From Ostreococcus lucimarinus (Eukaryota), in assembly GCA_000092065.1 (NCBI GenBank), contig CP000590.1: a stretch of DNA of 64,000 bases; one strand, given 5' to 3'. Numbering within the stretch: position 1 is the first letter of the stretch; each line of letters begins with the position of its first letter. The position numbers and the translations under genes are program-made. The notes beneath the pieces were generated by a model. It had not been told where the DNA came from, did not search any database, and saw only the letters and a list, made by a program, of their open reading frames with translations. This document shows positions 1-64,000 of the stretch, piece by piece.

Positions 1-534
1 CCGCAACCGGTGCCGCCGCTTCCGGGGCCGCCGCCGCGGGCGTCGGCGTCGGCGGCTTCGCCGCCGCCGCCTTGGGCTTCGCCGCCGCCTTCGGCTTTTG
101 CACCATTACCACAACGAACGATTCTTCCGTCACCCCCGCCGACGCGATCGTCGCCTCATCCTTCAGCACGCTCCCCTTGTGCACCAAAACGATCGCCTCA
201 TCACCGTAACCCTGCGCTTTGCGCACCTCAGCCTTCACCGTCGCGACGTCGGCGCCTTCGTCCAGCTCCAGATCAAACTTTTGATTCGTCCTGCGTCGCC
301 CGCGCGCGCGTCGCGCGTCCTCGCCCGTCAGTCATCGCGTTTACGCGCGCATCAACCATCGATTCGCGTCTCGCTTCGCGCGCGCGCGCGTCGCGTCTAA
401 ACGCGCGCGCGTCAAAACGTCGCCGCAAATCCACCGCGTCCGCGTCCGGTGTCGCGCTCGCCCGCGCGCCGTCGCCCTCGCGTCGCGTCGCGCGCTCGCG
501 CGAACACTCACAGAGTCTTAAACTGCACCTTCAT
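1..534 (-). CDS. RAD23: RAD23-like UV excision repair / ubiquitin receptor protein, 5' part only (gene runs off the window start). Exon 1 is 512..534 (ATG AAG GTG CAG TTT AAG ACT CT, then GTGAGTG donor). Intron is 291..511 with a CTGAC branch point and a cgcag acceptor. Exon 2 runs from 290 down past position 1.
   Basis: Hand translation of the minus strand gives MKVQFKTL|[84 protein letters not shown]. This is a ubiquitin-like domain with the Rad23-typical FVVVMV.KPK motif followed by an Ala/Pro/Thr-rich linker. The splice joins in phase. Exon 1 corresponds to the last 8 codons of the ORF-track entry 508..1818(-). Confidence 0.7.
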
Positions 535-636
535 CGCGCGTGGGCGTCGCCGCGCGCGCGTCGGCGTCGCTTTGTGCCGCGCCGCCGTCGGGATGGATTC
601 GCGACTTCGCGACGCCGCTCGCGTCGCGCGCGCGCC
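535..636. promoter_or_regulatory. Putative bidirectional promoter/5'UTR region between the divergent RAD23 (ATG ending at 534, minus) and RtcB (ATG at 637, plus) starts.
   Basis: Inferred only from the head-to-head arrangement of two start codons about 100 bp apart. No motif was identified. Confidence 0.3.
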
Positions 637-2181
637 ATGACGACCGGCGCCGACGCCGACGCGCGTCGCACGTACGACGAGGAGCGCGCGTACGTCAGCG
701 CGGTGTCGCCGACGAAGCTCGTCGTCGCGAAAGGTTTCGTGCCGAACATGCGCGTGCCGGGAGAAATTTACGTCAACGAACGCCTGCGCGAGCTCGTCCT
801 GGACGAACTGCGCGCGTACTGCGACGAAGATCGACGCGGGGGAGGGTACTCGCCCGCGGTGAAACAGATCGCGAACGTGGCGGCGCTGCCGGGGGTGGTG
901 AGGGCGTCCATCGCGCTGCCGGACGTGCACAGCGGGTACGGGTTCGCGATTGGAAACGTGGCGGCGTTCGATTGCGGGGACGACGACGCGATCGTGTCGC
1001 CGGGAGGGGTGGGGTTCGATATAAATTGTGGCGTGCGGTTGCTGCGAACGAATCTGACGGAGGCGGAGGTGGGACCGGTGAAAGAGGCGCTGGCGCAGTC
1101 GCTGTTCGATCACATACCCGTCGGCGTGGGTTCGCGAGGGATCATTCCGACGTCTCCGGCGGCGCTGGAGGCGGCGTTGGAGATGGGAATGGATTGGAGT
1201 CTGAGGGAAGGGTACGCGTGGGCGGAGGATAAAGAGCACACGGAAGAATACGGGCGTATGTTGAATGCGGATCCGAGTAAAGTGAGCGCGAGGGCGAAGA
1301 AGCGCGGATTGCCGCAGATGGGAACGCTCGGGGCGGGGAATCATTACGCGGAGATTCAGGTCGTGGATGAGATTTACGACGAGTTCGCGGCGAAGAAGAT
1401 GGGAATCGATCGCGTTGGGCAGATTTGTATCATGATTCACAGCGGAAGTCGAGGTTTGGGGCATCAGGTGGCGACGGATTCGCTCACGGCGATGGAGCGC
1501 GCGATGGAGCGCGACGGCATCGAAGTAAACGATCGACAGCTCGCGTGCGCAAAGATAAGCAGCCAAGAAGGGCAAGATTATCTCGCCGCGATGGCGTGTG
1601 CGGCCAACTACGCGTGGGTGAATCGATCGAGCATGACATTTTTGTGCAGACAAGCGTTCGCGAAGATGTTCGGCAAGCCGCCAGACGAGCTCGACATGCA
1701 CGTCGTGTACGACGTGTCGCACAACATCGCCAAATTCGAGGAGCACATAGTGGATGGAGAGATGAAGACGCTGCTCGTGCACCGCAAAGGGAGCACGCGC
1801 GCGTTCCCACCCCATCACCCGCTCATCCCCGTCGATTACCAGTACACCGGTCAGCCGGTTTTAATCGGCGGCACGATGGGGACGTGCTCGTACATCCTCA
1901 CCGGCACCGAAAAGGGCATGCGAGACACGTTCGGATCGACGTGCCACGGCGCCGGTCGCGCGCGAAGCCGCAACAAGTCCAGACACGTCTTACAGTACGA
2001 AGACGTGCTCGCCAAGCTCAAGACCAAGGGCATCGCGATTCGCGTCGCTTCGCCGAAACTCGTCATGGAGGAGGCGCCCGAATCGTACAAGGACGTCACC
2101 GAAGTCGTCAACACGTGTCACGACGCCGGCATCTCCAAGAAATGCGTCAAGCTGCGCCCCATCGCCGTCGTCAAGGGTTAG
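637..2181 (+). CDS. RTCB: RNA-splicing ligase RtcB (tRNA-splicing ligase, HSPC117 family). The first in-frame ATG is at 637. The open frame from 10 to 636 is Pro/Ala/Arg-rich and is judged non-coding.
   Basis: Translation contains the RtcB signatures [27 protein letters not shown] and [12 protein letters not shown]...STCHGAGR. It is 514 aa from ATG 637, comparable to human RTCB (505 aa). Confidence 0.9.
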
Positions 2182-3624
2182 ACAATCACCATCACTAGCG
2201 ACATAGCCCCCGAATATCGACGTAGTCACCGCGAGTCCAATCGCGCCACCGTCTCCGCGCACATCCGCAGCGCGTCCGTCGCGCTCACCGCCGCGCCCTC
2301 CGCGCGCCGTCCTCCCATCACTCGCGTCTCGACGATCCCTCCCGCGCGATCGACGTCCCATCCCGCCCGCGCCGCGTCGTCGCTCGCCGTCGCCGCGTTC
2401 GTCGCCGTCCGCCTCCCCAGCGTCGCCGCCTCCATTCGCGCGTACGCCCGTCCCGCGCCCTCGATCGCGCGCGCCCGCGTCGCGACGAGCGCCTCCTCCG
2501 CCGCCCGCGCCGTCGCGCGCGAGCGCCACGTCGCGTCCCGCAGCGTCGTCGTCGCGCGCGCGTCGTCCGACGTCCACAGCGCGGCGATCGCCTCGCGCGT
2601 CGCGCGCGCGTCCTCGTCGTCCGCGTCGCTCGACGCGCGCTCGATCGCGAACCGCGCGAGCTCGAGGTCGTCGCGCGCGACCGCGCGCAGCGCGCGCGCG
2701 ACCGCGCCGTCGCCGTCGCCGTCGCCGTCGCGCGTCATCGTCGTAACGACCCGGCGTCGACGAGTGGCGCGCGCGACGCAGAGCGACGCGCGATGCGCGC
2801 GGTCGCGACGGCGCGCGCGACGCGTTCGCCGCGCGCGGTCGTCGCGTCGCGACGCGCGCGCGCGCGCGCGACGCGCGACGACGACGACGCGACGACGACG
2901 CGCGCGCGATTCGCGCGAACGGCGCTCGCGACGAGCGCGCTGATGACGATGGGCGCGCGCGCGGCGCGCGCGGCGAGCGCGAACGACGCCGTGCTCGCGG
3001 CGCTCGCGCGACGCGACGCGACGGCGCCGGACGGCGCGACGGCGCGGCGACTGCGCGGCGACGTCGACGAGGCGACGCGCGCGAGGACGCTCGCGCTCGC
3101 GGGGTGCGTCGCGACGCGCGACGCGACGACGCGATGACGCGCGCGACGACGCGATGACGCGAGACGCGAACGATGGGACGACGGCGACGCGCGCGGGACT
3201 GACGACGCGCGCGGGGCGACGATAGGGACGTCGACGGCGCGCGACGCGCGCTGCGAGGCGAAAATCTATCGAAACTCCGCGCCGACGCGACGACGGTGAC
3301 GAGACTCGCGAGCGAGGACGGCATGCGCGCGTCTAGGAACGGATTGACGCTCAGGGACGTGACGCTGGCGCTGGACGCGTTCGACGACGCGCTTCGAGCG
3401 GAGGGCTTGGGCGCGAAGTCGGCGTCGAGCGACGACGTGCGGCGAACGGCGGACGATTTGATTCGCACGCTCGAGCGTCTATCCGGGACGTCGGATCGAC
3501 GCGGCGGTTGATTTGTTTTGAGATTTATTCCTTTCGCGCGCGATTCGACGCCGAGCGACGCCGAGCGATTCCGAGCGATTCCGAGCGTCGTCTCGTCCCG
3601 CACACCGCCGCTCGCGAACCGACG

Positions 3625-4554
3625 ATGCTCGCGCGCGCCCCCGTCGCGCCGATCGCGCGCGCTCGACCTCCCGCGCCGCGCGCCCGCGCGCCCGTCGCTC
3701 GCGCCGCGCCGTCCGACGCGTCCGCGGTCGTCGCGTCGCGTCGCGTCGCGCTCGCGCTCCCGCTCGCGCTCGCCGCGCTCGACCGCTCGACCGCGCGCGC
3801 GGCGGACGCGCCGCGCGTCCTCGTCGTCGGCGCCACGGGCCAGACCGGCGCGCTCGTCGTCCGCGAGCTGTCGCGCGCGGGCAGGGCGCGCGCGATCGTC
3901 GCCGGCGCGCGATCGGCGGCGAAGGCGACGAAGCTCGGCTTGGACGCGCTGCCGGGGGTGGAGATTCTCGACGGCGTCGACGTCACGCGCGGCGTCGACG
4001 CGCTGGCGCTCGCGTTCGAGGGCTTCGACGTCGTCGTCGTCGCCACGGGATTCGTGCCGGGAAATCCGCTGAAGATGAACGCGGCGGCGCGCGCGGTGGA
4101 TAACGAGGGCGTGTGCGCGGTGGCGGACGCGGCGAAGCGAGCGAACGTCAAGCGCGTCGTGCTGATATCGTCCATCCTGACGAACGGACCGGGATTCGGG
4201 GCGCAGGATACCGCTGGATACAAGATCACGAACGCGTTCGGAAGGGTGCTCGAAGAAAAGCTCGTGGGGGAGAATCACCTGCGCGCGAGCGGCGTGCCGT
4301 GGACCATCGTTCGACCGGCTGGGTTGAAGACGGACGCGCCGAAAAATCCGCTCGTCGTCACCGGGGAAGACGTGATGACGAGCGGTGAGATCAGCCGCGA
4401 GCTCGTCGCGCGCGTGATGGTGGAGGCGGCGTTCGACGCGCGCGCGGAGGGTAAAGTTTACGAAATCGCGGAGAGCGGTTCCTTCGTCGGCGGCGATCCC
4501 GCGGGCGCGAAGACGTTCGCCCTCGATTCCGACCCGGCGTCGTGGTTCGCGTAA
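3625..4554 (+). CDS. NmrA-like / atypical SDR NAD(P)-binding Rossmann protein with an N-terminal organellar transit-peptide-like region.
   Basis: Has the VLVVGATGQTGALVVREL glycine-rich NAD(P)-binding motif, the VVLISSILTNGPGFG stretch, and an ARAPVAPIARARPPAPRA presequence. The first ATG in frame is at 3625 (MLARAP...). Confidence 0.75.
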   Translation: MLARAPVAPIARARPPAPRARAPVARAAPSDASAVVASRRVALALPLALAALDRSTARAADAPRVLVVGATGQTGALVVRELSRAGRARAIVAGARSAAKATKLGLDALPGVEILDGVDVTRGVDALALAFEGFDVVVVATGFVPGNPLKMNAAARAVDNEGVCAVADAAKRANVKRVVLISSILTNGPGFGAQDTAGYKITNAFGRVLEEKLVGENHLRASGVPWTIVRPAGLKTDAPKNPLVVTGEDVMTSGEISRELVARVMVEAAFDARAEGKVYEIAESGSFVGGDPAGAKTFALDSDPASWFA

Positions 4555-4627
4555 CATTTTCTATTCCGACCCGGCGTCGTGGTTCGCGTAACATTTTCTA
4601 TTCCGACCCGGCGTCGTGGTTCGCGTA
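4526..4627. repeat. 37-bp tandem repeat, about 2.8 copies (unit ATTCCGACCCGGCGTCGTGGTTCGCGTAACATTTTCT). Copy 1 contains the last 4 codons and TAA stop of the NmrA-like CDS.
   Basis: Direct inspection: copies start at 4526, 4563 and 4600 with period 37. The third copy diverges after ...cgcgtaa. Confidence 0.9.
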
Positions 4628-4869
4628 ATAATATTTTTGTAATTTCTTCGCCGTGAATCCGCGCGCTCGCGCGCCGCGCGTCGATCGTCGTTCGCGTCTC
4701 TCGCGCGCGGCGTCCTCTCGCGTTCGACGCAACCGCAACCGTTCGCCTCACTTCGCGGCACGCGCGCGCGCGACGCGCGACCGAGCGCGCGCGAGAGCGA
4801 GAGACTTTCGAACGCGTCGCGCGCGACGGCATCGCACCGCTCGACGCGCGCGCGCTGAATCGAACGAAA

Positions 4870-7020
4870 ATGACGGACGAAACGAAGCGGAATCCCCCGC
4901 CGTCGTTGGAAGATTTGGCAAAGAAACGCCGCGAAGACGCGAGCGCGGTGATGAAACCGACGTTCCTGAGCAAAGAAGAGCGTGCGAAGGCGGCGATCGC
5001 GCGTCGCGAGGCGGAAGTCGCGGCGCAGAGGACGCGGGCGGAGGAAGGTCGAAAGGCGGCGCCGCCGCCGCCGCCGCCGTCGACGAGCGGGACGCGGCGG
5101 AACGCGCCGACGTCTCGATTCGCGCCTCGATACGGCGGGGGTGGTCGCGGACGCGATGATCGGCGGCGAGGTGGAGGTAGGGGCGATCGTGACGATCGAG
5201 ATCGAGGTGGGAGACGAGATGAGCAAGACGAGCGCGAACGCGAGCTCGAGATGCTCAAGCGACAATACATGGGCGGAGACGCGAAGTCGAAAAAGGTGAA
5301 GACAGCAAATAGAGGAAAGTTTGTGTTCGATTGGCGGAAAGAGGAAGACACGTCGAGAGATTTGAATCCACTGTACGATCGGCCGCACGAAGTGGCGCCG
5401 ATGTTCGGTCGAGGGATGATCGGGGGCGTGGATCGAAGGGAGCAGGCGCGCTCGAACGCCGAGCGCGAGCGCGAACTCATCGTCAAGTCGAGGAAGGATC
5501 TCGGATCGAAGGACGCGGCGGGTGATGTGCGAAAGATGGAAGTTGAGCGCGAGCGTAAACGTAAGGATGTCGAGGCGCGCGAGTTGAAACGAACTTTCAA
5601 GGAGCACTGGAGTGATAAAAAGTTGGAAGACATGACAGAGCGCGATTGGCGCATTTTTCGAGAAGACTTTAACATTTCGTACAAAGGCGGCAAGTTACCG
5701 CTTCCCATGCGCGCGTGGAAAGAGTGCACGAGCTTGCCACAAGAGATATTGCGCGCTATCGCGCAGGTTGGGTACGAAAAGCCGTCGCCGATTCAAATGG
5801 CTAGCATTCCGATCGGTTTGCTGAAGAGAGACGTCATCGGCATCGCCGAGACGGGTTCGGGTAAGACGTGCGCGTTCGTCGTCCCCATGCTCGCGCACAT
5901 CATGCAGCTTCCGAAAATGACGGACGAAATTGCCGCGCACGGGCCGTACGCCCTGATCATGGCCCCTACGCGCGAGTTGGCGCAACAGATTGAGGAAGAG
6001 ACTCTCAAGTTTGCGCAGTATTTGGACTATCGCGTCGGCTTGGTCGTCGGCGGTCAATCGATCGAAGACCAAGGTTTTAAACTTCGCAAAGGGGTGGAGA
6101 TATTAGTCGGTACGCCCGGTCGTATCATAGATGTCATTGAGCGCCGATACACCGTGCTCAGTCAGTGCAACTACATCGTGCTCGACGAAGCCGATCGCAT
6201 GATCGACATGGGTTTCGAACCGCAAGTCGTGGCGGTGATGGAGGCGATGGGATCGGGTAACTTGAAACCCGAGGACGAGGCGGAAGAGCTCGACGGCCAG
6301 GCGCTCGAGCAAGGTGGGCCGACGTCGTCAAAGTACCGAACGACGTACATGTTTTCCGCCACCATGCCTCCGAGCGTGGAGCGTCTGGCGAGAAGTTATT
6401 TGCGCAATCCCGCGGTGGTCACCATCGGCAGCGCCGGGAAGACGTCCGATTTGATCAAGCAAGAGATTATTTGGGTGTCGAGAAACGAGCGCGACTCCAA
6501 ATTTGAGCTCGTGTTATCGCGACATCCCAACACGCAAGCCATCGTGTTCGTGAACGCCAAACGCTCGGTGGACGCCGTGGCGAATCTGTGCTACCGTCTC
6601 GGGTACTCGTGCGCGTCCATACACGGCGGCAAATCGCAAGACCAACGCGAGGAGTCTTTGCGCGGGTTCAAGGCTGGGGATTACGACATCTTGGTCGCCA
6701 CCGATGTCGCCGGTCGCGGGATCGACGTCAAGGGCATCGATCTCGTCGTCAATTACGAGTTGCCGCACACGATTGAAAATTACACCCATCGCATCGGGCG
6801 CACCGGTCGCGCCGGTCGCAAGGGCACCGCCGTGAGCTTCCTCACGAGCGACGATCGCGACATCATGTACGAGCTCAAAGAACTTCTCATCGAGAGCAAG
6901 AACCACGTCCCAGATGCGCTGGCAAACCACGAAGCGGCGCGCGTAAAGCCTCAGCGCGACGACAGAGGCAGACGCATGAACCGCGAAGACATTCGAGGGC
7001 AAGAAGCCATCATCTACTGA
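4870..7020 (+). CDS. DDX23: Pre-mRNA-splicing DEAD-box ATP-dependent RNA helicase Prp28 / DDX23 (U5 snRNP 100 kDa protein).
   Basis: An RD/RS/RG-rich N-terminal region precedes a helicase core with the Q motif, AETGSGKT (motif I), DEAD (VLDEADRMIDMGF), SAT and HRIGRTGRAG (motif VI). The N-terminal KFVFDWRKEEDTSRDLNPLYD resembles DDX23. Confidence 0.9.
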   Translation: MTDETKRNPPPSLEDLAKKRREDASAVMKPTFLSKEERAKAAIARREAEVAAQRTRAEEGRKAAPPPPPPSTSGTRRNAPTSRFAPRYGGGGRGRDDRRRGGGRGDRDDRDRGGRRDEQDERERELEMLKRQYMGGDAKSKKVKTANRGKFVFDWRKEEDTSRDLNPLYDRPHEVAPMFGRGMIGGVDRREQARSNAERERELIVKSRKDLGSKDAAGDVRKMEVERERKRKDVEARELKRTFKEHWSDKKLEDMTERDWRIFREDFNISYKGGKLPLPMRAWKECTSLPQEILRAIAQVGYEKPSPIQMASIPIGLLKRDVIGIAETGSGKTCAFVVPMLAHIMQLPKMTDEIAAHGPYALIMAPTRELAQQIEEETLKFAQYLDYRVGLVVGGQSIEDQGFKLRKGVEILVGTPGRIIDVIERRYTVLSQCNYIVLDEADRMIDMGFEPQVVAVMEAMGSGNLKPEDEAEELDGQALEQGGPTSSKYRTTYMFSATMPPSVERLARSYLRNPAVVTIGSAGKTSDLIKQEIIWVSRNERDSKFELVLSRHPNTQAIVFVNAKRSVDAVANLCYRLGYSCASIHGGKSQDQREESLRGFKAGDYDILVATDVAGRGIDVKGIDLVVNYELPHTIENYTHRIGRTGRAGRKGTAVSFLTSDDRDIMYELKELLIESKNHVPDALANHEAARVKPQRDDRGRRMNREDIRGQEAIIY

Positions 7021-7064
7021 ACTAATCTAGTTACATTTGATTCACAACAGCTAATGACATCGCT

Positions 7065-7574
7065 CTAACCCGCGGACTCGTCGTCGATCGCCGCCGGCTG
7101 CGACAACCGCGGCCCTCCGCGCGCGTCGCCGTCCCCGTCTTCGCGTCGCAGCTCCCGCCAAATCGGTTTCATGCTTCCGTTGATCCGCTCTTCCCCCTCG
7201 CGCGTTCGTCCCTTCCACGTCAACCGTCCCCACGCCTCTCCCGATCGCCCGCTCGGTCGCGTCTTTATCTTCGTCAGCGTCCAATACGTGTCCGGATACC
7301 AATCCGGTCGCGCCCGCCAGCTGTGCTTCGTGAACGCGCGTCCGATCCCGCGGTCGCCGAGCGCGCTGGAGAGTTCGTACAGGTTCGGGCGCGCGCGCGT
7401 GAGATGCGTGATCGCCGCCTTGGCCGCCTCGCGCGCGGCGCTCGTCATGCCTCGCGACGCCGCCGACTGCCGCGCGCGTCGACGTCGGCGCGCGCCCGCG
7501 TCGGCGCCGAGAAAACCCATAACTTCCCGCGTCGCCGCGTCGTCGGCGAGCCTTGGGCGCGCGATCGCGTACAT
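7065..7574 (-). CDS. Hypothetical protein (169 aa). The Trp/Tyr-containing C-terminal half looks like a genuine small basic protein, possibly organellar or ribosomal. Start and exon structure are uncertain.
   Basis: The ORF has non-biased composition in its second half (...LTRARPNLYELSSALGDRGIGRAFTKHSWRARPDWYPDTYWTLTKIKTRPSGRSGEAWGRLTWKGR...). The overlapping plus-strand ORF is low-complexity. No family assignment is possible without a search. Confidence 0.35.
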   Translation of the reverse strand: MYAIARPRLADDAATREVMGFLGADAGARRRRRARQSAASRGMTSAAREAAKAAITHLTRARPNLYELSSALGDRGIGRAFTKHSWRARPDWYPDTYWTLTKIKTRPSGRSGEAWGRLTWKGRTREGEERINGSMKPIWRELRREDGDGDARGGPRLSQPAAIDDESAG

Positions 7575-7595
7575 TCGTATACGTTAACAGTGAGA

Positions 7596-7706
7596 GGGAT
7601 ATTAGCTCATCTGGTAGAGCGCTCGCTTTGCATACTCAGTGCGCGTCGACGCGAAGACGTCGACCATACGTGTGAGAGGTGCCGGGATCGACGCCTGGAT
7701 ATTCCA
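7596..7706 (+). tRNA. Nuclear tRNA-Ala (anticodon UGC) with a 38-nt intron (7633..7670) between positions 37 and 38. The mature length is 73 nt.
   Basis: Cloverleaf folded by hand. The acceptor stem is GGGATAT/ATATTCC with the G3:U70 wobble pair, the alanine identity element. The D-stem is GCTC/GAGC. The anticodon stem is CTCGC/GTGAG with loop TT-TGC-A. The variable loop is AGGTG. The T-arm is CCGGG-ATCGACG-CCTGG and the discriminator is A73. The intron lies at the canonical eukaryotic position and contains a CGTCGACG...CGTCGAC hairpin. Confidence 0.85.
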
Positions 7707-8008
7707 TTCCCTTTTTAGCCCATCCGTTTCTCATTTTTTATTTATACCGTCACACTGCTCTTTATATCCGACTGTCCGAATTTTCCCGACCACGCGCTTT
7801 TCGAGGCGGCGGGCCCGACGACCGCTCGGCGCGCGTCGATCGCGCGCGCGTCGCGCCGCCCCGCACACGCCCGCGCGACCGCGTCGCGCGCGACGTCGAC
7901 CCGCGACGACGACCGACGCTCGCTCGACCGCTCGACCGCGCCTCGCGCGTCCGAACGCGCGCGGCGAACGATCGATTCGATCTTTAAAAAGCGCCATCGC
8001 TATCCGAC

Positions 8009-9211
8009 ATGACGTCGGCGTCGATCGCGCGACTTCGACCGACGTCCACGAGCGCGTCGAGGCGCGACGTCGGCGCGAGAGCGCGCCAGGGGACGCGCGC
8101 GAACGGCGCGCGAACGCGCGCGAACGCGCGGACGGCGACGCGAACGATCGGGGACGCGACGGCGGGACGCGGGACGCGAGACGCGCGGATAAGCGCGAGA
8201 CGACGAGACGCGACGACGGCGACGCGCGCGGTCGGGGTGTCGAACTCGGACTCGACGAGCGGGATCGGGGGGGCGGAAACGATCGGGGGAGTGATGTCGT
8301 CGTCGTCGGACGACGGTGACGGGGCGCCGAGCGAGATTTGGGGTGGGCAGAGAAACGCGAGCGAGGCGAAGACGCCGAGACGCAAGGCGAGGACCAAGGC
8401 GGAGCGCGACGCGAGCGCGGAGTCGTACGAGTGGAGCGCGTGGGCGTCGTCGTGTGGAATCATAAGTATCGCCATTACGGCGACGTACTTTAGAATCTTG
8501 CGCGAGGTGGACGTGAACGGAGGGTTATTCCCGGTGGCTGAACTCGTGGCGCAGCTCGCGCTCATCGCCGGCGCCGCCGTCGGGATGGAGTTTTACGCTC
8601 GGTACGCGCACAAGCACTTGTGGCACGCGTCGTGGTGGAGCATGTCGAGCAAGTATCGCAGAGAGTGGAACAAGCCGATCTGGCTCTTACACGAGTCTCA
8701 TCACCTCCCGCGCGAGGGTGCGTACGAGGCGAACGACGTCTTCGCGCTCGTCAACGGCGTCCCGGCGTTCGCGCTGTGCGCGTTCGGCTTCTTCACCCCG
8801 GGCGTGTTCGGTGGCTTGTGCTTCGGCGCTGGTTTGGGAATCACGCTGTACGGTATCGCGTACATGTACGTCCACGACGGCTTGGTGCACAAGCGCTTTC
8901 CCACCGGCCCGCTCGGCAAGCTTCCTTTGCTGCGAAAAATCGCCGCCGGGCACACGATTCACCACACCGAGGCGTTCGAGGGCGTTCCTTGGGGACTTTT
9001 TCTCGGTATTCAAGAGCTCGAAGCCGTTCCGGGCGGCTTGGATGAACTCAACAAAGTCGTCGCCGCCGCTGAGCGCAAAGAGCAGCGCGACGAACGAGAC
9101 AATCGTGCGAGCGTCGGTCTCGTCACGCAAGGGACGCACATTCCCTCCCAGAAGGAGGCGCCGGCGTGCGTTCTCCCCGACGTCGCGGACAAAGGCGCCG
9201 GTCCGCGATAG
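8009..9211 (+). CDS. CHYB: Beta-carotene 3-hydroxylase (non-heme di-iron, plant CHY/BCH type) with a Ser/Thr/Arg-rich chloroplast transit peptide.
   Basis: Histidine boxes HKHLWH, HESHH, HDGLVHKRF and HTIHH sit in a four-TM fatty-acid-hydroxylase-like fold. The catalytic domain resembles plant and algal carotene hydroxylases. Confidence 0.85.
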   Translation: MTSASIARLRPTSTSASRRDVGARARQGTRANGARTRANARTATRTIGDATAGRGTRDARISARRRDATTATRAVGVSNSDSTSGIGGAETIGGVMSSSSDDGDGAPSEIWGGQRNASEAKTPRRKARTKAERDASAESYEWSAWASSCGIISIAITATYFRILREVDVNGGLFPVAELVAQLALIAGAAVGMEFYARYAHKHLWHASWWSMSSKYRREWNKPIWLLHESHHLPREGAYEANDVFALVNGVPAFALCAFGFFTPGVFGGLCFGAGLGITLYGIAYMYVHDGLVHKRFPTGPLGKLPLLRKIAAGHTIHHTEAFEGVPWGLFLGIQELEAVPGGLDELNKVVAAAERKEQRDERDNRASVGLVTQGTHIPSQKEAPACVLPDVADKGAGPR

Positions 9212-9451
9212 AGCCGCATCGCGCGCGCAGACAGCAATCAATTATTCTTTTGTAACAAACGACGGAACATTTTCGCACCGAACGATCGCCCGATCGCGTC
9301 GCGTCGTCGCCGACGCGCCGTCCTCGTCGGCGACGCGCGAGGTTTTGGTTTTCTGGACGGCGTCGCCGCACTCCCACGCGCGCCGTCGGTGCTCGCGCCC
9401 GCGACGCCCGCGACCCGTCGACCACCGCTCATTCGTCCCGCCGCGCTCGAA

Positions 9452-9985
9452 ATGTCGCTCCACGCGTCCGCGATCGTCGCGCGCGTCGCCAAACCGTCGT
9501 CGCGCGCGCCGTCTTCGAATTCGAAGACGTCGCGTCCGCGCGCCGTCGTGCGCTGCGCCGCGCGCCGCGCTCGCGACGGCGGCGACGCGCGCGATCGTCG
9601 CGCGTTTCTTCGCGACGCCGCGCTGAGCGCGCTCGCGCTCGCGACGGGCGCGGCGCGGGCCGGGGACGACGACTCGTACGCGGGGAAACTGAGCGCGAAG
9701 GAGGCGCGCAAGGCGGAAATTCTCGCCGCGACTCGAGCGAAGGCGCGGGCGCAAGCGGCGTCGAGCGCGCCCGTGAGTTCGAACGATGGCGCGCAGAGCG
9801 CGCTGAGCGAACCGACGAGCGCGACGATGTTCCGGACGGAAGATCCGGGACGCGGCGGCGGCGCGGGGGCGCCGAACGTCGCGACGCGCGAGGCGGCGGA
9901 CGAGACGCCGGCGGCGCCGGCGACGGATGAAAAGCCCGCGGGCGGTGGAAGCGAAGGCGGTGGTTTTTTGGGAATGTTTCAATGA
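9452..9985 (+). CDS. Small putative thylakoid-lumen protein with a bipartite transit peptide including a twin-arginine (Tat) signal. The mature part is low-complexity.
   Basis: RDRRAFLRDAALSALALATGAARA|G carries the RRxFL motif, a hydrophobic core and an AxA cleavage site. The first ATG is at 9452 (the ORF-track start at 9389 is GTG). The mature region is Ala/Lys/Gly-rich, so protein identity is uncertain. Confidence 0.45.
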   Translation: MSLHASAIVARVAKPSSRAPSSNSKTSRPRAVVRCAARRARDGGDARDRRAFLRDAALSALALATGAARAGDDDSYAGKLSAKEARKAEILAATRAKARAQAASSAPVSSNDGAQSALSEPTSATMFRTEDPGRGGGAGAPNVATREAADETPAAPATDEKPAGGGSEGGGFLGMFQ

Positions 9986-10037
9986 ATGAATGTGTTTCGT
10001 CGCGTCGATGATCTAAGCTATCTACCTACTGTATGTT

Positions 10038-10907
10038 CTATCCGATGTAAAGATTGGTCGTTTGTTTCTCGCGTTCGTCCGTCTTCTGACGCTTCGGTTT
10101 CGTGTCTTTCCCGGCGGAGGCGAATAAAGCCGCGATGTTTCCGGCGTTCTTTTCGCACTCGCGCTTCGCCGGCTTCACGGCGTCTTCGTTTTGATAACTC
10201 GCTACGTTCATGCGCGTCGTCACCGGATGCCACTTCAAGACGCCCTTCATTTTCGGATCTCGCCCCTTGCGCTGTTCCGCCAGCGTCGCCCACGTCTCGT
10301 CGCGCATCCACGCTTCGAAATCATCGTCGTCCACGAGCACGAGCGGTTGCCTGTCGTGAAGCCACGCCAACTCGCCCTTCGACGAATCCATCGTCACCAC
10401 CGCCGTCTCCGCGTCGTTCCCCGCTCGCCGTTCAATCAAGCCCGCGAGCGCCATCGCCTGGCCGTCGCTCCGTCGCACCAAATACGGTTGTCTCACCGTC
10501 TTCCCGCGCGGTCCCTCGACCCGCCACTCGAAGAATCCATCGACGTACACGACGCACCGCGACGCCGCGTCTCGCGCGAGCGCCGCGAATCGCCCTCCCC
10601 TCAGCCCCTCGCCCCGCGCGTTGTACGCCATCTCGTCCCATCGCAGCGGCGCCTCGCGATTCGACGCCTCTCGTCGCCCGTCGCGCGCGACGCCCCACAG
10701 CGCGTCGTCGACGACGCACCGCGCGCGCGTCGTCTTCGCGTCGTCGTCGTCGTCGTCCCCTTTCGCGCCCTCCGCGCGTCGCGCCACGGGCACGCGCGCG
10801 CCCGGCGCCGCGTTCGGCGACGCGACGTAGCGCTCGCACGCGACGTCGCCCGCGCGCGCGCTCGCGCGGACGCGCTCGAGCGTCGCCTGCGCGATGCGAC
10901 CGCACAT
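10038..10907 (-). CDS. HMCES: SRAP-domain protein (HMCES / YedK family abasic-site processing protein).
   Basis: Starts MCGRIAQ..., with the family-defining catalytic Cys2 immediately after the initiator Met. The rest reads as an SRAP/DUF159 fold (WHPVTTRMN..., VDGFFEW) with a Lys-rich C-terminal tail. The ATG was located at 10905..10907 by hand. Confidence 0.8.
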   Translation of the reverse strand: MCGRIAQATLERVRASARAGDVACERYVASPNAAPGARVPVARRAEGAKGDDDDDDAKTTRARCVVDDALWGVARDGRREASNREAPLRWDEMAYNARGEGLRGGRFAALARDAASRCVVYVDGFFEWRVEGPRGKTVRQPYLVRRSDGQAMALAGLIERRAGNDAETAVVTMDSSKGELAWLHDRQPLVLVDDDDFEAWMRDETWATLAEQRKGRDPKMKGVLKWHPVTTRMNVASYQNEDAVKPAKRECEKNAGNIAALFASAGKDTKPKRQKTDEREKQTTNLYIG

Positions 10908-10922
10908 CGCGCGCGCCGGCGA

Positions 10923-11939
10923 ATGCCGCGACCGTCGCGCGTCGCGCGCGCGTCGTCGCGCGTCGTCGCGCGCGCGCCGACGTCGAGCGCGCGACGCGTC
11001 GAGCGCCGAGGCGCGGCGCGCGACGCGACGCTGACGCGACTCGGCGACGCGACGCTGCCGCACCCGCACGACGACCACGTCCGACTCGACGTGTACGTCG
11101 GCGCGTGTCGATGCGGACGCGCGAGCGACGCGCGCGACGTGCGATTGGTGCTGCCAGAGAGCGAGGAAGCGGTCGTGGACGTGTACGCCGCGCTGGGACG
11201 GCCGAACGATGACCCGCACTGGGCGGATTTGTGGCACGGCGGCGTGGCGCTCGCGACGAAAATCTTCGAGACGCCCGAACTCGTGCGAGGGAAGCGCGTG
11301 ATCGATTTAGGGTGCGGATTAGGGATAGCGGGGATAGCGGCGGCGATGGTCGGCGCGAGAGAGGTGGTGATGACGGATAGGGAGGAACGCGCGCTGTGGT
11401 GCGCGCTCGCGGGGTGCAAGGCGAACGGGGTGCGAGACGTGCGAGAGATGCCGGCGGTTTGGAACGCGCCGGACGATTGCGCGCTGCCGACGCTGCCGGT
11501 TTTTGATGACGTTCGCGATTGTGGGTCGGATTGCGTCGTGCGCGCGGCGAAGGTGGATTGGTTCGAGCCCGAGCTCGCGCCGGGGGGATTCGACGTCGCG
11601 TTGGCGTGCGACGTGTTGTACACCCCGGACGCCGTGGACGCCATCGCGACTTTGGTGCTGCGATTGTTCGAAGACGACGGTGGGGACGGCGGTAAAGCCA
11701 TCGGCGCGAGCTCGAGCGAGGGCGAAGGGACGTTCATGTTGGCCGATCCCCCGGGACGGTTTCCGAAGAATCACGAGCGTTTCATGTCGCTCATGGAAAA
11801 TCCGTCGCGCATCCCCGGATTCGACGGTGGCGGTCGTCGATCGATCGTGCGCGTCACATCTTCGATCGAAGAATGTTTAAACTTAGAACTCGAGACGATG
11901 GCGGTGAAATTATCGACGTACGACATCGCGTCGAGGTAG
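10923..11939 (+). CDS. Class I SAM-dependent methyltransferase, Methyltransf_16 / METTL21-FAM86-like putative protein-lysine N-methyltransferase.
   Basis: Has GKRVIDLGCGLGIAGIAAAMVGAREVVMTD (motif I plus an acidic residue at the end of beta-2) and DVALACDVLY (motif post-II). The first in-frame ATG is at 10923, only 15 bp from the divergent HMCES start, so the start is uncertain. Confidence 0.7.
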   Translation: MPRPSRVARASSRVVARAPTSSARRVERRGAARDATLTRLGDATLPHPHDDHVRLDVYVGACRCGRASDARDVRLVLPESEEAVVDVYAALGRPNDDPHWADLWHGGVALATKIFETPELVRGKRVIDLGCGLGIAGIAAAMVGAREVVMTDREERALWCALAGCKANGVRDVREMPAVWNAPDDCALPTLPVFDDVRDCGSDCVVRAAKVDWFEPELAPGGFDVALACDVLYTPDAVDAIATLVLRLFEDDGGDGGKAIGASSSEGEGTFMLADPPGRFPKNHERFMSLMENPSRIPGFDGGGRRSIVRVTSSIEECLNLELETMAVKLSTYDIASR

Positions 11940-12116
11940 CGAACGACGAGCGCGCCGAGCGTTCGCGCCGAGCCGTCTCGCGCAAACTAGTGTAGATTGA
12001 CGCAAAAAGGAACTCTGATAGATTACAAGTACTACCCATCGACCTTTTCGTTTTCACTGATCCGTTCCTGTATGGATCGTTCGCACCCCCACTATTCTAA
12101 ATTCGACCGTCAGCGC

Positions 12117-12850
12117 CTACTCGTGGTCGACGACTTCGGTTCCCAAACCTTTGAACCCGTTCGGGGTGTCGACCACGGTGACGTACGAGTAAAGATCCTC
12201 ATCCGCATCCTTGTTGTCGTTGTGCTTGCGGGAGATTTGCACGCGAATTCGCTTCGGGACCTGCGCATCATTCACGACGAGCGTTCGCATCTTCGTCAGT
12301 CTCCGTCTCGTCGTCGCCTTCGAGTTCCTCTAGGGTCGCGCGTCGCGTCGCTCGTCGTCGTCATCATCCCATCCGCGTCCGTTCGCTTCGCCGATCACGC
12401 ACGTTACGAATGCCCTTGCTCCACACCGCCTTATTAAGCTTCACATCGATCCGCACGTCCGACGTCTTCATCGTCTTTTGCGCAAACTTTTTAATCTACG
12501 TCCGTCGCACACGCATCGTCGCGCGGTCAGTCATCGATCGCACTCATCCTCCCGTCCGCGCGCATCCGCGCGTCCGCGCCCCTCGCGCGACGCCCGATCG
12601 TTCGCGCGCATTTCGATCGACCGTATCCGTCCGTCTCGTCGCGTTCGCGTCCTCGCGCGCGCGTCCGCGCGCGTTCGCGCGTCGCGTCGCGCATCCATTC
12701 TAGGGTCTCGTCGCGCGCGCGCGATCGAGCACGCACCGCCGCGACCGCGCGAGGCGCGCGCTTCTTGAACGTCACGCCGGTGATGGCCTTGCCGAGGTTG
12801 ATGGTGTACTCGCGCGTGATGACGTCGGCGGGCTTGGATTCGCGGCCCAT
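12117..12850 (-). CDS. RPL31: 60S ribosomal protein L31 (eL31), three exons: 12737..12850, 12403..12495 and 12117..12260. Introns are 12496..12736 (241 nt) and 12261..12402 (142 nt), both phase 0 and both with GTGCGT donors.
   Basis: The spliced product is [38 protein letters not shown]|[31 protein letters not shown]|[47 protein letters not shown]. It aligns residue for residue with human RPL31 (…[76 protein letters not shown]…). Acceptors are cgtag| and gcgcag|. Total length is 116 aa. Confidence 0.9.
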
Positions 12851-13162
12851 CGTGCGTGACGCGCGTCGTGAAGAGACGGCGCGCGCGCGCGCGCCATCGA
12901 CCTCGTCCAGGCGGGTCCGAGTCTTCGGTCGAGTCGAAACTCGTCGGGGGAGGGGGTCGCAGTATTGTGGATCGCGAACGCCCATCATCATATCTACAGA
13001 ATGGATTGACATTCGGGGCGTGCTGACTGTTTGCGCATACTGCGGGACGGGTCGAGACGCGGACGGCCGCGCGCGCGCGCGGACGCGGATCGCGTCGACG
13101 ACGTCGACGTCGAGACGTCGAGACGCCACCGTCCGAGGCGACGTCGACGTCCGAGGCGGTGG

Positions 13163-14017
13163 TCACGCGGCGTGGACGTCGGGATCGGGACGCGCGTGAC
13201 GCTCGGCGAGCGTCGGCGCGAGCTCGTCCTCGAGCATCGGTTCGCTGTCGGAATCGCCGTCGGAATAGCTCGGCGGCTTGGCGCTTGACGTTGCCGATGC
13301 GCGAGCGTTCGACGCGAGCGCCGGCGCGGACGAGGGGCGGTCGTCGAAACCGTCGGCGTCGGCGTCCGAGTCGTCGCCGTCGCCGGTTTTCTCGGGCACG
13401 TCCGCGGGACGCATGAATCCGCTCGTCGCGCGCACCGTGGTGGTGGTGCCGTCGCTGTCGATCATGACGAGCAGTTTGGGGTACTCGTCCGCGTCGCCGC
13501 GCTCGATGTCGACGGGTTTCGGCGCGCGACGCGACGCGTCCGCGTCCGCGTCCCCGTCGCTCGCCGCCCACGGCCACGGCTCGGCGTCCCGCCGTCCCAT
13601 CCTCGTCACCTCGTCCAGGAGCGCGGGCGTGAAGCATCCTCGACTCACCGCGAACGGTACCGCGATCGTGCGCCGCCTCGTCGGTCGCGGTTCGCCCGCG
13701 CGACGCTCGCGCGGCGGGTCCAGCGGTTCGCACAGCAACACCGCCGCGCCTTCCGCCGCGCCGTTGGCGCGCCTGGGCGCGACGTCGCGCCACAGACCGC
13801 TTCGCATGAGACTGACGTACGCGCCGTACGCTTCGGCGTCGTCGGCGAGCCCGCGCGCGCGCGCGAGGCGCGATTTCGACGCCGCCGCGCGCTGGGCGTC
13901 GTCTTCGGCGTTCGCCGTCGTCGCGTCGCGCGACGACGACGCGCGCAGGGCGCGCGCGAAGTCGTCGTACGGCATCGTTGGCGCCACGGCGCTCGCGCGC
14001 GACGCGGGCGTCGCCAT
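13163..14017 (-). CDS. Hypothetical protein (284 aa) with an acidic, Ser/Asp-rich C-terminal half.
   Basis: The minus-strand ORF has moderately diverse composition (W, Y, F, M, K: ...RTIAVPFAVSRGCFTPALLDEVTRMGRRDAEPWPWAASDGD..., YPKLLVMIDSDGTTTTVRATSGFMRPADVPEK). The overlapping plus ORF is Ser/Ala-rich low complexity. No family was recognised. Confidence 0.35.
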   Translation of the reverse strand: MATPASRASAVAPTMPYDDFARALRASSSRDATTANAEDDAQRAAASKSRLARARGLADDAEAYGAYVSLMRSGLWRDVAPRRANGAAEGAAVLLCEPLDPPRERRAGEPRPTRRRTIAVPFAVSRGCFTPALLDEVTRMGRRDAEPWPWAASDGDADADASRRAPKPVDIERGDADEYPKLLVMIDSDGTTTTVRATSGFMRPADVPEKTGDGDDSDADADGFDDRPSSAPALASNARASATSSAKPPSYSDGDSDSEPMLEDELAPTLAERHARPDPDVHAA

Positions 14018-14151
14018 GTCGCCGGCGCGGGTCGCGGCGGCGACGAATGCGGCGTCGCGCGAGGACGAAGCGGCGCCCGTCGCCCGCGCCTATTCATACA
14101 TGCCTATTCACTCCACTACCGCGACGTTCTAAAACCCGTCGAAGGTTCGCG

Positions 14152-14904
14152 CTACTTTTTCTTTCGCTTCATCTCCGCCACGCGCTTGCGCACGAAGGCT
14201 GCCCTGAGCTTTTCGCGCGCGCCCTCGAGCGCTTCGCGCTCGCGTCGCTTCGCCGCCTCCACCGCGTCCCGTTCGCGTTCCGTCTCGCGCTCGATGTCGA
14301 ACACCACCCGCCGCGCCTCCGCCGCGCGTTCCGCGTCGCGCTCTTCGTTTTCGATCTCGCGCTCCCACCTCCGACGCTCGAGCTCGCGTCGCGCGTCGTC
14401 CGAAACCATGTCGCCCGCCGACGCGACGGCGTCGCGCGCGTCTCGCGCGCCGCGCGCCTCCACCGCGCCCCCGTCCCGTCCCTCCCGAGTCTTCGCCGCG
14501 AAATCCACCTCGTATTCGCTCGCCTCGCCCAGCGTCTCGCGTCCGCCCGCGACGAGTCGGTCGTACAGCGCCGCCTTTTTCTCCAGCGCCGCCGCCCGCT
14601 CGACGCCGCCGCCGCGCCGCGCCGCCCGCCGCGCCTCCTCGTCCCTCGCCGCGCGCGCCCGCACGCCCGCGTTCGAGCGCTCCGTCGCGCGTCGTTTTCG
14701 CCCGACCGCTTCGCGCGCGTCGCGCCCGCGTCGCGACGCTTCGCGCGCGCGCATCATCGTCGCGCGCAGCGTCACGAGCGACGCGTCGTCGACGCGCTCG
14801 ATCGCGCGCGCCGCGCGCGGCATCGCGGACGACGACGCGCGCCATCCGTAATCGACCCCGCGCGCGTCCGCGCGCGCGCCGCGATCGCGCGCGCCGCTCG
14901 ACAT
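14152..14904 (-). CDS. Hypothetical Glu/Arg/Ala-rich coiled-coil protein with a Lys-rich C-terminus (250 aa). Possibly a nuclear or splicing-associated coiled-coil protein.
   Basis: ERE/RRE heptad-like charged repeats (ELERRRWEREIENEERDAERAAEARRVVFDIERETERERDAVEAAKRREREALEGAREKLRAAFVRKRVAEMKRKKK). The N-terminal portion contains YGW and LYDRLVAGG. The opposite-strand ORFs are R-rich artefacts. Confidence 0.4.
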   Translation of the reverse strand: MSSGARDRGARADARGVDYGWRASSSAMPRAARAIERVDDASLVTLRATMMRAREASRRGRDAREAVGRKRRATERSNAGVRARAARDEEARRAARRGGGVERAAALEKKAALYDRLVAGGRETLGEASEYEVDFAAKTREGRDGGAVEARGARDARDAVASAGDMVSDDARRELERRRWEREIENEERDAERAAEARRVVFDIERETERERDAVEAAKRREREALEGAREKLRAAFVRKRVAEMKRKKK

Positions 14905-15185
14905 CGCGCGTCGACGAGTGTCACAGCGCGACGGCTCGAGCGTCGCGTCGACTCGACGCCCGATGCCTCGCGCGCGGCGTCGCGCGCGCGCCGCGATCGC
15001 GATCGCGATCGCGGCGCTCGCGCTCGAGACGCGCGGCGCGCGCGGCGACGACGACGCGCGCGCGCGCGCGGTTCGGTGCGTCGACGCGATGGCGGACGCG
15101 ACGACGACGACGCGACGCGACGACGACGCGACGCGCGAAGACTGACGACGAACGACGCGACGCGACCGATCGCAGCGAACGCGTG

Positions 15186-16487
15186 ATGCGCCGACCGGAC
15201 GCGCGAACGACGTCGCTCAGGATCGGATTCGGGTCGTGCAACAAACAATCGCTGGACATGACGCTGCTGTGGCCGGACGTCGCGCGCGAGGAATACGACG
15301 CGTTCGCGTGGATCGGAGACGCGGTGTACGCGGACGAACGGGTGAAACTGGCGAATGGGGAACGGACGCGACGGTATTTGGGGGAGAAAGCGCACGAGGA
15401 GGCGTACGAGAGGGTGAAGAGGGACGAGGCGTACGCGGCGGTGCGGAGGCGAGCGGACGTCGTCGGGACGTGGGATGATCACGATTATGGGTTTAATAAC
15501 GCGGGGAAACACTGGTCGCGCAAGGCGTTCGCGAAGAAGGCGTTTTTGGACTTCTTGGACGAACCGGTCGGGAGCGAGCGGCGCACGCGCGAGGGCGGGG
15601 TGTGGGACTCGGTGGATTACGTGGACGAGGCGAGCGGGCGACGAGCGCGGGTGATTTTGTTGGATTTGCGTTGGGATTTGGAAGAACCGGACGAGGTGAG
15701 CGAGGGGAAGATGATGAGCGAGACGCAGTGGGCGTGGTTCGAAACGCAGCTCGCGGCGGAACCGAAACCCGAGGTGACGATCGTGGGGAGTGGGATTCAA
15801 GTCATAGAGGCGCCGCACTTGATGTTGCGGCCGCTGGCGCCGTACGTCGAGCCGGCTCGACTCGTCGCCGAAGGCTTAGAGAGTTGGTCGCGCGTTCCTC
15901 GCGAGCAATCGAGATTGTTTGATACGATCAAACGAACGGGTGCGCGCGTGGTTTTCATGTCCGGCGACGTGCACCACGGACAAATCGCCGCGGCGGCGCC
16001 GGGATGTTACCTGCCGTACAAAACCATCGACATCACCTCGAGCGGGTTCACGCACACCCCGTTCAGGGACGCGAAGCCGTGGCCGTTGGCTCTGTTCTTG
16101 CGCCTCGCGACGCCGAAGTACTTTCGTCAATGGATTCTCCCCTCGTACACGCGTTGGACGGACATCAACTACGGCGAAATCGAAATCGATTGGGCGCGAG
16201 GCGCCGTCTTCGCTCGCATCAAGAGCGTCGGCGGCAAAGTCGCGCTCGAAGAATCCGTGACGTTCGCCGAGCTCGATGAAAACGTCCCAGATCTCGGGTT
16301 CGATCGTGCTGGATGCAACTTGACGCTCGAAATGAGTCCAAAAATGCGCGCCTTTCGCATCGTCGTCTTCTTCACCTGGCTCGCGGGCGTGTACGCGTTC
16401 AAATTCTTGGCGCCGATTTTCGTCGCCGCGTACGCGGTCCGGAAAGCGCGAAGATACGCGCGCGCGCGCGGCTTGAAGCAAGATTGA
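15186..16487 (+). CDS. PhoD-like / calcineurin-like metallophosphatase with a C-terminal transmembrane anchor.
   Basis: Has the metallophosphoesterase/PhoD motifs IGFGSCN, WIGDAVYAD, GTWDDHDYGFNNAG and VVFMSGDVHHG. A C-terminal hydrophobic segment FRIVVFFTWLAGVYAFKFLAPIFVAAYAV is present. The ATG is at 15186. Confidence 0.8.
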   Translation: MRRPDARTTSLRIGFGSCNKQSLDMTLLWPDVAREEYDAFAWIGDAVYADERVKLANGERTRRYLGEKAHEEAYERVKRDEAYAAVRRRADVVGTWDDHDYGFNNAGKHWSRKAFAKKAFLDFLDEPVGSERRTREGGVWDSVDYVDEASGRRARVILLDLRWDLEEPDEVSEGKMMSETQWAWFETQLAAEPKPEVTIVGSGIQVIEAPHLMLRPLAPYVEPARLVAEGLESWSRVPREQSRLFDTIKRTGARVVFMSGDVHHGQIAAAAPGCYLPYKTIDITSSGFTHTPFRDAKPWPLALFLRLATPKYFRQWILPSYTRWTDINYGEIEIDWARGAVFARIKSVGGKVALEESVTFAELDENVPDLGFDRAGCNLTLEMSPKMRAFRIVVFFTWLAGVYAFKFLAPIFVAAYAVRKARRYARARGLKQD

Positions 16488-16546
16488 TGAAGAATTGATA
16501 AAGAATTGATGAAGAATTGATGAAGACTTGATAAAGAATACTGAAT
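16485..16546. repeat. Imperfect 11-bp tandem repeat (TGATGAAGAAT / TGATAAAGAAT), about 5 copies, starting at the PhoD-like stop codon and extending into the 3' flank.
   Basis: Direct inspection: tgaagaattgataaagaattgatgaagaattgatgaagacttgataaagaat. Confidence 0.8.
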
Positions 16547-16575
16547 GTGTGAAATATAGCTACCATACCTAACGC

Positions 16576-17502
16576 CTACAACCTGCTCCTCGCCTTGTCC
16601 TTTGAAAGTTTCTTGACGTCACCCCTGCGAACGTCCCAGCCCGCGGACTCCGATCCGGGCGCGAGCAAACGCTTTGGCTCCACGTCCGGATTGCACCGAT
16701 ACTTGACGAAATCTTCTGGAAACTTCGCCCCTCGCGTTTGCAAGTACTCGTCGTCGATCAACGTTTGCCCCGTCGTGTGCGCGTCGCAACACAGCTCCAC
16801 GACGCAATCCGCCAAGATGTCCGCCTTGCGCCAGTTATCCCGCGACCCGAGCTCAAAATTCTCGCTCGCCAGGCTCTCCACGATCGTCGCCGGCCACAGC
16901 GCGTTCCCGGTGACGCCGTATTTCTCTCCCTCCGCCGCCGCGCCGAGCGCCACCATGCTCATCCCGCACTTGGACATGTAATACGCCGTCTTCGTCTCGT
17001 ACTCCTTATAGCTCTTCGGCAGCGGCGGTCCCATCGAGATCACCCGTCCGCCTCGCCCGCCCGCTCGCATCTCCCGCAGGCACGCCCGCGTCAGCACGAA
17101 CGCCCCTCGCGCGTTCACCCCCTGTATCAAATCGTACTTCTTCGTCGGCGTGTCCTCGATGTCTTGCCACCACAGCGCGCTCGCGTTGTTCACCAGCACG
17201 TCGATGCGGCCGTACCTCGCCTTCGCTCGCGCCACGCACGCCAGAATCGACGCCTCGTCCAGCAGATTCACGACGCATCCCATCGCGCGCGCGCCGTGCG
17301 TCGCCACCGCGTCGCACTCGCGCGCGACGCCGTGCACCGTCCCGGGAAGCGTCGCCGACTCGGTCGCGCTCTTCGCCGCGACGACGACGTTGACGCCGCG
17401 CCGCGCGAGCGCGAGCGCGCACGCGCGGCCGATCCCGCGCGACGCGCCGGAGACGACCGCCACCTTACCCGCGAGCGCGTCGGCGGCGGCGTCGCGCGGC
17501 AT
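16576..17502 (-). CDS. HSDL2: Short-chain dehydrogenase/reductase, HSDL2-like (hydroxysteroid dehydrogenase-like 2 SDR domain, no SCP2 extension).
   Basis: VAVVSGASRGIGRACALALARRGVNVVVAAK (TGxxxGIG), NNASAL, YxxxK (YYMSKCGMSMVALGAAAE) and NALWPAT motifs are present. There is strong block-wise similarity to human HSDL2 throughout. Confidence 0.85.
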   Translation of the reverse strand: MPRDAAADALAGKVAVVSGASRGIGRACALALARRGVNVVVAAKSATESATLPGTVHGVARECDAVATHGARAMGCVVNLLDEASILACVARAKARYGRIDVLVNNASALWWQDIEDTPTKKYDLIQGVNARGAFVLTRACLREMRAGGRGGRVISMGPPLPKSYKEYETKTAYYMSKCGMSMVALGAAAEGEKYGVTGNALWPATIVESLASENFELGSRDNWRKADILADCVVELCCDAHTTGQTLIDDEYLQTRGAKFPEDFVKYRCNPDVEPKRLLAPGSESAGWDVRRGDVKKLSKDKARSRL

Positions 17503-17633
17503 GTCGCCGACGACGTCCCGCGCGCGTCGCGCGGCTCGCTCGTCGGCGTCGGCGTCGACGCGCGCGTCGATTCGCGACGGGCGCGGCGACGAGTGACGTC
17601 GATCGACAGCGCGCGACGCGCGCGCGCGACGCG

Positions 17634-18734
17634 ATGCGGGCGCCGCGCGCGACGGCGACGGCGACGGCGACGACGGCGGCGCGCGCGACGATTCGCGCGA
17701 CGACGCGCGCGCGCGCGACGGCGCGCGCGACGGCGGGCGCGGTGCTGCGCATCGCGACGCTCGGGGACGGCGACGACGCGGTCGCGCTCGTCAGCGACGC
17801 GACGGGGACGCTGCGCGCGGTGCGCGGGAATGAGAGCGACGCGCGCGCGTGCGCGCTGCGAGGGCTGGGCGCGAGCGCGGCGACGCGAGGACCGTTTTGG
17901 TCGATGGCGAGCGCGGGCGCGGCGAACGCGAACGGGACGGCGCGCGCGCTGGTCGGGACGAGCGGGAAGCACCTCGCGACGTGCGTCGTGGACGCGCGCG
18001 ACGGCAGAGAGACGATTGAGGTGCGCGCGGAGGGCGACGCGCTCGGGCCGCACACGGGGTACGTGCGGGACGTGGCGACGACGCGAGACGGGCGAACGGC
18101 GTGGAGCTGCGCGTGCAACTTCGCGCCGAAGTGGACGCGCGGCGAAGACGGGACGTGGACGGCGGCGGCGGCGCGCGAGACGCTGCGGTTGTTCACGGGC
18201 GATATACTGCGCCTGTGCGTGCTCGAGGATGGCGATGACGTCACCGTGTTCTGCGGCGTCGCCGACGGGACGGTGCGGGCGTTCGACGCGTCGACGACGA
18301 CGCCGCGGGATTTGGGCGCGGTCGGCGGCGACGCGAGCGCGACGAGAGGTCGAGTATCGGCGCTGTGCGTCGTCGATGGACGTTGGTTGGTCTCGGGGAG
18401 TCACGACGGGCGCGTGCTCGTGCACGACGCGCGAACGCCGTCGTCGCCCGCCGTCGCCGAGATTGAACGTCTGGACGGCAAAGTGCACGACATCTTAGCG
18501 CTCGACGACGGACGCGTGCTCGTCGCGGGTGAATTCGGGATCGAGGTGTTCGAAAATGCGCCCGAACTCGCGCCGTTGCGCGGCGATGAGGACGACGAGG
18601 AAATGTTTGGGCGGTTTCGCTCGCTCGCGATTCGCGCGCTCGCAAAGACTTCGTCTCGACTCTTCGTCGGCGCGGCGTCGGGAGAAGTGACGGCGATCAG
18701 ACTCGACCGCGAACGTAGATCTAGATCTAGATAG
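17634..18734 (+). CDS. WD40-repeat-like protein (366 aa). The start and N-terminal Ala/Arg/Thr-rich region are uncertain.
   Basis: Repeated WD-like units occur: GHTGYVRDVATTRDGRTAWSCACNF, CGVADGTVRAFD and SGSHDGRVLVHD. The opposite-strand ORF is Arg-rich low complexity. Confidence 0.5.
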   Translation: MRAPRATATATATTAARATIRATTRARATARATAGAVLRIATLGDGDDAVALVSDATGTLRAVRGNESDARACALRGLGASAATRGPFWSMASAGAANANGTARALVGTSGKHLATCVVDARDGRETIEVRAEGDALGPHTGYVRDVATTRDGRTAWSCACNFAPKWTRGEDGTWTAAAARETLRLFTGDILRLCVLEDGDDVTVFCGVADGTVRAFDASTTTPRDLGAVGGDASATRGRVSALCVVDGRWLVSGSHDGRVLVHDARTPSSPAVAEIERLDGKVHDILALDDGRVLVAGEFGIEVFENAPELAPLRGDEDDEEMFGRFRSLAIRALAKTSSRLFVGAASGEVTAIRLDRERRSRSR

Positions 18735-18757
18735 TCATTCATTAGCGTTACGTAGCT

Positions 18758-19306
18758 CTACAGAAACCGCTTTACGGCGTCGAAAATCTCCTCCGCGGGC
18801 GGCGTAAAGAAATGATCCCGCGTCTCGCTCACGCTCTCTCGCGCGCCCAATTTCTTCGCCAACGCCAGTTGTATCGCCGCCGGCACCAACGAATCGCGCG
18901 TGCCGATCACGCACTCGATCCCTCGCGAGCAATTCGACGCGATTTTACCGTAATCAAACGCGTCATCAAAATATCCAGACGCGCGTTCCGTCGCGTCGCC
19001 CAAGTCGTCGTCGTATCCCGCCACGAGCACGATCCCTCTCACCGCGTTTCGCTCCGCCACGCGCATCGCGCACACCGCACCGCTCGAGTGTCCGACGATG
19101 ACCGTGTTCGCGTCGCACCGCAGCTCGTTTTCGCAGTGTGGGACCCAAATATGTCGACGGCACACGTCCGCGTCTGGCATCGAGGGCGTCGTCAAGCGAA
19201 CGTCGTCGGTGACGCCGCGGTCGATGAGGGCGCGCTCGAGCCAGGCGTAGTGATTGCAGGAACGCGTGGGGGCGCATCCCGAGCCGGGGAGGATGATGAC
19301 GTTCAT
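18758..19306 (-). CDS. RBBP9: Serine hydrolase RBBP9 / YdeN family (alpha/beta hydrolase, Ser_hydrolase PF06821).
   Basis: From MNVIILPGSG... the 183-aa product aligns closely with human RBBP9 (VVIVPGNGGG..., IIIGHSSGA nucleophile elbow GHSxG, ...DLGDENERASGYF...). The ATG is at 19304..19306. The upstream 38 codons of the ORF are judged non-coding. Confidence 0.85.
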   Translation of the reverse strand: MNVIILPGSGCAPTRSCNHYAWLERALIDRGVTDDVRLTTPSMPDADVCRRHIWVPHCENELRCDANTVIVGHSSGAVCAMRVAERNAVRGIVLVAGYDDDLGDATERASGYFDDAFDYGKIASNCSRGIECVIGTRDSLVPAAIQLALAKKLGARESVSETRDHFFTPPAEEIFDAVKRFL

Positions 19307-19478
19307 GGCGGCGCGGGAGTGCGGCGACGGTGATTCGCGATGGCGGCGGTCGGGCGAGTAACCGTCTCGGCGCCGAACGGGACGCGCGGTCGTCGAGGTG
19401 GATTGGATGGCGTATGACAACTCGGATGACGAATTAAATGAACGGGGTGTCGGGAAATGATGCTCGTGGTCGATGCGG

Positions 19479-22055
19479 TCACGTCGTCGCGGCGTTTTCG
19501 TCGCCGTGGAGCCGAGCGGATGATTTGGAGTGCTTGCGCACGATGGGAGATAACGCCACGGGTTCGCCGGCGGAGATTTGGCGGAAGACTTCGGCCGTGA
19601 CGGCGTTGACGTCGACGTCGGCGCCGTGCTTTTGAATCTGCGCCAAGAGGTCTTGGAGCTGTGTCATGGACAATCCCGAGTCGGGCGATCCCGAAGACGA
19701 CGGTTCGGCAAACGGGCGCAAGAATCTGTGCGTGAGAATCTCCTTGACAGATATGCGGTTCTTCGGATCTCGCTCCAGACACTTTCGCATCAAGTCAATG
19801 AGCGCCGGATTCTCCGTCGGTAACGGTGGAAACGCGATCGTGTGCCGGGGATCGGTAATAGCGTGAAGTTTTTGAATCATCCCGGTGATTTTGCTAAACG
19901 GCGTGTGCCCGTACACCATCTGGTACAAGATGCAACCGAGACTCCAAATATCGCTCGCGCGTCCAACTTTCATCGGTCCTCCGAGTGCGGACGCTTGTCC
20001 GTTCAGGATTGCCTCAGGGGACATGTAGTTCACCGTTCCAACTTGATGATCTCGCACAATATTCGTGTGATCGGGCGCTTGCTCCGTCTGTATCGCGCGC
20101 GCGATGCCGAAATCGATGAGCTTGAGCGCGCCCTCGACAAAGAGAAAGTTTGCCGGTTTCAAATCACTGTGCACGATGCGCTCCTCGTGAATGATATTCA
20201 CCGCTTCCACCATTTGTTCAAAGTACAGACGTAAAAAGTTGTCGTCAATCACACCTCCGTGGTTTTGACGCTGCTTTTCGCGCTTGGCGAGCATGTGTGC
20301 GAGGTCGATTTCGCCAAATTCAAGCACCATAAATATGAGCTTCTCCTTCGGGCAAACCTCCGCATCGACGAGCTGAATGATGTTGTCTCTTCCTCGTAAT
20401 GTCTTCAGCAGCTTGATTTCGTCAATAAAACCCGCCACGGTTTCGTGCTCTTTGCCATCGAGACGAATTCGCTTCAACGCTAAAATCTTTCGCTTGGGAG
20501 AGACGACTTTGTAAACCTTGCACGTGCCACCTTGACCCACGCACTCGAGTTTCGTATACTTGACTCCATTCACGATGACGGTGTTATCATCCTCGCGAGG
20601 ACGGTCGTGATACTTGTTCGCGCTCGCCACGGAGCTACTCTCCACGCGCCGCTCGCCGCCTTGCAAGGGCGTTTGCTCCGCCGCTCGTTGCCTCGAAGGT
20701 GGTACTCTCGGAGGATCCATCGATGCGTGACCGCTAGCGGCCGGTGTATGCTCGGAACGTGAAGGTCGAGACGCGCTCAAAGCGCTGTACTTCTCTTTCG
20801 CCTCCGCGAGGCGGCTTCGCAACGTCACGGTGGCCTCCATCACGCTCGTCGGCGGCGGCGGGGGCATTGAATTCTCCGTCTTTTCGCCGCCACCGCGTAT
20901 ACCTCCCGTGCGGGCGCTGTGATAGCTGCTCACGCTTCCCGGCATCGCCGTTGATGACGTCACGTACGTCGTACCCGCATGGTGCGACGGCGCTACGGGC
21001 TGCGGCGCGGTAAACTTTGCCGTCGGCGTCGCTTGCATATTCGCCAAAGCCGCGGCGCGTTGCGATAAATTCTTGGGCGTCGCCACCACGGATGACTTCG
21101 CCCCAACATGCATGGCGTCCACATCCATATCCCTCGTCACGTGTCGCGGGTTCGCGGGCTTAATCGCCGACGTATACTGCGGCGCCAGCGACCGAAACGG
21201 CGTGTGTTGCGTGTGCTGCGCCGGTTCGTATCGTTTTCCCTCCATATCCGCCAGCATGCACTCGATCGCCCCCGAGGGCTCGGCGCCGAAATCTAATCCT
21301 CGCTTTAAGATTTTTACCGCTTTCTCCTCGCCCTTGAACGTGTACCCGAACGCCGCCCACTCGCACCAATAAATCGCGTGCTTGTGCCCGATGCCGCACG
21401 ACTTTAAAAACTTAAACGTATCCCTCGCGTCATCCATGTTGCTCACCATCTGCTGCCTCGCCAGCCCGAGAAATATCCTCACATAGTTTTCATCGTTCAC
21501 GTTCCCCCGCTTCGGGATCGTCTTCGTCGCGAGTTCGTACAACCGATGCAAGCTCACCCCGTTTCGACTCCCCGCGCTCGCGCTCGGTTTCCCCACCTCC
21601 GCCGTCGCCGCCGCGTCCGCGTACGTCGCCTCTTCGTGCTCCAAAAAGTTCAACCACGCCTCCGGGTTCTCTTGATTCTCTCGCACCGCGTTCGCCAGCG
21701 CGTTCCTCGCCTTTCTCCCCCGCGTCGGCGTCCCCGTCTCGTCCGCGCTCGCGCAGTACTCGTCCAGCAGCGCCGTCGCCGTCCCCGCCCGTCGCGTCCC
21801 CACCGCCGCGCTCGTCGACGCGCTCGCGCGCGCGTCCGCCTCCGCGCGAGGCGTCACCGCGCTCATCATCCGCACCCGCGCCGCGAGCGACCGCACGCGC
21901 GGTTCGTACGCCGACGACGGCGTCGTCGCGCCGTCGCCGAGCCGTTGTCCATCGCGATCGTTCTCGCCGTCTCCGCGCGCGCCGCGCGTCGCCGCGTCGC
22001 GCGATTTCCCGTCCGCGGCGCGGTGGGCGTTTTCTTTATCGCGCTCGACGTCCAT
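19479..22055 (-). CDS. TTK: Mps1/TTK dual-specificity spindle-checkpoint protein kinase (858 aa from MDVERDK...). The N-terminal region has TPR-like helices and the kinase domain is C-terminal.
   Basis: The kinase domain has [35 protein letters not shown] and [14 protein letters not shown], closely matching Mps1 (…[26 protein letters not shown]…VGTVNYMPPEA). The N-terminal [22 protein letters not shown] resembles the Mps1 TPR region. The ORF upstream of residue 264 is Ser/Arg/Pro low complexity and is treated as non-coding. Confidence 0.85.
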   Translation of the reverse strand: [858 protein letters not shown]

Positions 22056-22275
22056 CGCGCGCGCGCGGCGAGAGACGCGTCCGCGTCTGCCGCGACGCGC
22101 GCGGCGCGCGTTTGAATCGCCGTTCCCCTTTTTATCGCGACGCGGCGCGAACGCGCGAAGACTTAAAACGCGCGCGAGTACGAGAGACGATTCGCGTCGC
22201 GCGAAAAATCGGTGAAGGCACAACCCTAGACACCGGCGCGACATCGCGACGCGCGCGCGCGAGCGCGCGCGCGTC

Positions 22276-23691
22276 ATGGCCGCCGACGACGCGCGTCGCG
22301 CGTACGCGTCGAACGATGACTTGCGCGACGCCATGCGGCGGCTGAGCGCGAGCGATGGCGCGTGCGCGGGGATATCGCGCGTGGTGTCGCTGGGACGGAG
22401 CGCGAACGGCGAGGACGTGCGCGCGCTGACGATCGGTCGAGGCGCGCGCGCGAGCGACGGCGACGACGGCCGGGGAGGGCTTCGGTTTGGATTCATCGGG
22501 AACATGCACGGAGACGAGCCCGTGGGGCGAGAGATCGCGATGGAGGTGGGGCGATGGGTGTGCGAACGCGCGACGACGACGCGCGAGACGACGAGCGAGG
22601 CGGAGACGCGCGAGCGGGCGCTGGCGAAACGATTGGTGAACGAGGCGACGCTGTTCGTGGTGCCGACGGTGAATCCCGATGGGTTCGCGGCGAAAACGCG
22701 CGGGAACGCGCGTGGGGTGGATTTGAATAGAAACTTTCCGTACACGCGATTTTCGCTGCCGAAATCGTTGAGCGGACGGGCGAGCGCCGTGGGCGGGAGC
22801 GCGGGGGACAACGCGAAGCGAGAGATCGAGACGGCGCTCATCATGCGATGGAGCGAAAAGTGGGCGATGAATGGGGCGCTGAATTATCACGAAGGCGCGT
22901 TGGTGGCGAACTACCCGTGGGACGGGAACGACGACGGAAGCACGTCGTACAGCGCGGCGCCGGACGACGCGACTTTTAGATATCTCGCGTCATCGTACGC
23001 TCAAGCGCATCCCACGATGAGTAAGAGCGCGGAGTTTGAGGGTGGAATCACTAACGGCGCGGCGTGGTACCCGTTGTGGGGCGGGATGCAAGATTGGCAC
23101 TACGTGCAGACGGGGACGTACAGCTTGACGGTGGAGGTGGACGACGAGAAATGGCCGAGCGAGGACAAGCTCGGAGCGATCGTCGACGAGCACGTGAACG
23201 CCAGCATAGACGTGTGCGCCCGCGCGCTCTTCGGCTCCGTGCGCGGCTTCGTGCGCGATGAGAGGGGCGCGGCCGTCGTCGGCGCTTCCATCGTCGTCGG
23301 CCGCGACAGCGCGCCGGTGAAAACCGACGCTCGAGGCTTCTTCGCCAAGCCCAGCGAGCCGTCCACTCGACCCGTTCGCGTCGTCATCACGCCTCCATCG
23401 AACAAGCGCAACGTCGACACCATCACCCACTTCGTCCCCACCATCGATCCAACCGACGGCGCGTCGATCGACGTCGTCTTCACTCCCAGAAGCGCCCCTC
23501 CCGGCTTTCTCCTGCTTCGCGTCGTCGCCGTCGTCGTCTTCGCCGTCGTCGCCTTTCTCATCCGGCGCAGCGCCCGACGCCGCAGGCGCGTGTCGGTGCT
23601 TTCAGAGTCATTAGTAAATAACGTCGACGTCGAGAAGGCGATCGCGAACCGACGCGGGATGACATCCAGCCGTTCGTTGTCCGGCCTCTGA
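22276..23691 (+). CDS. M14 family zinc carboxypeptidase (CPD/CPE-like) with a C-terminal transmembrane segment.
   Basis: The Zn-binding motif is HGDEPVGRE (HxxE). NRNFP and YHEGALVANYPWD (second His region), GGMQDWHYV and LTVEVDDEKWP (catalytic Glu region) are present. The C-terminal FLLLRVVAVVVFAVVAFLIRR is hydrophobic. Confidence 0.85.
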   Translation: MAADDARRAYASNDDLRDAMRRLSASDGACAGISRVVSLGRSANGEDVRALTIGRGARASDGDDGRGGLRFGFIGNMHGDEPVGREIAMEVGRWVCERATTTRETTSEAETRERALAKRLVNEATLFVVPTVNPDGFAAKTRGNARGVDLNRNFPYTRFSLPKSLSGRASAVGGSAGDNAKREIETALIMRWSEKWAMNGALNYHEGALVANYPWDGNDDGSTSYSAAPDDATFRYLASSYAQAHPTMSKSAEFEGGITNGAAWYPLWGGMQDWHYVQTGTYSLTVEVDDEKWPSEDKLGAIVDEHVNASIDVCARALFGSVRGFVRDERGAAVVGASIVVGRDSAPVKTDARGFFAKPSEPSTRPVRVVITPPSNKRNVDTITHFVPTIDPTDGASIDVVFTPRSAPPGFLLLRVVAVVVFAVVAFLIRRSARRRRRVSVLSESLVNNVDVEKAIANRRGMTSSRSLSGL

Positions 23692-23948
23692 CCGACTGTA
23701 CCTTGTAACAGCAGCACCGTGGTAGCAGACAACACCCACGCCCCGCGCACGATGAACCGCACACGCGCGCGCGCGCACGTCAGATTGACGCACGAACGCG
23801 CGCGAACGCGCGAAGAAATCGCGTGCGCGTGTTTACCGCGCGAAGCCGCGCCCGCGACGCGCCCGCGACGCACGCGCGACGCGAACACGCGAACGCGCGA
23901 CGGTGAACACCCTCGGCGTCGCGCGATCGATCGCGCGTGGTGACGGCG

Positions 23949-26900
23949 ATGGCGAGCGAACCGGCGCGCGCGAAGTTCAAATCCCTGCGAGGATGGAACG
24001 TCGATAAGTACCAGTTCGATGTGCGCGCGCAGAGCGCGTACAACGTCCTGCCGGGGACGCAACGTTTGAAATTGCTGTGGAGGCGCGGACACAAGCGCGC
24101 GGAGACGAAGACGGCGAACGTGACGCGCGGGGAAGCGGTGTGGGATGAAACGCTGACGCTGTCGTGCTCGATGTTTGTGAATCCGAAGACTGGGATGTAC
24201 GAGAGCAAGCCGGCGATGTTCGTGCTGCAGACGGTGAACGAGGACGGGTCGATTGGGAAGACGTACGCGGAGGCGACGATTGATCTGTTGGAGTTTGCGT
24301 TGAATCCGGGACGGGAACTGTCGCAGACGGTGCCGATGAGACAAGGAGCGGTGTCGATGTTGACACATTTACAGTTCGCCGTCACGGCGACGCCGTTGGC
24401 GGAAAACGTGGCGTTGAGCGACGTGTCGAGCGCGCTGAGCGTCGCCGATCTAGCCGACGTCGCCGAGTTGGCAGCGACGAGCGCGGTGCCGGAAAAGTTG
24501 GCGGTGAACGTGATCGGGGAGCACGAAGATGAGGGATATTTCGATGAGAAACTCGATGTCAGAGAGGATGCGCAATCGGAAAGTGAAAAAGAGGATAGCG
24601 AATTTGCCTACTTTGACGAACGCCTGGCGTACAAGGTGGAGGGCGACGACACGGAACAACTTCCGCCGCCGACTGCGGAGGAACTATTATCGGGCGTTGA
24701 CGCTGAAGAAGGCATCGTACCCGGTGTGAAGATGATGCGCTTGATTGTCGGGAAAAAGTGCAAAATTTTCGTGCGGGGTCAGGATAACTTTGGCAACGCA
24801 CGCACGACAGGCGGGGACAACGTCGAGGGCGTGTTGATCGGTCCGAGCGGGCAGCGCGGGTTAGTGAGCACTAAAGACCACGGCGATGGCTCGTACTTGC
24901 TAGAGTTTACGTGCATGCAACAAGGGATTTGGACCCTTCGTACGCGGTTTAACGGTAGACTGAGCGTGGAGCGACACAAGCTCGTGGTTTCCTTCGGTCC
25001 GCTCACGGCCCAGGACGTTCGGGTGCAGTTACCGAAGCCGCCGTTCAGATGCGGTGCGTACACGGACATGCAAGTCGTTGTTGAGCATCCGGAAGATGGG
25101 AGAATTCTAACTGGTGCAGAGGCGTTTAACGTTCGCCTCGTCTCACCGGCGGGCTTGTCGTTGGGCGTTCCGCTCGACATTCGTCCCGGGACGACCGCCG
25201 CCGTCGCGCGAATCAACTGGCCCGAAGTTGGCGAGCATCAGCTTGACGTAAGACTAGATGGTGAATCGCTTCGCGGGTCGCCCATGCGAGTCGAAGTTGT
25301 GCCTGAGGATTTGTGCCTAGCCGCTTGTCAACTTCAAGGTCCGGGTGTTCATCGATGCACGGCGGGCATACGCTCCGCGTTTGTCATCGAAGCTCACGAC
25401 AGTCGTGGTAATCGTCTCCTTTCTGGAGGCGCGCCACTCTTTTTGGGCATTCGCACGGCATCGAATGAGTCGTACTCGGGTGAGATTGTTGATTTCGGCA
25501 ACGGCACGTACGAAGCTTCGTACTCTGTTCGTGTTTCTGGTTATTACGAATTATCGCTCGCCATCTTAGGTGAGGAACTCGTAATTAAAGGCTTATGTGA
25601 ACCCGGCAAGGCCGTCGTCGCGGGTTGTGAGCTGGTCGGCGACGCCGGATTGGACCTTGAAGTTGGCTCTTCCGGTCGCTACAGTATCATTCGTCACGAT
25701 GCATACGGCAACAGAGTGCCAACGCGTCAGGGACAAATCAAGTTCAAAGTTACCGCCGATGGACCTGGACCCGCAACTTGTACGATGATTGATAGAGCTG
25801 ATGGCGTTAGTGATGTCGATGTCAGTACCTCTGTAGCCGGGAGGTATTTCGTCCAGGTGACGGCTGGTGATCAAGAACCGATTCCTGGTTCGCCGTTTGA
25901 AGTCATCGCATATCCTAGTCCTGCTTCGCACGAAACGAGTGTGACGACAGTGTTCGGTGCACAGTTAGCCGCAAGTGATAGCGATGTCCTCGTGGCTGTT
26001 GCTGGCGAAGAGGTCTCGTTATCAGTAGCACCTCGTGATATGTACGGCAACGTCACTGTCTTCTCCAAGTCGGCGGCGATCACTGCGACAGCGACGGGAG
26101 GTGGCGTCTCGACTTCCTTTGAAGAACGCACTGGAACTCGCACGGAAGTTTCTTTGTTCTCGACTTTCAGACTAGCTGGGTCGTACTTGCTCACCGCAAA
26201 AATCGGCGACAAGGTGTTAGACGGCTACCCAAGGATTCTCACGGTTGTTTCGGCGGCCACTGAACCTCGAAAGTGCATGTTGTTTGGTGACGCGCTTCAA
26301 GGCGTGAGGTGTAACCGAGTTTCAACACTCACCGTGCACGCAGCAGATAAATTTGGAAACTTGAGATCGACGGGTGGCGACGTTGTCGATGTCAACTTGT
26401 GCTCACCCGACGGAAAGTACGTCGTTGCTTCAAAGGTTGATGACCACGCCGACGGAACGTACGGCGCAAAATTCAAGCTCGAGCGCCCGGGGACGTGGGA
26501 AATCCAACTCGTCGTCAATGGCCGCGGTGGCCGGACGCAAGTCAATGAGATTACTTCGTATTTTGCAGGCGTCAAAGCGAACGAGTGTACGTTTTCTGGC
26601 ATGGGTTCGGATGGTGTTGAAGGCGTCGTATGCTTTAAGCAGAGTGACATCGTCATCGAGCCAGCTGACTTTGAGCAAAACTCACGCCTCATGAGCGGGA
26701 AAGAAGCCGTCGCAGTCCGTATTCTCACGCCATCTGGAGGTATTAGCTCTGTGGATCTCAAGTTCGAAAATGGAAAATATAGAGGATCGTACACCTGGAC
26801 TCAGCCAGGTCAGCACACCGTGTCCGTGTCTCTTGATCAAGAAGCCATCGTGGGGTCGCCGTTTTCCGTTGAGGCCATGAGTGCGTTGCCTCAAATTGCC

Positions 26901-29900
26901 GAACTGGAGAACATGGCCGTCGGGGAGATTGCCGATATCCTTCCAAAGCTCAGTGGCGAAGGTGCATCGCAAGCGTTGCAGTCTCTTGGACCCGATAAAG
27001 CGGCCGAAGCGTTGGCGGGCAACACGCCCGAGTCAGCGGTGCGAATGATGGCGCATGTGTTCCCTGGAAATGTTGCGGAAATTCTTAGTTGCATGCGTCC
27101 TGACGCAGCCGCAGCGACAATCTCTGCGATGCCCGGCGAGCGAGCCGCTGAGGTTCTCAGCACAATGCAATCAAACGACGCGACGCAGCTGATGAAGAAT
27201 ATGTCGAGTGGGGAGATATCTGAAAAGGCTGAAATGTTCGCCGACGTCATTTGTGGCATGAAGGAAGACGATATGCTTGTGTGCGTTCGCGAGCTCATGA
27301 ATTCGCGAACCGCGGAGAAAGGTTTAAAGTCAGTGCTAGATAAAATGCCCGCGCGCGTCGTAGCTGAACTCACTGGTAAGCTGGATAAGGGTGAGAACAC
27401 CAGGCTTCTTTCCGGGCTTTCGCATGAGCGCACAGCCGCCATTGTCTCTAAACTGCCAGTTGAGCTGCAAGCCGGTGTCATTGGCCTGCTCGGCGGAGAT
27501 TCCATGTTCCAGATGACGAAGACCTTGTATGCTGCGTATAAAGTGGACAAGAATTCGTCCGCACAAGAGCGCAGTCGAATGAAGGCGGATGCCCAGGACA
27601 CGGGTCACCGGCTGGCCCCAGCTCTCGCTAGCATGGACACGGAGGAGCTCCGCGACAATTTCAAGCAAGCAACGCCCGAGCATATCGGTGGCTGCCTCTT
27701 TGCACTCATCGACGCAAAGCGCCGTCAGGTTGGCTCTAAAGCTATCGCTCGTCCCGTGGCACAGATGATGGAAGACGGCTCGATCGAATGGGGGGATGGT
27801 TCCATTTCTCACGTGAACGAAGACAGATCGGCAATCAATCATTCCGACGGAACTTCGGCATCCCTTCGTGTAGATGGTACTATCATCGATAGCGATGGAC
27901 AAGTGCTCAAACTTAGACCTGATGGGATCATCACGGCCGATGGTACTGTCCTAGGGGCCGACGGAGAAATCACCACCGCTCCGTCCGGTCCGTTGCACAT
28001 GTTCAGGGCACTGACGACGGAGCAGCAAACAGCGGCGATTCTTGAGCTCATCGAATTCAGTCAAACGGGTAACGCCGGCGAGATCTTGGTCGATCTCACC
28101 GCGACGGAGCTTCGCGAGACAATCCGCCCCATGGGTGCTAGCGACCAGGCGAAAGTCTTCATAGAAATCGGGCGAATGTCGCCCTCGCAAGCAGCTCGCG
28201 CTGCTTCAGTTCTCAGCCACACCGAAGCTGCATCAGTGGTGAGCATCATGGTGAATCCCGGTTCAAGCGGGCGATGCGACGAGCCATTCATGGGCCCGTT
28301 CCTCGAGGCGCTGGCGCCGCAGATTTTGCGTAACATCGAACCACCAACAGCTGTTGGCGGCGCGCTGGCAACGCATCTTTCCCCGACGGCAGCTGCTCAC
28401 GTTTTGCACAAGCTCGAGCCGATGGATGTGTCGCGTATCATCGAAGGAATGAGTCCAGCAGAAGTGCGCCAAGTCATCGAATCGAGTTCGAATATTCAGG
28501 CCGAAGCCGGTAAGGCTGTGAGCGATACTCCGCTCATCGCCGCGCTCGTGCCTTACGTGTCCGCCATGGATGACTCGCAAGCGGCGACGCTCTTGGAAGG
28601 TCTTCCTGCGGACATGGCTGTTGGCGTCATGATGTGCACGCCTGAAGAACGGGCTAAAGAGATTATGTCGCACACGCGAAGACGAGACTTGAAGGAGCGC
28701 ATAGCGAACAAATCCTTGATTCACCTCGACGCGTGTACTATCGTCAACCTTCGTGGGGCAGTAGCAGGGGAATCCTCTTCCTTCATTTTAGAAGCGAGAG
28801 AGCGCGGTGGAAACAGGATTACTTTTGGAGGCGGACGGTTGACAGTCGCCACGAAGCTGTTCTCCGCGCCTGGTCCTGGCGTTGAGCAAGGGACTGTCCA
28901 TGACCGCGGTAATGGTGAATACGTCGTACAGTTCACGAGCACCTTGGCCGGTAAGATCGCCGTCGTTGTCGAGGCTTCCGGACAATCTCGTGCCTGGGAC
29001 GTAAACATCGAGGCATCCGACGTCGTTATTCCAAAGTGTACGATCGAAAAGCAAGGATTGGAGAGTTGGACGGCCGGTAGTCCTGGTAGAATACTGCTTA
29101 CTTTGCGCGATCGCTTCGGGAATTTCGCTCATTCGTCGAAAAGTATCCTCGAGTTCGAAGCTCGCGCATCAGGACCTGGAGGCGTCATCGTCGAGCGCAA
29201 CATGTTGGATGACGGGAAAATTGAATTTCTCCTGAACACGACTGTCACTGGCATTTACAAAGTCGCCGTATCGTGCTTGGATACGAAAGAAGATTTGAGC
29301 GGCTGTCCCTTTGAAGCACGTATGGGGACCGACGCTCTCTCCCAAGCGGGCTGTACCGCCTCATTGCAATCTCTCACGAGTTCGACAAAGGGCCCGGGGG
29401 CGAAAGCCGCCGCCTATGGCGCCTGCGCCGCCATGGCGGGTGAAGAAGTCACCTGCGTTGTGGAGGCTCGCGATCGGTACGGCAATACGACTACTTTTGC
29501 AGGCGAACACGTGGCCGTCATTGCGTTCGGACCGGCGCACTTGCCCGCGGATAGACCGTTTGAAGTGGCCGACGTTCGCAGTGGCCGGATGGCGCTTCGA
29601 GCCATCTTCCCACGATCGGGGAGCTACACGATCGCTGTAACTGTTGACGGCATCCCGATCGCTACGTCTCCGCTCATCTTGCACGTTTTTCCGGGTGCGT
29701 GCGAAACGAGTCGTGCGGTCTTACGTGGTGACGCGCTCAATGGCATCGTCGCGAGTAAGATTACAAGTCTTCTTGTGCAAACAGAGGACAAGTACGGGAA
29801 CCATTGCCACGTGGGTGGCGACAGGGTGAATCTCTCCATGTCAGGACCGAACGGCATCAAAGTAAATTCTTTGGACGTCAAAGACAACGAAGACGGAACG

Positions 29901-32900
29901 TATTCTTTCTCATTCATCATTCCACAATCTGGTCGATGGACGATTCAAGCCGTCGTGAACGGTCGCATTGCAAAAGAGAGCACCACTGAAGTTGTCGTCA
30001 CATACGGCCCATTACACGCCGCCGCGTGCGTGTTGAAAGGAGGTCCTGGAATGAAACGTACGGAAGTTTGCGGTGCGCAGCGCGATATTTACTTGCAAGC
30101 TCTCGAATATGACGCAAACGGGCGCGGGATGAGCGGGCAAGAAGCTATCACAATGCACTTGATTACGCCAAGTGGTGCGACGCACACACTCGCCCCCGTT
30201 TTTGCCGAACGAGGCTCTCGCTACAAGGCCACGGTACGATGGTGGGAGGTTGGAAGACACGAGGTTGTCGCCGCAGTCGGGGGACAACCAGTTGTAGGTT
30301 CTCCATTCGTAGTGAACGTTGAAGCGCAGGAAGTGAGTCTGCCGATGTGTCGACTCTCGGGACCTGGCCTTCAGGGTGCTGTCGCGGGAGAGCGAGCCAC
30401 GATCCTCATCGAGTCAAGAGACGAACGCGGTAACCGACTCTTCAATGGCGGTGCACAAATGGGCATTGCCGTGCGATCGGGCGGTGAAACTCTTCGTGGC
30501 AAGGTGCAAGATTGCGGGGACGGTACGTATGAGGCGAGTTACATTGTCGAGCGTGCCGGACCGTTCGAGTTGTCACTGTTCCTCGGCACGGAGGCGGCTA
30601 CGTACAGGGCGACATGTAAGCCAGGACGCGTAGATTACGCCAAGTGCCGCGTTGATGGGGTGAATAATGGCGTATGGGTTGCTGGCGAGCAACTCACTCT
30701 CACAGTCACGCGCATGGATCGTTTTGGTAACAGAATCACCCGTCGCGAAGGGCTGGCGCCTTTCTTCGGCAAGGCGATTGGACCTGGAGATATCGTAAGC
30801 CAGTCGTTAGAACTCGGTAACGGAACGGCGGAAATCAAGTTGTACGGCACAGTTGCTGGAAACTATCAAATCGGTGTCTACGTTGCCGACACTCCCATTG
30901 TGCCTTACGCGAATGAGGAAGCCGAAGCTCTTATGGAGAACCAACAGCTCCTCCTCGAAGACTCAAAATCCGCTAAGTCCAAAGCAGATAGCAAAAGGAT
31001 TGAAGCGCAAGAGTCTGGTCTTCGAACAGATTCTCTCGCGGGTACCGTGCGTTCGGCGTCAAAGAGTGATATCAACGCTGGCAAGCCATTGGCCGCGGTT
31101 CCAGGAACCTTCATCGCCTCTGAAGACATTGAAGCGATGAAGGAAGTAACGCTGCCAAAGGTGACGACAATGAATGGCGTCGAAATGGTTCCGTTACCGA
31201 ATGGTTTGTTCGAGATGAACTTGATACCGACGATTGCGATGCCGAATTGCTGTGAGTTAGAAGTCATTGGTGGCACGCGCGCCGATGATTCATGGATCAC
31301 CCCAGCGGGTGACGAAGTGATTGTCAGAGTCATAGCCCGAGACAGATACAAGAATGAAACGCACTGGGAGGAGGGTCAAACGATCACCGTCGAGGCACTC
31401 GGTCCAGAGTTTCTGAGTTTCTCCTCGCACGGAACGACGAGCTTACAGAACGAGTTCGTCGCGAAGATGATTCGCGCGGGCACGTTTGAGCTTCGAGTGC
31501 TTTGTGACGCCCTTCCAGTCTGCTGGAGGGCAATGCAAGTCATCGCTGGCTTCACTTTCGCGCCGCGATCGATTTTGAGTATGGATGGGTTGAAGGACGT
31601 CAAAACTGGTAACATCGTTCGATTGACACTTCGAACAGTCGATAGGTATGCCAACCTCCGTCTTAGTGGTGGAGATACGGTGCAGCTAGCGCTCCAAGGT
31701 CCGAACGGCGCATTCGCTCGCCAAGTGAGCGTGACGGATCATCAAGATGGTACTTACGCGCTTGAATTCCAAGTCACTGCCGCAGGCAGGTGGATTATGA
31801 GTACGCGCATCAATAGTGTTCTTCACGTCGAGGGCGGAATTTCTTTTGTCGTTGCGTTCGGTACACTGACGGCAGAGGAGGCGGTGGTTTCTTTCGATCC
31901 TCCTTTGCCTAAAAACGGATCTGTTGAATGCGGTCGCACAAGCGATCTGATGCTGCATGGCGCCGGTTGGGAGACGAACAATCGCGTCATGACCGGTTTG
32001 GAGGCTGTGAGCGTTCGCTTGACGCATCCCTCTGGTTCTCAAGAAGCTATTCCGGTCACGTTGTCAAGGGATAACAAGTGTTATACCGCCAAGATCCGCT
32101 GGCTCCATCCTGGTCACCACTCTGTGAACATCATGTTGGACGGTGTTGTGGTTCCAGGCACGCCAGTTCGCGCCAACGCAGAGGGTAAAAAACTCGCTCT
32201 TATTTCATCAGCTCTTGTCGGCGATGGTGCCACAACTGCCACCGCCGGAGAAGATGCCGAGTTTACGCTTCTCGCTCGCGATTACGGAGGAAACCAAATT
32301 AACAAGGGCGGCGCTGACTTGGCGATTTCTTGTCGAGCCAGTGGCAGAGAACCAATTGCTGGTGAAATCCATGATAACGGCGACGGCTCGTACCGCTGCA
32401 TCTACTCGAGTACGATTGCGGGCGATATCGAAGTTGTCTTAACGTTAAATGAAGGCACGACGCAGACGAAGCGTTTGATCAACGTCAAATGCGAAGCGGC
32501 TGAGTGCGAAATCAGCGAATGTCGTGTTGACGCTGGTAAAATGATGTTACTTTGGAATGCGGGAGACGCTGGTCTAATTCGCGTCCAACGCCGGGACAAG
32601 TATGGTAACCCGACGACTAAAGATACCGCAAATGGTCTTAACCGTTTCGCCGCCGAAGTTGTCGGGCCAGGATGGGCTGACTGTGAAGCCTTGGAGCTTG
32701 GCGATGGTTCGTGCGAACTTCGACTTGTCGCTCAGGCTGCTGGGTCCTACGACATCTCTATCGTCGCCTTGGCAATCGATGAAGAAACAATGACCCCACT
32801 CGATGTTCCATCCGTCGAACTCACGTCTTTCAGCGCTATGGTGAGCAGTCAAGAGACTTTCCCGTCTTCTTGCGTCGCCCGAATGGCACTTGTCAACGGC

Positions 32901-35900
32901 GGTAAAGAGGAAACGCTCGCCGAAGTGGACGCCGATATTACGCTGCCGTCCACCATCATGGCAGGGGATGATATTGCGATGCACGTCTTATCACGCGACT
33001 TGCACGGGAATCACACTAACTGGCTTGGCGGCGAACGTATCGCCGTTCACGCACGCGGACCCATCGAAGTTCCGTTCGTTCCGATGGATGCGGTCGGCTC
33101 TTTCACGGCGGTCATCACAACGGCCGGAGCCTACTCGGTCGCCGCCCTCGTCGGCGACTGTGCGTGCAACGGATGGCCAAGAATCTTGCAAGTCGTCGCT
33201 GGTCCGTGTAACCCGGACAAGTGCACGGTAAGTGGGGATGCGCTCGGTAATTGTGCGACAGCGACTCCTATTTCGCTGTTGATGCAAGCTACGGACCAGT
33301 ACGGTAATCCGCGATCGCTTGGCGGTGATTTCATTGAAGCAGTGCTGATCAACGAAGACGAAGGTACCATTGATACACAGATAATCGACAATACCGACGG
33401 TACTTACACAATTAATTTCGAGCTGGACATGCCGATTGAGCACGAGCTGTGGATTTCTGCCAATGGCCTGCGCGAGAAACAAAGTCGCTACAGCTTGATG
33501 CCCAGCCTTGGCGCGCTGCAAGCGTCGGATTGCGTCATCAACGGTCTCGGCGGCGAGCGGTTGTGTCTCGCCGATCGCTCGACACTTTTCGTGCAACCAG
33601 CGAATCCGAGTCGCGTAATGAGTGGCAGGGAAGCCGTGGTGGTGTCTGTTCGCATGCCGAGCGAAATGTCCTTCAACTTGCCCCTGAAGTTTGAAACCGA
33701 TTCGCGAAGATTTTCGTGCCCTCTTCTTTGGGTTGAAGTCGGCGATCATCACATCACTGTCAATCTTGCTGGTGAAGTCGTTCCGGGTTGTCCATTCATG
33801 GTTCGTGTTCGAGATCCAGATGAAGAATTTGAGGAAATCGAAGGCGAGGAGTCGCAGACGGCGATGACCATGGTTCCCGCGGATAACTCTTTCGGATTTG
33901 TCTACACCAACGACAAGACGGCCGTCGCCGCTGCGCAAGCCGCGAGTGGCATCGGCACGACAGACGTGGACCCGGACGCAGAAGACGAAGACGATGAAGA
34001 TGCCTTCACATTTGGAACCGCACTCAACCCGCCACCTCCGCAACAAGTGGATTCGACCATCGCCATTATCCGCAAGCTCGAGCTCGAGGATGCAGGTGAT
34101 GCGCTCTCTGATATGCGCCCGGAGGTTGCCGCGGCGGTTTTGCAGCGCTTGAATCCACAAAAGGCTGCGTGTGCTGCGGCGATGATGTCTCAGACTGAAC
34201 TTAGTGCAGCGGTGGTAATGATGACGGAGGAAAGCGTATTGAGCGTGCTCAACGACGCGCCACCGGCCGCACGTGCGTCTATCATCGAATCTTTACCACC
34301 CGCTGCTGCGGCACAAGTGATGAATGGTATGGATGCCCGCGCCGCTTCCTTATGCGTCAATAAGCTCATTGATCCCGACGTTGCCGCGGCAATCATCGCT
34401 AAGATGAAACCCACAAAGGCAGCCGAGATGATGCAGTTTATCCCAGCTGATGCACAGAAGGCAATTTTGATCGAACTCGACCCGGTATCCATGTGCGCAT
34501 TGGTCACTGGTGCGTATGAGCCGACGGCGGCGGATGCCATCAGGCGAGGCCTGCAAGTGTCCCCGGACACGGTCAGTATCATCTTTACCACCGCTCCGGC
34601 GGAAGAGTGCGCTAAGATGGTCCGAAACATGCAACTTGACGCTCAAGGTTGTGAAATTGCAGCCGGTGCTATGCAGCGCGCCGCGCGAACGCATCCTCGT
34701 GCCGTTGAAAATATTCTCGCCATGACGAAGATGACCGCCGTCGACGGCGGCGCCGCCATCAAGGCAGCCGTGTTGAGACAACCGGGTGGTGATGTGATCG
34801 TCAAGAACGCCGAAACGAGTATAGCAAAGGGCGAGATTGAAATCCCCGCGCCCGTCGTGAAGACAAGGCAAGCCAAATTTAAGTGGGGTGGCACCGGTCT
34901 TAAGCCGAGTAAGACTGCATCCGAGCGCGCGGCGCGTTCGCTCGCCGGTATGGCTCCAAAGGTGTCTGCTCAAGCGCTCGCCGACATGCGTCCCGGTGCA
35001 GCGGGCGCGGTGCTCGCATCGATGGACTCTGAACGTATCTCCAGTATCATCTCCGTTATGGATCAGAATGTCATGGCGAGCGCGGTCGGAAGTATGGAGG
35101 CTGAAGAGGCATTACGCGTCATCAGCAGCTCATCGAATGCGGCGCGCGTGACGATTGTTGAAGCGCTCCCGGCTGGCGCGGCAGGATCCATCTTGAGTAT
35201 GTTACCGGCAGACGAAGCCGCGGACTTGCTTCGAGCCATGGACGCCAGCGCCGCCATTGAAGCAGTAAGCTCGATGCCCGCCAAGGCGGCTGCACTTGCC
35301 TTGCAAGAGCTCCCTGATGATCAAATGTCGACGTATTTGCTCACGCTTCCACCGAGCACGGCGGCACCTATCCTCTCGCACATGTGCGAGAGAGAAGAAG
35401 GCCGAGTGAGTGCATCCAAGGCGTTACAGCTGTTGAGCACGCTCAACGCAGATAAGACTACATTACACATCAGTGGAATGTTGCAACGAGATCCGAAGAG
35501 CACAGCGAAAATCATGACCGAACTCACCCAAGACGCTCGCGCAGCTGTGTTGGGTGCCTTGAACGCAAAGGATGCTGGCAAGGCGCTTCAATTCTTGGGG
35601 CCTCAAAATGCCGCATCTTCGCTCGTGGCTGCGGTAGCTGCGGGTACGAGTCCAGCGATTGCCGCAGTTGCACTCGAATCGTTGGCACGCCTCGGTGTTT
35701 GGCCACCAAGCATTGACGTACCGCGTTCTGGCGCCAAAGTGCGAGGTCCGCTTGCTGACGTCCTGTTGGTCATGTTCGAGCTTGAGCCTGAAGCAGCAGC
35801 GCAAGTACTCACCGCGCTCGATCCCGATGTCAGCGCATCGGCCGTCGGAGCAATGACCCCTGCAACTGCTGGTGCACTCGCGAGTGCCATCCCAGATCCA

Positions 35901-38900
35901 AAGGCTGCTGCGCTCTTGTTGGAGTCAATGCCGCACGCCAAACGGGCGGCGATGATCATCAAGATGCGTCCGCAGCCCGCCGCGGATGCGGCATCGAACA
36001 TGGAAACAGAGAACATCCTCGCTGTGATGAAAACGCTGTATGAAACGTTGGATCCGGCGACAATGTCGATTGCGAACGACATCATCTCGAAGATGGAGCC
36101 TTTCAAAGCTGGTTCCGTCGTTGCGGGTCTGGATGAAGCACACGCTGTCCGCATAATGTCAGCGTTGCCTCCTTTGGTTGCTGCCGCCTTGATTTCCAGT
36201 GGTGGTCTTCCGAGTGACAAGGCTGGTACATTCCTCGATCGCGTGAAGGTAGATCAAGCGGAGAATGTCCTTGCGGCACTCCCTCCGACTCTCGCGGAGG
36301 AAGCCGTGCAGAAGGTGTCAAGCACCGAGCTCAAGTCGAAGACGGCGTCTCGCACGGTGGTGCACCTGACCTCATCCCACATCTCAGGTCCTGGATGCGA
36401 AGAATGCGTCGCCGGTCTGGAAACCAAGTTCATCTTCGAAAGCACCAATCCAGGTGGTGTCCGAATCCACAAGGGTGGCGCGACATTGCAGTGCACAATC
36501 CATCATTTGACCTTCAAGTCGCAAGATGGGACGAACAGCGTGGATTTCATTCGAGGCGAAGGCAAACACGTGCAGGTGCAAGACATGATGAACGGTGCGT
36601 ACGAGTTCCCTTACAAACTCGATAAAGCCGGTGAATATGATGCCATGATTACGTCTGCTGGGCAGACTCGCGTCGTGCGAATCAGGTGCAAACCAACGAT
36701 ACTTGATCCGACGCAGTGCTCGGTGGTGCCGGTTGAGGAAGGAACCACATGGCGGGCGGGTGAAGTCCTCGTAGTCAAGGTGCTTTGTCGAGATCGATTC
36801 GGAAACGATGTTGCGCCACCGAAACAGGGTGATGCTGGTGTTGATTTCGTCTTGCTGGCGGATGGAGAAGGGCCGAGCGTCGTCGAGGCAGAGGTCGTCA
36901 ACGACCCAGCGGGTGTCGGCGCCTTCGCGAAATTCCGCGCGACGGAGTGCGGCAAGTACTCGCTTCGCATTTTTACGGCAGACGTCGCTCGTCAATGGTG
37001 GGGTGGTGTACAACGCGACTGCATTCAAGGTGCACCGATCGACATCGTTTTGACGGCCACCGCCGCAGATGCCTCGCGCTCAAGCGTGCAGCTCAGCGGC
37101 ATTCGTGAACGAGGTGGTGGCATGCTTCTCGGTTTGGCTGGTCGACAAATGGCCATCATCATTTTCGCCAGAGACAAGTTCAACAACGAAGCAGTCTTTG
37201 ATAATCAAAGACTGCGTGTTGACGCTGTCGGTGTCGCTACTTCTGTATTTAGCCTTACCTCGAAAGAGCCCGGAGAAGCAATGTTTACGAGTGCACTCCA
37301 GCGAGCAGGTACTTACTCGCTTCGCGTGACTGTGGACGGTAAGCCCGTGCACGGTTTCCCCCGTAACTTGCAGGTTGTTGCCGCTCAAACGGATCCGCGT
37401 TTCTGCTCTATTCGTGGAGATGCGCTCAACACTGTCGTTGCAGGCGAAGTCACGAAGGTTCTCGTGAATGCTGCGGATCGGTACCAAAACGTCTGCCTCG
37501 AAGGCGGTGATAGACTCACGGCGCGCCTTCTCGGTCCGGCGGGTTCTATCGATGCTGATACTTCTGATTTCGGCGATGGTACGTACCGATTGTCGTTCGT
37601 CGTCCCACGGGCTGGTGAGTGGAGAATCTTCTTAGCGGTTAATGGCGTGGAGAATCCGAAACCCGCGACTTCATTCGTCGCTTCCCAAGGCGGCTTGACG
37701 TCAAAGCAGCTCATGCTCATTCCAGCCGACAAGCGTGACGAGTACATGGTGGGTTCTGAATCTGAATTCTTCATTCAGTCCATCGATTACGAGGTCGGAG
37801 GTCTCGAAGTGAACGGCCATGAGGCTATCTGTCTGCGATTAATCGCACCCTCTGGCTTGTCCACGATTGTTCCCTTGAGGTTGACCAAAGACAAGGCGCG
37901 TTACCGCGCCAATATAATGTGGCCTGAAGTGGGCTCGCATTCGCTCATCGCGGCTTTGAACGGCGAAACTGTCGTTGGATGTCCATTCTCTGTGCAAACC
38001 GCCGCAGCACAGGTGTACGTCCCGGGATGTAAGATGACTGGCGCGGGCTCGACGAAGGCTGTCGCGGGCGAACGAGCGTCGTTCATCGTTGAGGCACGAG
38101 ACAACAGAGGCAACCGCATGATGGGAGGAGGCGCTACTCTGAGCGCCGTCGTACGATCTGCGTTGACCCCGGGGAAATCAGTCAAGGCCACCATACTTGA
38201 TCAAGGAGATGGTACGTACGTGTGCAGCTACACGATTAACAAAGCTGGTCCGTTCACCATCGTTGTGTCCTCACCCAACTCGCAAGCAACGCTCAGCGCC
38301 ACGTGCGTTGCCGGACCAGCGGACCCAGCATACTGCCGAATCGACGCGAGCGACGTCAAACAGATTGAAGCTGGTACGCGCGGCATCGTCAAGGTGTTAC
38401 GCGCCGATCGCTTCGATAACTTAATTCCCGCTGGTGCGGAGTTGATGCCATTCCGCGTTGAAGTCACTGGCGTCGGCCCGGCGGATGTCGAAACCGTCGA
38501 AGCAGGAGACGGTTCGGCAGAAGTTCGATTCGAGGCTCGTGCAGTCGGTCGATACACTCTTTACGTGTGGAGCGGCTTCAAACGCGAACCGGTGTTGGGT
38601 TCTCCGTGCGAGATTCAAGTCCTACCCAGTCAGCCCGCGGCTTCATCCTGCAAGGCGCAGTTACAAGGCGCCGAGTTCAAAGCTCAAGGCGTCTACAGCG
38701 CGCAAGCGGGTACCACTGTCACGGTGCGCATGCAACCGCGCGACAGATTCGGGAACACCACGGCTTGGAAGTCCTGGCAAACACTCAGCGTTACCGCGAG
38801 TGGTACCGAAGACATAACGTTTACAGAAATTGATGATCAAGAAGCAGTCTCGTCCCGCGGTGTGTTTTCTGCGACGTTTTCGAAAGCCGGCGCGTACGTC

Positions 38901-39383
38901 GTCTGGGTTACCGTCGGTGGACAAACCATCGTCGGCTGGCCGCGAGTCGTGCAAATCATTCCGGGCACCACCAACGCCAACGTCTCTCAGCTTCGTCCCG
39001 AGGCCGATAGTATGGCTCTCGCCGCCGAACTGGTGCGCCACGGTGGAAACGACGCTTCTCTCATCGACGCGCTCGGCCGTCAATCCACCGACGTGGACAA
39101 GCTGCGCGGTGAGATGATCGCTTTGAAGCAAAAGTTGGCTTCCTACGAACGCGCTGAACACGACGCGCGTCAGCGTGGCACAATAGATCCCACCGCCACC
39201 GCGCTGACGACTGAGCAAGTGGACAAGAAGAATATGAAAACCATGCAGTTGATGGTCGCCGAGACCGAGTCCGATAGAGGCACGCTCGACTCCGCCAACG
39301 ACGACGACGAGTTCGGCGACGCGTCGCCATTCTATGATGACAACGTTGACGACGCGGAGTTTGAAGACGCACGATCGCCGTGA
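23949..39383 (+). CDS. Giant single-exon protein (5144 aa). Layout: N-terminal NT-C2-like C2 domain; acidic linker; about 7 filamin/ABP280 Ig repeats; Ala-rich MgtE_N/FliG-like helical-repeat block (about nt 26880..28740); about 17 filamin repeats; acidic linker plus a second helical-repeat block (about nt 34050..36360); about 9 filamin repeats; C-terminal coiled coil and acidic tail.
   Basis: It is one stop-free frame of 15.4 kb with diverse composition. The N-terminus (KFKSLRGWNVDKYQFDVRAQ...RGEAVWDETLTLSCSMFV...KPAMFVLQ...IDLLEFA) fits the NT-C2 (EHBP1/PMI1-type) pattern. Dozens of roughly 95-aa units carry the filamin signature (e.g. GQDNFGNARTTGGDNVEGVLIGPSG...DHGDGSYLLEFT; DRYGN...GG...V...GP.G......D..DGTY.......AG.W). 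The helical blocks show L..M.P..AA.VL..M periodicity (e.g. SDMRPEVAAAVLQRLNPQKAACAAAMMSQTELSAAVVMM...SLPPAAAAQVMNGMDARAASLCVNKLIDPDVAAAIIAKMKPTKAAEMMQFIPADAQKAILIELDP). Confidence 0.9.
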   Translation: MASEPARAKFKSLRGWNVDKYQFDVRAQSAYNVLPGTQRLKLLWRRGHKRAETKTANVTRGEAVWDETLTLSCSMFVNPKTGMYESKPAMFVLQTVNEDGSIGKTYAEATIDLLEFALNPGRELSQTVPMRQGAVSMLTHLQFAVTATPLAENVALSDVSSALSVADLADVAELAATSAVPEKLAVNVIGEHEDEGYFDEKLDVREDAQSESEKEDSEFAYFDERLAYKVEGDDTEQLPPPTAEELLSGVDAEEGIVPGVKMMRLIVGKKCKIFVRGQDNFGNARTTGGDNVEGVLIGPSGQRGLVSTKDHGDGSYLLEFTCMQQGIWTLRTRFNGRLSVERHKLVVSFGPLTAQDVRVQLPKPPFRCGAYTDMQVVVEHPEDGRILTGAEAFNVRLVSPAGLSLGVPLDIRPGTTAAVARINWPEVGEHQLDVRLDGESLRGSPMRVEVVPEDLCLAACQLQGPGVHRCTAGIRSAFVIEAHDSRGNRLLSGGAPLFLGIRTASNESYSGEIVDFGNGTYEASYSVRVSGYYELSLAILGEELVIKGLCEPGKAVVAGCELVGDAGLDLEVGSSGRYSIIRHDAYGNRVPTRQGQIKFKVTADGPGPATCTMIDRADGVSDVDVSTSVAGRYFVQVTAGDQEPIPGSPFEVIAYPSPASHETSVTTVFGAQLAASDSDVLVAVAGEEVSLSVAPRDMYGNVTVFSKSAAITATATGGGVSTSFEERTGTRTEVSLFSTFRLAGSYLLTAKIGDKVLDGYPRILTVVSAATEPRKCMLFGDALQGVRCNRVSTLTVHAADKFGNLRSTGGDVVDVNLCSPDGKYVVASKVDDHADGTYGAKFKLERPGTWEIQLVVNGRGGRTQVNEITSYFAGVKANECTFSGMGSDGVEGVVCFKQSDIVIEPADFEQNSRLMSGKEAVAVRILTPSGGISSVDLKFENGKYRGSYTWTQPGQHTVSVSLDQEAIVGSPFSVEAMSALPQIAELENMAVGEIADILPKLSGEGASQALQSLGPDKAAEALAGNTPESAVRMMAHVFPGNVAEILSCMRPDAAAATISAMPGERAAEVLSTMQSNDATQLMKNMSSGEISEKAEMFADVICGMKEDDMLVCVRELMNSRTAEKGLKSVLDKMPARVVAELTGKLDKGENTRLLSGLSHERTAAIVSKLPVELQAGVIGLLGGDSMFQMTKTLYAAYKVDKNSSAQERSRMKADAQDTGHRLAPALASMDTEELRDNFKQATPEHIGGCLFALIDAKRRQVGSKAIARPVAQMMEDGSIEWGDGSISHVNEDRSAINHSDGTSASLRVDGTIIDSDGQVLKLRPDGIITADGTVLGADGEITTAPSGPLHMFRALTTEQQTAAILELIEFSQTGNAGEILVDLTATELRETIRPMGASDQAKVFIEIGRMSPSQAARAASVLSHTEAASVVSIMVNPGSSGRCDEPFMGPFLEALAPQILRNIEPPTAVGGALATHLSPTAAAHVLHKLEPMDVSRIIEGMSPAEVRQVIESSSNIQAEAGKAVSDTPLIAALVPYVSAMDDSQAATLLEGLPADMAVGVMMCTPEERAKEIMSHTRRRDLKERIANKSLIHLDACTIVNLRGAVAGESSSFILEARERGGNRITFGGGRLTVATKLFSAPGPGVEQGTVHDRGNGEYVVQFTSTLAGKIAVVVEASGQSRAWDVNIEASDVVIPKCTIEKQGLESWTAGSPGRILLTLRDRFGNFAHSSKSILEFEARASGPGGVIVERNMLDDGKIEFLLNTTVTGIYKVAVSCLDTKEDLSGCPFEARMGTDALSQAGCTASLQSLTSSTKGPGAKAAAYGACAAMAGEEVTCVVEARDRYGNTTTFAGEHVAVIAFGPAHLPADRPFEVADVRSGRMALRAIFPRSGSYTIAVTVDGIPIATSPLILHVFPGACETSRAVLRGDALNGIVASKITSLLVQTEDKYGNHCHVGGDRVNLSMSGPNGIKVNSLDVKDNEDGTYSFSFIIPQSGRWTIQAVVNGRIAKESTTEVVVTYGPLHAAACVLKGGPGMKRTEVCGAQRDIYLQALEYDANGRGMSGQEAITMHLITPSGATHTLAPVFAERGSRYKATVRWWEVGRHEVVAAVGGQPVVGSPFVVNVEAQEVSLPMCRLSGPGLQGAVAGERATILIESRDERGNRLFNGGAQMGIAVRSGGETLRGKVQDCGDGTYEASYIVERAGPFELSLFLGTEAATYRATCKPGRVDYAKCRVDGVNNGVWVAGEQLTLTVTRMDRFGNRITRREGLAPFFGKAIGPGDIVSQSLELGNGTAEIKLYGTVAGNYQIGVYVADTPIVPYANEEAEALMENQQLLLEDSKSAKSKADSKRIEAQESGLRTDSLAGTVRSASKSDINAGKPLAAVPGTFIASEDIEAMKEVTLPKVTTMNGVEMVPLPNGLFEMNLIPTIAMPNCCELEVIGGTRADDSWITPAGDEVIVRVIARDRYKNETHWEEGQTITVEALGPEFLSFSSHGTTSLQNEFVAKMIRAGTFELRVLCDALPVCWRAMQVIAGFTFAPRSILSMDGLKDVKTGNIVRLTLRTVDRYANLRLSGGDTVQLALQGPNGAFARQVSVTDHQDGTYALEFQVTAAGRWIMSTRINSVLHVEGGISFVVAFGTLTAEEAVVSFDPPLPKNGSVECGRTSDLMLHGAGWETNNRVMTGLEAVSVRLTHPSGSQEAIPVTLSRDNKCYTAKIRWLHPGHHSVNIMLDGVVVPGTPVRANAEGKKLALISSALVGDGATTATAGEDAEFTLLARDYGGNQINKGGADLAISCRASGREPIAGEIHDNGDGSYRCIYSSTIAGDIEVVLTLNEGTTQTKRLINVKCEAAECEISECRVDAGKMMLLWNAGDAGLIRVQRRDKYGNPTTKDTANGLNRFAAEVVGPGWADCEALELGDGSCELRLVAQAAGSYDISIVALAIDEETMTPLDVPSVELTSFSAMVSSQETFPSSCVARMALVNGGKEETLAEVDADITLPSTIMAGDDIAMHVLSRDLHGNHTNWLGGERIAVHARGPIEVPFVPMDAVGSFTAVITTAGAYSVAALVGDCACNGWPRILQVVAGPCNPDKCTVSGDALGNCATATPISLLMQATDQYGNPRSLGGDFIEAVLINEDEGTIDTQIIDNTDGTYTINFELDMPIEHELWISANGLREKQSRYSLMPSLGALQASDCVINGLGGERLCLADRSTLFVQPANPSRVMSGREAVVVSVRMPSEMSFNLPLKFETDSRRFSCPLLWVEVGDHHITVNLAGEVVPGCPFMVRVRDPDEEFEEIEGEESQTAMTMVPADNSFGFVYTNDKTAVAAAQAASGIGTTDVDPDAEDEDDEDAFTFGTALNPPPPQQVDSTIAIIRKLELEDAGDALSDMRPEVAAAVLQRLNPQKAACAAAMMSQTELSAAVVMMTEESVLSVLNDAPPAARASIIESLPPAAAAQVMNGMDARAASLCVNKLIDPDVAAAIIAKMKPTKAAEMMQFIPADAQKAILIELDPVSMCALVTGAYEPTAADAIRRGLQVSPDTVSIIFTTAPAEECAKMVRNMQLDAQGCEIAAGAMQRAARTHPRAVENILAMTKMTAVDGGAAIKAAVLRQPGGDVIVKNAETSIAKGEIEIPAPVVKTRQAKFKWGGTGLKPSKTASERAARSLAGMAPKVSAQALADMRPGAAGAVLASMDSERISSIISVMDQNVMASAVGSMEAEEALRVISSSSNAARVTIVEALPAGAAGSILSMLPADEAADLLRAMDASAAIEAVSSMPAKAAALALQELPDDQMSTYLLTLPPSTAAPILSHMCEREEGRVSASKALQLLSTLNADKTTLHISGMLQRDPKSTAKIMTELTQDARAAVLGALNAKDAGKALQFLGPQNAASSLVAAVAAGTSPAIAAVALESLARLGVWPPSIDVPRSGAKVRGPLADVLLVMFELEPEAAAQVLTALDPDVSASAVGAMTPATAGALASAIPDPKAAALLLESMPHAKRAAMIIKMRPQPAADAASNMETENILAVMKTLYETLDPATMSIANDIISKMEPFKAGSVVAGLDEAHAVRIMSALPPLVAAALISSGGLPSDKAGTFLDRVKVDQAENVLAALPPTLAEEAVQKVSSTELKSKTASRTVVHLTSSHISGPGCEECVAGLETKFIFESTNPGGVRIHKGGATLQCTIHHLTFKSQDGTNSVDFIRGEGKHVQVQDMMNGAYEFPYKLDKAGEYDAMITSAGQTRVVRIRCKPTILDPTQCSVVPVEEGTTWRAGEVLVVKVLCRDRFGNDVAPPKQGDAGVDFVLLADGEGPSVVEAEVVNDPAGVGAFAKFRATECGKYSLRIFTADVARQWWGGVQRDCIQGAPIDIVLTATAADASRSSVQLSGIRERGGGMLLGLAGRQMAIIIFARDKFNNEAVFDNQRLRVDAVGVATSVFSLTSKEPGEAMFTSALQRAGTYSLRVTVDGKPVHGFPRNLQVVAAQTDPRFCSIRGDALNTVVAGEVTKVLVNAADRYQNVCLEGGDRLTARLLGPAGSIDADTSDFGDGTYRLSFVVPRAGEWRIFLAVNGVENPKPATSFVASQGGLTSKQLMLIPADKRDEYMVGSESEFFIQSIDYEVGGLEVNGHEAICLRLIAPSGLSTIVPLRLTKDKARYRANIMWPEVGSHSLIAALNGETVVGCPFSVQTAAAQVYVPGCKMTGAGSTKAVAGERASFIVEARDNRGNRMMGGGATLSAVVRSALTPGKSVKATILDQGDGTYVCSYTINKAGPFTIVVSSPNSQATLSATCVAGPADPAYCRIDASDVKQIEAGTRGIVKVLRADRFDNLIPAGAELMPFRVEVTGVGPADVETVEAGDGSAEVRFEARAVGRYTLYVWSGFKREPVLGSPCEIQVLPSQPAASSCKAQLQGAEFKAQGVYSAQAGTTVTVRMQPRDRFGNTTAWKSWQTLSVTASGTEDITFTEIDDQEAVSSRGVFSATFSKAGAYVVWVTVGGQTIVGWPRVVQIIPGTTNANVSQLRPEADSMALAAELVRHGGNDASLIDALGRQSTDVDKLRGEMIALKQKLASYERAEHDARQRGTIDPTATALTTEQVDKKNMKTMQLMVAETESDRGTLDSANDDDEFGDASPFYDDNVDDAEFEDARSP

Positions 39384-39730
39384 AAGTAAACACGGATAAC
39401 TGCAACTCATTGTACCGCGCGATCTACTCGCGCAGCGAGACCTCGCGCGGGCCGCGCGACCTCGTTCGCCGGTGTACTACTAATACCTCAATCCACCTTT
39501 TTAACCACCCTAGCGAGTACAGTAGCTCATAACGACACATCACACTACTATCTCACCTCTGGCCACGCGCGTCGACGCACCCCGCGCGCGATCGGTCGAT
39601 CGTTCAAGCGCGCGTTCGAACGATCGCTCGATCGACATCGTCCGCGCGGCCGTTCGCTCGCGCGAAACCCATCAACCGCGCATCGAATCCGTCGGTATCC
39701 GCGCGCGCCGTCGCGTCGCGCGTCCCACCT

Positions 39731-39792
39731 CCTCCCATCGCCGCCGTCGCGCCGCCTCCCATCGCCGCCGTCGCGCCGCCTCCCGTCGCCCG
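39731..39792. repeat. 24-bp tandem repeat (CCTCCCATCGCCGCCGTCGCGCCG), about 2.5 copies, in the 3' flank of the giant gene.
   Basis: Direct inspection. The minus strand would encode (GGATAAM)n. Confidence 0.8.
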
Positions 39793-40921
39793 TCCCCCCT
39801 CGACCGCCCGCTCGAGTTTCGGATAGCGCGAAAAAGCGATTCGTCTACCCCCGACCGACGTCCGCGCGTACCGCGCGCCGCGCCGACGACCGACGCCGCG
39901 ATCGACGCCCGCCCGCATCGCATCGCGTATTACGCGCGTCCGCGACCCCATGAGCGTTTCGAGACTCGATCGCGCGCACCGCGCGCGTCCCGCGCCGGCG
40001 CCCGGGCGTCCGCGTCCGAGTAGCCCAATCGACGAAACGGCGAAAAAAAGGGGTCGCGTCGACGCGAGCGTTACGTCGCGGCGGCGCGATTCGCGTTAAA
40101 TACGACGCGATCGCCATGTAAATAAAGCGCGCGCCGTAACGCTCGCGTCGCGGGCCGCGCGGAGACGCGTCGCGTCGCGTCCGCGGAGACGCGTCGCCGC
40201 GCGTCGACACACCGAGTCGCGACGCGCGCGCGAGTCGGACGCGGCCGACGCGCGCGCGACGACATCGCCGAGATCGAGCCTCGCGAGCGTCCATCGCGGT
40301 GCGTGCGCGCGCGCGACGCGCGCGATGACGCGCGGTAGACGAATCGCTGAAAAGTACATTCATATCTTTTCGAACGGCGCGCGCGCGGCGACGGAACGAT
40401 CGCGCGAACGATCGCGCGCGCGCGAAACGCGATGGATGTACCTATTTGTCTTAGGGTCCACGTCCGCGCGCGGGACGACCCGACGGACGGTGTCGACTGA
40501 CTCGAGCGTCGGCGGCGCGCGCAGGTCATCTCGCTCGCTCGCGCGGGGACGCGGCGGCGCGGCGACGCTTCTTCGTTCGCTACTTTGCGTCGGGAAATTG
40601 AAAAGGCGCGACGAGATGTCGATGGAGGATGATTTAGAATTGCACCTCGCGGAGTTTATCGATGAAGAGGGGGCGTTCGACGAGTGGTGCGTGGACGACG
40701 CGGAGGGACGCGACGCGACGCGGGAAATCGACGGGACGGCGGCGAACGCGCGGAACGGCGAGCGCGAGGAAACGGCGAGCGCTGACGATTAGAACGACGA
40801 TGACGATGACGGAAATGACTGACTTTGACGCGTTTGTACGCGATGGATCAACCGTAGGTGCGAAGCTTCGATCGATTTCGACGCCTTTGTGGATGACGAC
40901 GCGCTCGCGATCGAGTACGAC

Positions 40922-42130
40922 ATGACGCCGAGATCTGGGGGAGATCGAAAAAGCGCGCCGGCGAGAAATTCAACAAACTTGAAAACCCGTAAACGCGGCC
41001 TCAAGCGCGGCGTCGACGGCGAGCTGTCGCTGAATGAACACGTGTACGTGGAATTCACGCCCGAGGGCAAGTTCAAGATGCGCGATGGGGAGAAACTGAA
41101 AGGACAATGGAGCGCGGAGGAAGACGGCCGCCTCGCGGACCTCGTCGCCAAGTACGGCACGCGTAGATGGTCTCACATCGCGCGTGCGCTCGAAAACCGC
41201 GTGGGCAAACAATGCCGAGAGCGATGGAATAATCACTTAGCGCCTGATATAAAACGTGGATCGTGGAGCACGGAAGAAGAGGATACTTTCATCAGGGCGC
41301 ACGGCGAGCTCGGAAACAAATGGTCGGACATCGCCAAGCTTCTCGAGGGCAGAACCGAAAATAGCGTGAAGAATCACTGGAACGCAACGAAGCGGCGCAA
41401 GGATGGTGACATGTCGAGATTTCGTGCATACGTTATAGAAACCAGTGACAAACAGCAACGAGATGGTGTAGAAACGACACCACGCTCGAAGAGTCAGTCG
41501 ATGACGGCGAGCGACTCGCTCGGGAGCTCGATGAGGCGCCCGACGCGACCATCCAGTCCGAGTCAAAGCCAGTCGACGATTAAGCCCAATGTGGATAAGC
41601 TGGTGAATACAGAAACGCACGACTCAAACGCATCGACGCAAGACGGTATGCCGATGAATCGTGCTCAAGCGCGATCGGTGGATATGCTCGACGGCTCGAT
41701 GGCGGCGAACACGTTCATTTACGTCGACGCGAAACTGGTCCCGGCATTACACGACTGCATCGTCGTCAAGGCTCCTGGGAACGCGCACGATTTCATCGAA
41801 ATTCTCAACAGTCACGAGCAACTGGTGCAAGACCGAACTCACGCCGACGACAGCCGCATCGAAGTGGCGTCGTACGCGTCCACCATCCCGCTGCCGTCTG
41901 CGCTTCTCGCCGACGCGCTTGGCACGCTCAGCGGTTTGATCGACGCCGTGCGTCGACACTGCAGCGTCGTCAGCATCGCGCTTGCTGTAAAAAGCGGGGA
42001 TCACGCCATTCTGAAGCGGTTTGGAGGCAACTGTTTCATGGTATCCGTCTCCGCGCGCAAGTGGGAAGACGCCATGCAAGGCGTCAAGCTCGCCGTGCGA
42101 CACATCAAAGACGTCAGCGCGACGTCTTAA
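40922..42130 (+). CDS. R2R3-type MYB transcription factor.
   Basis: Two SANT/Myb repeats with regularly spaced Trp residues: KGQWSAEEDGRLADLVAKYGTRRWSHIARAL.NRVGKQCRERWNNHL and RGSWSTEEEDTFIRAHGELGNKWSDIAKLLEGRTENSVKNHWNATKRR. The first in-frame ATG is at 40922 (the ORF-track start at 40889 is GTG). Confidence 0.85.
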   Translation: MTPRSGGDRKSAPARNSTNLKTRKRGLKRGVDGELSLNEHVYVEFTPEGKFKMRDGEKLKGQWSAEEDGRLADLVAKYGTRRWSHIARALENRVGKQCRERWNNHLAPDIKRGSWSTEEEDTFIRAHGELGNKWSDIAKLLEGRTENSVKNHWNATKRRKDGDMSRFRAYVIETSDKQQRDGVETTPRSKSQSMTASDSLGSSMRRPTRPSSPSQSQSTIKPNVDKLVNTETHDSNASTQDGMPMNRAQARSVDMLDGSMAANTFIYVDAKLVPALHDCIVVKAPGNAHDFIEILNSHEQLVQDRTHADDSRIEVASYASTIPLPSALLADALGTLSGLIDAVRRHCSVVSIALAVKSGDHAILKRFGGNCFMVSVSARKWEDAMQGVKLAVRHIKDVSATS

Positions 42131-42299
42131 ATGCCTATAAATTATTCGTCACACATGCTCAAATTGTGCACGGTGTACCATTTATCAATCTTTCGATCAA
42201 GGATAAACAGCTCGCTCGCTCGCTCACAAGCTCGCACGCACCGCCACACCCGTCAAATTCATTTGCAATGTCACATTAATCATTCTAAGCTACTACGCG

Positions 42300-43271
42300 T
42301 CACTGATTCAGCGGCGGATGCACCAATACATACTCCTCCGCGTACGCCCCCGTGCGATCATCTCCCTCATCACACGCCACGGGTGCGCACGACTTCGAAC
42401 ACGTGTACACGGCGATTGACCCAAAATCGAGCGCGGAGTCGCTCTCGGCGTCGACGCCGAGCTGACTGATGATTGTGGGCAAAATCTGAAACTCAAATTT
42501 TCTCGGCGCGCCGCACCGTTCGCAGTGCGGAATGTTATCCGTATTCGGCGCGTGCGTCACCGACGGCCACAGCGGCTTCGCCCCGGGCTCCGGGCAATAC
42601 CTCAACACCTGCTCCGGGTCGTTCTTCAGCATGACGTGAAACGTCGCCAACTGCTCCATATCCTCATCGACCACCGCAGCCTCGATCGCGTCGATCTCTT
42701 CCGCGGTCATGTCCCCCCCCACGTCACCATCCACGCACTCCACTCCCCCCATCGCGTCTCCCTCCCCTCGCTCCTCCGTCTCCACCACCAACTCGTACTC
42801 TGGATACGTCTTCGTCGCCGCCGCGCTCGCGTCCCACCAATCGCACCTCGCGCGCCGCGTCGCCGTCTCCTCCGCCGTCAGCGCGCGCCCCGCTTCTCCC
42901 TCCGCCACCGGATCCCACCCGTAGAACGCGTTCGCCCTCGGAAGCTGTCCCCTGAACGCCCGCGCGCCGCCCCTCGCGTGCGTCTCGCCCCCTCGCGTCC
43001 CGTTCACGAACACGTACACCGTCCGATGAAACGCGCTCGCCTCCGCGTCCACCGGCGCGTACACCTGGCACAAAAACGCCATTCGCTCCCCCTCGTTCGT
43101 CTCCAGCGCGCTCGCCCGCGGCACGCGCACGGGATCCATCCACGCCGGCGCGCCGCCCGCCTTGCTCGGAAACCGCCACGCCTCGAGGTCGTCGTCCCGT
43201 CGCGCGCGCTCGAGAAAGCCCAGCGACCACTCGCGGTCGTCGCTCAGCGCGTCGTCGTCGTCGTCGTCCAT
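42300..43271 (-). CDS. PDCD2L: PDCD2-like protein (PDCD2_C domain; TSR4 / PDCD2L family, no MYND finger).
   Basis: The N-terminal WSLGFLE...PSKAGGAPAWMDP and C-terminal YCPEPGAKPLWPS...IPHCERCGAPRKFEFQILP...IAVYTCSKSC match the PDCD2/TSR4 C-terminal domain pattern. The ATG is at 43271 in a CCATGG context. Confidence 0.75.
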   Translation of the reverse strand: MDDDDDDALSDDREWSLGFLERARRDDDLEAWRFPSKAGGAPAWMDPVRVPRASALETNEGERMAFLCQVYAPVDAEASAFHRTVYVFVNGTRGGETHARGGARAFRGQLPRANAFYGWDPVAEGEAGRALTAEETATRRARCDWWDASAAATKTYPEYELVVETEERGEGDAMGGVECVDGDVGGDMTAEEIDAIEAAVVDEDMEQLATFHVMLKNDPEQVLRYCPEPGAKPLWPSVTHAPNTDNIPHCERCGAPRKFEFQILPTIISQLGVDAESDSALDFGSIAVYTCSKSCAPVACDEGDDRTGAYAEEYVLVHPPLNQ

Positions 43272-43779
43272 GGCGCGCGCGTCTCGCGCCGTCGCGCGCC
43301 GTCGCGTCGCGCTCTGTCGCGCGGCGTCGCGTCGCCGCCGCCGGTCGCCTCCGGGGGACGCGCGTCCGTCGACGCGCGGCGCGGCGCGCGACGCGACGCG
43401 CGGCGCGCGCGACGGACGCGCGTATTTTTTCCGCGCGCGGCGTCGCGCGCGGAACCGCGCGCGCGACGTCGCGGCCGTCGCGCGCGGCGCGGATCGAATC
43501 CGTCGTCGGTCGGCGCCGCAGAGCCGCGCGCGGGATTGGATTGGATTCGCGCGCGGCGTTCCTTCGCGCGCGATGTCGACGTCGCCGCGCGGCGCGAGCC
43601 AACGCGCGGAGACGAGCGGAGGTGCGCGGAGACGCGCGATCGCGGACGCGACGACGACGCGAGGGCGACGGATTGGGACGATTCGACGAGGACGCGCGAT
43701 TTGAAATGATTCGCGCGCGAAACGTCGAGGACGCGCGCGCGATCGAGGCGCGAGGGCGAGGAACGGTGAGACTGACGCG

Positions 43780-46700
43780 ATGCGCGCGATGCGGACGCGC
43801 GATCGGGACGCAGACGCGCGAGAGGCGATGGAGACGGCGGCGAAGACGGTGTCGAAGCTCGCGGCGGACGCCGAGCAAGCCGACTTGGTGGAACTGCTTC
43901 GAGAGGCGCCTCGGGAGGCGTATTCGTTTCAAAACGCGGGATGGCCGAGCGATGTGGTGGGTATGAAGAAGGAGGAACTGCCGGGGGTGGTGCTGGAGCG
44001 GTACAACACGCGGCAGTCGGTGTGCTTTTGCGGGGTGCTGCCGGAGATTTCGCGCGCGTGGGCGAGCGTGGACAACGCGTTGTTTTTGTGGAGGTTGGAC
44101 GTCGCGGACGACGTGCCGGTGGAGTACAGCGGCGAAGAGCAAGCGATCGTGGCGGTGGGGTTGGTGAAACCGAAGAGTGGGGTGTTTTTAGAGGCGATCT
44201 CGTACGTGCTCGTCATCGCGACGACGGTGGAGCTCGTCATGGTGGGGGTGTGCTTGGAGGACGACGGACGCGAGCTCACGCTGCATCCGCTGCAGTACTC
44301 GTGCCCGACGGACGCGACCATCATGAACGACATCACGTCTACGCCGGAGGGTAGGATCTTCTTAGCCGGTGCGGACGAAGCGCTTTATGAACTCGTGTAC
44401 GCGCAGAGCGACACGTGGCACAGCAAGCGATGCAAAAAGGTGCGACACAGTCAAAACTTGTCCTCGCTGTTGCCTTCGGTGCTGCGATTGAAGGGCTCGG
44501 ACGCTTTGAAACAAGTCGTCGTGGACGCCAAGCGCGGGATTTTGTACACGCGCAGCGAACAAGGCGTGGTGGTTGTGTACGACGTCGGCGCCGCGGCGAA
44601 GGACGCGCCGAGAAAAGTCGCCGAGGTTAAAAACGTCGCGCAACTCGCCGCGCAGGCTCGCGGTCAAGGGTCTCTGTTTGCATCGGCGACGTCATCGGTG
44701 AAGAAAGGGGCGAAGTTAGTGCACGTCGCATTGGTGCATCCGGAGGAGTCGTCCGTCGTGACGTTGGTGGCGATTTGCGCGGATGGAAGACGCATTTACC
44801 TCACCGCTCTTCCGCCGTCGCGCGGGTACTCGTACGGCGTCGCCTCGGGTACGGGTAGCTCTCGACAAGGGCCTTCGCGACTGTCCGTGGTCGAACAACG
44901 CGACCCGCCGCCGCAAGGAGGAAATCAGCGCGGTATGACGACGGCGCAGGCGCTCTTGAACACCACGTCGAGGGCCTTGGAAATTGAAGCCGGGTTTTAC
45001 AGCAGCGGCGTTTTGTTACTGTCGGACGCGACGCCGAACGACTCTGACGCGCGATTGATACTTTCAAACCGCGACCTGGCGCTACCCCCACACTTGCAGT
45101 TGCCGCCGCCGACGCCCCCACCGAGCTCGGGAAGCGGCACTCGCGGTTTGCGCGAAGTCGTCACCTTGGAACAACTTGAAGGGCGCTGCGCGTCGAGTCT
45201 CGGATCGCTCGGTGAGATTCCTATGCCAAAGAGCGTACAGGACGCGATCGATCCGCCATACCCCACGGGGACGCTTCCAGAAGCACGTGTAAAATCGACG
45301 GGACTACTCTCTGAGCTCGTCACGCAATACATGTGCCCGAGAAGAACGTTTGTGTTGATGACCAACGCCGGGTTGGTTCGATTCGAGAAGGCGCGCCCGA
45401 TTGACACGTTGAGAAGTGTTCTTGAAAAGAACATTCCGGAACAAATCGAGGAGTTCTTTAAGAGTTACGGACCGATTGAAGCTGCGGCAATGTGCGTCGC
45501 GTTATCTGTTTCGGGATCCGAATCCAACGCCGTGATCCTCGCCGCGAAGCGGGCCTTTGACGACCCGCGTCTCACCGGCGAGCCGAGCATCGTGGAGGAT
45601 AGCTACGCGCAAAATCAAGAGAATAATGGTGGATCTTTCAACATGGGGCGTGCGATCGTGCAACCGGTGCTGACTTTTTCGTCGGCGCAGCGTGGACTGT
45701 ACTTGTTCACGGCTCGCATAATGTCTAGCACGTGGGAACGAGCGATCATTGTGCCCGTTCGCGCGCCCGTTCAAACGAATTTGAACGGCAACTCGCGACC
45801 GCTATCGCCGGCGATGAAGATCGCGAACAAAGCGCTCGGCGCGGTGCAAGCGGCAGCTCGGTACATGAGTGAAGAACCGGCGCTCAGATGCTCCTTGGAT
45901 CCGACGTTGCTCAAGAATTTGCACGATCGCTTGATGCCGTTGGTGACTTTCTTGAAGCAGCGTAGACCGCGCATTAGCAGCGGCGCCACGATGTCGCAGA
46001 CGAAGCGGCGTCGAGTGCGTTCATCCGGCAGCGAACTCACGGCACTCCAGGAAGAAGAGCGCAGTCTCTCGGCCCTCTCCGCCTTGGTGAGCCGCACGGC
46101 GCAGGCTTTGTCTCTCATTAGAATCATCATCACTGATGAACGTTTCTCACGAGTGGCCGACATGCTTCCCTCGGCGATTCGCAAGGAGCTGTCACAGGTA
46201 CGTTTCCGCGCTCCTACGCCTCGTCTTTTCTTTTTTGCCTGCGCGATGATGATTTCCCATATATCAATCTGTCAATCCCCTGATTCACAGTGATGACAAC
46301 TCATATGGTGCCCTTCCACTGAGCGTCCACTTTTACTTTTCCGCGCTGTGTTCTTCTGAGACTTTCGACTGACTTTTTGTTTTACACTGCGACAGCTCAC
46401 CTTGAAGAAGTTGGTTTCGACGACGCACGGGGCGCGTTTGGCGGGTGCGCTCATCGAAGCGATGATGTCTCACATAATGTCTCACGCTCGTCACAGCGCC
46501 GAGGAATTAGCTGCGGAGCTCCAAAAGGGATGCCCAGACTTTTTCGGCGCAGATTCGAGGACATTTTACCACGCCAGAGACTTGTTGCAGTTGGCGCGCG
46601 ACGCGCGCGCGAGAAAGGAAAACGTCTTGCGCGACCAATACGTGAACGATGCGATCGCTTTATTCATGAAGGTGCCGACTTCTGGAGACTTATCGGCCGT

Positions 46701-48482
46701 TTGTGCTGAACTTGTCGATCTTCGCGCGTTTCATGGCGTCACCGCTGTGCCCCTCGCGGCGGCGGCGGCGCTCGAGGCGCGCGCAGAGGAAGCTCGTTTT
46801 ACGATGCATTCGCAACCGAATGTGGACATGGTGGTAAGTTTATCTTGACCTCAAATCTCGAAAGAACTTCGTTGCGATGAAGACGAATCTGATACGTGAA
46901 CGTTCGGCTTACCGCCGGGCGTGCCGTGATGATTAAAAACTACAGAACATCTAAGCCTGAGCGACGGCGAATCATTCTCGGCTCGAGTCACGACGGGATC
47001 GCGAAAATCTCTTACTGACGACAAATTTTTACCGCATTATAGGATCTCCAATCGTGCTTTGAAGTCACGTGTACCACGATTCGGGCGCTTGCGACTGGAA
47101 GGGCTGATGCGGACGCTGAACCAGGTTCGCTGAGTCGCGTCGCGGCGGAAGAACTTCCCGAGGACATTCGTGAACGAGGTCTCGTGAAGATTCTAGAGCA
47201 GCTTCAACGAGTGTCTGGAGCTGACTCACAAGATTTCATGCACCGCGTATTTGCGGAGCTGATTGCAGTGAGACGCGACGCCATGCTTTTATCGCTACCC
47301 GCGGCTATGTTGGAACCGTACTTGGTGAACAAGAGCGCGTTGACGTCTGCGCAACAAGGCGGCGCGCTCACGCCGGATGAGGCGAGACATCTCGATCTCT
47401 TGGCGCAGTTGTACGCCGCCCGAAGTCTGTTTGGATTGGCGGCACAGGTCGATTGCTCGTTAGCGGAGCGTCGATGCGCGAACGACGAAACGTTCAGTTT
47501 GGACCAGCGCATGGCTTTGTTTGAGCGCGCGCTCATGCACGCCAGAAAGTCGGTCGACGGGGGATTGACCAATGGTTTGGACACGTCGTTTTGCGAAAAC
47601 GTCGACAGCAAAATCAAATTGCTCGACATGCAGCGGCGAGTGCTGGGCGTGTGCATAGAGCGCTCCCGTCAAGCACGCGCCACCGGATCGTCGAACGCTC
47701 CGGAGGAGGCGTTTGTGTACGAATTGGAGCGCGAGTTGAAGCAACTGAGCGACTTGTACAACGACTTCGCCAAGCCGTGTGAGTTGTGGGACATCTGCCT
47801 CGAAATGGTGCACTTCTCGCAATACCACGATCCGGATGGCGAGATTGTGTGTGACTTATGGGATAAGCTCCTCTTACAAGCCGCGTCTCGCGCGCCGAGC
47901 GCCGCGACGTGCCTGCGGGAAGCCTGCCTCGTGGTTCGCGCGTTGGGCGTGAAGTTGTTCCCATCGGACGTCGCGTTTCCGGTCATTCACGTGGCTTTGC
48001 GTTTGGAGCTCATGGCGGCAGGACTGTGGGGTGTTCCCGATGTCGCAGTCGAAGCGCACGTCGACGATGAGTATGACACGAGCGAAGTCGCGGACGCGCT
48101 CGTCGTCGCGTGCAAAGGACTCGCAGAGCCCGTGCAACGAGCGTACGACCGCTTGCTCGCGACCCCGGCCCAACGCATGCACGATAAGCGTCTGTCGAAA
48201 GTGGATGCGTTACAAACCCCGCGTTTGCGCCTCCGCTTGCTCAGATCGGTGTACTTTGTGCTCCAGCTTTGGGACCAGTCGCTCGTGCCCAAGGCGACGG
48301 CGTACGGCGAACCGAGAGCGTACGCCACCGGAGGCCACGTGCGCGCGGCGATCGGCGACTTGTGCGTGAGCTACGCCTCGGAAAGCCGACGAATGCAGTG
48401 TCCGAATGAGGTTATTCGCGCGAACGCCGAGGAACTCGCCGCCGCTTTCGACACGTTCGGCCGCCGCTTGCTTTCTTCGTAG
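43780..48482 (+). CDS. NUP155: Nucleoporin Nup155/Nup170 family, three exons: 43780..46197, 46396..46833 and 47043..48482. Introns are 46198..46395 (GTACGT donor) and 46834..47042 (GTAAGT donor, CTGAC branch point, tatag acceptor), both phase 0.
   Basis: The N-terminal region (…YNTRQSVCFCGVLPEISRAWASVDNALFLWRLDVADD...AIVAVGLVKPKSGVF) matches the Nup155 N-terminus (…[28 protein letters not shown]...ILAVGLVKPK). The three ORF pieces are in compatible phase. The first ATG at 43780 is used; METAAK at about 43828 is an alternative. Confidence 0.8.
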
Positions 48483-48595
48483 ACGAGTAGACAAAGCCCT
48501 CGCGACGGGGCGTTGAGAAAAATAAAACCGTGTATGATTTAAATCGGATGTTGTGTGTTTGATATTCGACATCATAAGCTAATCAACGTCGGTGT

Positions 48596-49568
48596 TTACT
48601 CTTCATCTTTCTTTTCCTCGACCTTGGTCGCGGTCAAAGCGTCCGCGAGCGCGTCCGCTTCTTCGGCGACTTGCGCCTTTTCCTCGGCGGCCTCGGCTTC
48701 GCCCTCTTCCGCCGGAAGCGCCGCCATCTTCTTTTGGGCGTCATTGAACGCCGCCGTGAAGAGTTCGCACTTTTCCGCGCTTCCGAACTTGATGCACATG
48801 TTGTAAAGCTCCGGGCGTTCGTCGCCGTCCGAGCAATCCACCGTGGTGAACACGCACGCCTTTTCGCTCGCCGCGTGCTCCGCCACCTTGGATTCTTGTT
48901 GCACGTAAAAGTTGGCGCAAATCTTCAGCGTTTTATCCCGGCGCATGAGCACGCGAATCTTTTTAGACGTCTTGTGCTCGAGAAGTTTAATCGGACCGAG
49001 TCCTCGTTCCTTCCATTCGCCGTCGGTGAACCGGTACGATTTCACCTTGCTGCGTCGCGCGTCGTCGTTCTCGTCGTCAGTCCTCCATCCTCGCGTCGCG
49101 CGTCCCATCTCTCCATCCCACGCCTCGCGTCCGTTCGCTTCGTCTCGCACGTACGCTTCGAACAAAATATCTTCGTCCTCCTCCCCCGTGGTCGTCGCCT
49201 CCGCGCCCTCCACGATCTCCAGCTTCACCACGGGTTTAAACTCCGCCTTGCACTCCGCCTCGACGTCGTCGTCCCCCTCCTCGTCATCGTTCCCGGTCTT
49301 TTCCTCCGCCTTCGGCGCCTCCTTCGACGCGAACTTCGACGGATCGAAACCTCCGCCCGCGGCCGCGGCGCCGAACCCTCCCTGCGCGAACGCCGCGCCG
49401 AAGATCGGCGTCGTCGTCGGCGGCGCCGTCTGTCGACATGCATTCAGATCGCGCCTTCGTCAGTCCCTCGTCGCGCGTCGTCGCGCGCGCGCGTCACCGG
49501 GTCGTCGCGCGGTCGTCGCGCGTCGCGAGCGTCCGTTCGCGCACCTCGTTCGCGGCGTCCTCGCTCAT
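48596..49568 (-). CDS. RANBP1: Ran-binding protein 1 (RanBD), three exons: 49545..49568 (MSEDAANE), 49155..49429 and 48596..49049. Introns are 49430..49544 (GTGCGC donor, CTGAC branch, cag acceptor) and 49050..49154 (GTACGTG donor, CTGAC branch, cgcag acceptor; 105 nt, in frame).
   Basis: The spliced protein ...[79 protein letters not shown]... matches the RanBD (…EEDEEVLFKMRAKLFRF...QWKERGIGD.K.L.....K.R..MRRD..LK.CANH). The ORF track reads straight through the in-frame intron, inserting 35 spurious residues. Exon 1 is the least certain part. Confidence 0.75.
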
Positions 49569-50449
49569 CGCGCGCGATCGATCGCGTCGCGATGTGCGGC
49601 GACGCCCTCGCGCGCGGCACTCCATGTCGACCACCGGAGCGCGCGCGCGCGACGACGGCGGCGGGTCATCGACGCGCACGTGCGTGGGGGTGACGACGTT
49701 CGACGACGCGCGCGAGAGTCGACGCGCGACGCCGGTGCGCGACGCGCGACGCGAATCTTCCGAATCCGCGAATCTTCCGTCGACGCGAATCGACGGCGAA
49801 TCGACCGACGCGCGCGACTGACGAGCGCGCCGACGCCCGCAGACGTGCTACGGATTCACGCGCCGGCGAGACGCGGCGCTGCGCGAAGAGCGGCGGACGC
49901 TGCGCACGGGGGACGTCGTCGGACGGTATCGGTACGCGTGCCTGGGACGAAGCGCGCGCGCGGTGCCCTTCTACGCCGAGGGACGACGCGCGCCCACGCT
50001 GGAGGAGCGCAAGCGCGGGACGGAGTTCCCGGTGTGCCAAGGGCTGGAGGTGCTCGTCGCGGAGAGAGTGGACGAACGCGCGGCGCGGCGCGGCGACGGC
50101 GACGCGAGCGAAGACGACGCGACGGACGCGGCGATGCGAAAGCGCGTCGGCGCGCGGGAGATCAGGGAGACGCGCGAACGCGAGCTCGGCGCGAGCGCGG
50201 CGTTGGAGCGGTTCAACAGGAGCGCGGGGAAAATTTCAGCCAACATGCGGCGACACGCGAAGTTCATCGGCGACGGCGCGTACTCGCTCTTCTTCACCGG
50301 CGGTCGGCGGTCGTGAACCGTGGGTCGAGCGCGCGACGCGCGCATTCTTTGTAATCACGATGTACCATCGAATCGTAGCCACCGCGCGCGACGTTCGCGT
50401 CGCGGCGTCCGTCGACGTCGTCGACGCCGCACATCGCGACTCGCGCGAC

Positions 50450-51106
50450 ATGTTCCGCGCCCCTCCCGAAGGTTTGCGCGCGCGCGCGAACGCGCTCGAC
50501 GATCGACGCGCGCTGCGTTTACACGACGACGAGCGATGCGTCTTGTCCTGCGACGCCGCGATGACGATCGGCGACGACGACCCGGCGTCGAGCGCGATTC
50601 CGGGTGAATTATACATCACCGACGCGCGCGTCGCCTTCGTCCCGCGAGACCCGACGTCGACGTCGGCGTACGCGTGCGAGTATCGCTGTCTCGCGCTGCA
50701 CGCGATCTCGCGCGAGGACGATCGCTACGGAAGCGGCGGGTGCGTGTATTGTCAGATTGACGGCGGCGCCGACGCGCCGAGCGCGTCGACGACGACGAAC
50801 GCCGACGACGCGAACGACGACGAGCCCTACGACGAGGACGACCCGGTGACGGCGCACGTGCGCTTCGTCCCGAAAGACGCGACGACGCTGGAGGAGATCT
50901 ATCGCGCGATGAGCGAGGGGTCGTTATTGAACCCGGATCCCGACGCCGAGCGATTCGACGACGACGACGACGACGACGAATTCCTTGAAGACGACGACGA
51001 GGCGCACGCGCGCGAAGCCGCGCTCGAGCGATTAGATAAGCTCCTCGTCGTGGACGACGAGGTCGAGGCGTTGATGAAGCGCGACCCGGGTCGTTTCGAG
51101 GATTAA
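50450..51106 (+). CDS. CLNS1A: Methylosome subunit pICln (CLNS1A; chloride conductance regulatory protein ICln).
   Basis: MFRAPPEGL...GELYITDARVAFV...YACEYRCLALHAISRE and VTAHVRFVPKDATTLEEIYRAMSEGSLLNPDPD, then an acidic tail. These align with human pICln (GTLYIAESRLSWL...ISLHAVSRD; ITEFRFVPSDKSALEAMFTAMCECQALHPDPED). Confidence 0.8.
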   Translation: MFRAPPEGLRARANALDDRRALRLHDDERCVLSCDAAMTIGDDDPASSAIPGELYITDARVAFVPRDPTSTSAYACEYRCLALHAISREDDRYGSGGCVYCQIDGGADAPSASTTTNADDANDDEPYDEDDPVTAHVRFVPKDATTLEEIYRAMSEGSLLNPDPDAERFDDDDDDDEFLEDDDEAHAREAALERLDKLLVVDDEVEALMKRDPGRFED

Positions 51107-51189
51107 AGTCGGTCGACGTATGTAACGAGCCGACGTCGCTCGCTCGCGCCGTCGCCCCTCGCCCCGCGACTCGCGCTTCTCGCCTCACA

Positions 51190-51660
51190 ATGTCTCTCGC
51201 GACCGTCTCGCGCGCGCTCTCGCGCCCTCGCGTCGTCGTCGGACGCAAGGCATCGCGACGCACCGATTCCGAGCCCGCGGCTCGACGGACGACGCGCATG
51301 CACGCCTCGGACATCCAACGCTTGGGCACCGATGACCCTCGCATGAGTCAGGTGGTCGTGCACAACGGCATCGTCTACTGCAGCGGACAGGTTGGATTGA
51401 CCACGACCACGGTGCGAGAACAAACGATCGAAACGCTGGAAAAGTTTGACAAACTGCTCGCGATGGCGGGGACGGATAAGTCGCGAATATTGACCTCGAT
51501 GTGCTGGCTGCGGGACATCAAAGACGCGCCCGAGTTCAACGCCGTGTACAACGCGTGGATCGATCCGGATAATAAACCCACGCGGGCGTGCGTGCAGAGC
51601 GAGTTGGCGCGACCTGAATTGTTGGTTGAGGTGCAAATTACCGCGGCGTTGCCGCCGTGA
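51190..51660 (+). CDS. RIDA: RidA / YjgF / UK114-family reactive-intermediate (enamine/imine) deaminase with an N-terminal organellar presequence.
   Basis: VVHNGIVYCSGQVG...TLEKFDKLLAMAGTDKSRILTSMCWLRDIKDAPEFNAVYNAWIDPDNKPTRACVQSELARPELLVEVQITAAL follows the YjgF/chorismate-mutase-like pattern. Confidence 0.8.
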   Translation: MSLATVSRALSRPRVVVGRKASRRTDSEPAARRTTRMHASDIQRLGTDDPRMSQVVVHNGIVYCSGQVGLTTTTVREQTIETLEKFDKLLAMAGTDKSRILTSMCWLRDIKDAPEFNAVYNAWIDPDNKPTRACVQSELARPELLVEVQITAALPP

Positions 51661-51774
51661 GGCGTCGAGACGAACGAGTTGAGTCGCCGGAGGGCGAAGG
51701 AGCGCTCGACGCTCGCGTTGAAATCTTGAAATACATATTTATTCATTCACTCATCGACGACGATAGTACACGCG

Positions 51775-53346
51775 CTACAGCTTGCTGTTCGGCTTGGCGT
51801 CGAACATGGGGTACCACGCGAACGGGTCTTCGGACACGTAGGTGACGACTTGCTTTTGGTGCAAGTACTTGTCCATGCCGTTCGCGCCGAGGTCGCGACC
51901 GAATCCGCTTCGCTTGCGACCGCCCCACGGGAGCTGAGCGAAGCAGGGTTGCGAGCAATTCACCCACACGATCCCGGTGTCAAACGCGGCAGTCATACGC
52001 TCGCGTCGCGCTAAGTCGTCTGTGATCACCGCCGCGGCTAAGGCGTAATCGGAATCGTTCGCCATCGCCACGACTTCCGTTTCAGAGGCGAACGTCTTGA
52101 CGCACATCACCGGGCCAAAAATTTCTTCTCGCCACACTTCCGCATCCATAGGGACGTCGACGAATACCGTGGGTTCGAGATAGAACCCCTCTCGACAGTC
52201 CGGATCGCTCGGTTTCTTGCCGCCCGTCAAAAGCGTGTATCCCTTGCGCTTCGCGCGTTCGACCATTTTCATCACCTTTTTGTACTGCCCTTCGCTCACG
52301 AGCGGGCCGAGGCGACACCCCTTGACGAGTGGGTTGCCGTACGGAATGGCTTCCGCAGCCTCCTTGAGACGCGCTAAGAACTTCTCTCGAATGCGCTCGT
52401 GAATGAAGACGCGCGACGTCGCGCTGCAGATCTGACCATTCGTCCAGAAACACCCAAACAGAGCCCACTCCACCGCCTTTTCCAAATCGCAGTCGTCGAA
52501 AATGACCAACGCGCTCTTGCCGCCCAATTCCAACGATACGGGCTTGACATCTTTCGCGCACGCGCTCATGATGATGCGGCCGGTTTGCAACGAGCCAGTG
52601 AACGATATTTTATCCACACCCTTGTGTGCGCACAGCGCAGCGCCAGCCTCGTCGCCTCGCCCCGTGACTACGTTGAACGCCCCCGGCGGCAACCCTGCTT
52701 CGACGCACACGTCCCCCAACACCTGACACGTCAAGCTCGCGAGCTCACTCGGTTTCAGCACCACCGCACATCCACTCGCGAGCGCGGGCGCGACTTTCCA
52801 CGTCGCCATGAGCAACGGATAGTTCCAAGGCGTGATCAAACCGATCACCCCCAGCGCCTCGCGTCGCAACCGTCCCGCGAACTCGTCCATGGGTAACTTC
52901 ACATCCTCCTCCGCGTACGCCTTATCCCCGAACACTTCATCGCACCGATCGGCGTAATAATCAAAGCACGCGCTGACATCATCGATATCCCACTCGCTCT
53001 CCTCGATCGGCTTCCCCGCGTCCAGCGTCTCCAGCTCGGCGAGCGCGCGTTTCCGCCGTTCGATCCCTCTCGCAATCCCCCGCAGCACCCGCGACCTTTC
53101 GCGCCCCGGCGTGGCGCTCCACACCTTATATCCCTTGCGCGCCGCCCGCACCGCGTCGTCGATCATCGCGCGATCGCCCGCACCGACGGCACCGATGTTT
53201 TTATTGTCGTGCGGGTTCACCACCGGCAGCGTCCTCGCGGCACCGCCGAGCGCCTGCGCCTGCGCCGCAGCCTGCGGCGCGCGCACCCACGCGTTATTAA
53301 TAAATTGTTCCACCCGTCCGCATCGTCCCGGCGGCGGCGCGGCCAT
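51775..53346 (-). CDS. BADH: Aldehyde dehydrogenase of the plant ALDH10 type (betaine-aldehyde / aminoaldehyde dehydrogenase) with a C-terminal peroxisomal PTS1 (-SKL).
   Basis: ITPWNYPLLMATWKVAPALASGCAVVLKPSELAS, the ELGGKS Glu region and FWTNGQICSATSR (catalytic Cys) are present. Overall similarity to plant BADH/AMADH. The C-terminus ...KPNSKL carries PTS1. The ATG is at 53344..53346. Confidence 0.9.
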   Translation of the reverse strand: MAAPPPGRCGRVEQFINNAWVRAPQAAAQAQALGGAARTLPVVNPHDNKNIGAVGAGDRAMIDDAVRAARKGYKVWSATPGRERSRVLRGIARGIERRKRALAELETLDAGKPIEESEWDIDDVSACFDYYADRCDEVFGDKAYAEEDVKLPMDEFAGRLRREALGVIGLITPWNYPLLMATWKVAPALASGCAVVLKPSELASLTCQVLGDVCVEAGLPPGAFNVVTGRGDEAGAALCAHKGVDKISFTGSLQTGRIIMSACAKDVKPVSLELGGKSALVIFDDCDLEKAVEWALFGCFWTNGQICSATSRVFIHERIREKFLARLKEAAEAIPYGNPLVKGCRLGPLVSEGQYKKVMKMVERAKRKGYTLLTGGKKPSDPDCREGFYLEPTVFVDVPMDAEVWREEIFGPVMCVKTFASETEVVAMANDSDYALAAAVITDDLARRERMTAAFDTGIVWVNCSQPCFAQLPWGGRKRSGFGRDLGANGMDKYLHQKQVVTYVSEDPFAWYPMFDAKPNSKL

Positions 53347-53420
53347 CGTCGCGCGCGCGCGAGTGTCGGGACACTTTTCGCGAAAAAGTGAAAAAGCGCA
53401 CCGCCGCACTGTCGGCCGCG
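53347..53420. promoter_or_regulatory. Putative shared bidirectional promoter/5'UTR interval (74 bp) between the divergent ALDH10 (minus) and GABA-transaminase (plus) start codons.
   Basis: Inferred from the gene arrangement. It depends on the start-codon calls (ALDH MAAPPPGR..., GABA-T MLARALER...). Confidence 0.35.
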
Positions 53421-54923
53421 ATGCTCGCGCGCGCGCTCGAGCGATGCGCGCGACGACGCGCGCGCGAGGCGATTTCGCGCGCGTCGCGCGACGCGCGCGC
53501 GTCGACGCGCGCGTCGTCGTCGTCGTCGCGCGCGGGGACGTCGAACGGTGAACCAGCCGCCCCGGTGGTGCGGACGCCCATCCCGGGACCGGCGTCGCGA
53601 CGCGCCGTGGAAGCGCTCAGCGCGCACGCGGACGTGGGGTCGATACGATACTTCGTCGACGTCGACGCTTCGCGCGGGAATTACGTCGTCGACGCGGATG
53701 GGAACGCGGTGCTGGACCTGTACGCGCACATCGCGTCGCTGCCGGTGGGATACAACCACGAAAAGATGCTCGCGGCGATGCGAGACGAAGCGAACGTGGG
53801 GATTCTCGCGCACCGACCGGCGCTGGGGAATAACCCACCGATCGGATGGGACGACAGAGTGGCGCGAACGCTCATGCGAGTGGCGCCGAAAGGGTTGACG
53901 CGCGCGACGACGATGGCGTGCGGGGCGTGCGCGAACGAACACGCGATGAAGGCGGTATTCATAAGCGCGGCGAACGCGCGGCGGGGCGGACGCGAGATAA
54001 GCGAGGAAGAAAAGGTGAGCTGTCTGACGAATCAAGCGCCCGGGTCGCCGGGATTTAAAGTTTTGTCGTTCGATGGTGCGTTTCACGGACGGACGGCGGC
54101 GTGTCTGTCGCTGACGCACACAAAGTGGATTCACAAGCTTGATTTCCCGACGTTTGACTGGCCGTCGTGCCCGTTTCCGAAATTAAAGTACCCACTGGAT
54201 AAATTTGAGCGAGAAAACGCCGAAGAGGAGGCGCGGTGTCTCGCTGAAGTCGAGAAGGCGTTGACGCGAGATCGAGACGTCGTCGCGGTGATCGTCGAGC
54301 CCATGCAAGCGGAGGGCGGCGATAATCACGCGAGCGCGGATTTTTTCCGAAAGCTTCGCGCTTTGACGAAGAGAGAAAACGTCCGCATGATCGTCGATGA
54401 GGTGCAGACTGGGTGTGGATCGAGTGGGACGTTTTGGGCGCACGAAGCTTGGGGATTAGAACATCCGCCGGACATTGTGACGTTTAGCAAAAAAATGCAA
54501 ATCGCGGGATTCTACGCGGCCGCGGATCTCGCGCCCGAGCTCCCGTACCGCATCTTCAACACGTGGATGGGTGATCCAGCAAAGCTCATTCAGCTCGAGG
54601 TTGTCCTCGATTGCATAGAAGAGCATCATTTATTGGACGTCGTGAAATCCGCCGGCGAGACGCTCTTGAATGGGTTGCGCGAGTTACAGGAGAAATATCC
54701 GAGCATTCTCGCCAATGCGCGGGGCGTGGGCACGCTTGTCGCCATCGATTGCGATACATCCGCGCGCAGGGACGCGCTGTTGCACGCACTCTTGCAAAAA
54801 GGTGTCGACATCGGCGGGTGCGGCTCGGCGACCATTCGCGCGCGTCCGGGGCTCTTGTTTACTTCGGCGCACGCGGGGGTGTTTTTAGAGCGGTTCGAGC
54901 GAGTCCTCGCTGCTGAAATGTAG
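53421..54923 (+). CDS. ABAT: 4-aminobutyrate (GABA) aminotransferase, eukaryotic ABAT-type class III PLP aminotransferase, with a mitochondrial-like presequence.
   Basis: Has the class-III aminotransferase core (…MACGACANEHAMKAVFI..., MIVDEVQTGCGSSGTFWAHE..., FSKKMQIAGFY with the PLP Lys). The long N-terminal region before the core is typical of animal/fungal-type GABA-T. The first ATG is at 53421 (the ORF-track start 53388 is GTG). Confidence 0.85.
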   Translation: MLARALERCARRRAREAISRASRDARASTRASSSSSRAGTSNGEPAAPVVRTPIPGPASRRAVEALSAHADVGSIRYFVDVDASRGNYVVDADGNAVLDLYAHIASLPVGYNHEKMLAAMRDEANVGILAHRPALGNNPPIGWDDRVARTLMRVAPKGLTRATTMACGACANEHAMKAVFISAANARRGGREISEEEKVSCLTNQAPGSPGFKVLSFDGAFHGRTAACLSLTHTKWIHKLDFPTFDWPSCPFPKLKYPLDKFERENAEEEARCLAEVEKALTRDRDVVAVIVEPMQAEGGDNHASADFFRKLRALTKRENVRMIVDEVQTGCGSSGTFWAHEAWGLEHPPDIVTFSKKMQIAGFYAAADLAPELPYRIFNTWMGDPAKLIQLEVVLDCIEEHHLLDVVKSAGETLLNGLRELQEKYPSILANARGVGTLVAIDCDTSARRDALLHALLQKGVDIGGCGSATIRARPGLLFTSAHAGVFLERFERVLAAEM

Positions 54924-54938
54924 TCATTTTTATTCAAT

Positions 54939-55868
54939 CTATTGAACTCTGTAGATCATCGAACCCGTGCGCCTGGCGACGTCTTCGGGAGATTCCACCG
55001 CTTCTAAAGCCGCAAACACGGCACGCACGGTGTTGTGCGGATGGTGACTGCCGTGAATCTTCGCTTTGATGTTTTTAATACCCGCCAGCGTGCAAATCGC
55101 CTCCACGGTGTCGTTCGCCACGATCCCGTCTCCGCTCGGCGCGGGTAACATCACGCAAATCGTCTTACAGTATTTTCCCCTCACCTCGTGATAAATCGTG
55201 TGATCCTCGAAGCGTTGCACGTACGTCAACGACCTCGCCGCCTTGCGATACGCCTTATCGATCGCCATCCCCACATCCGCGCCTTTACCCGTGGCGAACC
55301 CGATGACGCCATCACCGTTCCCCACGACCACCATGGCGGTGAAATTCGTCAAATCGCCTCCCTTGGTTACCTTTGTCGTCCTGTTGACGTCGATGACGCG
55401 CGTCTGGAGCGCTCGCCGCTGGCGTCCGCCCTCGTTTTCGTCCCCACCATCTCCACCAACGTCCGCGTCCACGCGTCCTTTCAGCGCTAAATTCAGTAAG
55501 AATCGCTTTCGTTTATTCGGCGCGTTTTCGAATCGTTCGAACAGCGCCTCGTACTGTCGCCGCAGCGCCTCGTCTTCGTCTTCGTCGCCGTCCCGACCGC
55601 CTGAGCTCGAGCTCGAGCTCGCACCCGCGTCGCTCGACGCCGCGAATCCCCGTCGCGCGCCCGCGAACGCGTCACGACGGTTGTGATCACGCGTTCGCGC
55701 GTCCGCGCCGACGCCGATCGTCCGCGCGCGCGTCGTCGTGGCCGGCATCGTTCTCCCGGCTTCGAGCGACGCCGTCGCAAAGGTTGCCGACGACGACGCG
55801 CACGCGGTCGCCGCGCGCGCGCGCGCGGCGAGGGAAGTCGCGAACGTTTTCACGGCGCTGCGTGACAT
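54939..55868 (-). CDS. RPS5: Organellar (mitochondrial or plastid) 30S ribosomal protein uS5 (bacterial type) with an N-terminal targeting extension.
   Basis: The C-terminal domain VTKGGDLTNFTAMVVVGNGDGVIGFATGKGADVGMAIDKAYRKAA...GIVANDTVEAICTLAGIKNIKAKIHGSHHPHNTVRAVF matches bacterial-type S5. The first ATG is at 55866..55868 (the ORF-track start 55988 is TTG). Confidence 0.8.
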   Translation of the reverse strand: MSRSAVKTFATSLAARARAATACASSSATFATASLEAGRTMPATTTRARTIGVGADARTRDHNRRDAFAGARRGFAASSDAGASSSSSSGGRDGDEDEDEALRRQYEALFERFENAPNKRKRFLLNLALKGRVDADVGGDGGDENEGGRQRRALQTRVIDVNRTTKVTKGGDLTNFTAMVVVGNGDGVIGFATGKGADVGMAIDKAYRKAARSLTYVQRFEDHTIYHEVRGKYCKTICVMLPAPSGDGIVANDTVEAICTLAGIKNIKAKIHGSHHPHNTVRAVFAALEAVESPEDVARRTGSMIYRVQ

Positions 55869-56004
55869 CGTTCGAGCGCGCGCGCGGGGCAGCGCGCCGT
55901 CGAGTGCGGCGCGATCGAGAATGAAGGGTTTTTTGAAGCCTTGGCGCGACGCGCGGCTCGACGATGTTACAAGAAGAATAAGAATCAAGTGCTGGTGTGA
56001 GACG

Positions 56005-57723
56005 TCACGGAGCGAGAAGCTCGGACGCGAGGAAGTTGACGAAAGCGCGGGTGTCGTAATGCGCGACTTTGGCGCCGCTGGGGGATGGGACGGGGATGGA
56101 ATCGCACTCGTGAACGGCGACGCCCATCGCGGCGAGCGCGTCGACGTCGACGGTGATGCCTCCGTTCTTGGGGTATACGACGTCGGTGATCAGTTCTTTG
56201 ACGTCAAAGTTGGTTTCAGCGGCGGTGTAACGCATGTTGACGGCATCGACGACGGCGCGAACGATTTCGCTGGCTGTCATCGTGCCAGTCTCGCGATCGA
56301 GCGAACCGTTGAGCATGAGAAGTTTTTTGGATGTGGAGCTCGCGATGCATTGCGCCATGCCTTTCAGGCCGACGTTGGGGATGATTGAGGTATAGAGCGA
56401 GCCCATACCGTACAAGATGGCGTCGCAATCCGTGATGTTTTCCAGCACCGTGGGGTTCGGTTTTGGCTGCACCTCAAAGTTGTCGTCCGCCGGATCGAGA
56501 CTCGAGGCGTAAAAGACGCGCTTGATGGGCGACTCCAACGGATCATACGCGGTGACGACTTTATCGACGTCCCAAACACTTAAAGGCGTGTCGGCGATGT
56601 CGACGAAGCGCGACTTCAACAGTTCGCCGGCGTCGATGAGGCTGCCGCTCGCGAGCGCCGAGCGCACGCTCTTGAAACCTCCCGAACTTTGTTGCAACCC
56701 GCCCCACATCTCGTGCGCCTCCGTCTTCGGCACTTCGCCCAATTCCAGAACTTTCGTCCAAAATTCTTTGCTCACGACGTCCGGGCTCTTGCGCGCGGAT
56801 GACGATGACATGGAGACTTCCTTTGAAAACTTTTTGCTGTCGATGGACGGGTGTGAAATTTCATTCTGCCCGCGGAGAATCGTCCCGTTCATGAGCTCAG
56901 CCGCGAGATTTACGCGCTCGTTTTCCTTGTGCAAAAGGCACGGCACGATGTGCGTGTCGTCTGGAATGCGACTGACGCGAGAGTACAAGAAAATGGCCGC
57001 ATCCATCGAGCGAAAGAATAGTCGCGCGCCGGCGAAGAAGAAGTTTCCGATTGACCCGTTGACGAAATCAAACCTCTCCTTGATCGGCTTGGACGTCACT
57101 TCTTGATGAAAGTGCACCAAGAACCGGCGAATGATGTTCGCGTAGTCCTGTCCGATGCCTTCCCACAGCTCGTGATCGCCCTCTTGAATCTTGTACCACT
57201 CGTCTCGAGCGAGCGCGCTATCCGTCGGATGCAGACGGTGCCCGAGCAGCGCCTTGACCGCCACCGCCTCGGGCGTGGACTCATCCGTCACCCTCAGACA
57301 CCGCGATCGCAGATCACCCACCGCGGGCCCACCCAACACGCGCACGATCTCGCTCGTGGACCCACCGTTATCGCTCACGGGTATCACGTGCGTCACCTTT
57401 TGCGTCAACTCGCTCAGCTCCACCGCGATCACGTTCATCGCCGTCCCTCCCGAAAACACCACCACCTTTGGCGCCGAATCCGCGCGCGCCTCGAAATCGT
57501 TCACTCGCACCGCGACTCGCCTCTCGCCGCGTCCCTCGCGCGTCTCCGTCTCCGTCTCCGTCTCCGTCTCCGTCGCCGCCGCGTCGCCGTCGTTCCGCGT
57601 ATCCACCACCGACGCCCGTCCCCGCGCGCATCTCCCCCCCCTCCCGCGCGCCCGCGTTTCACCACCGCGCGCGCGCCGTCTCGCGACCGTCGCGCCTCTC
57701 CCCATCACCGCGCCGCGCGCCAT
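56005..57723 (-). CDS. UPF0052 / CofD-YvcK-like domain protein (eukaryotic homologue of the 2-phospho-L-lactate transferase / gluconeogenesis-factor fold). The N-terminus contains a (TE)5 repeat.
   Basis: KVVVFSGGTAMNVIAVEL...VIPVSDNGGSTSEIVRVLGGPAVGDLRSRCL matches the CofD/YvcK signature (GGGTG...DDGGSSG...PGDIRN). The N-terminal TETETETETE is encoded by the (TCCGTC)5 microsatellite. Confidence 0.7.
   Translation of the reverse strand: MARGAVMGRGATVARRRARGGETRARGRGGRCARGRASVVDTRNDGDAAATETETETETETREGRGERRVAVRVNDFEARADSAPKVVVFSGGTAMNVIAVELSELTQKVTHVIPVSDNGGSTSEIVRVLGGPAVGDLRSRCLRVTDESTPEAVAVKALLGHRLHPTDSALARDEWYKIQEGDHELWEGIGQDYANIIRRFLVHFHQEVTSKPIKERFDFVNGSIGNFFFAGARLFFRSMDAAIFLYSRVSRIPDDTHIVPCLLHKENERVNLAAELMNGTILRGQNEISHPSIDSKKFSKEVSMSSSSARKSPDVVSKEFWTKVLELGEVPKTEAHEMWGGLQQSSGGFKSVRSALASGSLIDAGELLKSRFVDIADTPLSVWDVDKVVTAYDPLESPIKRVFYASSLDPADDNFEVQPKPNPTVLENITDCDAILYGMGSLYTSIIPNVGLKGMAQCIASSTSKKLLMLNGSLDRETGTMTASEIVRAVVDAVNMRYTAAETNFDVKELITDVVYPKNGGITVDVDALAAMGVAVHECDSIPVPSPSGAKVAHYDTRAFVNFLASELLAP
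57541..57574. repeat. (CGTCTC)5 hexanucleotide microsatellite inside the UPF0052 CDS. It encodes (Thr-Glu)5 on the minus strand.
   Basis: Direct inspection: cgtctccgtctccgtctccgtctccgtctccgtc. Confidence 0.9.
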
Positions 57724-58044
57724 CGCGCCGCCCCGCGCCCGCCCGCGAATCCCCGCGCGTCGTCGATGAATCCCGTCTCCGTCGCGTCACCGTCGTCCCG
57801 ACGACGTCGCCGCGCGCCCCGTTCGACGTCCCGCGTCGTCCCGCGTCGTCCCGCGTCCGCGTCGCGACGCCGTCGTCCGCGCGGTCGCCGCCGCGTCGAC
57901 GATTGATGATTCATTCGCGATTCGCATCCATCGCGCGACCCGTAAGTTTCGCGAAATCACGCGCGCTCAGAGCCGAAATCATCCCTAGGGTTCGGGCGAC
58001 GCCGCGCGACGCCCTCGATTGCGCGTCGCGGCGACGACGCGACG

Positions 58045-58749
58045 ATGAGCGACGACGACGCCGGGTGGGACGACGACGACTACGAGGTCCCCGACCTGAC
58101 GCGCGTCGGAATCAGAGCAGCCGCGACCGAGGACAAGTTCGCGGACGAGGACGCGGAGACGGCGGAGGAGGTCGCGGCGCGCGAGGCGAAGGCGAGGGCG
58201 GACGCCCAGGCGCGCGCGGCGCAGAGCGCGCGGACGAAGGCGAAGGCGGCGGTGAAGACGCGCGTGGCGTACGACGACGACGCGCTGGACGATCCGGTGG
58301 CGGAGAAGGCGCGACGACAGCGGTTGGTGGAGGAGGCGGATTTGAGGGCGGCGCGCGAGCTCTTCGGCGACGCGGAGGTGAAGTTGGACGAGTTCGAACC
58401 GAAGAGTAAGGGGGAGTTTGAGAAGTTTGGGAGCGCGATCGCGTATAAATACTTGACGTCGAGGAGTGAGAGTGGGTTTTACACCGCGGGGTTGAAGGCG
58501 CTGTTGAGAGTGGCGATGCGGGACTTGACGGCGGCGGAGGCGAAGGACGTGGAGACGCAGGTGGTGGCGACGCGCACGGAAAAGGTGAAGAAGGAGAAGT
58601 CCGACGCCGAGGCGGCGAAAAAACTCGCGAGTGGGTCGAAGAAGGGTAAGGGCAAATTCTTGAACGCCGGGTCCAAGGGCGGGGACTCGGGCTTGGACGA
58701 TTACAAGTACGACGTCGCGAGTCCGGACGACGATTACGATTTCATGTGA
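58045..58749 (+). CDS. EIF3J: Eukaryotic translation initiation factor 3 subunit J (eIF3j / Hcr1).
   Basis: An acidic N-terminus with WDDDDYE, a central Lys/Ala/Glu-rich helical region and a C-terminal ...DDYKYDVASPDDDYDFM tail are characteristic of eIF3j (human ends ...DDYDDFM). Confidence 0.75.
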   Translation: MSDDDAGWDDDDYEVPDLTRVGIRAAATEDKFADEDAETAEEVAAREAKARADAQARAAQSARTKAKAAVKTRVAYDDDALDDPVAEKARRQRLVEEADLRAARELFGDAEVKLDEFEPKSKGEFEKFGSAIAYKYLTSRSESGFYTAGLKALLRVAMRDLTAAEAKDVETQVVATRTEKVKKEKSDAEAAKKLASGSKKGKGKFLNAGSKGGDSGLDDYKYDVASPDDDYDFM

Positions 58750-58837
58750 TCGCGCCGCTCGCCGACGATGAACGCGGACGAACACTGGAATATACACACG
58801 AATATATTACACACACACGCGCATCTAGTATAGTATG

Positions 58838-61804
58838 CTATATCGCCTCTCCGAACGCGACGTTCCAATGAACGTCGAGCGCCCGCGCGCGTTTCGTCGA
58901 CTCGTTCGCCTCGAGCGCCGACGCTTTGTTTTGAATCGATCGGACGACGTCGCGCAACTCGTCTTTGGAAATTTCAATCGAACCGGCGGCGGTTTCCGTG
59001 ATCAACTTGCTCACGAAAGCCAACGCGCGATCGGTGAGCGCGGCGGAAGATTCGGAAGACGCGACGACCGCGCTCGCGACGGGACCAGGCGTCGTCGAAG
59101 GCGCGGCGCGCAACGCTCGCCACGCGACGTCGACGTCAACGCCATCGCCGTCTTCAGCGCGCAAGATGAACCAAGCGAACATCTCTGGAATGGCGCCGGA
59201 AACGTTATCGTCATCGATCGATTGACCCGATTGACCCGACACCGATCTTGCGAATTCAGCCGTGCTCGCGATGAGCGCGACGAACCCGCTCGCCGTTCGC
59301 GTGGCGCCGTCGACGTCGCCCTTTTCCACTCGACTGCTCCACATGTGCTTGAGCGTCACACTGGCGAGAGATGCCCCGGTCCACGGCGCGTCGGCATCAC
59401 TAAGCGCTACTAAAGCGGCCGCCGCGCTCGGAATCGCTCGACGAGCGATGAGCCAGGATTTCTGTTCCACCGTCGCGACGTCGCGCTTGCTCGACTTGTC
59501 GAGAAATTTCACCCCGGCGGCGCCGACGAGTAGAGTGGCGTAGAACGACATCGTTAACTCTAAAGGCGCCGCCAGCGCGTTGGCTTGCATGGCCTCGATA
59601 GCGATGACGCAAAGTTCTTCATTCACGCGGTCAACGTCCAGACACATCTTGGCCAACGCCCGAATCATCGGCGGCGTGAGCGTCGGCAAGACGCCTACGA
59701 GACGCACCGCCGCACACTGCGACGGGAACGGAAGGCGGGCGAACGGACCGGGTCTCGATTTCGCGCCTTCGGGTGACCCCGCGGGTGGAACCATGAAGAA
59801 AAGCACCGCCATTTCTGCCTCGCACGTCGATAAGACGTCAGCCAACGGCGATCCCGGAGGATTTCTCGCCGCGACGTCGTGTAGCAACGACAGCAACTTT
59901 TGCGTCGCAGAGGGGTTTTCATGCTTGAACGCCCACAGTACGCGAGGAATGTGACGCACCCATCCCGCAGCGGTTTCGATCGGCACGCGAAAGTACCCTT
60001 GTCGCGCTTCTTCAGGCAAAGTTTCCGTCAACAAAGCGACGCATTGCGTGATGCGTTCGATGTCTTCATCCGCCACGGCGCGCTCCCAAGTCTCCGTCAC
60101 GGCGACGAGAAGATCTGCACACGCGCTACCCGTGATGCTCGCACTGAAACACCACGCCGGTAAAGTAAGTGCGTCACGCGCGAGCGCCAAGACGTCCCCG
60201 TACGCGTCATCCGGCGTCGGCACGTCTTCGCCCATGGCGCCGCCGTCGAGGGCGACGCCCCGCAGCGTCGACGTGACGTATTGCAAAGCGCGCGCGAGAA
60301 CGTGCGGAAGCGCATCCATCACTCCTGGCGCTAAATGCTGCGCGAGTGCTTCGTGAGCAACCGATGAGGACGCGTCGAGCAAGAACCGACACGTCTCGAA
60401 ATTCAAATCCACCATCGCCTCGCGCGTTCGCGAGATGTCTTGCTTCTCCGCCACGCTCGCCGGCGACGTCGATGGGAACATGCCGAGAGTACGCCGCGCG
60501 ATTTCCGGAACGACACTCACCGCAGTCGATGCACTATCAGTGTTTTCGAGCATCTCCGATTCTTCCGCACCGTCGGCGAGGCTGAGCGCTAACCGAGCGC
60601 ACGCCATGGATTGCGCCATTACTCGAACGCGATCAACGTCGACGCCTCTCTCATCCGTAAACGTCTGCGCTGCGTCGTCCCAGACGCACATCGCCAACTC
60701 TACAAGGCGTTTGGCGTTCACGCGCACCGCAGCACGACTTTCACCGGTGATTCGTCCCCCGGAATCTTCAGATTCGTCGTTGGACGCCGTCGTCGCCGCG
60801 AGCACGCTCGGCGGCGCTTGGCGCGATCTTTCCGCATACATCGATCCGATAGAGCGCGTGGCGGCGCCGCGGCGCGCCTCTTCTCCCCAAACGAACGTCG
60901 TCGTCATCGACGAGGTCGACGAAAGACCACCGCGATCGCCGTCCGTCGTGCCTACGCCCTCTGCGAGCGTCTCCAAAAAGCGCCTACAACTTCGCAATAG
61001 CGCCAATCGCGTCGCGGGCTTTTGCGATCCGACGCCACGCTGCACGGACGACCCCGAACCGACGCCACCGTCGTCTCCGCGCCGCAAGAGCTCGCCCAAG
61101 TGCCCCAGCGTGCTCGCCGGCGCGTGCGCCGCCACGAGCGTCGGCGCCGCCTCCAACAGCGCGTCCAGCGCCGCGGGCGCGTCCCTCCGTACATCGTCCG
61201 CCACGTGCGTCAGCGCCGCCCCCGCGTACAAAATCAACGTTTTCGCAAACGGCGCCAGCCCCTCCACCCCTAACGCCGGCACCACGCCTCGCCCCAGGCA
61301 CTCCCTCGCCGCTCGTCTCGCCTCTCTCGCTTCGTCCGCCAACCGTTCGCCCACGCGTTCGATCGCGTCCCCCGCCCTCGCTCGCACCGCGCCCGGATAC
61401 CTCTCGCACACCTCCAACAACCCATTCAACCCATCGCATCGCGTCTTCGCCGCGTAGTGTCCGCACTGATTCAACAGTTCGTTCAGCGGCGTCCCTCGCG
61501 CGCTCGCCGCGTCCTCGTCCCGCGTCCCCTCACCGCTCGTCCCCGCCCCCGCGCTCTGCAAATTCTGCGCCGCGAGCCGTATGCGCTTGCTCCGCACCGC
61601 GCTGTCCGTCTCGTTCGCGTGTTTCGCCACCTTTCGACCGACTTTCAGGCGTTTCTTCGCGAACTCCACGCCGCCGCCGAGCGTCTTCCCGGTGCGATGC
61701 TTCGTCGGCCCGCTCGTGAACCCGACGCCGCGCCTCGGCTTGGTCGCCGGCGCGGACGACGCGGCGGACGACCGCGCGACGGCGCGCGCCTTGGCCTTGC
61801 CCAT
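58838..61804 (-). CDS. TEX10: TEX10 / Ipi1-family pre-rRNA processing protein (Rix1-complex component), about 988 aa, HEAT/ARM-like.
   Basis: From MGKAKARAV... the N-terminus has the Ipi1_N pattern (GVGFTSGPTKHRTGKTLGGGVEFAKKRLKVGRKV...SAVRSKRIRLAAQNL...LNELLNQCGHYAAKTRCDGLNGLLEVCERYP), comparable to TEX10 (FQKVKLKVGKKKPK...TKTIHLPEQL...[28 protein letters not shown]). The remainder is helical-repeat-like. The ATG is at 61802..61804 in a CCATGG context. The upstream 135 codons of the ORF are low complexity. Confidence 0.65.
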   Translation of the reverse strand: MGKAKARAVARSSAASSAPATKPRRGVGFTSGPTKHRTGKTLGGGVEFAKKRLKVGRKVAKHANETDSAVRSKRIRLAAQNLQSAGAGTSGEGTRDEDAASARGTPLNELLNQCGHYAAKTRCDGLNGLLEVCERYPGAVRARAGDAIERVGERLADEAREARRAARECLGRGVVPALGVEGLAPFAKTLILYAGAALTHVADDVRRDAPAALDALLEAAPTLVAAHAPASTLGHLGELLRRGDDGGVGSGSSVQRGVGSQKPATRLALLRSCRRFLETLAEGVGTTDGDRGGLSSTSSMTTTFVWGEEARRGAATRSIGSMYAERSRQAPPSVLAATTASNDESEDSGGRITGESRAAVRVNAKRLVELAMCVWDDAAQTFTDERGVDVDRVRVMAQSMACARLALSLADGAEESEMLENTDSASTAVSVVPEIARRTLGMFPSTSPASVAEKQDISRTREAMVDLNFETCRFLLDASSSVAHEALAQHLAPGVMDALPHVLARALQYVTSTLRGVALDGGAMGEDVPTPDDAYGDVLALARDALTLPAWCFSASITGSACADLLVAVTETWERAVADEDIERITQCVALLTETLPEEARQGYFRVPIETAAGWVRHIPRVLWAFKHENPSATQKLLSLLHDVAARNPPGSPLADVLSTCEAEMAVLFFMVPPAGSPEGAKSRPGPFARLPFPSQCAAVRLVGVLPTLTPPMIRALAKMCLDVDRVNEELCVIAIEAMQANALAAPLELTMSFYATLLVGAAGVKFLDKSSKRDVATVEQKSWLIARRAIPSAAAALVALSDADAPWTGASLASVTLKHMWSSRVEKGDVDGATRTASGFVALIASTAEFARSVSGQSGQSIDDDNVSGAIPEMFAWFILRAEDGDGVDVDVAWRALRAAPSTTPGPVASAVVASSESSAALTDRALAFVSKLITETAAGSIEISKDELRDVVRSIQNKASALEANESTKRARALDVHWNVAFGEAI

Positions 61805-61889
61805 GGCGCGCGCTCGCGCGACGCGACGCGACGCGCTGTGTCGCGTCGACACACCCGCGCGCGAACCGACGCGTGCCGACGACGACGGG

Positions 61890-61908
61890 ATGACGACGCT
61901 CGCGCGCG

Positions 61909-61941
<33 letters not shown>

Positions 61942-62456
61942 TCGACGCGCGGCGAAGGACGCGCGCGCGACGCGTCGTCGCGCGCGCGGGACGATCGATG
62001 GTTGACGAACGCGACGAAACGATCGCGACGGCGAAGAGCCGACGCGCGGCGGTCCTGAGCGTCGGCGCGGCGCTGCTCGCGATGCCGGTGGCGGTGAACA
62101 CGCCGCGGGCGCGCGCGGTCGTCGCGCCGGAGTTCGTGGAGGAGACGATGGAGGTGATCGACATGACGCGCGCGCTGCTGCGAGGCGAAAAGACGGACGA
62201 GGCGTTCATCGATGAATTTCAAACGAAACGCCGCGCGTGGTTCGCGAAGTATCAGTACCATCACGGAAAGTCGTTTTATGGGTACGCGAACGCGTGGAAC
62301 GCGCAGGCGAAGGTTGGGGTGCAAATCGCGGTGAACCGAGAGAACGGGGTGCCGTACGATTCGGAGCACACGGCGTATAACAAGGATTATTTGCTTTCGA
62401 TTTTAGATAAAGCGGAGGCGGAGTTGTTCGACATGCAAAAGCGCAATGGGTTTTAG
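61890..62456 (+). CDS. Putative thylakoid-lumen protein with a bipartite transit peptide (Thr-rich stromal-targeting part plus a twin-arginine signal). The mature domain of about 115 aa has unknown function.
   Basis: KSRRAAVLSVGAALLAMPVAVNTPRARA|VVAPEF... has the RR motif, a hydrophobic core and an AxA site. The mature part (…EAFIDEFQTKRRAWFAKYQYHHGKSFYGYANAWNAQAKVGVQIAVNRENGVPYDSEHTAYNKDYLLSILDKAEAELFDM…) is compositionally normal. An alternative in-frame ATG at 61803 overlaps the TEX10 start palindrome. Confidence 0.55.
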
Positions 62457-62635
62457 GCGAAACGCGTCGCTCGAGCGAGCGATCGCGAGGACGGGCACGA
62501 CACTAAATAAGATTTGTTATTCAATTTCTTCGCTGCGATTTCGACGCCTTATCCGCTCGCGCGGCGTCGCGCGGCGACGAATGATCGCCGCGCACACGAC
62601 ACCGCGACGCGACGAACGCTTAACCGCAGCACTCA

Positions 62636-63388
62636 CTATCGCGAGTTCGCTCGCGTCTTGACCAATTTCACCTCGAACACCATCGGTTCGTCGTTCGCGC
62701 TCAGACGAATAATCTGACGCTGTTGGCCAAACTCGGGTGGCCGCGGCGCGAATCGAGATAACTTTGGATCGTCCTTATACCCCAAATCGGCCTTGATGAG
62801 CGCCTTGCGCTTCGCTCCCGGTTTCATGCCCGTCAAGAGCTCGTCCAAACCCGCGATCAAGTTCCCATCCGGGCCTAACTTTGCCTCGAACGGGTCGCCG
62901 TTTCCGCATCCGATGCCGCAGTCGACGGTGCCGTAGATGAAATATCCATTCGCGCGGCGCATGACGTATTCAAAAACCGCCACGTCACCCGCGCGCGCCG
63001 GTTCACCGATGCCCTCGTTGACGTCCTCGTACACCAAACCGCTCGGCGTTTTCACGTACTTCGCCGCGGGTCCGCTCGACGCCAAGCCCGGCGAGCTCCA
63101 GTCGCCGGCGTCCGACGCCGCGCGCGCCGCGTTCGTCGTCGTCGCGCTCGCCGCCGCCGCCATCGCGAGCGCGAGCGACGCGAGCGTCATCTCGCGTCGT
63201 CGCGCGGAGGTCGTCGCGCGCGCGCTCGCGCTCGCGCGTTCGTCGTCGCGTTCGTCGTCGCGAGAGGTTGACGCGCGCGCGACGCCGACGCGCGCGCGGT
63301 GCGCGACACCGGACGACGCGGTGCGCGCGCGCAGGACGCGCGTTCGCGGGCGAGCGACGGGCGCGTTCGTCGTCGCGGACGCGAGCAT
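62636..63388 (-). CDS. FKBP-type peptidyl-prolyl cis-trans isomerase, predicted thylakoid-lumenal (Tat signal).
   Basis: The FKBP domain has GLVYEDVNEGIGEPARAGDVAVFEYV...PFEAKLG...LIAGLDELLTGMKPGAKRKALIKADLGY. The N-terminal ...ARRREMTLASLALAMAAAASA carries a twin-arginine motif after a Ser/Arg-rich transit peptide. Confidence 0.7.
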   Translation of the reverse strand: MLASATTNAPVARPRTRVLRARTASSGVAHRARVGVARASTSRDDERDDERASASARATTSARRREMTLASLALAMAAAASATTTNAARAASDAGDWSSPGLASSGPAAKYVKTPSGLVYEDVNEGIGEPARAGDVAVFEYVMRRANGYFIYGTVDCGIGCGNGDPFEAKLGPDGNLIAGLDELLTGMKPGAKRKALIKADLGYKDDPKLSRFAPRPPEFGQQRQIIRLSANDEPMVFEVKLVKTRANSR

Positions 63389-63476
63389 GGTGGATCGTCG
63401 AGGGGCGTCGCGCGTCGACGTGTGACGTTTCCATTACAGAACGAGGACGCGCTCTATGTAGCTCGTCGTGAACGAA

Positions 63477-63508
63477 TGATGGATGGATGGATGGATGGAT
63501 GGATGGAT
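63477..63508. repeat. (GGAT)8 tetranucleotide microsatellite.
   Basis: Direct inspection: atggatggatggatggatggatggatggatg. Confidence 0.9.
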
Positions 63509-63551
63509 GTTTGAGTGATTGCGTGCAACTCGATTCTTTCCTCGACGTCGC

Positions 63552-64000
63552 TCACGCGTCGTCACCGAGCATGCCGGCCAAAATTTCTGGATGCGGCGTC
63601 GGCGGCAACGGCGGCGCGGCGGCGGTCGCCGCCGGCGCGCTCGTGGTCGGGGCGAAGATGTCTTCGTAACCGCTGCGTCCGCCGTTGGCGCCGTCGCTTC
63701 CAACTCTCAATGCAGACGTGAACGGGTCGTCGTCCGTGCCCGTGGTGCTGGCCAAGAAGGACTGAATAGCTCCGTCGGCGAGGCCCCACTGGTCGTACGC
63801 GGCGTCGAAAGACGTCGACGACAGGGGCGTCGATGGCATCGCTGATTCAAATCCAGGCGGCACGCGCACGGATGAGTGATTCGGCGACGCCGGCAGCGCA
63901 TCGATAGCGTGCGACGACATGCGTCGGACTTCGCCGAGAGGCGCCACGGGGGGCAACGGCGGATTGATTTCGCTCGGCGGACGCGCGTACTCGGGCGGCG
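63552..64000 (-). CDS. 3' part of an unidentified gene that continues beyond the window end (Ser/Pro/Ala-rich C-terminus).
   Basis: The ORF is open to the window edge on the minus strand. Composition is biased but includes W, F, Y, Q (…FDAAYDQWGLADGAIQSFLASTTGTDDDPFTSALRVGSDG…). No family was recognised. Confidence 0.25.
   Translation of the reverse strand, partial: PPEYARPPSEINPPLPPVAPLGEVRRMSSHAIDALPASPNHSSVRVPPGFESAMPSTPLSSTSFDAAYDQWGLADGAIQSFLASTTGTDDDPFTSALRVGSDGANGGRSGYEDIFAPTTSAPAATAAAPPLPPTPHPEILAGMLGDDA

Follow-up and report, generated by a model that had tools for sequence, protein, structure and literature searches.

A nuclear tRNA-Ala(UGC) gene of Micromonas carries a short canonical-position intron that differs among close lineages

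The window (the whole 64-kb stretch of DNA analysed here) contains at 7596..7706 a genuine and ordinary nuclear alanine tRNA gene that is interrupted by a short intron. From the comparison of its sequence with those of its orthologues, it is very likely a functional tRNA-Ala(UGC) gene of Micromonas (Mamiellophyceae), probably present as a single copy and predicted to be expressed, whose intron appears to be lineage-specific and fast-evolving.

The segment was matched end to end on the + strand by the Rfam tRNA family RF00005 (36.7 bits with a gathering score of 29, model positions 1-71). This was the sole Rfam family above threshold in the 64-kb window, and the alignment left a 40-nt unaligned insert inside the anticodon loop. 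When introns were allowed, ARAGORN called a tRNA-Ala(tgc) with exactly the same limits and a 38-nt intron, and default ARAGORN, which has no intron mode, found no tRNA at 7596..7706. From these two results we conclude that there is no competing intron-free fold, and that only an interrupted gene is present here; a better fold without an intron, the outcome that would have spoken against the original prediction, was looked for with default ARAGORN and did not appear. Reading of the stems gave an acceptor stem GGGAUAU/AUAUUCC with G3:U70 and the discriminator A73, a D arm GCUC-AUCUGGUA-GAGC, an anticodon stem CUCGC/GUGAG, and a T arm CCGGG-AUCGACG-CCUGG. The predicted tRNA-Ala(UGC) with its G3:U70 pair was thus confirmed by Rfam, by ARAGORN in intron mode and by the stem reading. 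The alanine identity set (G3:U70, A73 and the UGC anticodon) is complete, and G3, T70 and A73 are invariant across the orthologues. Read against the A-box and B-box consensus, the B box of tRNA-Ala(UGC) departs from it once (A54). The coordinates are collected in Table 1. In intron mode ARAGORN also called a tRNA-Pro at c[14864,16666] whose intron would be 1714 nt long; we regard this call as an artefact of the permissive mode.

Table 1. Coordinates of the tRNA-Ala(UGC) gene, of its parts and of the neighbouring genes in the window
Feature	Position	Strand	Basis
tRNA-Ala(UGC) gene with intron, 111 nt (73 nt spliced)	7596..7706	+	Rfam, ARAGORN, six identical metagenome contigs
5' exon, tRNA positions 1-37; anticodon TGC at 7629..7631	7596..7632	+	Sequence; 5' halves of the intronless orthologues
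A box TAGCTCATCTGG	7603..7614	+	Sequence reading
38-nt intron, canonical 37/38 position	7633..7670	+	Rfam, ARAGORN; no insert in L007, L010, L013, L142
Intron hairpin: arms GTCGACG (7645..7651) and CGTCGAC (7658..7664), loop CGAAGA	7645..7664	+	Folding
CAUA (I-6..I-3), able to pair with anticodon-loop bases 35..32	7665..7668	+	Pairing listing
3' exon, tRNA positions 38-73; discriminator A at 7706	7671..7706	+	Sequence; orthologue alignment
B box GGATCGACGCC, A54 instead of T54	7685..7695	+	Sequence reading
TTTTT Pol III terminator, 6 nt past the discriminator	7712..7716	+	Sequence reading
RtcB-type RNA ligase gene (metagenome gene calls ~637..2181, 514 aa, L001-L006)	10..2181	+	Pfam
DDX23/PRP28 helicase	4870..7020		Pfam-based neighbour call
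Mitochondrial ribosomal protein S34 (MRP-S34), divergent neighbour, synteny anchor	7065..7574	-	Pfam, translation, homologues
Beta-carotene hydroxylase (FA_hydroxylase), downstream neighbour, second synteny anchor	8009..9211	+	Pfam, named homologues

The intron has the sequence TACTCAGTGCGCGTCGACGCGAAGACGTCGACCATACG, and there is a one-base uncertainty in its boundary. In the ARAGORN call it lies between positions 36 and 37, which creates a G37 that is present in no orthologue, whereas removal of 7633..7670, the canonical 37/38 placement, leaves a 7-nt anticodon loop UUUGCAU, as in every intronless orthologue. Since the loop then matches all intronless orthologues, 37/38 is the better placement. 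The 38-nt intron that had been proposed between nucleotides 37 and 38 was recovered by both Rfam and ARAGORN, at or adjoining 37/38 and to within one base. It is not a group I or group II intron: the insert has only 38 nt, and no Rfam intron family matched it even at E <= 0.5.

The surroundings of the gene, with a GC content of 62-67%, are those of a eukaryotic nucleus. Homologues of the neighbouring genes come from Mamiellophyceae and Micromonas. Those of the hydroxylase are beta-carotene hydroxylases, the best named one being that of M. pusilla CCMP1545 (69% identity), with Bathycoccus lower in the list, and a matching gene arrangement was found on the nuclear scaffold GG663735.1 of M. pusilla CCMP1545. 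By its eukaryotic nuclear neighbours and their homologues, the window is assigned to the nuclear genome of a Micromonas. An organelle, archaeal or giant-virus origin is ruled out by these neighbours and by the occurrence of the same region on a Micromonas nuclear scaffold. The hydroxylase is 80-91% identical in several lineages, i.e., these are nearer than M. pusilla CCMP1545, and the lineage of the window is, as judged by sequence comparison, nearer to M. commoda-type lineages than to CCMP1545. In the contig collection, 432 blocks index the exact sequence of the MRP-S34 protein. Six places were fetched (L001-L006), all of them on metagenome contigs, with lengths reaching 581 kb, and in 6/6 the tRNA gene and its intron are identical to those of the window. 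Neither viral nor prokaryotic genome collections contained a match to the shared 31-nt 5' exon. In viral contigs, the L014-type 5' end matched only phage tRNA-Lys genes.

Orthologous regions were fetched via homologues of MRP-S34 and of the hydroxylase, with the tRNA gene lying between both genes. Four states of the locus carry an intronless tRNA-Ala(UGC). In two of them, L007/8/9 and L010/11/12, MRP-S34 is 58-61% identical to that of the window; in the third, L013, the identity is 51-58%. The fourth is the outgroup, M. pusilla CCMP1545 (scaffold GG663735.1), in which the tRNA gene is inverted relative to its neighbours, so that strict orthology of this copy is not certain. Introns of other lengths were found in two further lineages. 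L144, whose DNA is ~94-95% identical to that of the window, has exons identical at 73/73 positions and a 29-nt intron, TACTGCGCGTCGACGACGCCGTACATACG. In L138 (DDX23 87% identical), a 40-nt AT-rich intron with its own hairpin, TGTATACTATGAGTGTAATACTCATACCGTAGACGAAATT, occupies the same site; the GC content of the intron is 61% in the window vs 33% in L138. The intronless orthologues scored 55-56 bits with Rfam vs 36.7 bits with the intron, and the lower score is as expected because of the 40-nt insert.

For L014, the closest sampled sister, the only contig ends inside the D arm and does not cover the site of the intron. A protein search with the DDX23 fragment of L014 yielded no longer contig of that lineage; a cluster member from this search led to L144, a different close relative. 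A metagenome scan for GGGBNNTTAGCTCATCTGGTAGAGCG, aimed at L014, returned 120 bacterial tRNA loci, the pattern being too general. At the hydroxylase loci L136, L137 and L139 neither a tRNA gene nor MRP-S34 was found upstream, and synteny is broken there. No tRNA was found within 475 nt in L015, and L143 was left out, its upstream sequence being too short.

Six distinct orthologues, with their introns removed, were aligned, and the pairing of the cloverleaf was compared with controls in which the partners were slid by 1-3 columns. All 126 pair cells of the cloverleaf were standard (126/126, 100%), against 29-58% in the partner-shift controls. Compensatory changes on both sides were present in 8 pairs, the whole anticodon loop was invariant in the six orthologues, and an oligo-T run started 0-5 nt past the discriminator in every one of them. 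Between the window and L144, the exons show 0 changes in 73 positions, and the intron shows 3 mismatches plus 9 gap columns in 38 positions; the 300-nt flanks carry 42 and 33 mismatches, plus indels. As read from these sequences, selection acts on the exons and not on the intron. Constant exons together with a diverged intron and diverged flanks indicate a working gene with an unconstrained intron rather than a dead gene. The tRNA genes of Micromonas RCC299 number only 51 (PMC3673656); with so few, a second tRNA-Ala(UGC) copy is unlikely, and by this analogy 7596..7706 is probably the sole tRNA-Ala(UGC) gene of its genome.

The history of the intron was approached with two trees. In an unrooted DDX23 tree built on 510 ungapped columns, the window grouped with L007 (98% bootstrap) and L010 with L013 (94%), and L138 stood separate. 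In a tree of the hydroxylase rooted on Bathycoccus and CCMP1545, L010 was basal, with a support of only 52%. With this rooting, a single gain with a later loss in L007 amounts to two events, as do two independent gains, and an intron predating the genus needs at least three losses.

We lean towards a recent gain, placed inside the Micromonas radiation and later than the divergence from M. pusilla, either once with a subsequent loss in L007 or twice. The CCMP1545 outgroup, L010 and L013 are all intronless, and only two events are needed on the weakly rooted hydroxylase tree. The introns of the window and L138 are far apart in sequence, in GC content and in the position of the hairpin, and a recent intron gain has been argued for in the tRNA-Ala(UGC) of Lachancea thermotolerans (PMC4090602). 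Once gained, the intron would have grown and changed through small indels and the formation of local palindromes. Several points temper this reading. Intron loss is mechanistically easy and recurrent (PMC4090602), so that several losses are not improbable; the position of the root is weakly supported; the inverted CCMP1545 copy is perhaps not strictly orthologous; and L014, the closest sampled sister, is cut off before the site of the intron.

It is possible, though we give it less credence, that the intron is old, was present in the ancestor of the sampled Micromonas, and was lost at least three times (in L007, in L010/L013 and in CCMP1545), e.g., by recombination with a reverse-transcribed mature tRNA. 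Two weak sequence observations hint at a single origin of the window and L138 introns before their split. The first is a 19-nt local similarity between the two introns (TACTCAGTGCGCGTCGACG vs TACTCA-TAC-CGTAGACG), a score reached by 0.44% of shuffles that kept mononucleotide composition only, with three pairs tried. The second is that the window and L138 share A14-U15 in the D-loop and G48 in the variable loop, positions at which all intronless copies differ, so that these bases are common to both types of intron-bearing gene. Introns are also widespread in chlorophyte tRNA genes (PMC13578239). Against an old intron, more events are needed than for a recent gain on the best tree, the similarity is confined to a 19-nt stretch rich in common genomic words, and the limits of the shuffle test and the number of pairs tried weaken its score.

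If a recent gain is accepted, the locus could, tentatively, represent the birth and early evolution of a canonical-position tRNA intron within Micromonas, its length having become 29, 38 or 40 nt via indels and inverted duplications. Local inverted duplications would then have produced the lineage-specific hairpins, and the sister lineages would have kept or regained the intronless state. A second copy of any of the three introns was searched for by short-word BLAST in the window and in ~100 kb of Micromonas loci, and only matches of <=13 nt to common GC-rich words were obtained; there is no sign of a mobile-element origin in the sequences covered.

Conservation between the introns of the window and L144 is limited to their ends, 5' UACU and 3' CAUACG. 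The CAUA in the latter could form the pairs G35-C(I-6), U34-A(I-5) and U32-A(I-3) with the anticodon loop, with a U33.U(I-4) mismatch, and the U32:A(I-3) pairing leaves a 3-nt bulge, C(I-2), G(I-1) and U38, around the 3' splice site. Such an anticodon-intron pair with a bulge at the 3' splice site is the arrangement described for eukaryotic precursors (PMC4090602). The U32:A(I-3) pair is formable in the window, L144 and L138, where it had a probability of <=0.014 in cloverleaf-constrained folding; in L138 the equivalent pairing would be U32-A, U33-A, U34-A. When the cloverleaf was enforced, the pair probabilities of the anticodon-intron helix were <=0.05, i.e., the helix is weak and not the thermodynamic optimum. 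The canonical-type structure lies above the best fold by 7.4 kcal/mol in the window, 2.9 kcal/mol in L144 and 3.3 kcal/mol in L138, and for the window the bulge-helix-bulge (BHB)-like arrangement has an energy of -28.8 kcal/mol vs -36.2 kcal/mol for the best cloverleaf-compatible fold. The unconstrained minimum-energy fold breaks the anticodon stem (z-score -1.45) and is uninformative on the structure of the precursor.

A strict BHB, with two 3-nt bulges and a 4-bp helix, was not found in the precursor encoded at 7596..7706: there is the U33.U mismatch, and the 5' splice site is located in a 14-nt loop (C36..C49 of the precursor). L144, with a 2-3-nt 5' bulge, comes nearer to the strict form. 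In eukaryotes the endonuclease works by a ruler mechanism, for which a local motif is unnecessary (PMC4090602); tRNA introns tolerate extensive mutation, and eukaryotic cleavage proceeds without a BHB (PMC4090602, PMC3400036). Since the eukaryotic enzyme measures the distance from the tRNA body, the missing strict BHB is no argument against splicing.

The palindromic hairpin predicted in the intron exists, with the arms and loop that had been described for it, and in isolation its 7-bp stem folds at -9.7 kcal/mol. It is only mildly unusual for the host genome. With 49 occurrences in the 64 kb, the palindrome CGTCGACG ranks 26th in abundance among 29,080 8-mers; this is 23x the expectation from base composition and 3x that from dinucleotides. 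A perfect hairpin of >=7 bp is contained in 3.3% of all 38-nt windows of the 64-kb sequence. The stem is 7 bp long in the window, 5 bp in L144 and 8 bp in L138, and its position differs too; the L138 hairpin is an unrelated AT-rich one elsewhere in the intron, ending 15 nt before the 3' splice site. We read the hairpin of the window as having probably arisen incidentally through local turnover of sequence, such words being frequent in this genome.

The original prediction had suggested that the hairpin may contribute to a BHB-like structure recognised by the splicing endonuclease. This suggestion found no support: there is no strict BHB, the fold is disfavoured, and the hairpin is not conserved in L144 or L138. 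The stronger proposal, in which the endonuclease needs a BHB-like motif and the hairpin functions in recognition as its outer helix (h'), is unlikely. Its closing pair, G(I13):C(I-7), adjoins G35:C(I-6), so that the two helices could stack coaxially, and some hairpin is present in 3/3 intron variants. However, stem sequence, stem length and position vary among the lineages, the L138 hairpin stops 15 nt short of the 3' splice site, and the 5' splice site of the window lies in a 14-nt loop instead of a 3-nt bulge. In addition, the intronless orthologues work without a hairpin, a BHB is not required by eukaryotic endonucleases (PMC4090602, PMC3400036), and ~3% of random 38-mers from the host genome hold one anyway.

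It is very improbable that 7596..7706 is a dead tRNA-Ala gene, a pseudogene disabled by 38 nt inserted into its anticodon loop: its Rfam score does fall below that of the intronless orthologues, but the insertion is precisely at the single position that eukaryotic splicing accepts, with a base for the anticodon-intron pair present; the exons are 73/73 identical in the window and L144 despite diverged flanks and intron; no damage is seen in the cloverleaf, G3:U70, the B box or the terminator; L138, a second lineage, has a different intron at this very site; six metagenome contigs agree exactly with the window at this locus, and the adjacent MRP-S34 is indexed in 432 blocks; and the Micromonas tRNA gene set is minimal (PMC3673656).

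For a working gene, the following pathway can be proposed from established knowledge of eukaryotic tRNA biogenesis. Pol III would transcribe the gene from the internal A and B boxes and stop at the downstream T5 run, giving a precursor whose intron of 38 nt follows the anticodon after one base. The Sen complex, the eukaryotic tRNA splicing endonuclease, would remove the intron by the ruler mechanism, measuring from the mature tRNA body, and cleavage may be helped by the U32:A(I-3) anticodon-intron pair and the 3-nt bulge at the 3' site. The halves would then be joined by a tRNA ligase, either RtcB or one of the RNL/Trl1 type, into a 73-nt tRNA with the anticodon loop UUUGCAU of the intronless orthologues. 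The intron would be a lineage-specific, fast-evolving passenger of which only the ends are constrained, and its GC-rich palindromic hairpin would be a recent local elaboration of a common genomic word rather than a conserved recognition element.

In plants and fungi the tRNA halves are joined by a 5'-3' ligase of the RNL/Trl1 type, and in animals and archaea by RtcB (PMC3400036). An RtcB gene had been noted about 5 kb upstream of the tRNA gene, and it is indeed there, at a distance of ~5.4 kb; the RtcB domain (Pfam E = 4e-164) makes up the C-terminal 438 aa of its ORF. Gene order in the eukaryotic nucleus is generally a poor guide to function. The succession of RtcB and the tRNA gene was found only in L001-L006, which are of the same species, and in L144; recurrence in these contigs and in a ~95% identical relative is what common descent would give. 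In the loci compared, no sign was found of a functional link between the two genes, or that their proximity is more than coincidence.

Canonical tRNA introns are common in chlorophytes: they are present in 61% of C. reinhardtii tRNA genes, and those of O. tauri are unusually long, at ~64 nt (PMC13578239). The intron described here resembles them in its location one base 3' of the anticodon, its short length (38 nt), the Pol III architecture of its gene, a 3' end that could pair with the anticodon loop, and a host group with many intron-bearing tRNA genes. There is no essential difference, the GC-rich palindromic core reflecting the composition of the host genome. The intron-bearing tRNA-Ala(UGC) gene is thus an ordinary member of a known feature class that is routine in green algae.

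A closer parallel comes from Lachancea thermotolerans, in which the tRNA-Ala(UGC) has an intron without counterpart in related yeasts that was read as a recent gain (PMC4090602). The isoacceptor is the same, the intron is confined to one lineage, and the mature parts are close to those of intronless relatives. The differences are that the yeast belongs to another eukaryotic supergroup and that its three gene copies all have the intron, whereas the locus of the window is one syntenic, probably single-copy locus with three intron lengths and four intronless states. Permuted tRNA genes are a further known trait of Micromonas and Ostreococcus (PMC3978253), and in the work of Maruyama et al. 2010, as cited in PMC3978253, BHB-dependent permuted and ectopic-intron tRNA genes are assigned to Ostreococcus, Micromonas and Cyanidioschyzon. 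The gene of the window has in common with the archaeal hBHBh' and permuted tRNA genes that the splicing enzymes are homologous and that a 3' site in a 3-nt bulge beside a 4-position helix is possible, and permuted BHB-dependent genes occur in the same algal group. In contrast to them, it is colinear and has a canonical intron, without a strict BHB and with a U.U mismatch and a 14-nt loop.

The mechanism by which eukaryotic tRNA introns are gained at the canonical site is regarded as unexplained (PMC4090602). Although Micromonas tRNA gene sets were surveyed earlier (PMC3673656, PMC3978253), the present locus adds a syntenic series in which the intron is absent or has 29, 38 or 40 nt in close lineages of an alga abundant in the sea. 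Few cases are tightly bracketed by phylogeny, and the locus could serve as one, though it is no surprise; its comparative interest for the turnover of tRNA introns is modest. If the intron was born within Micromonas, the locus would provide a natural series for testing intron gain at 37/38.

Two minor observations were made on either side of the gene. The true start of MRP-S34 is probably Met43, at 7448, and a further T6 run is located at 7734..7739, downstream of the T5 terminator.

The open reading frame of the MRP-S34 gene that neighbours the tRNA-Ala(UGC) gene was called at window positions 7065..7574 on the minus strand. When this ORF was compared with its homologues, the alignment began only at about residue 43, and between window 7450-7575 and the corresponding region of L144, a relative that is ∼95% identical, the indels were not multiples of three. 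From the sequence, the true start is probably Met43, whose first base is at 7448, rather than the codon at 7574. A start at Met43 would place the 5′ end of the tRNA-Ala gene ∼148 nt from the start codon, and not 21 nt from it.

Comparison of the window with L144 revealed that the two AT-rich stretches adjoining the tRNA-Ala gene (see the table) are far more conserved than the remaining intergenic DNA. The pattern shared by the window and L144 is GCGCGATCGCGTAC..TCGTAT...TTAACAGTG.GA in the 5′ flank and TTCC.TTTTTAGCCCATCC.GTTTCTCATTTTTTATTTATA in the 3′ flank. The upstream sequence GTATACGTAAACAGTG is also present in L014, the closest sampled sister. The conserved flanks may represent upstream Pol III promoter elements, and we regard them as candidates for this role.

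Features in the window, with L144 coordinates for the tRNA flanks
Feature	Position	Strand	Remarks
AT-rich stretch 5′ of tRNA-Ala	7560..7595 (36 nt); L144 6106..6141		
AT-rich stretch 3′ of tRNA-Ala	7707..7745 (∼40 nt); L144 6244..6283		
Giant single ORF, 5148 aa	23937..39383	+	filamin/ABP280 repeats
Twister-sister ribozyme match, weak, sub-threshold	43176..43256	+	27.2 bits vs 34, E = 0.11
snoR14 (RF01280) match, full length	46241..46326	+	35 bits vs gathering score 40, E = 0.003

Within the T loop, the usual U/T at position 54 was found in none of the tRNA-Ala(UGC) from the window, L007, L010, L013, L138, L142 and L144. The residue is G in two lineages with an intronless gene (L010 and L013), and A in the window, L144, L138, L007 and M. 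pusilla CCMP1545 (L142). Among eukaryotic cytosolic tRNA-Ala A54 is frequent, and G54 seems less usual.

The gene order differs among the relatives. In CCMP1545 (GG663735.1) the tRNA-Ala(UGC) gene (L142 4157..4229) lies between MRP-S34 and the hydroxylase in the orientation opposite to that of every other lineage, and a cyclophilin gene, in place of the DDX23 helicase gene, flanks MRP-S34; this region is locally rearranged. The hydroxylases of L136, L137 and L139 cluster with that of L138 (100% bootstrap), but in these three loci (positions 1..3000) other genes precede the hydroxylase, and neither MRP-S34 nor the tRNA was found within 3 kb of it. Synteny is broken here inside a close clade. 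In L144 (3776..5546) DDX23 is split into two ORF calls (399 and 181 aa) instead of a single one of 716 aa; the split stems from a frameshift or else from an error in the assembly.

Other RNA candidates were observed in the window. The match to RF01280, the plant C/D-box snoRNA family snoR14, is slightly below threshold and may mark a real C/D snoRNA gene. The twister-sister match is most likely due to chance. In intron mode ARAGORN also called a tRNA-Pro(ggg) at c[14864..16666], interrupted by an intron of 1714 nt; because Rfam gave no match there, this call was treated as a false positive.

The giant ORF contains at least 11 filamin/ABP280 repeats, together with MgtE_N, invasin-D3 and GEX2-like Ig domains. 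Coinciding with it, the GC content falls from ∼0.64 to ∼0.55 over 24-38 kb of the window.

Follow-up and report, generated by a model that had tools for sequence, protein, structure and literature searches.

The giant gene and its product

The window, a stretch of 64,000 nucleotides of contig CP000590.1 from the tiny marine green alga Ostreococcus 'lucimarinus', contains an intron-free open reading frame for a giant protein (Table 1). Its 5,148 codons are counted from the first in-frame GTG; the start is likely the ATG at 23949, which gives 5,144 aa, and exactly this 5,144-aa product is included in a protein cluster (90% identity, 407 members). The neighbouring genes (BUB1-like kinase, DDX23, nucleoporin, Ipi1/TEX10, Myb) are eukaryotic, the protein cluster of one of them bears Ostreococcus 'lucimarinus' names, and filamin-type units lie on both flanks of the first helical block discussed below, in line with the preliminary description, which had placed this block inside a eukaryotic filamin scaffold. 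A colinear orthologue (L004) with ∼40–56% identity contains both helical blocks of the protein, and another with 63% identity (L003) adjoins an ORF with NT-C2 and Filamin domains. Two distant orthologues, L002 and L004, have a GC content of ∼0.70. An assembly chimera or contaminant, i.e., a bacterial fragment fused to a eukaryotic gene, can be practically dismissed, since the bacterial flavor of the MgtE_N domain is all that speaks for it, whereas the intact 5,148-codon frame recurs in the eight full-length members listed from the 90% cluster (differing by 0–8 residues), orthologues are colinear and codon composition is even across the block junctions. We found no paper on this protein in the literature on MgtE_N with filamin, NT-C2, flagella or Ostreococcus; the gene ostta09g01910 is described in a 2026 preprint as "MORN-Filamin-Invasin_D3," a domain description that differs from that of the giant protein.

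Table 1. Coordinates of the giant-protein gene and of the parts of its product, in window positions.
Feature	Position	Strand	Residues	Description and basis
Giant-protein ORF	23937..39383	+		Intron-free, 5,148 codons from first in-frame GTG; ORF list and translation
NT-C2 domain	23994..24368	+	20–144	Pfam PF10358, E 3.8e-18, 66 bits (cut-off 25.2)
Ig units 1–7, filamin-type	24720..26876	+	262–980	Types a b c d e a b; Pfam Filamin E 8e-48, iterated HMM, all-vs-all scores
Helical sub-block A	26877..27521	+	981–1195	18 short helices, 12-residue period
Non-periodic linker, 165 aa	27522..28016	+	1196–1360	No convincing Pfam match, no 12-residue period
Helical sub-block B	28017..28721	+	1361–1595	Divergent MgtE_N-like module set
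Ig units 8–14	28722..30884	+	1596–2316	Types c d e a b c d; Pfam, iterated HMM, all-vs-all scores
Charged linker, unit 14 (type d) to unit 15 (type e)	30885..31289	+	2317–2451	Translation, gap in Ig map
Ig units 15–22	31290..33806	+	2452–3290	Types e a b c d e a b; Pfam, iterated HMM, all-vs-all scores
Second, larger MgtE_N-like region	34059..36371	+	3375–4145	∼9 modules; Pfam MgtE_N E 2.1e-32 and 1.1e-14, module map
Ig units 23–30	36372..38966	+	4146–5010	Types c d e a b c d e; Pfam, iterated HMM, all-vs-all scores
C-terminal tail	38967..39380	+	5011–5148	Short heptad-like segment, then acidic Phe/Tyr-containing end; read from translation only

The N-terminal NT-C2 domain is conserved in orthologues and is likely the membrane-binding head of the protein. 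The remainder is dominated by 30 filamin-type Ig units, and the three Ig-bearing segments matched the Pfam Filamin family with E-values of 8e-48, 4e-86, and 1.5e-51. When all units were scored against each other, nearly all of the four top matches of each unit shared its index modulo 5, and the array is thus made up of six super-repeats of five units (types a–e). The first helical block follows unit 7 (super-repeat 2) and the second follows unit 22 (super-repeat 5), 15 units further on. Since both lie at the identical phase of the super-repeat, between types b and c, the body of the protein reads as two copies of the series abcde ab-H-cde abcde; the start and end of the first block also align to the start and end of the second helical region. 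No transmembrane-like segment was found, the highest 19-residue Kyte-Doolittle mean (1.83) lying inside an Ala-rich repeat, and there is no apparent signal peptide, as the N-terminal residues lie within the NT-C2 region. From these features the giant is predicted to be a cytosolic scaffold protein. Two copies of YFDE[KR]L in the acidic N-terminal linker were considered as FFAT-like motifs and rejected, being kept only in a relative with 75% identity and absent from more distant orthologues.

Layout and fold of the first helical block

The Ig array is interrupted at aa 981–1595 (nt 26877–28721) by a non-Ig block of 615 residues, flanked by a filamin-type unit that ends at ∼aa 980 and one that begins at ∼aa 1604. 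This is almost exactly the location proposed beforehand (26880–28740), and both peptides quoted as examples of the repeat were recovered in it (aa 1014–1080, nt 26976–27176, and aa 1489–1517, nt 28401–28487). Hydrophobic autocorrelation peaked at a lag of 12 residues, with z-scores (computed against 1,000 shuffles) of 5.4 in sub-block A and 3.4 in sub-block B, compared to 8.3 in the second helical region and just 1.7 in the linker. The periodic helical repeat is therefore real, while the "about 600 aa" initially ascribed to it shrink to ∼450 of the 615 residues, in two sub-blocks split by the linker. Likewise, the block is Ala-rich only to a moderate degree (13.5–14% alanine, vs. 20.6% in the second helical region). 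The first half of the linker is conserved in an alignment with the orthologue of 40% identity; its second half (aa 1277–1352, nt 27765–27992) is rich in Gly and Asp, has a sequence without helical appearance and is similar to a repeat in an unannotated protein (P0078).

Against Pfam, the block matched MgtE_N (PF03448) in four stretches (E 9.3e-32, 110 bits), compared to the curated gathering score of 25.9 bits that defines membership in this family, and the first 110 aa alone scored 51.4 bits. The first ∼100 aa of sub-block A span nearly the whole MgtE_N profile (module 1, positions 3–95 of 102). Sub-block B, scanned piecewise, reached just 24.6 bits against the same cut-off of 25.9, and it is homologous to sub-block A with an hhalign probability of 97%. 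In total, the block comprises ∼5 MgtE_N-like modules and has the right-handed superhelix of short helices found in the MgtE N domain. FliG_M was matched as well (E 1.6e-10, 41.5 bits, cut-off 25), albeit partially (profile positions 16–53 of 76). Control copies of the 615 aa (reversed, three full shuffles and one shuffle within 12-mers) gave no Pfam match at E ≤ 10, so that the match to MgtE_N is not compositional. In a search of the PDB with a profile of the orthologues, 14 of the 15 matches were FliG or MgtE chains (best E 7e-4 for FliG and 6–7e-3 for MgtE); the single sequence of the block searched with phmmer retrieved nothing relevant from the PDB.

We considered whether MgtE_N might be mimicked by generic ARM/HEAT repeats or by Ala-rich helices of low complexity, an outcome which would have overturned the original assignment. 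A Foldseek search against the PDB did return FliG and MgtE interspersed with designed ARM and Pumilio proteins, all of them with similarly weak E-values. Against this, no ARM or HEAT family of Pfam was matched at E ≤ 1, the reversed and shuffled controls were empty, and the helices recur every 12 residues, as opposed to the ∼40-residue units of two to three helices and the Arm/HEAT profile match that characterize canonical ARM/HEAT repeats. Such mimicry is thus very improbable, and the reading as a hallmark of MgtE_N/FliG is supported by strong profile matches and a PDB profile search that returned almost only these two. The block is an insertion of modules of the MgtE_N/FliG superfamily, i.e., right-handed solenoids with ∼12 residues per helix.

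Relatives of the modules and their origin

[quoted passage not shown] Unlike in MgtE, the modules of the giant stand in tandem, have neither CBS domains nor a membrane pore behind them, and lie inside a eukaryotic Ig-domain rod. The ARM-like motifs of FliG and the E-ring head of FlgY/FlbB/MotE share the fold, which stacks and docks there as modelled for the giant. The architecture of FliG (FliG_N, FliG_M, and FliG_C), in contrast, is not found: FliG_N scored 23 bits against a cut-off of 25, FliG_C was not matched, and of the EHPQR motif only the proline is kept, "SEHPQT" aligning in the PDB alignment to "gvfPsa" of the profile, which corresponds to "HVFPGN" in the giant. Ostreococcus is not known to have a flagellum. 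The giant is neither a magnesium channel nor a flagellar rotor protein. Metagenome copies within its cluster are automatically named "Mg/Co/Ni transporter MgtE" by JGI/IMG, and beyond this name hardly any credence can be given to a transporter, since the protein has no transmembrane-like segment, no match to the five-helix transmembrane MgtE domain in Pfam and, anywhere along its length, no match to CBS at E ≤ 1; the automatic name is therefore wrong.

Several large, uncharacterized proteins that are not transporters resemble the giant in carrying several MgtE_N modules, among them those of Chloropicon primus (QDZ23986; PAN_4 and seven MgtE_N), the nemertean Tubulanus polymorphus (XP_074642653), the microsporidian Ordospora colligata (KAM0672251) and Effusibacillus dendaii (WP_200759405). 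The domain is thus less rare in eukaryotes than initially stated, as tandem arrays exist in the first three of these. Further proteins combine MgtE_N arrays with Death or PDZ domains, and bacterial giants with tandem arrays are found too; UniProt names array proteins after the MgtE_N domain. The Chloropicon type may be secreted, given its PAN domain and N-terminal hydrophobic leader. Unlike the giant, none of the scanned array proteins has filamin repeats or NT-C2, and their identity to the first block is just 24–33%. A YadA-like adhesin of Bartonella (P0068) also appeared among the matches; no piece of the giant matched it in a local re-test, and we discounted it as an artefact of repeats or low complexity.

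An N-terminal NT-C2 domain is shared with EHBP1/EHBP-1 and plant PMI1, and long filamin-type (Filamin/ABP280) Ig arrays are shared with filamins. In contrast to these proteins, the giant lacks the bMERB domain and the actin-binding CH domain (no Pfam match to CH was obtained and its N terminus is NT-C2), so that the analogy to filamins ends at the Ig fold. It further differs from both groups by the strict five-unit super-repeat of its 30 Ig units, interrupted by helical solenoids. Super-repeats are known from titin, of which this arrangement is reminiscent.

The modules might stem from bacteria, having entered an ancestor of the algal lineage by horizontal transfer and expanded afterwards; alternatively, they were inherited from an old eukaryotic pool. 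Module 1 indeed scored 41–49 bits per domain against single-domain bacterial MgtE_N proteins and 20–39 bits against eukaryotic arrays, and the best non-orthologous match was a 7,269-aa protein encoded beside an Lnt gene on a bacterial-looking contig. We consider such a transfer possible, though doubtful: there is no close donor (no non-orthologue exceeds ∼36% identity, with only 67 matches among 1.84 billion representative proteins), the GC3 of the helical blocks (0.59–0.63) equals that of adjacent Ig units (0.57–0.59), the blocks are already present in the orthologue of 40% identity, and several other eukaryotes have MgtE_N arrays. Such a transfer bears on origin alone and is compatible with the functional reading of the blocks as docking hubs.

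Proposed role of the helical blocks

We propose that NT-C2 would tether one end of the giant to a membrane, that the Ig array would form a long rod and that the two helical blocks would serve as hubs for docking or self-stacking. NT-C2 of EHBP-1 binds PI(4,5)P2 membranes (PMC4894640). The PF03448 fold of FlgY/FlbB/MotE, ARM-like yet distinct from canonical ARM, forms rings (PMC13023049; bioRxiv 10.1101/2025.02.19.638559), and the proposed hub function draws on the protein-protein contacts which the ARM-like fold makes in these rings and in FliG. By this analogy, the MgtE_N/FliG-type blocks of the giant probably act as docking or stacking hubs of a membrane-anchored scaffold, a role to which we assign a probability of about 0.6.

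Alternatively, the blocks could be mainly mechanical, giving the Ig rod its length or compliance as spacers or springs rather than serving as binding hubs. Between orthologues, sub-block B has ∼39% identity compared to ∼54% in some Ig segments; a spacer role would also fit blocks that appear less conserved than some Ig units, are inserted at a regular phase of the super-repeat and differ in module number (∼5 vs. ∼9). However, solenoid surfaces and block boundaries are conserved across orthologues of 40% identity, and wherever it has been characterized, the PF03448 fold provides a surface for contacts (PMC13023049), which makes a mere spacer unlikely.

In the MgtE structure, most cytosolic Mg2+ sites involve either the CBS domains or the interface between N and CBS. 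It is nonetheless conceivable that the acidic modules, like the cytosolic sensor of MgtE, shift conformation or packing with free Mg2+ and couple the scaffold to the daily Mg2+ oscillation of Ostreococcus, where Mg2+ contributes to circadian timekeeping (PMC6410215). The helical blocks are net acidic (−9, −11, −13), the MgtE-type transporter of Ostreococcus lacks a CBS domain and eukaryotic SLC41 lacks the N-terminal regulatory domain (PMC6410215). Yet the giant itself has no CBS domain, and the blocks are only modestly acidic, much as the Ig regions are, so that we regard a response to Mg2+ as quite improbable. Even more speculative is the idea of the two MgtE_N arrays acting as Mg2+-sensitive switches in a titin-like, super-repeated molecular ruler. 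If true, the giant would respond at a membrane to the daily changes in Mg2+ level by altering the shape of the scaffold or the binding of partners, and the MgtE sensor fold would be in regulatory use separately from any channel, in a cell with few cytoskeletal parts.

Descriptions of the ARM-like MgtE_N/FliG fold have hitherto come from bacterial contexts, i.e., from the sensor of a Mg2+ channel, from the flagellar rotor and from the ring of FlgY/FlbB/MotE. In the giant, a conserved scaffold of one of the smallest free-living eukaryotes, the fold is used repeatedly as a building block. What is new is a protein architecture rather than a principle, and current knowledge is not overturned; the analysis corrects a misleading automatic annotation and brings to attention a scattered, unstudied set of eukaryotic MgtE_N-array proteins. 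As O. tauri permits targeted gene replacement, the giant offers a concrete and genetically tractable case for a eukaryotic function of the MgtE_N fold. Its super-repeat suggests a possible role in measuring or matching a periodic partner, and such a role would bear on the cell architecture of picoeukaryotes.

Identity and extent of the first helical block

The non-Ig stretch interrupting the filamin-type units of the giant, a protein of 5,144 aa encoded by a single ORF of Ostreococcus lucimarinus, lies essentially where the preliminary description had placed it (block 1, Table), with filamin-type units on both sides, and both peptides quoted there were found (aa 1014-1080 and aa 1489-1517). 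That description had seen about 600 aa of helical repeats. The repeats are real, but they are not continuous: piecewise Pfam scans and periodicity resolve two sub-blocks, A and B, set apart by a linker in which piecewise scanning found no family match and autocorrelation no 12-residue period. Against 1,000 shuffles, the hydrophobic lag-12 periodicity reached z = 5.4 in A, 3.4 in B and 8.3 in block 2, a second helical region of the same protein that is larger and richer in Ala. The second half of the linker is rich in Gly and Asp and, judged by its sequence, does not look helical; it gave no convincing Pfam match, is similar to the ~33-residue repeat of an unannotated 677-aa protein (P0078), and its counterpart is absent in the 40%-identity orthologue P0004 (alignment A1), the gene call of which is unreliable here.

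Features of the giant and its neighbourhood in the window (aa numbers are codons of the giant ORF)
Feature	Position (nt)	Residues (aa)	Strand	Remarks
Giant ORF	23937-39383		+	Uninterrupted, 5,148 codons; first ATG 23949; from ORF list and translation
YFDE[KR]L motifs	24537-24626	201-230		Two acidic motifs after NT-C2
Ig array	24720-38966	262-5010		30 filamin-type units
Block 1	26877-28721	981-1595		~5 modules
Helical sub-block A		981-1195	+	Piecewise Pfam scan and 12-residue period
Linker between A and B			+	165 aa
Gly/Asp-rich stretch	27765-27992	1277-1352	+	Includes …DGTIIDSDGQVLKLRPDGIITADGTVLGADGEITT…
Helical sub-block B		1361-1595	+	Piecewise Pfam scan and 12-residue period
Acidic linker before block 2		3291-3374	+	
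Block 2	34059-36371	3375-4145	+	~9 modules; Ala 20.6%; Pfam MgtE_N E 2e-32 and 1e-14
C-terminal tail	38967-39380	5011-5148		Heptad-like segment and acidic end
Nucleoporin, first ORF	43780-46293		+	Nup133-type N and C domains
Nucleoporin, second ORF	47184-48482		+	Nucleoporin_C continuation

Scanned against Pfam, block 1 matched MgtE_N in four stretches (E 9.3e-32, 110 bits, cut-off 25.9) and FliG_M (E 1.6e-10), with FliG_N slightly under its cut-off, and no ARM or HEAT family appeared at E <= 1. Controls meant to test alanine-rich composition and periodicity (reversed block 1, three full shuffles and one 12-residue-window shuffle) gave no Pfam match at E <= 10. The first 110 aa of A alone covered MgtE_N profile positions 3-95 of 102 (E 1.7e-13), and a PDB search with a profile of A orthologues returned 15 matches, almost only FliG (best E 7e-4) and MgtE (E 6-7e-3 and weaker), the sole exception being a MarR regulator (E 0.66). 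Scanned alone, B was weak (24.6 bits), but comparing its profile with that of A revealed homology (probability 97%, E 1.1e-10, 154 columns). AlphaFold2 models built from small orthologue alignments were confident for both sub-blocks (A, pLDDT 88.3 and pTM 0.80; B, 87.4 and 0.79), with 18 helices of ~6-12 residues predicted in A. Foldseek against the PDB found nothing at E <= 1e-3, FliG and MgtE being intermingled with designed ARM and Pumilio proteins. The PF03448 fold, common to MgtE, FliG and the FlgY/FlbB/MotE ring proteins, is an ARM-like right-handed superhelix with a helical packing unlike that of canonical ARM (PMC13023049; bioRxiv 10.1101/2025.02.19.638559). With a strong profile match, and with ARM/HEAT and compositional readings unsupported, the MgtE_N/FliG assignment proposed earlier holds, and we put the probability that block 1 is a module of this type at about 0.9.

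Gene and architecture of the giant

The product starting at ATG 23949 is matched without a change in public assemblies and belongs to a 90%-identity cluster with 407 members, eight full-length ones of which differ from the window at 0-8 residues; the ORF is therefore a real and intact gene. Its neighbours are eukaryotic (BUB1-like kinase, DDX23/PRP28, nucleoporin, Ipi1/TEX10, Myb, aldehyde dehydrogenase, CofD). The nucleoporin gene is divided between two ORFs, so that at least one intron or frame change must lie between them. Along the giant (23949-39380), GC3 falls from 0.81 in the NT-C2 region to 0.57-0.63 in all that follows, Ig and helical parts alike; the adjoining genes have 0.69-0.81. 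The low GC3 beyond the NT-C2 region accounts for a dip in GC to ~0.55 across the gene; no comparable dip occurs on the contig of a distant orthologue.

An NT-C2 domain forms the N terminus (Pfam E 3.8e-18). An HMM iterated on the giant's own units recovered 29 filamin-type Ig units, and a further one is recognisable at aa 3205. All-against-all scoring arranges these 30 units in a strict five-unit super-repeat (types a to e), the top four matches of nearly every unit sharing its index modulo 5. From the N terminus, NT-C2 is followed by an acidic linker and units a b c d e a b, after which comes helical block 1. Units c d e a b c d then run up to a charged linker, e a b c d e a b to a further acidic linker with block 2 behind it, and c d e a b c d e to the short tail. 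Each helical block thus lies at a junction between types b and c, the two being exactly 15 units apart, and the start and end of block 1 align with the start and end of block 2. Because of this equal phase, spacing and matching of ends, the body of the protein fits two copies of abcde ab-H-cde abcde (H, helical block) with later expansion within block 2 (~9 modules vs ~5 in block 1). The i+15 partner is not favoured by all units in the unit-to-unit scores, and the history of duplication is therefore probably more complex than one event. The arrangement nevertheless suggests an old duplication of a segment of 15 units plus helical block, and a ruler-like design.

The two motifs that follow NT-C2 look FFAT-like; they were set aside as they are conserved only in a 75%-identity relative and not in orthologues further away. 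In the translation, the C-terminal tail shows a brief heptad-like stretch (…LRGEMIALKQKLASYERAEHDARQRG…) before an acidic end that carries the motifs DDEFGD, PFYDD and AEFED; the tail could be a site of dimerisation or adaptor binding.

Several metagenome copies were labelled "Mg/Co/Ni transporter MgtE" by automatic annotation at JGI/IMG. No CBS domain, MgtE membrane domain or transmembrane-like segment was found in the giant, so this name is a misnomer, and a transporter can be ruled out. None of the 15 members listed of the 407-member cluster has an NCBI accession. FliG is likewise rejected, since it possesses FliG_C and an EHPQ motif, whereas the giant lacks FliG_C and shows VFPG opposite that motif in the alignment. 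Nor is the protein a true filamin: it keeps filamin-type Ig units but, in place of the CH actin-binding domain, has an NT-C2 head.

Relatives and origin of the modules

Word-indexed searches returned no more than a few relatives. When 1.84 billion representative proteins were scanned exhaustively with HMMER, 67 matched at E <= 1e-3, many of them orthologue fragments with adjoining filamin sequence. On a metagenome contig (L003), a 63%-identity orthologue of block 1 directly follows an NT-C2 and Filamin ORF; the two ORFs share one frame and are parted by a lone stop codon (4045-4047), which may be genuine or may stem from a sequencing error. A second contig (L004, 220 kb) carries a colinear orthologue of the whole giant (~40-56% identity), helical blocks 1 and 2 included, and its GC of ~0.70 together with the identity level suggests a different but related alga.

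The fold had been described as rare in eukaryotes. MgtE_N arrays are indeed uncommon and unstudied there, but they are not unique to this alga, occurring also in Chloropicon primus (PAN_4 and 7 modules), the nemertean Tubulanus polymorphus (6) and the microsporidian Ordospora colligata; the Chloropicon protein is already named by its MgtE_N domain in UniProt. In further proteins, such arrays are joined to Death or PDZ domains. Two proteins combining PAN_4 with MgtE_N arrays, P0059 (Chloropicon primus QDZ23986) and P0098, begin with a strongly hydrophobic leader and show no later transmembrane-like segment, and some eukaryotic arrays may thus be secreted. Bacterial single-domain relatives comprise PRC-barrel + MgtE_N + CBS proteins (~420 aa), HTH + MgtE_N proteins and canonical MgtE N termini, and bacterial arrays were found in Effusibacillus dendaii, a PSCyt1 protein, an RTX/LGFP protein and a 7,269-aa protein. 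This last is a bacterial-looking giant (L005 1001-22810, GCA_964604705.1) in which tandem MgtE_N modules (at least 7) and several transmembrane-like segments occur; it adjoins an Lnt-type gene and is the best non-orthologous match of block 1. None of the array proteins scanned has filamin repeats or NT-C2 alongside the modules.

Per domain, module 1 scored 41-49 bits vs bacterial single-domain proteins and 20-39 bits vs eukaryotic arrays, and the identity of block 1 to any non-orthologue is at most ~36%. A recent transfer or chimera is ruled out, since the helical blocks match their flanking Ig units in GC3 (0.59-0.63 vs 0.57-0.59) and the distant orthologue on L004 has the blocks as well. The data speak neither for nor against an acquisition from bacteria in the distant past.

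Possible role of the helical blocks

The giant is a cytosolic protein with a head of membrane-binding type, a very long super-repeated Ig rod and two MgtE_N/FliG solenoids at equivalent positions. The NT-C2 domain of EHBP-1 binds phosphoinositide membranes (PMC4894640), and the PF03448 fold works in FliG and the FlgY/FlbB ring by protein-protein stacking and docking (PMC13023049). By analogy, the giant might be a membrane-anchored scaffold or ruler whose helical blocks would act as hubs for docking or self-association, a mechanism we propose tentatively. That the blocks are a passive spacer or spring is unlikely. A Mg2+-responsive switch appears more improbable still. It is an appealing idea in that Ostreococcus has Mg2+-linked circadian timekeeping and an MgtE-type transporter of its own without CBS domain (PMC6410215), but the absence of CBS domains from the giant speaks against MgtE-style sensing.

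Our literature searches found no paper on this giant. The fold itself is already known, and the sequence is public under a wrong automatic name; new is the way in which tandem MgtE_N modules are used here, placed at one set phase of a five-Ig super-repeat within an NT-C2-headed eukaryotic giant. We regard the protein as a good and tractable lead, not as a field-changing surprise. An Ig domain measures ~4 nm, so that the 30 domains would span ~120 nm, a sizeable fraction of a cell of ~1 µm. In titin, a regular super-repeat is matched to a periodic partner, and the regular super-repeat of the giant suggests, by analogy, that it may be matched to a periodic partner in a similar way.

What the first reader, a model, noticed from the sequence alone, without database searches (positions are those of the whole stretch)
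49050..49154. In-frame 105-nt intron hidden inside the RanBP1 ORF
The ORF track reads straight through a segment that has all the features of an intron (GTACGTG donor, CTGAC branch 23 nt before a cgcag acceptor). Removing it converts ILFE-AYVRDEANGREAWDGEMGRATRGWRTDDENDDARR-SKVKSYRF into [21 protein letters not shown], which matches the conserved RanBD core (VLFKMRAKLFRF...QWKERG). Because its length is a multiple of 3 and it is stop-free (easy in >65% GC DNA), it is invisible to ORF finders. Retention would yield a 35-residue insertion in the Ran-binding fold, so regulated intron retention is conceivable.
Basis: seen in the sequence. Interest (0 to 1): 0.5.

Follow-up and report, generated by a model that had tools for sequence, protein, structure and literature searches.

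The report
Ordinary in-frame intron in RanBP1
The 105-base segment is a normal spliceosomal intron in the Ran-binding-protein gene of an Ostreococcus-like marine picoalga. It is a multiple of three and stop-free only by chance, and nothing found here indicates that it is ever kept as coding sequence.

Summary
Window 49154..49050 (minus strand) is a 105-nt GT-AG segment with a GTACGTG donor, a GGACTGACGA branch site (branch A 27 nt from the 3' end) and a CGCAG acceptor. ORF 48596..49231 reads straight through it. Removing it restores an unbroken RanBD: Pfam Ran_BP1 goes from 3.6e-29 covering profile 15-122 to 2e-34 covering 3-122. None of 28 homologues has residues there.

Four ~1-kb contigs that are 99.8% identical to the window lack exactly these 105 nt. 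Demonstrably RNA-derived contigs of a sister clade lack the orthologous intron.

Other Ostreococcus-like lineages carry an intron at the same codon position, with lengths 97, 119, 142, 159, 163 and 165 nt (the last has a stop). Several clades, including O. tauri-like DNA, have none. The reading frame is therefore not conserved.

The intron is 70% identical where the exons are 94-96% identical, and only the splice signals are preserved. With 7% T, a 105-nt intron is open in frame 40-57% of the time, so "3n and open" is expected for about 1 intron in 6.

The intron call is right. "Regulated in-frame retention" is unsupported: retention would split beta-strand 1. Interest is low. The intron actually seen retained in RNA is intron 1.

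The parts
49545..49568 (-). RanBP1 exon 1 (ATG at 49568-49566; encodes MSEDAANE)
   Evidence: Gene model built. The same exon 1/exon 2 join is seen in the fully spliced contig L008 / P0124 (MSEDAANE|APPTTTT...) of a sister lineage. It also matches the O. tauri RefSeq protein XP_022839813.1 (MSADDAKET|PAATTT...) when compared with O. tauri-like DNA L042.
49430..49544 (-). Intron 1, 115 nt, phase 0 (GTGCGCG ... GGGACTGACGA ... GACAG)
   Evidence: It must be removed to give the conserved FG-rich N-terminus an ATG, because otherwise a stop lies upstream in frame. It is spliced out in L008. It is retained in L001-L004, and its orthologue is retained in the RNA-derived contigs L013, L040 and L041.
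49155..49429 (-). RanBP1 exon 2 (FG-rich N-terminus, acidic stretch, start of RanBD up to ...[11 protein letters not shown])
49050..49154 (-). Intron 2 (the finding): 105 nt, phase 2, in-frame and stop-free
   Evidence: Sequence. It is absent, with the junction GAAGC|CAAGG, from the 99.8%-identical contigs L001-L004. Orthologous introns occupy the same site in other lineages.
49148..49154 (-). 5' splice site GTACGTG
   Evidence: GTRCGT is conserved in the orthologous introns of L033 and L021 and in the other candidate introns of the window.
49076..49083 (-). Branch-site motif GGACTGAC (branch A at 49077, 27 nt from the 3' splice site)
   Evidence: GGAGGACTGACGA is invariant among WIN, L005, L033 and L021 while the surrounding intron diverges. 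[quoted passage not shown]
49050..49054 (-). 3' splice site CGCAG
   Evidence: ACGCAG is conserved.
48596..49049 (-). RanBP1 exon 3 (rest of the RanBD plus the acidic C-terminus; TAA stop at 48598-48596)
   Evidence: Three of the four transcript-type contigs end 38-58 nt past the stop, at 48538-48558.

Best explanation
Window 49154..49050 (minus strand) is a conventional U2-type GT-AG spliceosomal intron. It is the second of two introns in the RanBP1 (Ran-binding domain) gene of an Ostreococcus-like picoalga. The spliceosome recognises GTACGTG, the strong Mamiellophyceae-type branch site GGACTGACGA and CAG. It removes the 105 nt and joins GC|C into an Ala codon, so beta-strand 1 of the RanBD (…[14 protein letters not shown]…) is continuous. 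The length being 3n and the absence of an in-frame stop are by-products of a short, T-poor (7% T), purine- and GC-rich intron, not a selected feature. The intron is old: it sits at the same position in two Ostreococcus-like clades. It has been lost, or was never present, in others, and it evolves as non-coding sequence. Shown here: the signals, the restoration of homology, the absence of the segment from transcript-type contigs, and the lack of frame conservation. Inferred: that L001-L004 are RNA-derived, and that splicing is constitutive.
For: (1) Pfam Ran_BP1: the spliced form scores 2e-34 and covers profile positions 3-122, while the read-through form scores 3.6e-29 and covers only 15-122.

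(2) Solved RanBDs align contiguously with residues 71-206 of the spliced form, and the scores rise. Nup358 goes from 262 to 352 bits and 1rrp_B from 88 to 99 bits. In the read-through form the match to Nup358 stops at query residue 100 and resumes at 137, while the chain advances only from 2789 to 2791.

(3) In a 29-sequence alignment, the 35-residue block occupies columns that are empty in all 28 homologues, which span green algae and a fungus. The O. tauri RefSeq protein aligns without a gap across [13 protein letters not shown].

(4) Contigs L001-L004, from four SRA runs and 99.8% identical to the window, lack exactly 49154..49050. L008, from a sister lineage, lacks both introns.

(5) In a sister clade, contigs L040 and L041 carry a protein from the same 90%-identity cluster as MMETSP culture transcripts. 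They lack the orthologous intron and also both introns of the neighbouring nucleoporin gene. They are therefore RNA-derived.

(6) The intron-bearing genomic ORF P133 (id P0133) is listed in 583 blocks of the collection (322 contigs), including Tara metagenome assemblies; the intron-less ORF P0011 is on only 4 contigs, all about 1 kb.

(7) Orthologous introns at the same GAAGC|GT site are 97, 105, 119, 142, 159, 163 and 165 nt long, and the 165-nt one has an in-frame stop.

(8) Window versus L033: the exons are 94-96% identical, while the intron is 70% identical with 10 gap columns. Only GTRCGT, GGAGGACTGACGA and ACGCAG are conserved.

(9) Chance of being open in frame: 0.40-0.57.

(10) Twelve other candidate introns in the window, chosen by eye from the motif scan, share the same signal architecture.
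Against: No read-level RNA-seq data were available, so the spliced-to-retained ratio is unknown. The RNA origin of L001-L004 is inferred, not documented. They also retain intron 1, and L001 additionally retains part of a neighbouring gene's intron. That pattern could in principle mean genomic DNA from an allele lacking intron 2. In this one lineage the intron is both 3n and open, so a retained transcript would escape nonsense-mediated decay and could be translated.
Confidence: 0.93

Rival explanations
1. Exitron-like regulated retention. The intron is alternatively retained in frame, giving a second RanBP1 isoform with a 35-residue loop that has a function or a regulatory role.
For: In this lineage the length is 3n with no in-frame stop, so a retained mRNA would not be an NMD target. 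AlphaFold still assembles the rest of the RanBD around the insertion, with pLDDT 86-91 after residue 61. Retention does occur in this gene, but for intron 1.
Against: The frame is not conserved in orthologous introns: 97, 119, 142 and 163 nt, and a stop in the 165-nt one. The intron diverges about five times faster than the exons and carries indels. The insertion falls in the middle of beta-strand 1, which is residues 20-34 at block-mean pLDDT 94-96 when spliced. In the read-through form that strand is split into 20-26 and 64-69, with residues 34-55 below pLDDT 50. All contigs recognisable as transcript-derived lack the intron. Being open in frame is expected by chance at 0.13-0.19 per intron.
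Confidence: 0.04
2. A genuine lineage-specific coding insertion. The 105 nt are always translated and the splice-like signals are coincidental.
For: The open reading frame is continuous. The read-through protein still passes the Pfam threshold at 3.6e-29.
Against: Contigs at 99.8% identity lack precisely the GT..AG-bounded 105 nt. No homologue has the insertion. Close relatives carry frame-shifting versions of the same segment, 97 and 119 nt, which must be removed for the conserved downstream RanBD to be read. The only conserved islands are the splice signals.
Confidence: 0.01
3. A DNA-level presence/absence polymorphism, or a recently mobile 'introner'. L001-L004 would be genomic DNA of strains lacking the intron, and the intron would be a recently gained, repeated element like the Micromonas introner elements.
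For: L001-L004 keep intron 1, and L001 keeps part of the neighbour's intron. The intron is absent from several Ostreococcus-like clades, including O. tauri-like DNA. It shares 17-18-nt strings with other places in the window, for example an intron at about 12261-12402.
Against: The same pattern, with intron 1 kept and intron 2 removed, occurs in contigs that are demonstrably RNA because the nucleoporin introns are also removed. The intron-less ORF is found only on four ~1-kb contigs from one SRA run series, against 583 collection blocks that hold the intron-bearing ORF. Three of the four contigs end 38-58 nt after the stop codon, and L003 starts exactly at a predicted exon boundary, 49734. Exact matches of 18 nt or more elsewhere in the window are reached by 8% of shuffles. 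There is no target-site duplication, because the boundaries are unambiguous. The orthologous intron in a second clade is unrelated in sequence, which points to an old intron.
Confidence: 0.02

Closest known systems
Canonical U2-type spliceosomal introns of Mamiellophyceae (Ostreococcus, Micromonas)
   Same: It has a GTRCGT-type donor (reported consensus AG|GTGCGT), an NCTGAC / GACTGACG branch point close to the 3' end, and a CAG acceptor. It is short and GC-rich. These features are described in PMC3879977, which cites Irimia and Roy 2008 for the Ostreococcus extended branch point. Twelve other candidate introns in this window have the same build.
   Different: Nothing essential differs. The donor context is GC|GTACGT rather than AG|GTGCGT. 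The branch A is 27 nt from the 3' splice site, whereas the paper gives 43-52 bp for Micromonas. The other candidate introns in the window sit at 21-38 nt.
Exitrons (in-frame, stop-free, alternatively spliced segments inside coding exons; Marquez et al. 2015, recalled from my own knowledge)
   Same: The length is a multiple of three, there is no in-frame stop, and it is flanked by coding sequence.
   Different: Exitrons have coding-type conservation, and the retained form is a normal protein isoform. Here the orthologues do not keep the frame, the sequence evolves like non-coding DNA, and no transcript-type contig retains it.
Micromonas introner elements (D-IE, ABC-IE/IE-C, E2-IE; PMC4540971, PMC3879977)
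   Same: It is a short GC-rich intron with a GACTGAC branch motif in a related genus, and its presence or absence differs between clades.
   Different: Introner elements are defined by many near-identical copies per genome. No significant copy was found in 64 kb, and the intron is orthologous and old rather than recently inserted.
RanBP1 / Yrb1 / RanBD of Nup358 (Pfam PF00638), the host gene
   Same: The spliced product matches the full RanBD at 2e-34 and solved RanBD structures at 1e-25 to 1e-29. It is 83% identical to O. tauri XP_022839813.1 over 178 residues.
   Different: None relevant. One Cys-for-Arg difference (AEKCELF) from every close environmental copy examined (the window lineage and its nearest sister lineages).

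Membership tests
U2-type GT-AG spliceosomal intron (Mamiellophyceae type) | 5' GT with a GTRCGT-like donor | tested here: met
   GTACGTG at 49154-49148. The donor is conserved as GTRCGT in L005, L033 and L021.
U2-type GT-AG spliceosomal intron (Mamiellophyceae type) | Branch-point motif (N)CTGAC / GACTGACG a few tens of nt upstream of the 3' splice site | tested here: met
   GGACTGACGA at 49083-49074, with the branch A 27 nt from the 3' end. The motif is invariant across lineages. The motif definition is from PMC3879977.
U2-type GT-AG spliceosomal intron (Mamiellophyceae type) | 3' YAG acceptor | tested here: met
   CGCAG at 49054-49050.
U2-type GT-AG spliceosomal intron (Mamiellophyceae type) | Absent from mature RNA, with an exact exon-exon junction | tested here: met
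   L001-L004 carry the junction GAAGC|CAAGG at 99.8% identity. L008 is fully spliced. The RNA-derived contigs L040 and L041 lack the orthologous intron. Caveat: the RNA origin of L001-L004 is inferred, and no read-level data were available.
U2-type GT-AG spliceosomal intron (Mamiellophyceae type) | Removal restores uninterrupted homology to the protein family | tested here: met
U2-type GT-AG spliceosomal intron (Mamiellophyceae type) | Evolves as non-coding sequence (faster than the exons, indels not in threes) | tested here: met
   70% versus 94-96% identity, with lengths of 97, 105, 119, 142, 159, 163 and 165 nt.
Exitron / regulated in-frame retained intron | Length 3n and no in-frame stop | tested here: met
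   105 nt and an open frame. This is expected by chance at 0.13-0.19 per intron.
Exitron / regulated in-frame retained intron | Reading frame and peptide conserved in orthologues | tested here: not met
   Four of the six other lengths are not 3n, and the 165-nt version has a stop. The intron sequences are unalignable between clades.
Exitron / regulated in-frame retained intron | Retained isoform present in mRNA, with a condition-dependent ratio | not testable with these tools
   No RNA-seq reads were available. No contig recognisable as transcript-derived retains it.
Exitron / regulated in-frame retained intron | Insert compatible with the protein fold | tested here: inconclusive
   The insert splits beta-strand 1, and insert residues 34-55 have pLDDT below 50. 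The rest of the domain is still modelled.
Introner element (Micromonas-type repeated intron) | Many near-identical copies in the genome | tested here: not met
   Only 64 kb could be searched. The longest exact match elsewhere is 18 nt, a length reached by 8% of dinucleotide shuffles.
Introner element (Micromonas-type repeated intron) | Recent insertion: presence/absence among near-identical strains, target-site duplication | tested here: not met
   It is present in all genomic contigs of this lineage (L005-L007, L010, L011). There is no duplicated base at the boundaries. An intron occupies the same site in a distant clade.
RanBP1 / RanBD (PF00638), host gene | Full-length match to the RanBD profile above the gathering score | tested here: met
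   118.9 bits against a cut-off of 23.2, covering profile positions 3-122.

The most novel reading that the evidence does not exclude
In this one lineage, where the intron happens to be 3n and open, a fraction of transcripts might retain it. That would produce a RanBP1 variant with a 35-residue acidic/Arg-rich loop in beta-strand 1, with altered or dominant-negative Ran binding: an incipient exitron born by chance from an ordinary intron.
Probability: 0.04. Interest if true: 0.35.

Novelty: already known. Interest (0 to 1): 0.1.

Why it matters
It matters mainly for annotation. In GC-rich, T-poor picoalgal genomes, roughly one short intron in six is invisible to ORF-based or prokaryote-style gene callers. 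The public protein collection contains the read-through artefact as P0133, listed in 583 blocks of the collection (322 contigs). The case shows how to tell such an intron from a real insertion, using orthologous intron lengths and transcript-type contigs. It says nothing new about splicing or Ran biology.

Tried and rejected
(1) Introner-element idea. At first I assumed Micromonas and looked for repeated copies. BLAST of both introns against the window gave only short low-complexity matches. The shared 17-18-mers, for example CGAAGCGAACGGACGCG also found in the intron at about 12261-12402, are within chance: 8% of shuffles reach 18 nt or more. The organism turned out to be Ostreococcus-like. 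The main text of the PNAS 2022 introner survey does not mention Ostreococcus.

(2) Intron-encoded RNA. There is no Rfam match in 48400-49900 better than E = 0.1, and none inside the intron. The fold z-score is -1.6, which is not notable.

(3) I looked for the SRR28369xxx runs in the literature to establish the library type. The only hit was an unrelated paper.

I used the 99%-identical spliced ORF P0011 instead.

That was enough for the comparison but is not exhaustive.

(6) The first regex for the N-terminal motif found nothing and was redone.

Full report
**What is in the sequence**

The gene lies on the minus strand. Reading 49720..48480 in reverse complement, I built a three-exon model:
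- exon 1: 49568-49545 (ATG..., encoding MSEDAANE)
- intron 1: 49544-49430 (115 nt; GTGCGCG ... GGGACTGACGA ... GACAG)
- exon 2: 49429-49155
- intron 2: 49154-49050 (the finding; 105 nt)
- exon 3: 49049-48596 (TAA stop)

Intron 2 reads GTACGTG...GGAGGACTGACGACGAG...CGCAG. It is phase 2: GC|C becomes an Ala codon. The mechanical ORF list shows the 211-aa ORF 48596..49231 reading straight through it. The only correction is to the branch-site spacing: the branch A is 27 nt from the 3' end, and 21 nt separate CTGAC from cgcag.

**Does removal restore the protein?**

It does.
- Pfam Ran_BP1 scores 2e-34 and covers profile positions 3-122 for the spliced product. The read-through product scores 3.6e-29 and covers only 15-122.
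- Against solved structures, the read-through form breaks. Its match to the fourth RanBD of Nup358 runs to query residue 100 and resumes at 137, while the chain advances only from 2789 to 2791.
- The spliced form aligns contiguously (residues 71-206) to Yrb1, RanBP1 and RanBP2 RanBDs, with higher scores. Nup358 goes from 262 to 352 bits and 1rrp_B from 88 to 99 bits.
- In a 29-sequence alignment, the 35-residue block sits in columns that are empty in all 28 homologues.
- The O. tauri RefSeq protein aligns without a gap across [13 protein letters not shown].

**Whose genome is this?**

The best protein hits are unnamed environmental sequences. The 90%-identity cluster of hit P0009, which is 77% identical to the query, contains O. 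tauri XP_022839813.1. The window is therefore from an Ostreococcus-like Mamiellophyceae alga, not a named reference in this collection. Tara and other marine metagenome contigs are 99.8% identical to window 46096-51734 (L006, L007). The read-through ORF P0133 is on record in 583 blocks of the collection. The gene order Voldacs, small ORF, RanBP1, nucleoporin is conserved in all related contigs.

**Direct evidence for removal**

*Same lineage.* The ORF P0011 (176 aa, 99% identical, junction [12 protein letters not shown]) lies on four ~1-kb contigs from four runs of one SRA series (L001-L004). They match the window at 99.8% and lack exactly 49154..49050, with the junction GAAGC|CAAGG. The boundaries are unambiguous because no base is shared across them, so there is no target-site duplication.

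*Sister lineage.* L008 (923 nt, protein P0124, 252 aa, MSEDAANE|APPTTTT...) lacks both introns when compared with the window and with genomic L034.

*Sister clade.* Contigs L040 and L041 carry a protein from the same 90%-identity cluster as MMETSP culture transcripts. They lack the orthologous intron. They also lack both introns of the convergent nucleoporin gene (window 46198-46395 and 46834-47042), so they are RNA-derived.

*Are L001-L004 RNA?* Their RNA origin is inferred, on four grounds:
- They are the only carriers of the intron-less ORF, against hundreds of intron-bearing metagenome contigs.
- Three of the four end 38-58 nt past the stop codon.
- L003 starts exactly at 49734, the predicted exon 1/intron boundary of the divergent neighbouring gene.
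- Their pattern, with intron 1 kept and intron 2 removed, is the same as in the demonstrably RNA-derived L040.

**Comparative test of 'coding when retained'**

I extracted the segment between GEEDEDILF and KSYRF in 40 loci.
- An intron sits at the same GAAGC|GT position in two clades. Its lengths are 105 nt (window lineage), 97 (L033-L035), 119 (L021, with a (GCGAG)n run), 142 (L022), 159 (L015, L039), 163 (L023) and 165 (L019, L020, with an in-frame TAG).
- It is absent from genomic contigs of the other clades: L009, L014, L036-L038, L016-L018 and L012. It is also absent from the outgroup L024-L028 and from O. tauri-like L042, which does have intron 1.
- On a rough NJ tree of 520 exon nucleotides, the intron-bearing clades are separated by intron-less ones. 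The simplest history is therefore an old intron with one or two losses. This tree is not robust.
- Between the window and L033, the exons are 94-96% identical with no gaps, while the intron is 70% identical with 10 gap columns. The conserved islands are the donor, GGAGGACTGACGA and ACGCAG. Between clades the introns cannot be aligned.

This is the signature of a spliced, non-coding intron. It removes any argument that the reading frame is maintained.

**Is 'in-frame and stop-free' remarkable?**

It is not. The intron has 47 G, 28 A, 23 C and only 7 T. Shuffles that keep the splice-site ends are open in the reading frame in 40% (dinucleotide) to 57% (mononucleotide) of trials. With the 1/3 chance of a 3n length, that is about 0.13-0.19 per intron. 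From the motif scan I picked thirteen candidate introns, the two RanBP1 introns included, that show a clear donor/CTGAC/AG arrangement. Only the two RanBP1 introns and the two nucleoporin introns (46198-46395, 46834-47042) have transcript-contig support. Six of the thirteen have lengths that are multiples of three.

**What would retention do?**

In the AlphaFold model of the spliced ORF (P0011 with 28 homologues), beta-strand 1 runs as one strand over residues 20-34, with block-mean pLDDT 94-96. The splice junction falls between residues 26 and 27. In the model of the read-through ORF, that strand is split into 20-26 and 64-69, and residues 34-55 have pLDDT below 50. The insertion would therefore cut a core strand of the PH-like fold. 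The model cannot say whether such a protein would still work.

**Other readings tested**

- *Introner-type repeat:* no support.
- *Intron-hosted RNA:* no Rfam match, and the fold is unremarkable.
- *Genuine coding insertion:* contradicted by the frame-shifting orthologues.
- *DNA-level presence/absence allele:* unlikely, for the reasons given above.

**Comparison with what is known**

This is a standard Mamiellophyceae intron. The published description gives an AG|GTGCGT donor and an NCTGAC branch point, with GACTGACG as the extended Ostreococcus branch point (PMC3879977). The exitron concept (recalled from my own knowledge) shares only the 3n/no-stop property. Its defining features, conservation of the frame and a retained isoform, are respectively not met and not testable here.

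**Verdict**

The regulated-retention idea is unsupported. This is ordinary biology plus an annotation pitfall.

The more curious by-product concerns intron 1 rather than intron 2. Intron 1 is found retained in transcript-type contigs of two clades (L001-L004, L013, L040, L041). In the window lineage its retention leaves the RanBD reading frame without an ATG, behind a 24-codon upstream ORF.

Noticed in passing
window 49430-49544 (-); L001-L004, L013, L040, L041: RanBP1 intron 1 (115 nt, not in frame) is retained in every transcript-type contig of the window lineage (L001-L004). Its orthologue is retained in the RNA-derived contigs L013, L040 and L041 of a sister clade. Intron 2 is removed in all of them, and in L040 the two nucleoporin introns are removed as well. 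With intron 1 retained, the window's main ORF has no ATG, because the reading MSEDAANEVRERTLATRDDRATTR* ends inside the intron. In the L040 strain, an ATG inside the intron gives an alternative N-terminus (MLAQAQQ...). This may be a slowly spliced or regulated first intron.
   Followed up: partly
window 49624-50316 (+), candidate intron 49735-49842: The divergent neighbouring gene appears to start at ATG 49624. That is only 55 nt from the RanBP1 ATG at 49568 on the other strand, so the 5' ends of the two genes are extremely close or overlap. It has a 108-nt candidate GT..ACTGAC..AG intron that is also 3n long but has a stop in frame. Contig L003 begins exactly at 49734, the predicted exon 1 end.
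   Followed up: partly
window 48767-48769 (-): The window encodes Cys (TGC) in AEKCELF. Every close environmental copy examined has Arg (CGC; AEKRELF or AEKREAF), including the 99.8%-identical contigs and P0133. This is a strain-specific or assembly-specific single-base difference.
   Followed up: no
L009, L012, L014, L016-L018, L036-L038, L042 versus window 49050-49154: Intron 2 is absent from the genomic contigs of several Ostreococcus-like clades, including O. tauri-like DNA. It is present in two other clades. This is intron loss, or less likely parallel gain, within the genus. Intron 1 is present in the lineages where it was checked (window lineage, L034, the L013/L015/L022/L023/L039 clade, and O. 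tauri-like L042).
   Followed up: partly
window about 24000-38000 and 44000-48000: A block of lower GC (0.545-0.58, against 0.62-0.75 elsewhere) occupies about 24-38 kb. The nucleoporin gene's introns (46198-46395 and 46834-47042) are T-rich (25-37% T), unlike the T-poor GC-rich introns elsewhere in the window. Low-GC 'outlier' regions with distinct introns are known in Mamiellophyceae genomes (own knowledge; BOC1 introns are mentioned in PMC3879977). I did not examine this.
   Followed up: no
window 12261-12402 (-) and 12496-12736 (-): Two candidate introns (142 and 241 nt) lie in a gene whose flanking exon reads ...AVWSKGIRN|VPK..., which looks like ribosomal protein L31e (from memory, not searched). 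The 142-nt intron shares the 17-mer CGAAGCGAACGGACGCG with RanBP1 intron 2 at the same distance from the donor, and intron 1 has GCGAACGGACGC. Shuffling says matches of this length are within chance.
   Followed up: partly
L021 (Ga0222719_10243471), intron orthologous to window 49050-49154: In this relative, whose sampled exon stretches are 86% and 93% identical to the window at the nucleotide level, the intron is 119 nt and contains a (GCGAG)n microsatellite of about 8 units. This shows how intron length drifts by slippage.
   Followed up: no
window 48912-50354 (+) and 48671-49693 (+): Long antisense ORFs (480 and 340 aa, Arg/Ser/Ala-rich) overlap the RanBP1 gene. They look like typical artefacts of high GC content. 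I did not search them against protein families.
   Followed up: no

Follow-up and report, generated by a model that had tools for sequence, protein, structure and literature searches.

The divergent aminoaldehyde dehydrogenase and GABA transaminase genes of Ostreococcus lucimarinus: a consecutive-step pair in a compact, colinear genome

A peroxisomal aminoaldehyde dehydrogenase (AMADH) of the ALDH10 family operating alongside a mitochondrial GABA transaminase (GABA-T) is the known arrangement in plants (PMC5057122, PMC4046141). ALDH10 isoenzymes competent as betaine aldehyde dehydrogenases (BADHs) carry Ala or Cys at residue 441 in spinach BADH (SoBADH), whereas Ile at this position, which hinders betaine aldehyde binding, is the mark of AMADHs without BADH activity (PMC4046141). 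The I441-type enzymes ALDH10A8 and ALDH10A9 of Arabidopsis produce GABA and β-alanine with negligible BADH activity, and ALDH10A9 is peroxisomal (PMC5057122). O. tauri, O. lucimarinus and Micromonas pusilla have one ALDH10 each, with Ile441 and of the ancestral peroxisomal AMADH type (PMC4046141); this assignment of the Ostreococcus enzyme is thus already published and is not a new result here. Regarding gene arrangement, 2288 bidirectional transcript pairs (3884 unique transcripts) have been described in O. tauri, with roughly half of the genes lying in head-to-head pairs (PMC4035068), and overlapping untranslated regions are pervasive in this species (PMC4378021).

Bacterial polyamine and GABA operons, such as puuC/puuE and gabD/gabT of E. 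coli, link an aldehyde dehydrogenase gene to an ω-aminotransferase gene and in this respect resemble the locus described here. Their genes are, however, co-directional and polycistronic and belong to other enzyme subfamilies (21 to 28% identity to the GABA-T studied here), whereas the Ostreococcus genes are monocistronic and divergent, and their products are predicted to go to different organelles. We know of no plant in which the ALDH10 gene is adjacent to a GABA-T gene. A metagenome scan with an alignment of prasinophyte ALDH10 proteins returned, among the matches listed, only distant ALDH loci without algal synteny: 80 loci, read as bacterial without taxonomy, were 39 to 53% identical to the alignment query (mostly 39 to 45%), and a class III aminotransferase was encoded in the flank of 6 of these 80. 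The two peptide patterns used in the scan were too general. A literature search returned nothing relevant on this gene pair, the GABA shunt or polyamine oxidase in Ostreococcus.

We analyzed a 64,000-nucleotide stretch of the O. lucimarinus genome (contig CP000590.1, assembly GCA_000092065.1), referred to here as the window. In it, an ALDH10-family gene (51775..53346, minus strand; 523 amino acids) and a GABA-T gene (53421..54923, plus strand; 500 amino acids), both intronless, stand head to head, with 74 bp (53347..53420) from first ATG to first ATG. This is taken as the distance between the genes because the next in-frame ATGs would remove conserved sequence; the longer, mutually overlapping ORFs with GTG starts (at 53388 and 53409) are a product of the bacterial-code ORF listing. 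The coordinates, strands and gap of about 74 bp put forward in an earlier reading made from the letters alone (the sequence-only reading) were thereby confirmed. The neighbors of the pair encode Voldacs, Rid-like, ribosomal protein S5, CofD-like, eIF3, nucleoporin and RanBP1 proteins. With its head-to-head orientation and a spacer below 1 kb, the pair is a bidirectional one, and it resembles the O. tauri bidirectional pairs in being divergent, in having a spacer far shorter than 1 kb and in having a common 5′ region (PMC4035068). Unlike most of those pairs, for which this is undocumented, it encodes consecutive pathway enzymes. Only two pathway genes are linked here, fewer than the minimum of three non-homologous genes from a single pathway that defines a eukaryotic metabolic gene cluster.

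The product of the minus-strand gene matched the Pfam model Aldedh (1.3e-163), and its top PDB matches were all plant ALDH10 enzymes (E values of 1e-162 to 6e-186, with other ALDHs at 4e-117 or weaker), the closest solved structures being pea AMADH2 (3iwj, 6e-186), maize AMADH1 (4i8p) and spinach BADH. It is 100% identical to a protein cluster containing O. lucimarinus XP_001420154.1. The catalytic Cys (GQICSATSR), the general-base Glu (ELGGKS) and the acidic residues at the channel entrance (WDIDDV) are kept with respect to 3iwj, 4i8p and 4a0m and are invariant in 10 prasinophyte orthologues. Over its full length the protein is ∼53 to 56% identical to plant peroxisomal I441-type enzymes (pea AMADH2 and Arabidopsis ALDH10A9), with which it shares these motifs, Ile441 and a C-terminal -SKL; it differs from them in that a few algal-specific residues are inserted close to the N terminus and in that it is known from sequence only. 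The translation ends in DAKPNSKL, and the three last codons (51778..51786, minus strand) fit the PTS1 pattern (S/A/C)-(K/R/H)-(L/M). A C terminus of the -SKL, -SRL or -AKL type is found in the Ostreococcus clades, M. pusilla, Cymbomonas and one 64%-identical relative, the exceptions among the relatives being P0008, which ends in -SSS, and a Pterosperma sequence, which ends in -TKL.

Source annotations of this enzyme read betaine-aldehyde dehydrogenase, and its best-scoring NCBIfam model is the bacterial BetB model for BADH (TIGR01804). Both would fit an enzyme serving mainly in the synthesis of glycine betaine as an osmolyte, in which case the adjacency to GABA-T would be functionally meaningless. 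The score of 516.3 bits nevertheless lies below the model cutoff of 668.6, and alignment places Ile459 (codon at 51970..51972, minus strand) at SoBADH position 441, the specificity determinant: DTGIVWV of the algal protein aligns with EVGAVWV of spinach BADH (4a0m, A441) and with AGIVWV of pea AMADH2. Given the behavior of Ile441 enzymes described above, we reject a main role as BADH on the strength of this residue and consider it highly improbable. The enzyme is instead predicted to be an aminoaldehyde dehydrogenase of the ancestral peroxisomal type that acts poorly on betaine aldehyde. The sequence-only reading had proposed an aminoaldehyde enzyme ending in a PTS1, rather than a strict BADH, and on both counts it agrees with these data.

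The plus-strand gene encodes an ABAT-type, 2-oxoglutarate-dependent 4-aminobutyrate/β-alanine transaminase. Its product matched the Pfam model Aminotran_3 (4.9e-97) and passed the NCBIfam model TIGR00699 (GABAtrns_euk) marginally, with 571.2 bits against a cutoff of 567.15. It resembles the animal and fungal mitochondrial enzymes, as represented by pig ABAT (1ohv, 2.5e-149), and retains the PLP-binding Lys329, the carboxylate-binding Arg192 and the Fe-S ligands Cys135 and Cys138 (pig numbering; FSKKM, GAFHGRT and TMACGACANE, respectively). In being of the animal type, it is unlike the pyruvate-dependent GABA-T of plants (POP2); it departs from a typical ABAT in that its TIGR00699 score barely exceeds the cutoff and in that its targeting is putative. 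Relatives are widely annotated as GABA or (S)-3-amino-2-methylpropionate transaminase. The alignment with mature pig ABAT starts at residue 47 and is preceded by an Arg/Ala/Ser-rich extension of ∼46 amino acids (residues 1 to 46; 53421..53558, plus strand), and similar, non-conserved extensions are present on the GABA-Ts of the other Ostreococcus clades. This extension is a putative organellar presequence, probably mitochondrial, although it may alternatively be a plastid transit peptide. Both the identity of the enzyme and a presequence-like N terminus had been anticipated from the letters alone.

Homology, together with the conserved catalytic and specificity residues, suggests that the two enzymes would catalyze consecutive reactions, leading from 4-aminobutanal via GABA to succinic semialdehyde and, in the same way, from 3-aminopropanal via β-alanine to malonate semialdehyde. 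ALDH10 would oxidize the ω-aminoaldehydes to GABA and β-alanine, which GABA-T would then transaminate with 2-oxoglutarate in an organelle, probably the mitochondrion. Both enzyme identifications hold, and so does the earlier claim that the pair encodes two consecutive pathway steps. The claimed split between compartments is compatible with the PTS1 and the N-terminal extension, both of which are present, but it is not a new insight, given that the plant situation is already established.

A third gene had been invoked to strengthen the case for functional clustering, namely a RidA-family deaminase next door. The gene concerned (51190..51660, plus strand) does encode a Rid-superfamily, Rid2-like protein (PF01042 Ribonuc_L-PSP, 1.1e-22), which could as an imine deaminase form a three-gene islet of detoxification and catabolism with ALDH10 and GABA-T, acting on imines from amine oxidases or from the PLP enzyme. 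It adjoins the ALDH gene both in the window and on O. mediterraneus-like contigs, and its closest solved relatives are the bacterial Rid2-like proteins PSPTO_0102, NMB1025 and PA5083, the first and last of which are annotated as L-PSP/RidA family; the active-site Arg of the algal protein (KPTRACVQ) aligns with that of all three. PA5083 is, we presume, an imine deaminase of the Rid2 type. An identity as archetypal RidA was rejected, given that the protein reached 52.5 bits with TIGR00004 and missed the cutoff of 106.25. Furthermore, the gene is convergent with ALDH (tail to tail, 114 bp from stop to stop), so that it is neither co-oriented with the pair nor shares a promoter with it. In O. tauri, the 118-bp gap between ALDH and Voldacs contains no Rid gene, and no O. 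tauri ortholog was found among 74 homologues; a 395-amino-acid ORF separates ALDH from the Rid gene in another Ostreococcus clade (L109), and no Rid homologue was detected at the M. pusilla, L013/L014 or Micromonas-like L105 to L107 loci. We reject a three-gene cluster on the absence from the O. tauri site, and such an islet seems very unlikely. The Rid gene is probably an incidental, evolutionarily labile neighbor rather than part of a functional unit with the pair: what stands of the earlier claim is the adjoining Rid-superfamily gene, and not the label RidA or any strengthening of functional clustering.

The spacer (53347..53420) must contain both 5′ ends and any common promoter region. Since the start codons are only 74 bp apart, we infer that both genes must use a common 5′ regulatory space, and some transcriptional coupling across it is physically likely. 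The short spacer, together with the consecutive reactions and an I441 AMADH type that suits aminoaldehyde substrates, could point to a selected, co-regulated bidirectional module, in which one promoter would match the peroxisomal output of GABA and β-alanine to the mitochondrial transaminase capacity. The spacer, however, measures 74, 138, 106 and at least 155 bp in the four Ostreococcus clades, with a mean column identity of 49%, and the clade alignment revealed no common cis-element beyond a (CG)n run. An inverted-repeat scan likewise found only low-complexity pairs of the (CG)n type. Besides this run, the window spacer contains a near-palindrome, CACTTTTCGCGAAAAAGTG (53372..53390). The 11-mer forming its left arm, CACTTTTCGCG, shows no enrichment in the window (3 occurrences versus 3.8 expected from shuffles), and the near-palindrome is not conserved in the O. 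tauri spacer; we therefore rejected it as a common promoter element.

Neither orientation nor distance sets the pair apart. Divergent gaps in the window, taken from a crude gene model in which some models are dubious, measure 54, 434, 281, 131, 508, 14, 74 and 321 bp, and the convergent gaps of the same model 15 to 169 bp. The 74-bp gap is thus short, yet inside the local range of the few pairs in the window. The head-to-head arrangement is the default architecture of the ultra-compact Ostreococcus genome and not special to this locus, which weighs against a co-regulated module, with about every second O. tauri gene arranged this way anyway. Hence, the suggestion of an operon-like, co-regulated pair is borne out as far as divergence and closeness go; the arrangement itself, of which O. 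tauri has more than two thousand examples, is not special, and the spacer is not conserved.

We also looked at the arrangement in related algae. We found the pair in the window, in O. lucimarinus-like contigs (L004 to L009), in L109, in O. tauri (L108) and in O. mediterraneus-like contigs (L010 to L012), so that adjacency and divergence are kept in four sampled Ostreococcus clades whose proteins are ∼71 to 77% identical. This retention would favor a co-regulated module, were it not that all Ostreococcus pairs lie inside one block, Nup-RanBP1-Voldacs-(Rid)-ALDH-GABA-T-S5-CofD-eIF3-Ipi1; because colinearity extends over this entire block of at least 10 genes, retention within the genus is uninformative. 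Outside Ostreococcus, the pair is absent around the ALDH10 genes of M. pusilla CCMP1545 (L015) and of L013, a relative that, like L014, may be Bathycoccus given its GC content of 0.48, as well as around the GABA-T genes of Micromonas-like L105 and L106 and of L019 to L024; in all, it is missing from M. pusilla, a second, Micromonas-like lineage and four other related lineages examined. The adjacency is therefore not conserved beyond background synteny, being found in Ostreococcus only. A synteny unique to this genome had been named beforehand as evidence against a functional pair; the outcome is a softened form of that, with the arrangement extending to four clades and ending at the genus.

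Taken together, we favor the explanation that these are two ordinary, single-copy, intronless metabolic genes that lie head to head, with their adjacency carried along in a colinear block of a compact genome (probability of about 0.62). The juxtaposition would then be a genus-level trait, passed on within that block. The locus appears as an ordinary, mildly suggestive neighborhood, and it offers no positive evidence of selection for adjacency or of use in coordinated regulation. Several points run counter to the view of ordinary neighbors. Besides the persistence of the divergent adjacency in all four clades and the physically likely coupling across a 74-bp spacer, consecutive pathway steps are not expected from random neighbors, although a rough estimate, which was not computed, of ∼7 to 8 thousand adjacent pairs and 5 to 10 pathway partners per enzyme would yield a few chance pairs per genome. 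Moreover, the Micromonas GABA-T lies close to the same Voldacs gene without an ALDH, which indicates a rearrangement that specifically placed ALDH10 beside GABA-T (or removed it); selection could be behind it. This sign of a lineage-specific joining is a further point for a co-regulated module, a reading that is weakly supported and that we regard as possible but doubtful. We judge it unlikely that a rearrangement in the Ostreococcus ancestor joined the single ALDH10 and the single ABAT-type gene, with the Rid2-like gene alongside in some clades, into a small, selected catabolic unit for ω-aminoaldehydes and ω-amino acids with one bidirectional control region.

Were the pair co-regulated, it would be a small, tractable case of metabolic gene clustering and of a bidirectional promoter in the smallest free-living eukaryote, and it would suggest that marine picoplankton use the turnover of polyamine-derived GABA or β-alanine as a nitrogen route under regulation. 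If the genes were joined as a selected unit, a nitrogen-limited picoalga could recycle or scavenge polyamine nitrogen, and the locus would stand as a rare example from the green algae of two metabolic genes brought together de novo. The high gene density and colinearity of the genome are the simplest explanation for the adjacency, and function should not be read into neighbor pairs of compact eukaryotic genomes. Mainly, the locus confirms what is known, namely that Ostreococcus retains the ancestral peroxisomal aminoaldehyde dehydrogenase and employs an animal-type GABA transaminase.

The two enzyme genes at this locus lie head to head. The ALDH10-family aminoaldehyde dehydrogenase gene (ALDH) is on the minus strand (first ATG, 53346; stop, 51775; 523 amino acids), and the 4-aminobutyrate transaminase gene (GABA-T) is on the plus strand (first ATG, 53421; stop, 54923; 500 amino acids). 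Between the ATGs lie 74 bp (53347..53420), the figure given by the sequence-only reading. Overlapping GTG-initiated open reading frames (ORFs) at the pair are a product of listing ORFs under the bacterial code. On the far side of ALDH lies a Rid-superfamily ORF (51190..51660, plus strand, 156 amino acids), which is convergent with ALDH and 114 bp from its stop codon. The window is GC-rich (about 0.55 to 0.75), dense in genes, and mostly without introns. At the protein level, ALDH is 100% identical to a cluster holding Ostreococcus lucimarinus CCE9901 XP_001420154.1, and the same ALDH/GABA-T locus was found again in many marine metagenome contigs, including contigs from Tara. The window accordingly belongs to O. 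lucimarinus or to a strain very near it.

ALDH matched the Pfam Aldedh model (1.3e-163), and its closest solved structures were all plant ALDH10 enzymes, namely pea AMADH2 (3iwj, 6e-186), maize AMADH1 (4i8p), and spinach BADH (E of about 1e-175); the remaining ALDH families gave 4e-117 or weaker. In residue-level alignments, ALDH has both catalytic motifs (Cys and Glu) and the acidic residues of WDIDDV, and its Ile459 (codon 51970..51972) aligned with Ala441 of spinach BADH. According to Muñoz-Clares et al., Ala or Cys at position 441 permits betaine aldehyde oxidation, and Ile is a mark of ancestral peroxisomal AMADHs without BADH activity; the same authors assign Ile441 to the sole ALDH10 of each of O. 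tauri, O. lucimarinus, and M. pusilla (PMC4046141), meaning that the I441-type, peroxisomal assignment of the Ostreococcus enzyme is already published. In Arabidopsis, the I441-type enzymes ALDH10A8 and ALDH10A9 convert 3-aminopropanal to beta-alanine and 4-aminobutanal to GABA with negligible BADH activity, and ALDH10A9 is peroxisomal (PMC5057122). The residue at position 441 and these plant precedents support the proposed aminoaldehyde role, and ALDH is predicted to favor aminoaldehydes and is unlikely to be a strict BADH. The proposed peroxisomal targeting signal was also borne out: the protein ends in -SKL, and a PTS1-like tripeptide (-SKL, -SRL, or -AKL) is kept in M. pusilla, Cymbomonas, a 64%-identical relative, and the Ostreococcus clades, with departures in one relative, P0008 (-SSS), and in a Pterosperma sequence (-TKL). 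The N terminus aligns with the plant enzymes without a long extension.

GABA-T matched Pfam Aminotran_3 (4.9e-97) and narrowly passed the NCBIfam equivalog for eukaryotic 4-aminobutyrate--2-oxoglutarate transaminase (571.2 versus a cut-off of 567.15). Mitochondrial ABAT of pig and of human matched it at about 1e-149, and it retains Lys329, Arg192, and the Fe-S cluster residues Cys135 and Cys138. Judged by sequence, it is of the animal/fungal/protist type and not the pyruvate-dependent plant enzyme. Taken together, the Pfam, solved-structure, and NCBIfam matches and the key residues show that both enzymes had been called correctly. Relatives of GABA-T are also annotated as acting on (S)-3-amino-2-methylpropionate and beta-alanine, and for this reason the order from dehydrogenase to transaminase fits not only the C4 series but also a C3 series running from 3-aminopropanal through beta-alanine to malonate semialdehyde. 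Residues 1 to 46 of GABA-T form an Arg/Ala/Ser-rich extension with no equivalent in the mature pig enzyme, compatible with a putative mitochondrial presequence. In plants it is already accepted that peroxisomal ALDH10 supplies an organellar GABA-T (PMC5057122, PMC4046141), and the split between compartments carries no new implication from this locus.

The neighboring Rid protein contains PF01042, and its identity as an archetypal RidA was rejected, as it scored 52.5 bits against a RidA model cut-off of 106.25. Its closest solved relatives are PSPTO_0102, NMB1025, and PA5083; the active-site Arg is retained, and an N-terminal extension of about 40 amino acids is present. With this extension, the protein is best classed as Rid2-like within the superfamily. 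Its nearest nonalgal homologs, from Paraburkholderia and Pseudomonas, share about 50 to 53% identity, with haptophyte and diatom homologs in between, and no plant and no O. tauri protein was among the 74 homologs found. In the O. tauri locus, no Rid homolog was found in 13.5 kb, and the ALDH stop lies 118 bp from the Voldacs gene of the syntenic block; the Rid gene is apparently lacking in this species. With bacterial Rid2-type proteins nearest, no plant homolog among those found, and O. tauri seemingly without the gene, its ancestry may be patchy or horizontal. In L109, a contig of a further Ostreococcus clade, a 395-amino-acid ORF (7768..8955, minus strand) separates ALDH from the Rid gene. 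Pfam gave no match to this ORF, and the window lacks an equivalent there; it may be spurious or an insertion confined to that clade. Because the Rid gene is evolutionarily labile at the locus, the notion that it strengthens a functional cluster is not supported.

The divergent pair itself occurs in four Ostreococcus lineages: the window with L004 to L009, L109 (ALDH identity, 81%), O. tauri (L108, GCA_002158475.1 KZ155832.1; 71%), and the O. mediterraneus-like contigs L010 to L012 (75%). The O. tauri reference annotation gives the pair consecutive accessions, XP_003081654 and XP_003081655. All four lineages are colinear over nucleoporin, RanBP1, Voldacs, (Rid), ALDH, GABA-T, ribosomal S5, CofD-like, eIF3, and Ipi1/TEX10, and since the whole block is colinear, retention of the pair is uninformative beyond general synteny. 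Conservation of the arrangement thus held within the genus and was not seen outside it. No class-III aminotransferase was found within 10 kb of ALDH10 in M. pusilla CCMP1545 (L015, GG663751.1) or next to the 63%-identical ALDH10 of L013 and L014 (GC, 0.48; Bathycoccus-like by composition only). GABA-T had no ALDH neighbor in three further lineages (L019/L020, L021/L022, and L023/L024) or in L105 to L107, an abundant marine lineage (GC, 0.67) that we call Micromonas-like because of the CFAP-type (cilia/flagella-associated) domain genes at the locus. There its neighbors are Ras, ammonium transporter, and Voldacs genes; at L105/L106 (9078..14584), these are a Ras GTPase, a convergent ammonium transporter, and Voldacs about 2.5 kb off. 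GABA-T and the ammonium transporter form a second, putative nitrogen-themed juxtaposition. The Voldacs-GABA-T linkage may be older than the ALDH-GABA-T adjacency, and it implies a rearrangement beside GABA-T in which ALDH10, alone or together with the Rid gene, would have been either gained or lost.

The spacer is not conserved across the four lineages. The ATG-to-ATG distance is 74 bp in the window, 138 bp in L109, 106 bp in O. tauri, and at least 155 bp in the O. mediterraneus-like contigs, and a MAFFT alignment gave 49% mean column identity with a (CG)n run alone in common. The near-palindrome CACTTTTCGCGAAAAAGTG at 53372..53390, mid-spacer, is absent from the O. tauri spacer and, judged by its 11-mer left arm, is not enriched within the window. 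A box resembling CACTTTT is seen again in the spacers of L109 and the O. mediterraneus-like contigs and not in O. tauri. No conserved bidirectional element was found in the spacers of the four lineages.

A head-to-head pair with a spacer below 100 bp is short yet unremarkable here. In a crude gene model, divergent spacers in the window measured 54, 434, 281, 131, 508, 14, 74, and 321 bp, and convergent ones 15 to 169 bp. For O. tauri, a count of 2288 bidirectional pairs, made up of 3884 transcripts, has been published (PMC4035068), and overlapping untranslated regions (UTRs) caused concatenated transcripts in an RNA-seq assembly (PMC4378021). Only 15 bp (54924..54938) lie between the GABA-T stop and that of the next gene, which is convergent and encodes organellar ribosomal protein S5, and the 3' UTRs of the two must therefore overlap; this gap shows extreme genome compaction. 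Next in the block, a 572-amino-acid CofD/2-phospho-L-lactate transferase-like protein (56005..57723, minus strand; PF01933, 3.4e-38) is kept across the Ostreococcus clades, a eukaryotic occurrence of a mostly prokaryotic family. Elsewhere in the window, a single plus-strand ORF of 5148 amino acids (23937..39383) encodes a giant repeat protein in which Pfam matched many Filamin repeats, an NT-C2 domain, several MgtE_N domains, and Invasin_D3/Ig-like domains, in a stretch with a GC content of about 0.55 against about 0.64 in the surroundings.

An operon-like, coregulated module for GABA and polyamine catabolism is not established, since the adjacency is genus specific, the background is colinear, the spacer is unconserved, and the architecture is the default of the genome. 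Physically, some coupling of the two genes through their common 74-bp 5' region would be plausible. We consider it unlikely that the pair was selected and is coregulated. By a rough, uncomputed estimate (7 to 8 thousand neighbor pairs and 5 to 10 plausible pathway partners per enzyme), chance alone would yield a few functionally consecutive neighbor pairs per genome. We give the explanation that the two genes are incidental neighbors a probability of about 0.62; a selected, coregulated pair comes next, and other alternatives rank below both. No description of an ALDH10-GABA-T adjacency was found in the literature searched. The two genes are at most a functionally related bidirectional pair of a compact genome.
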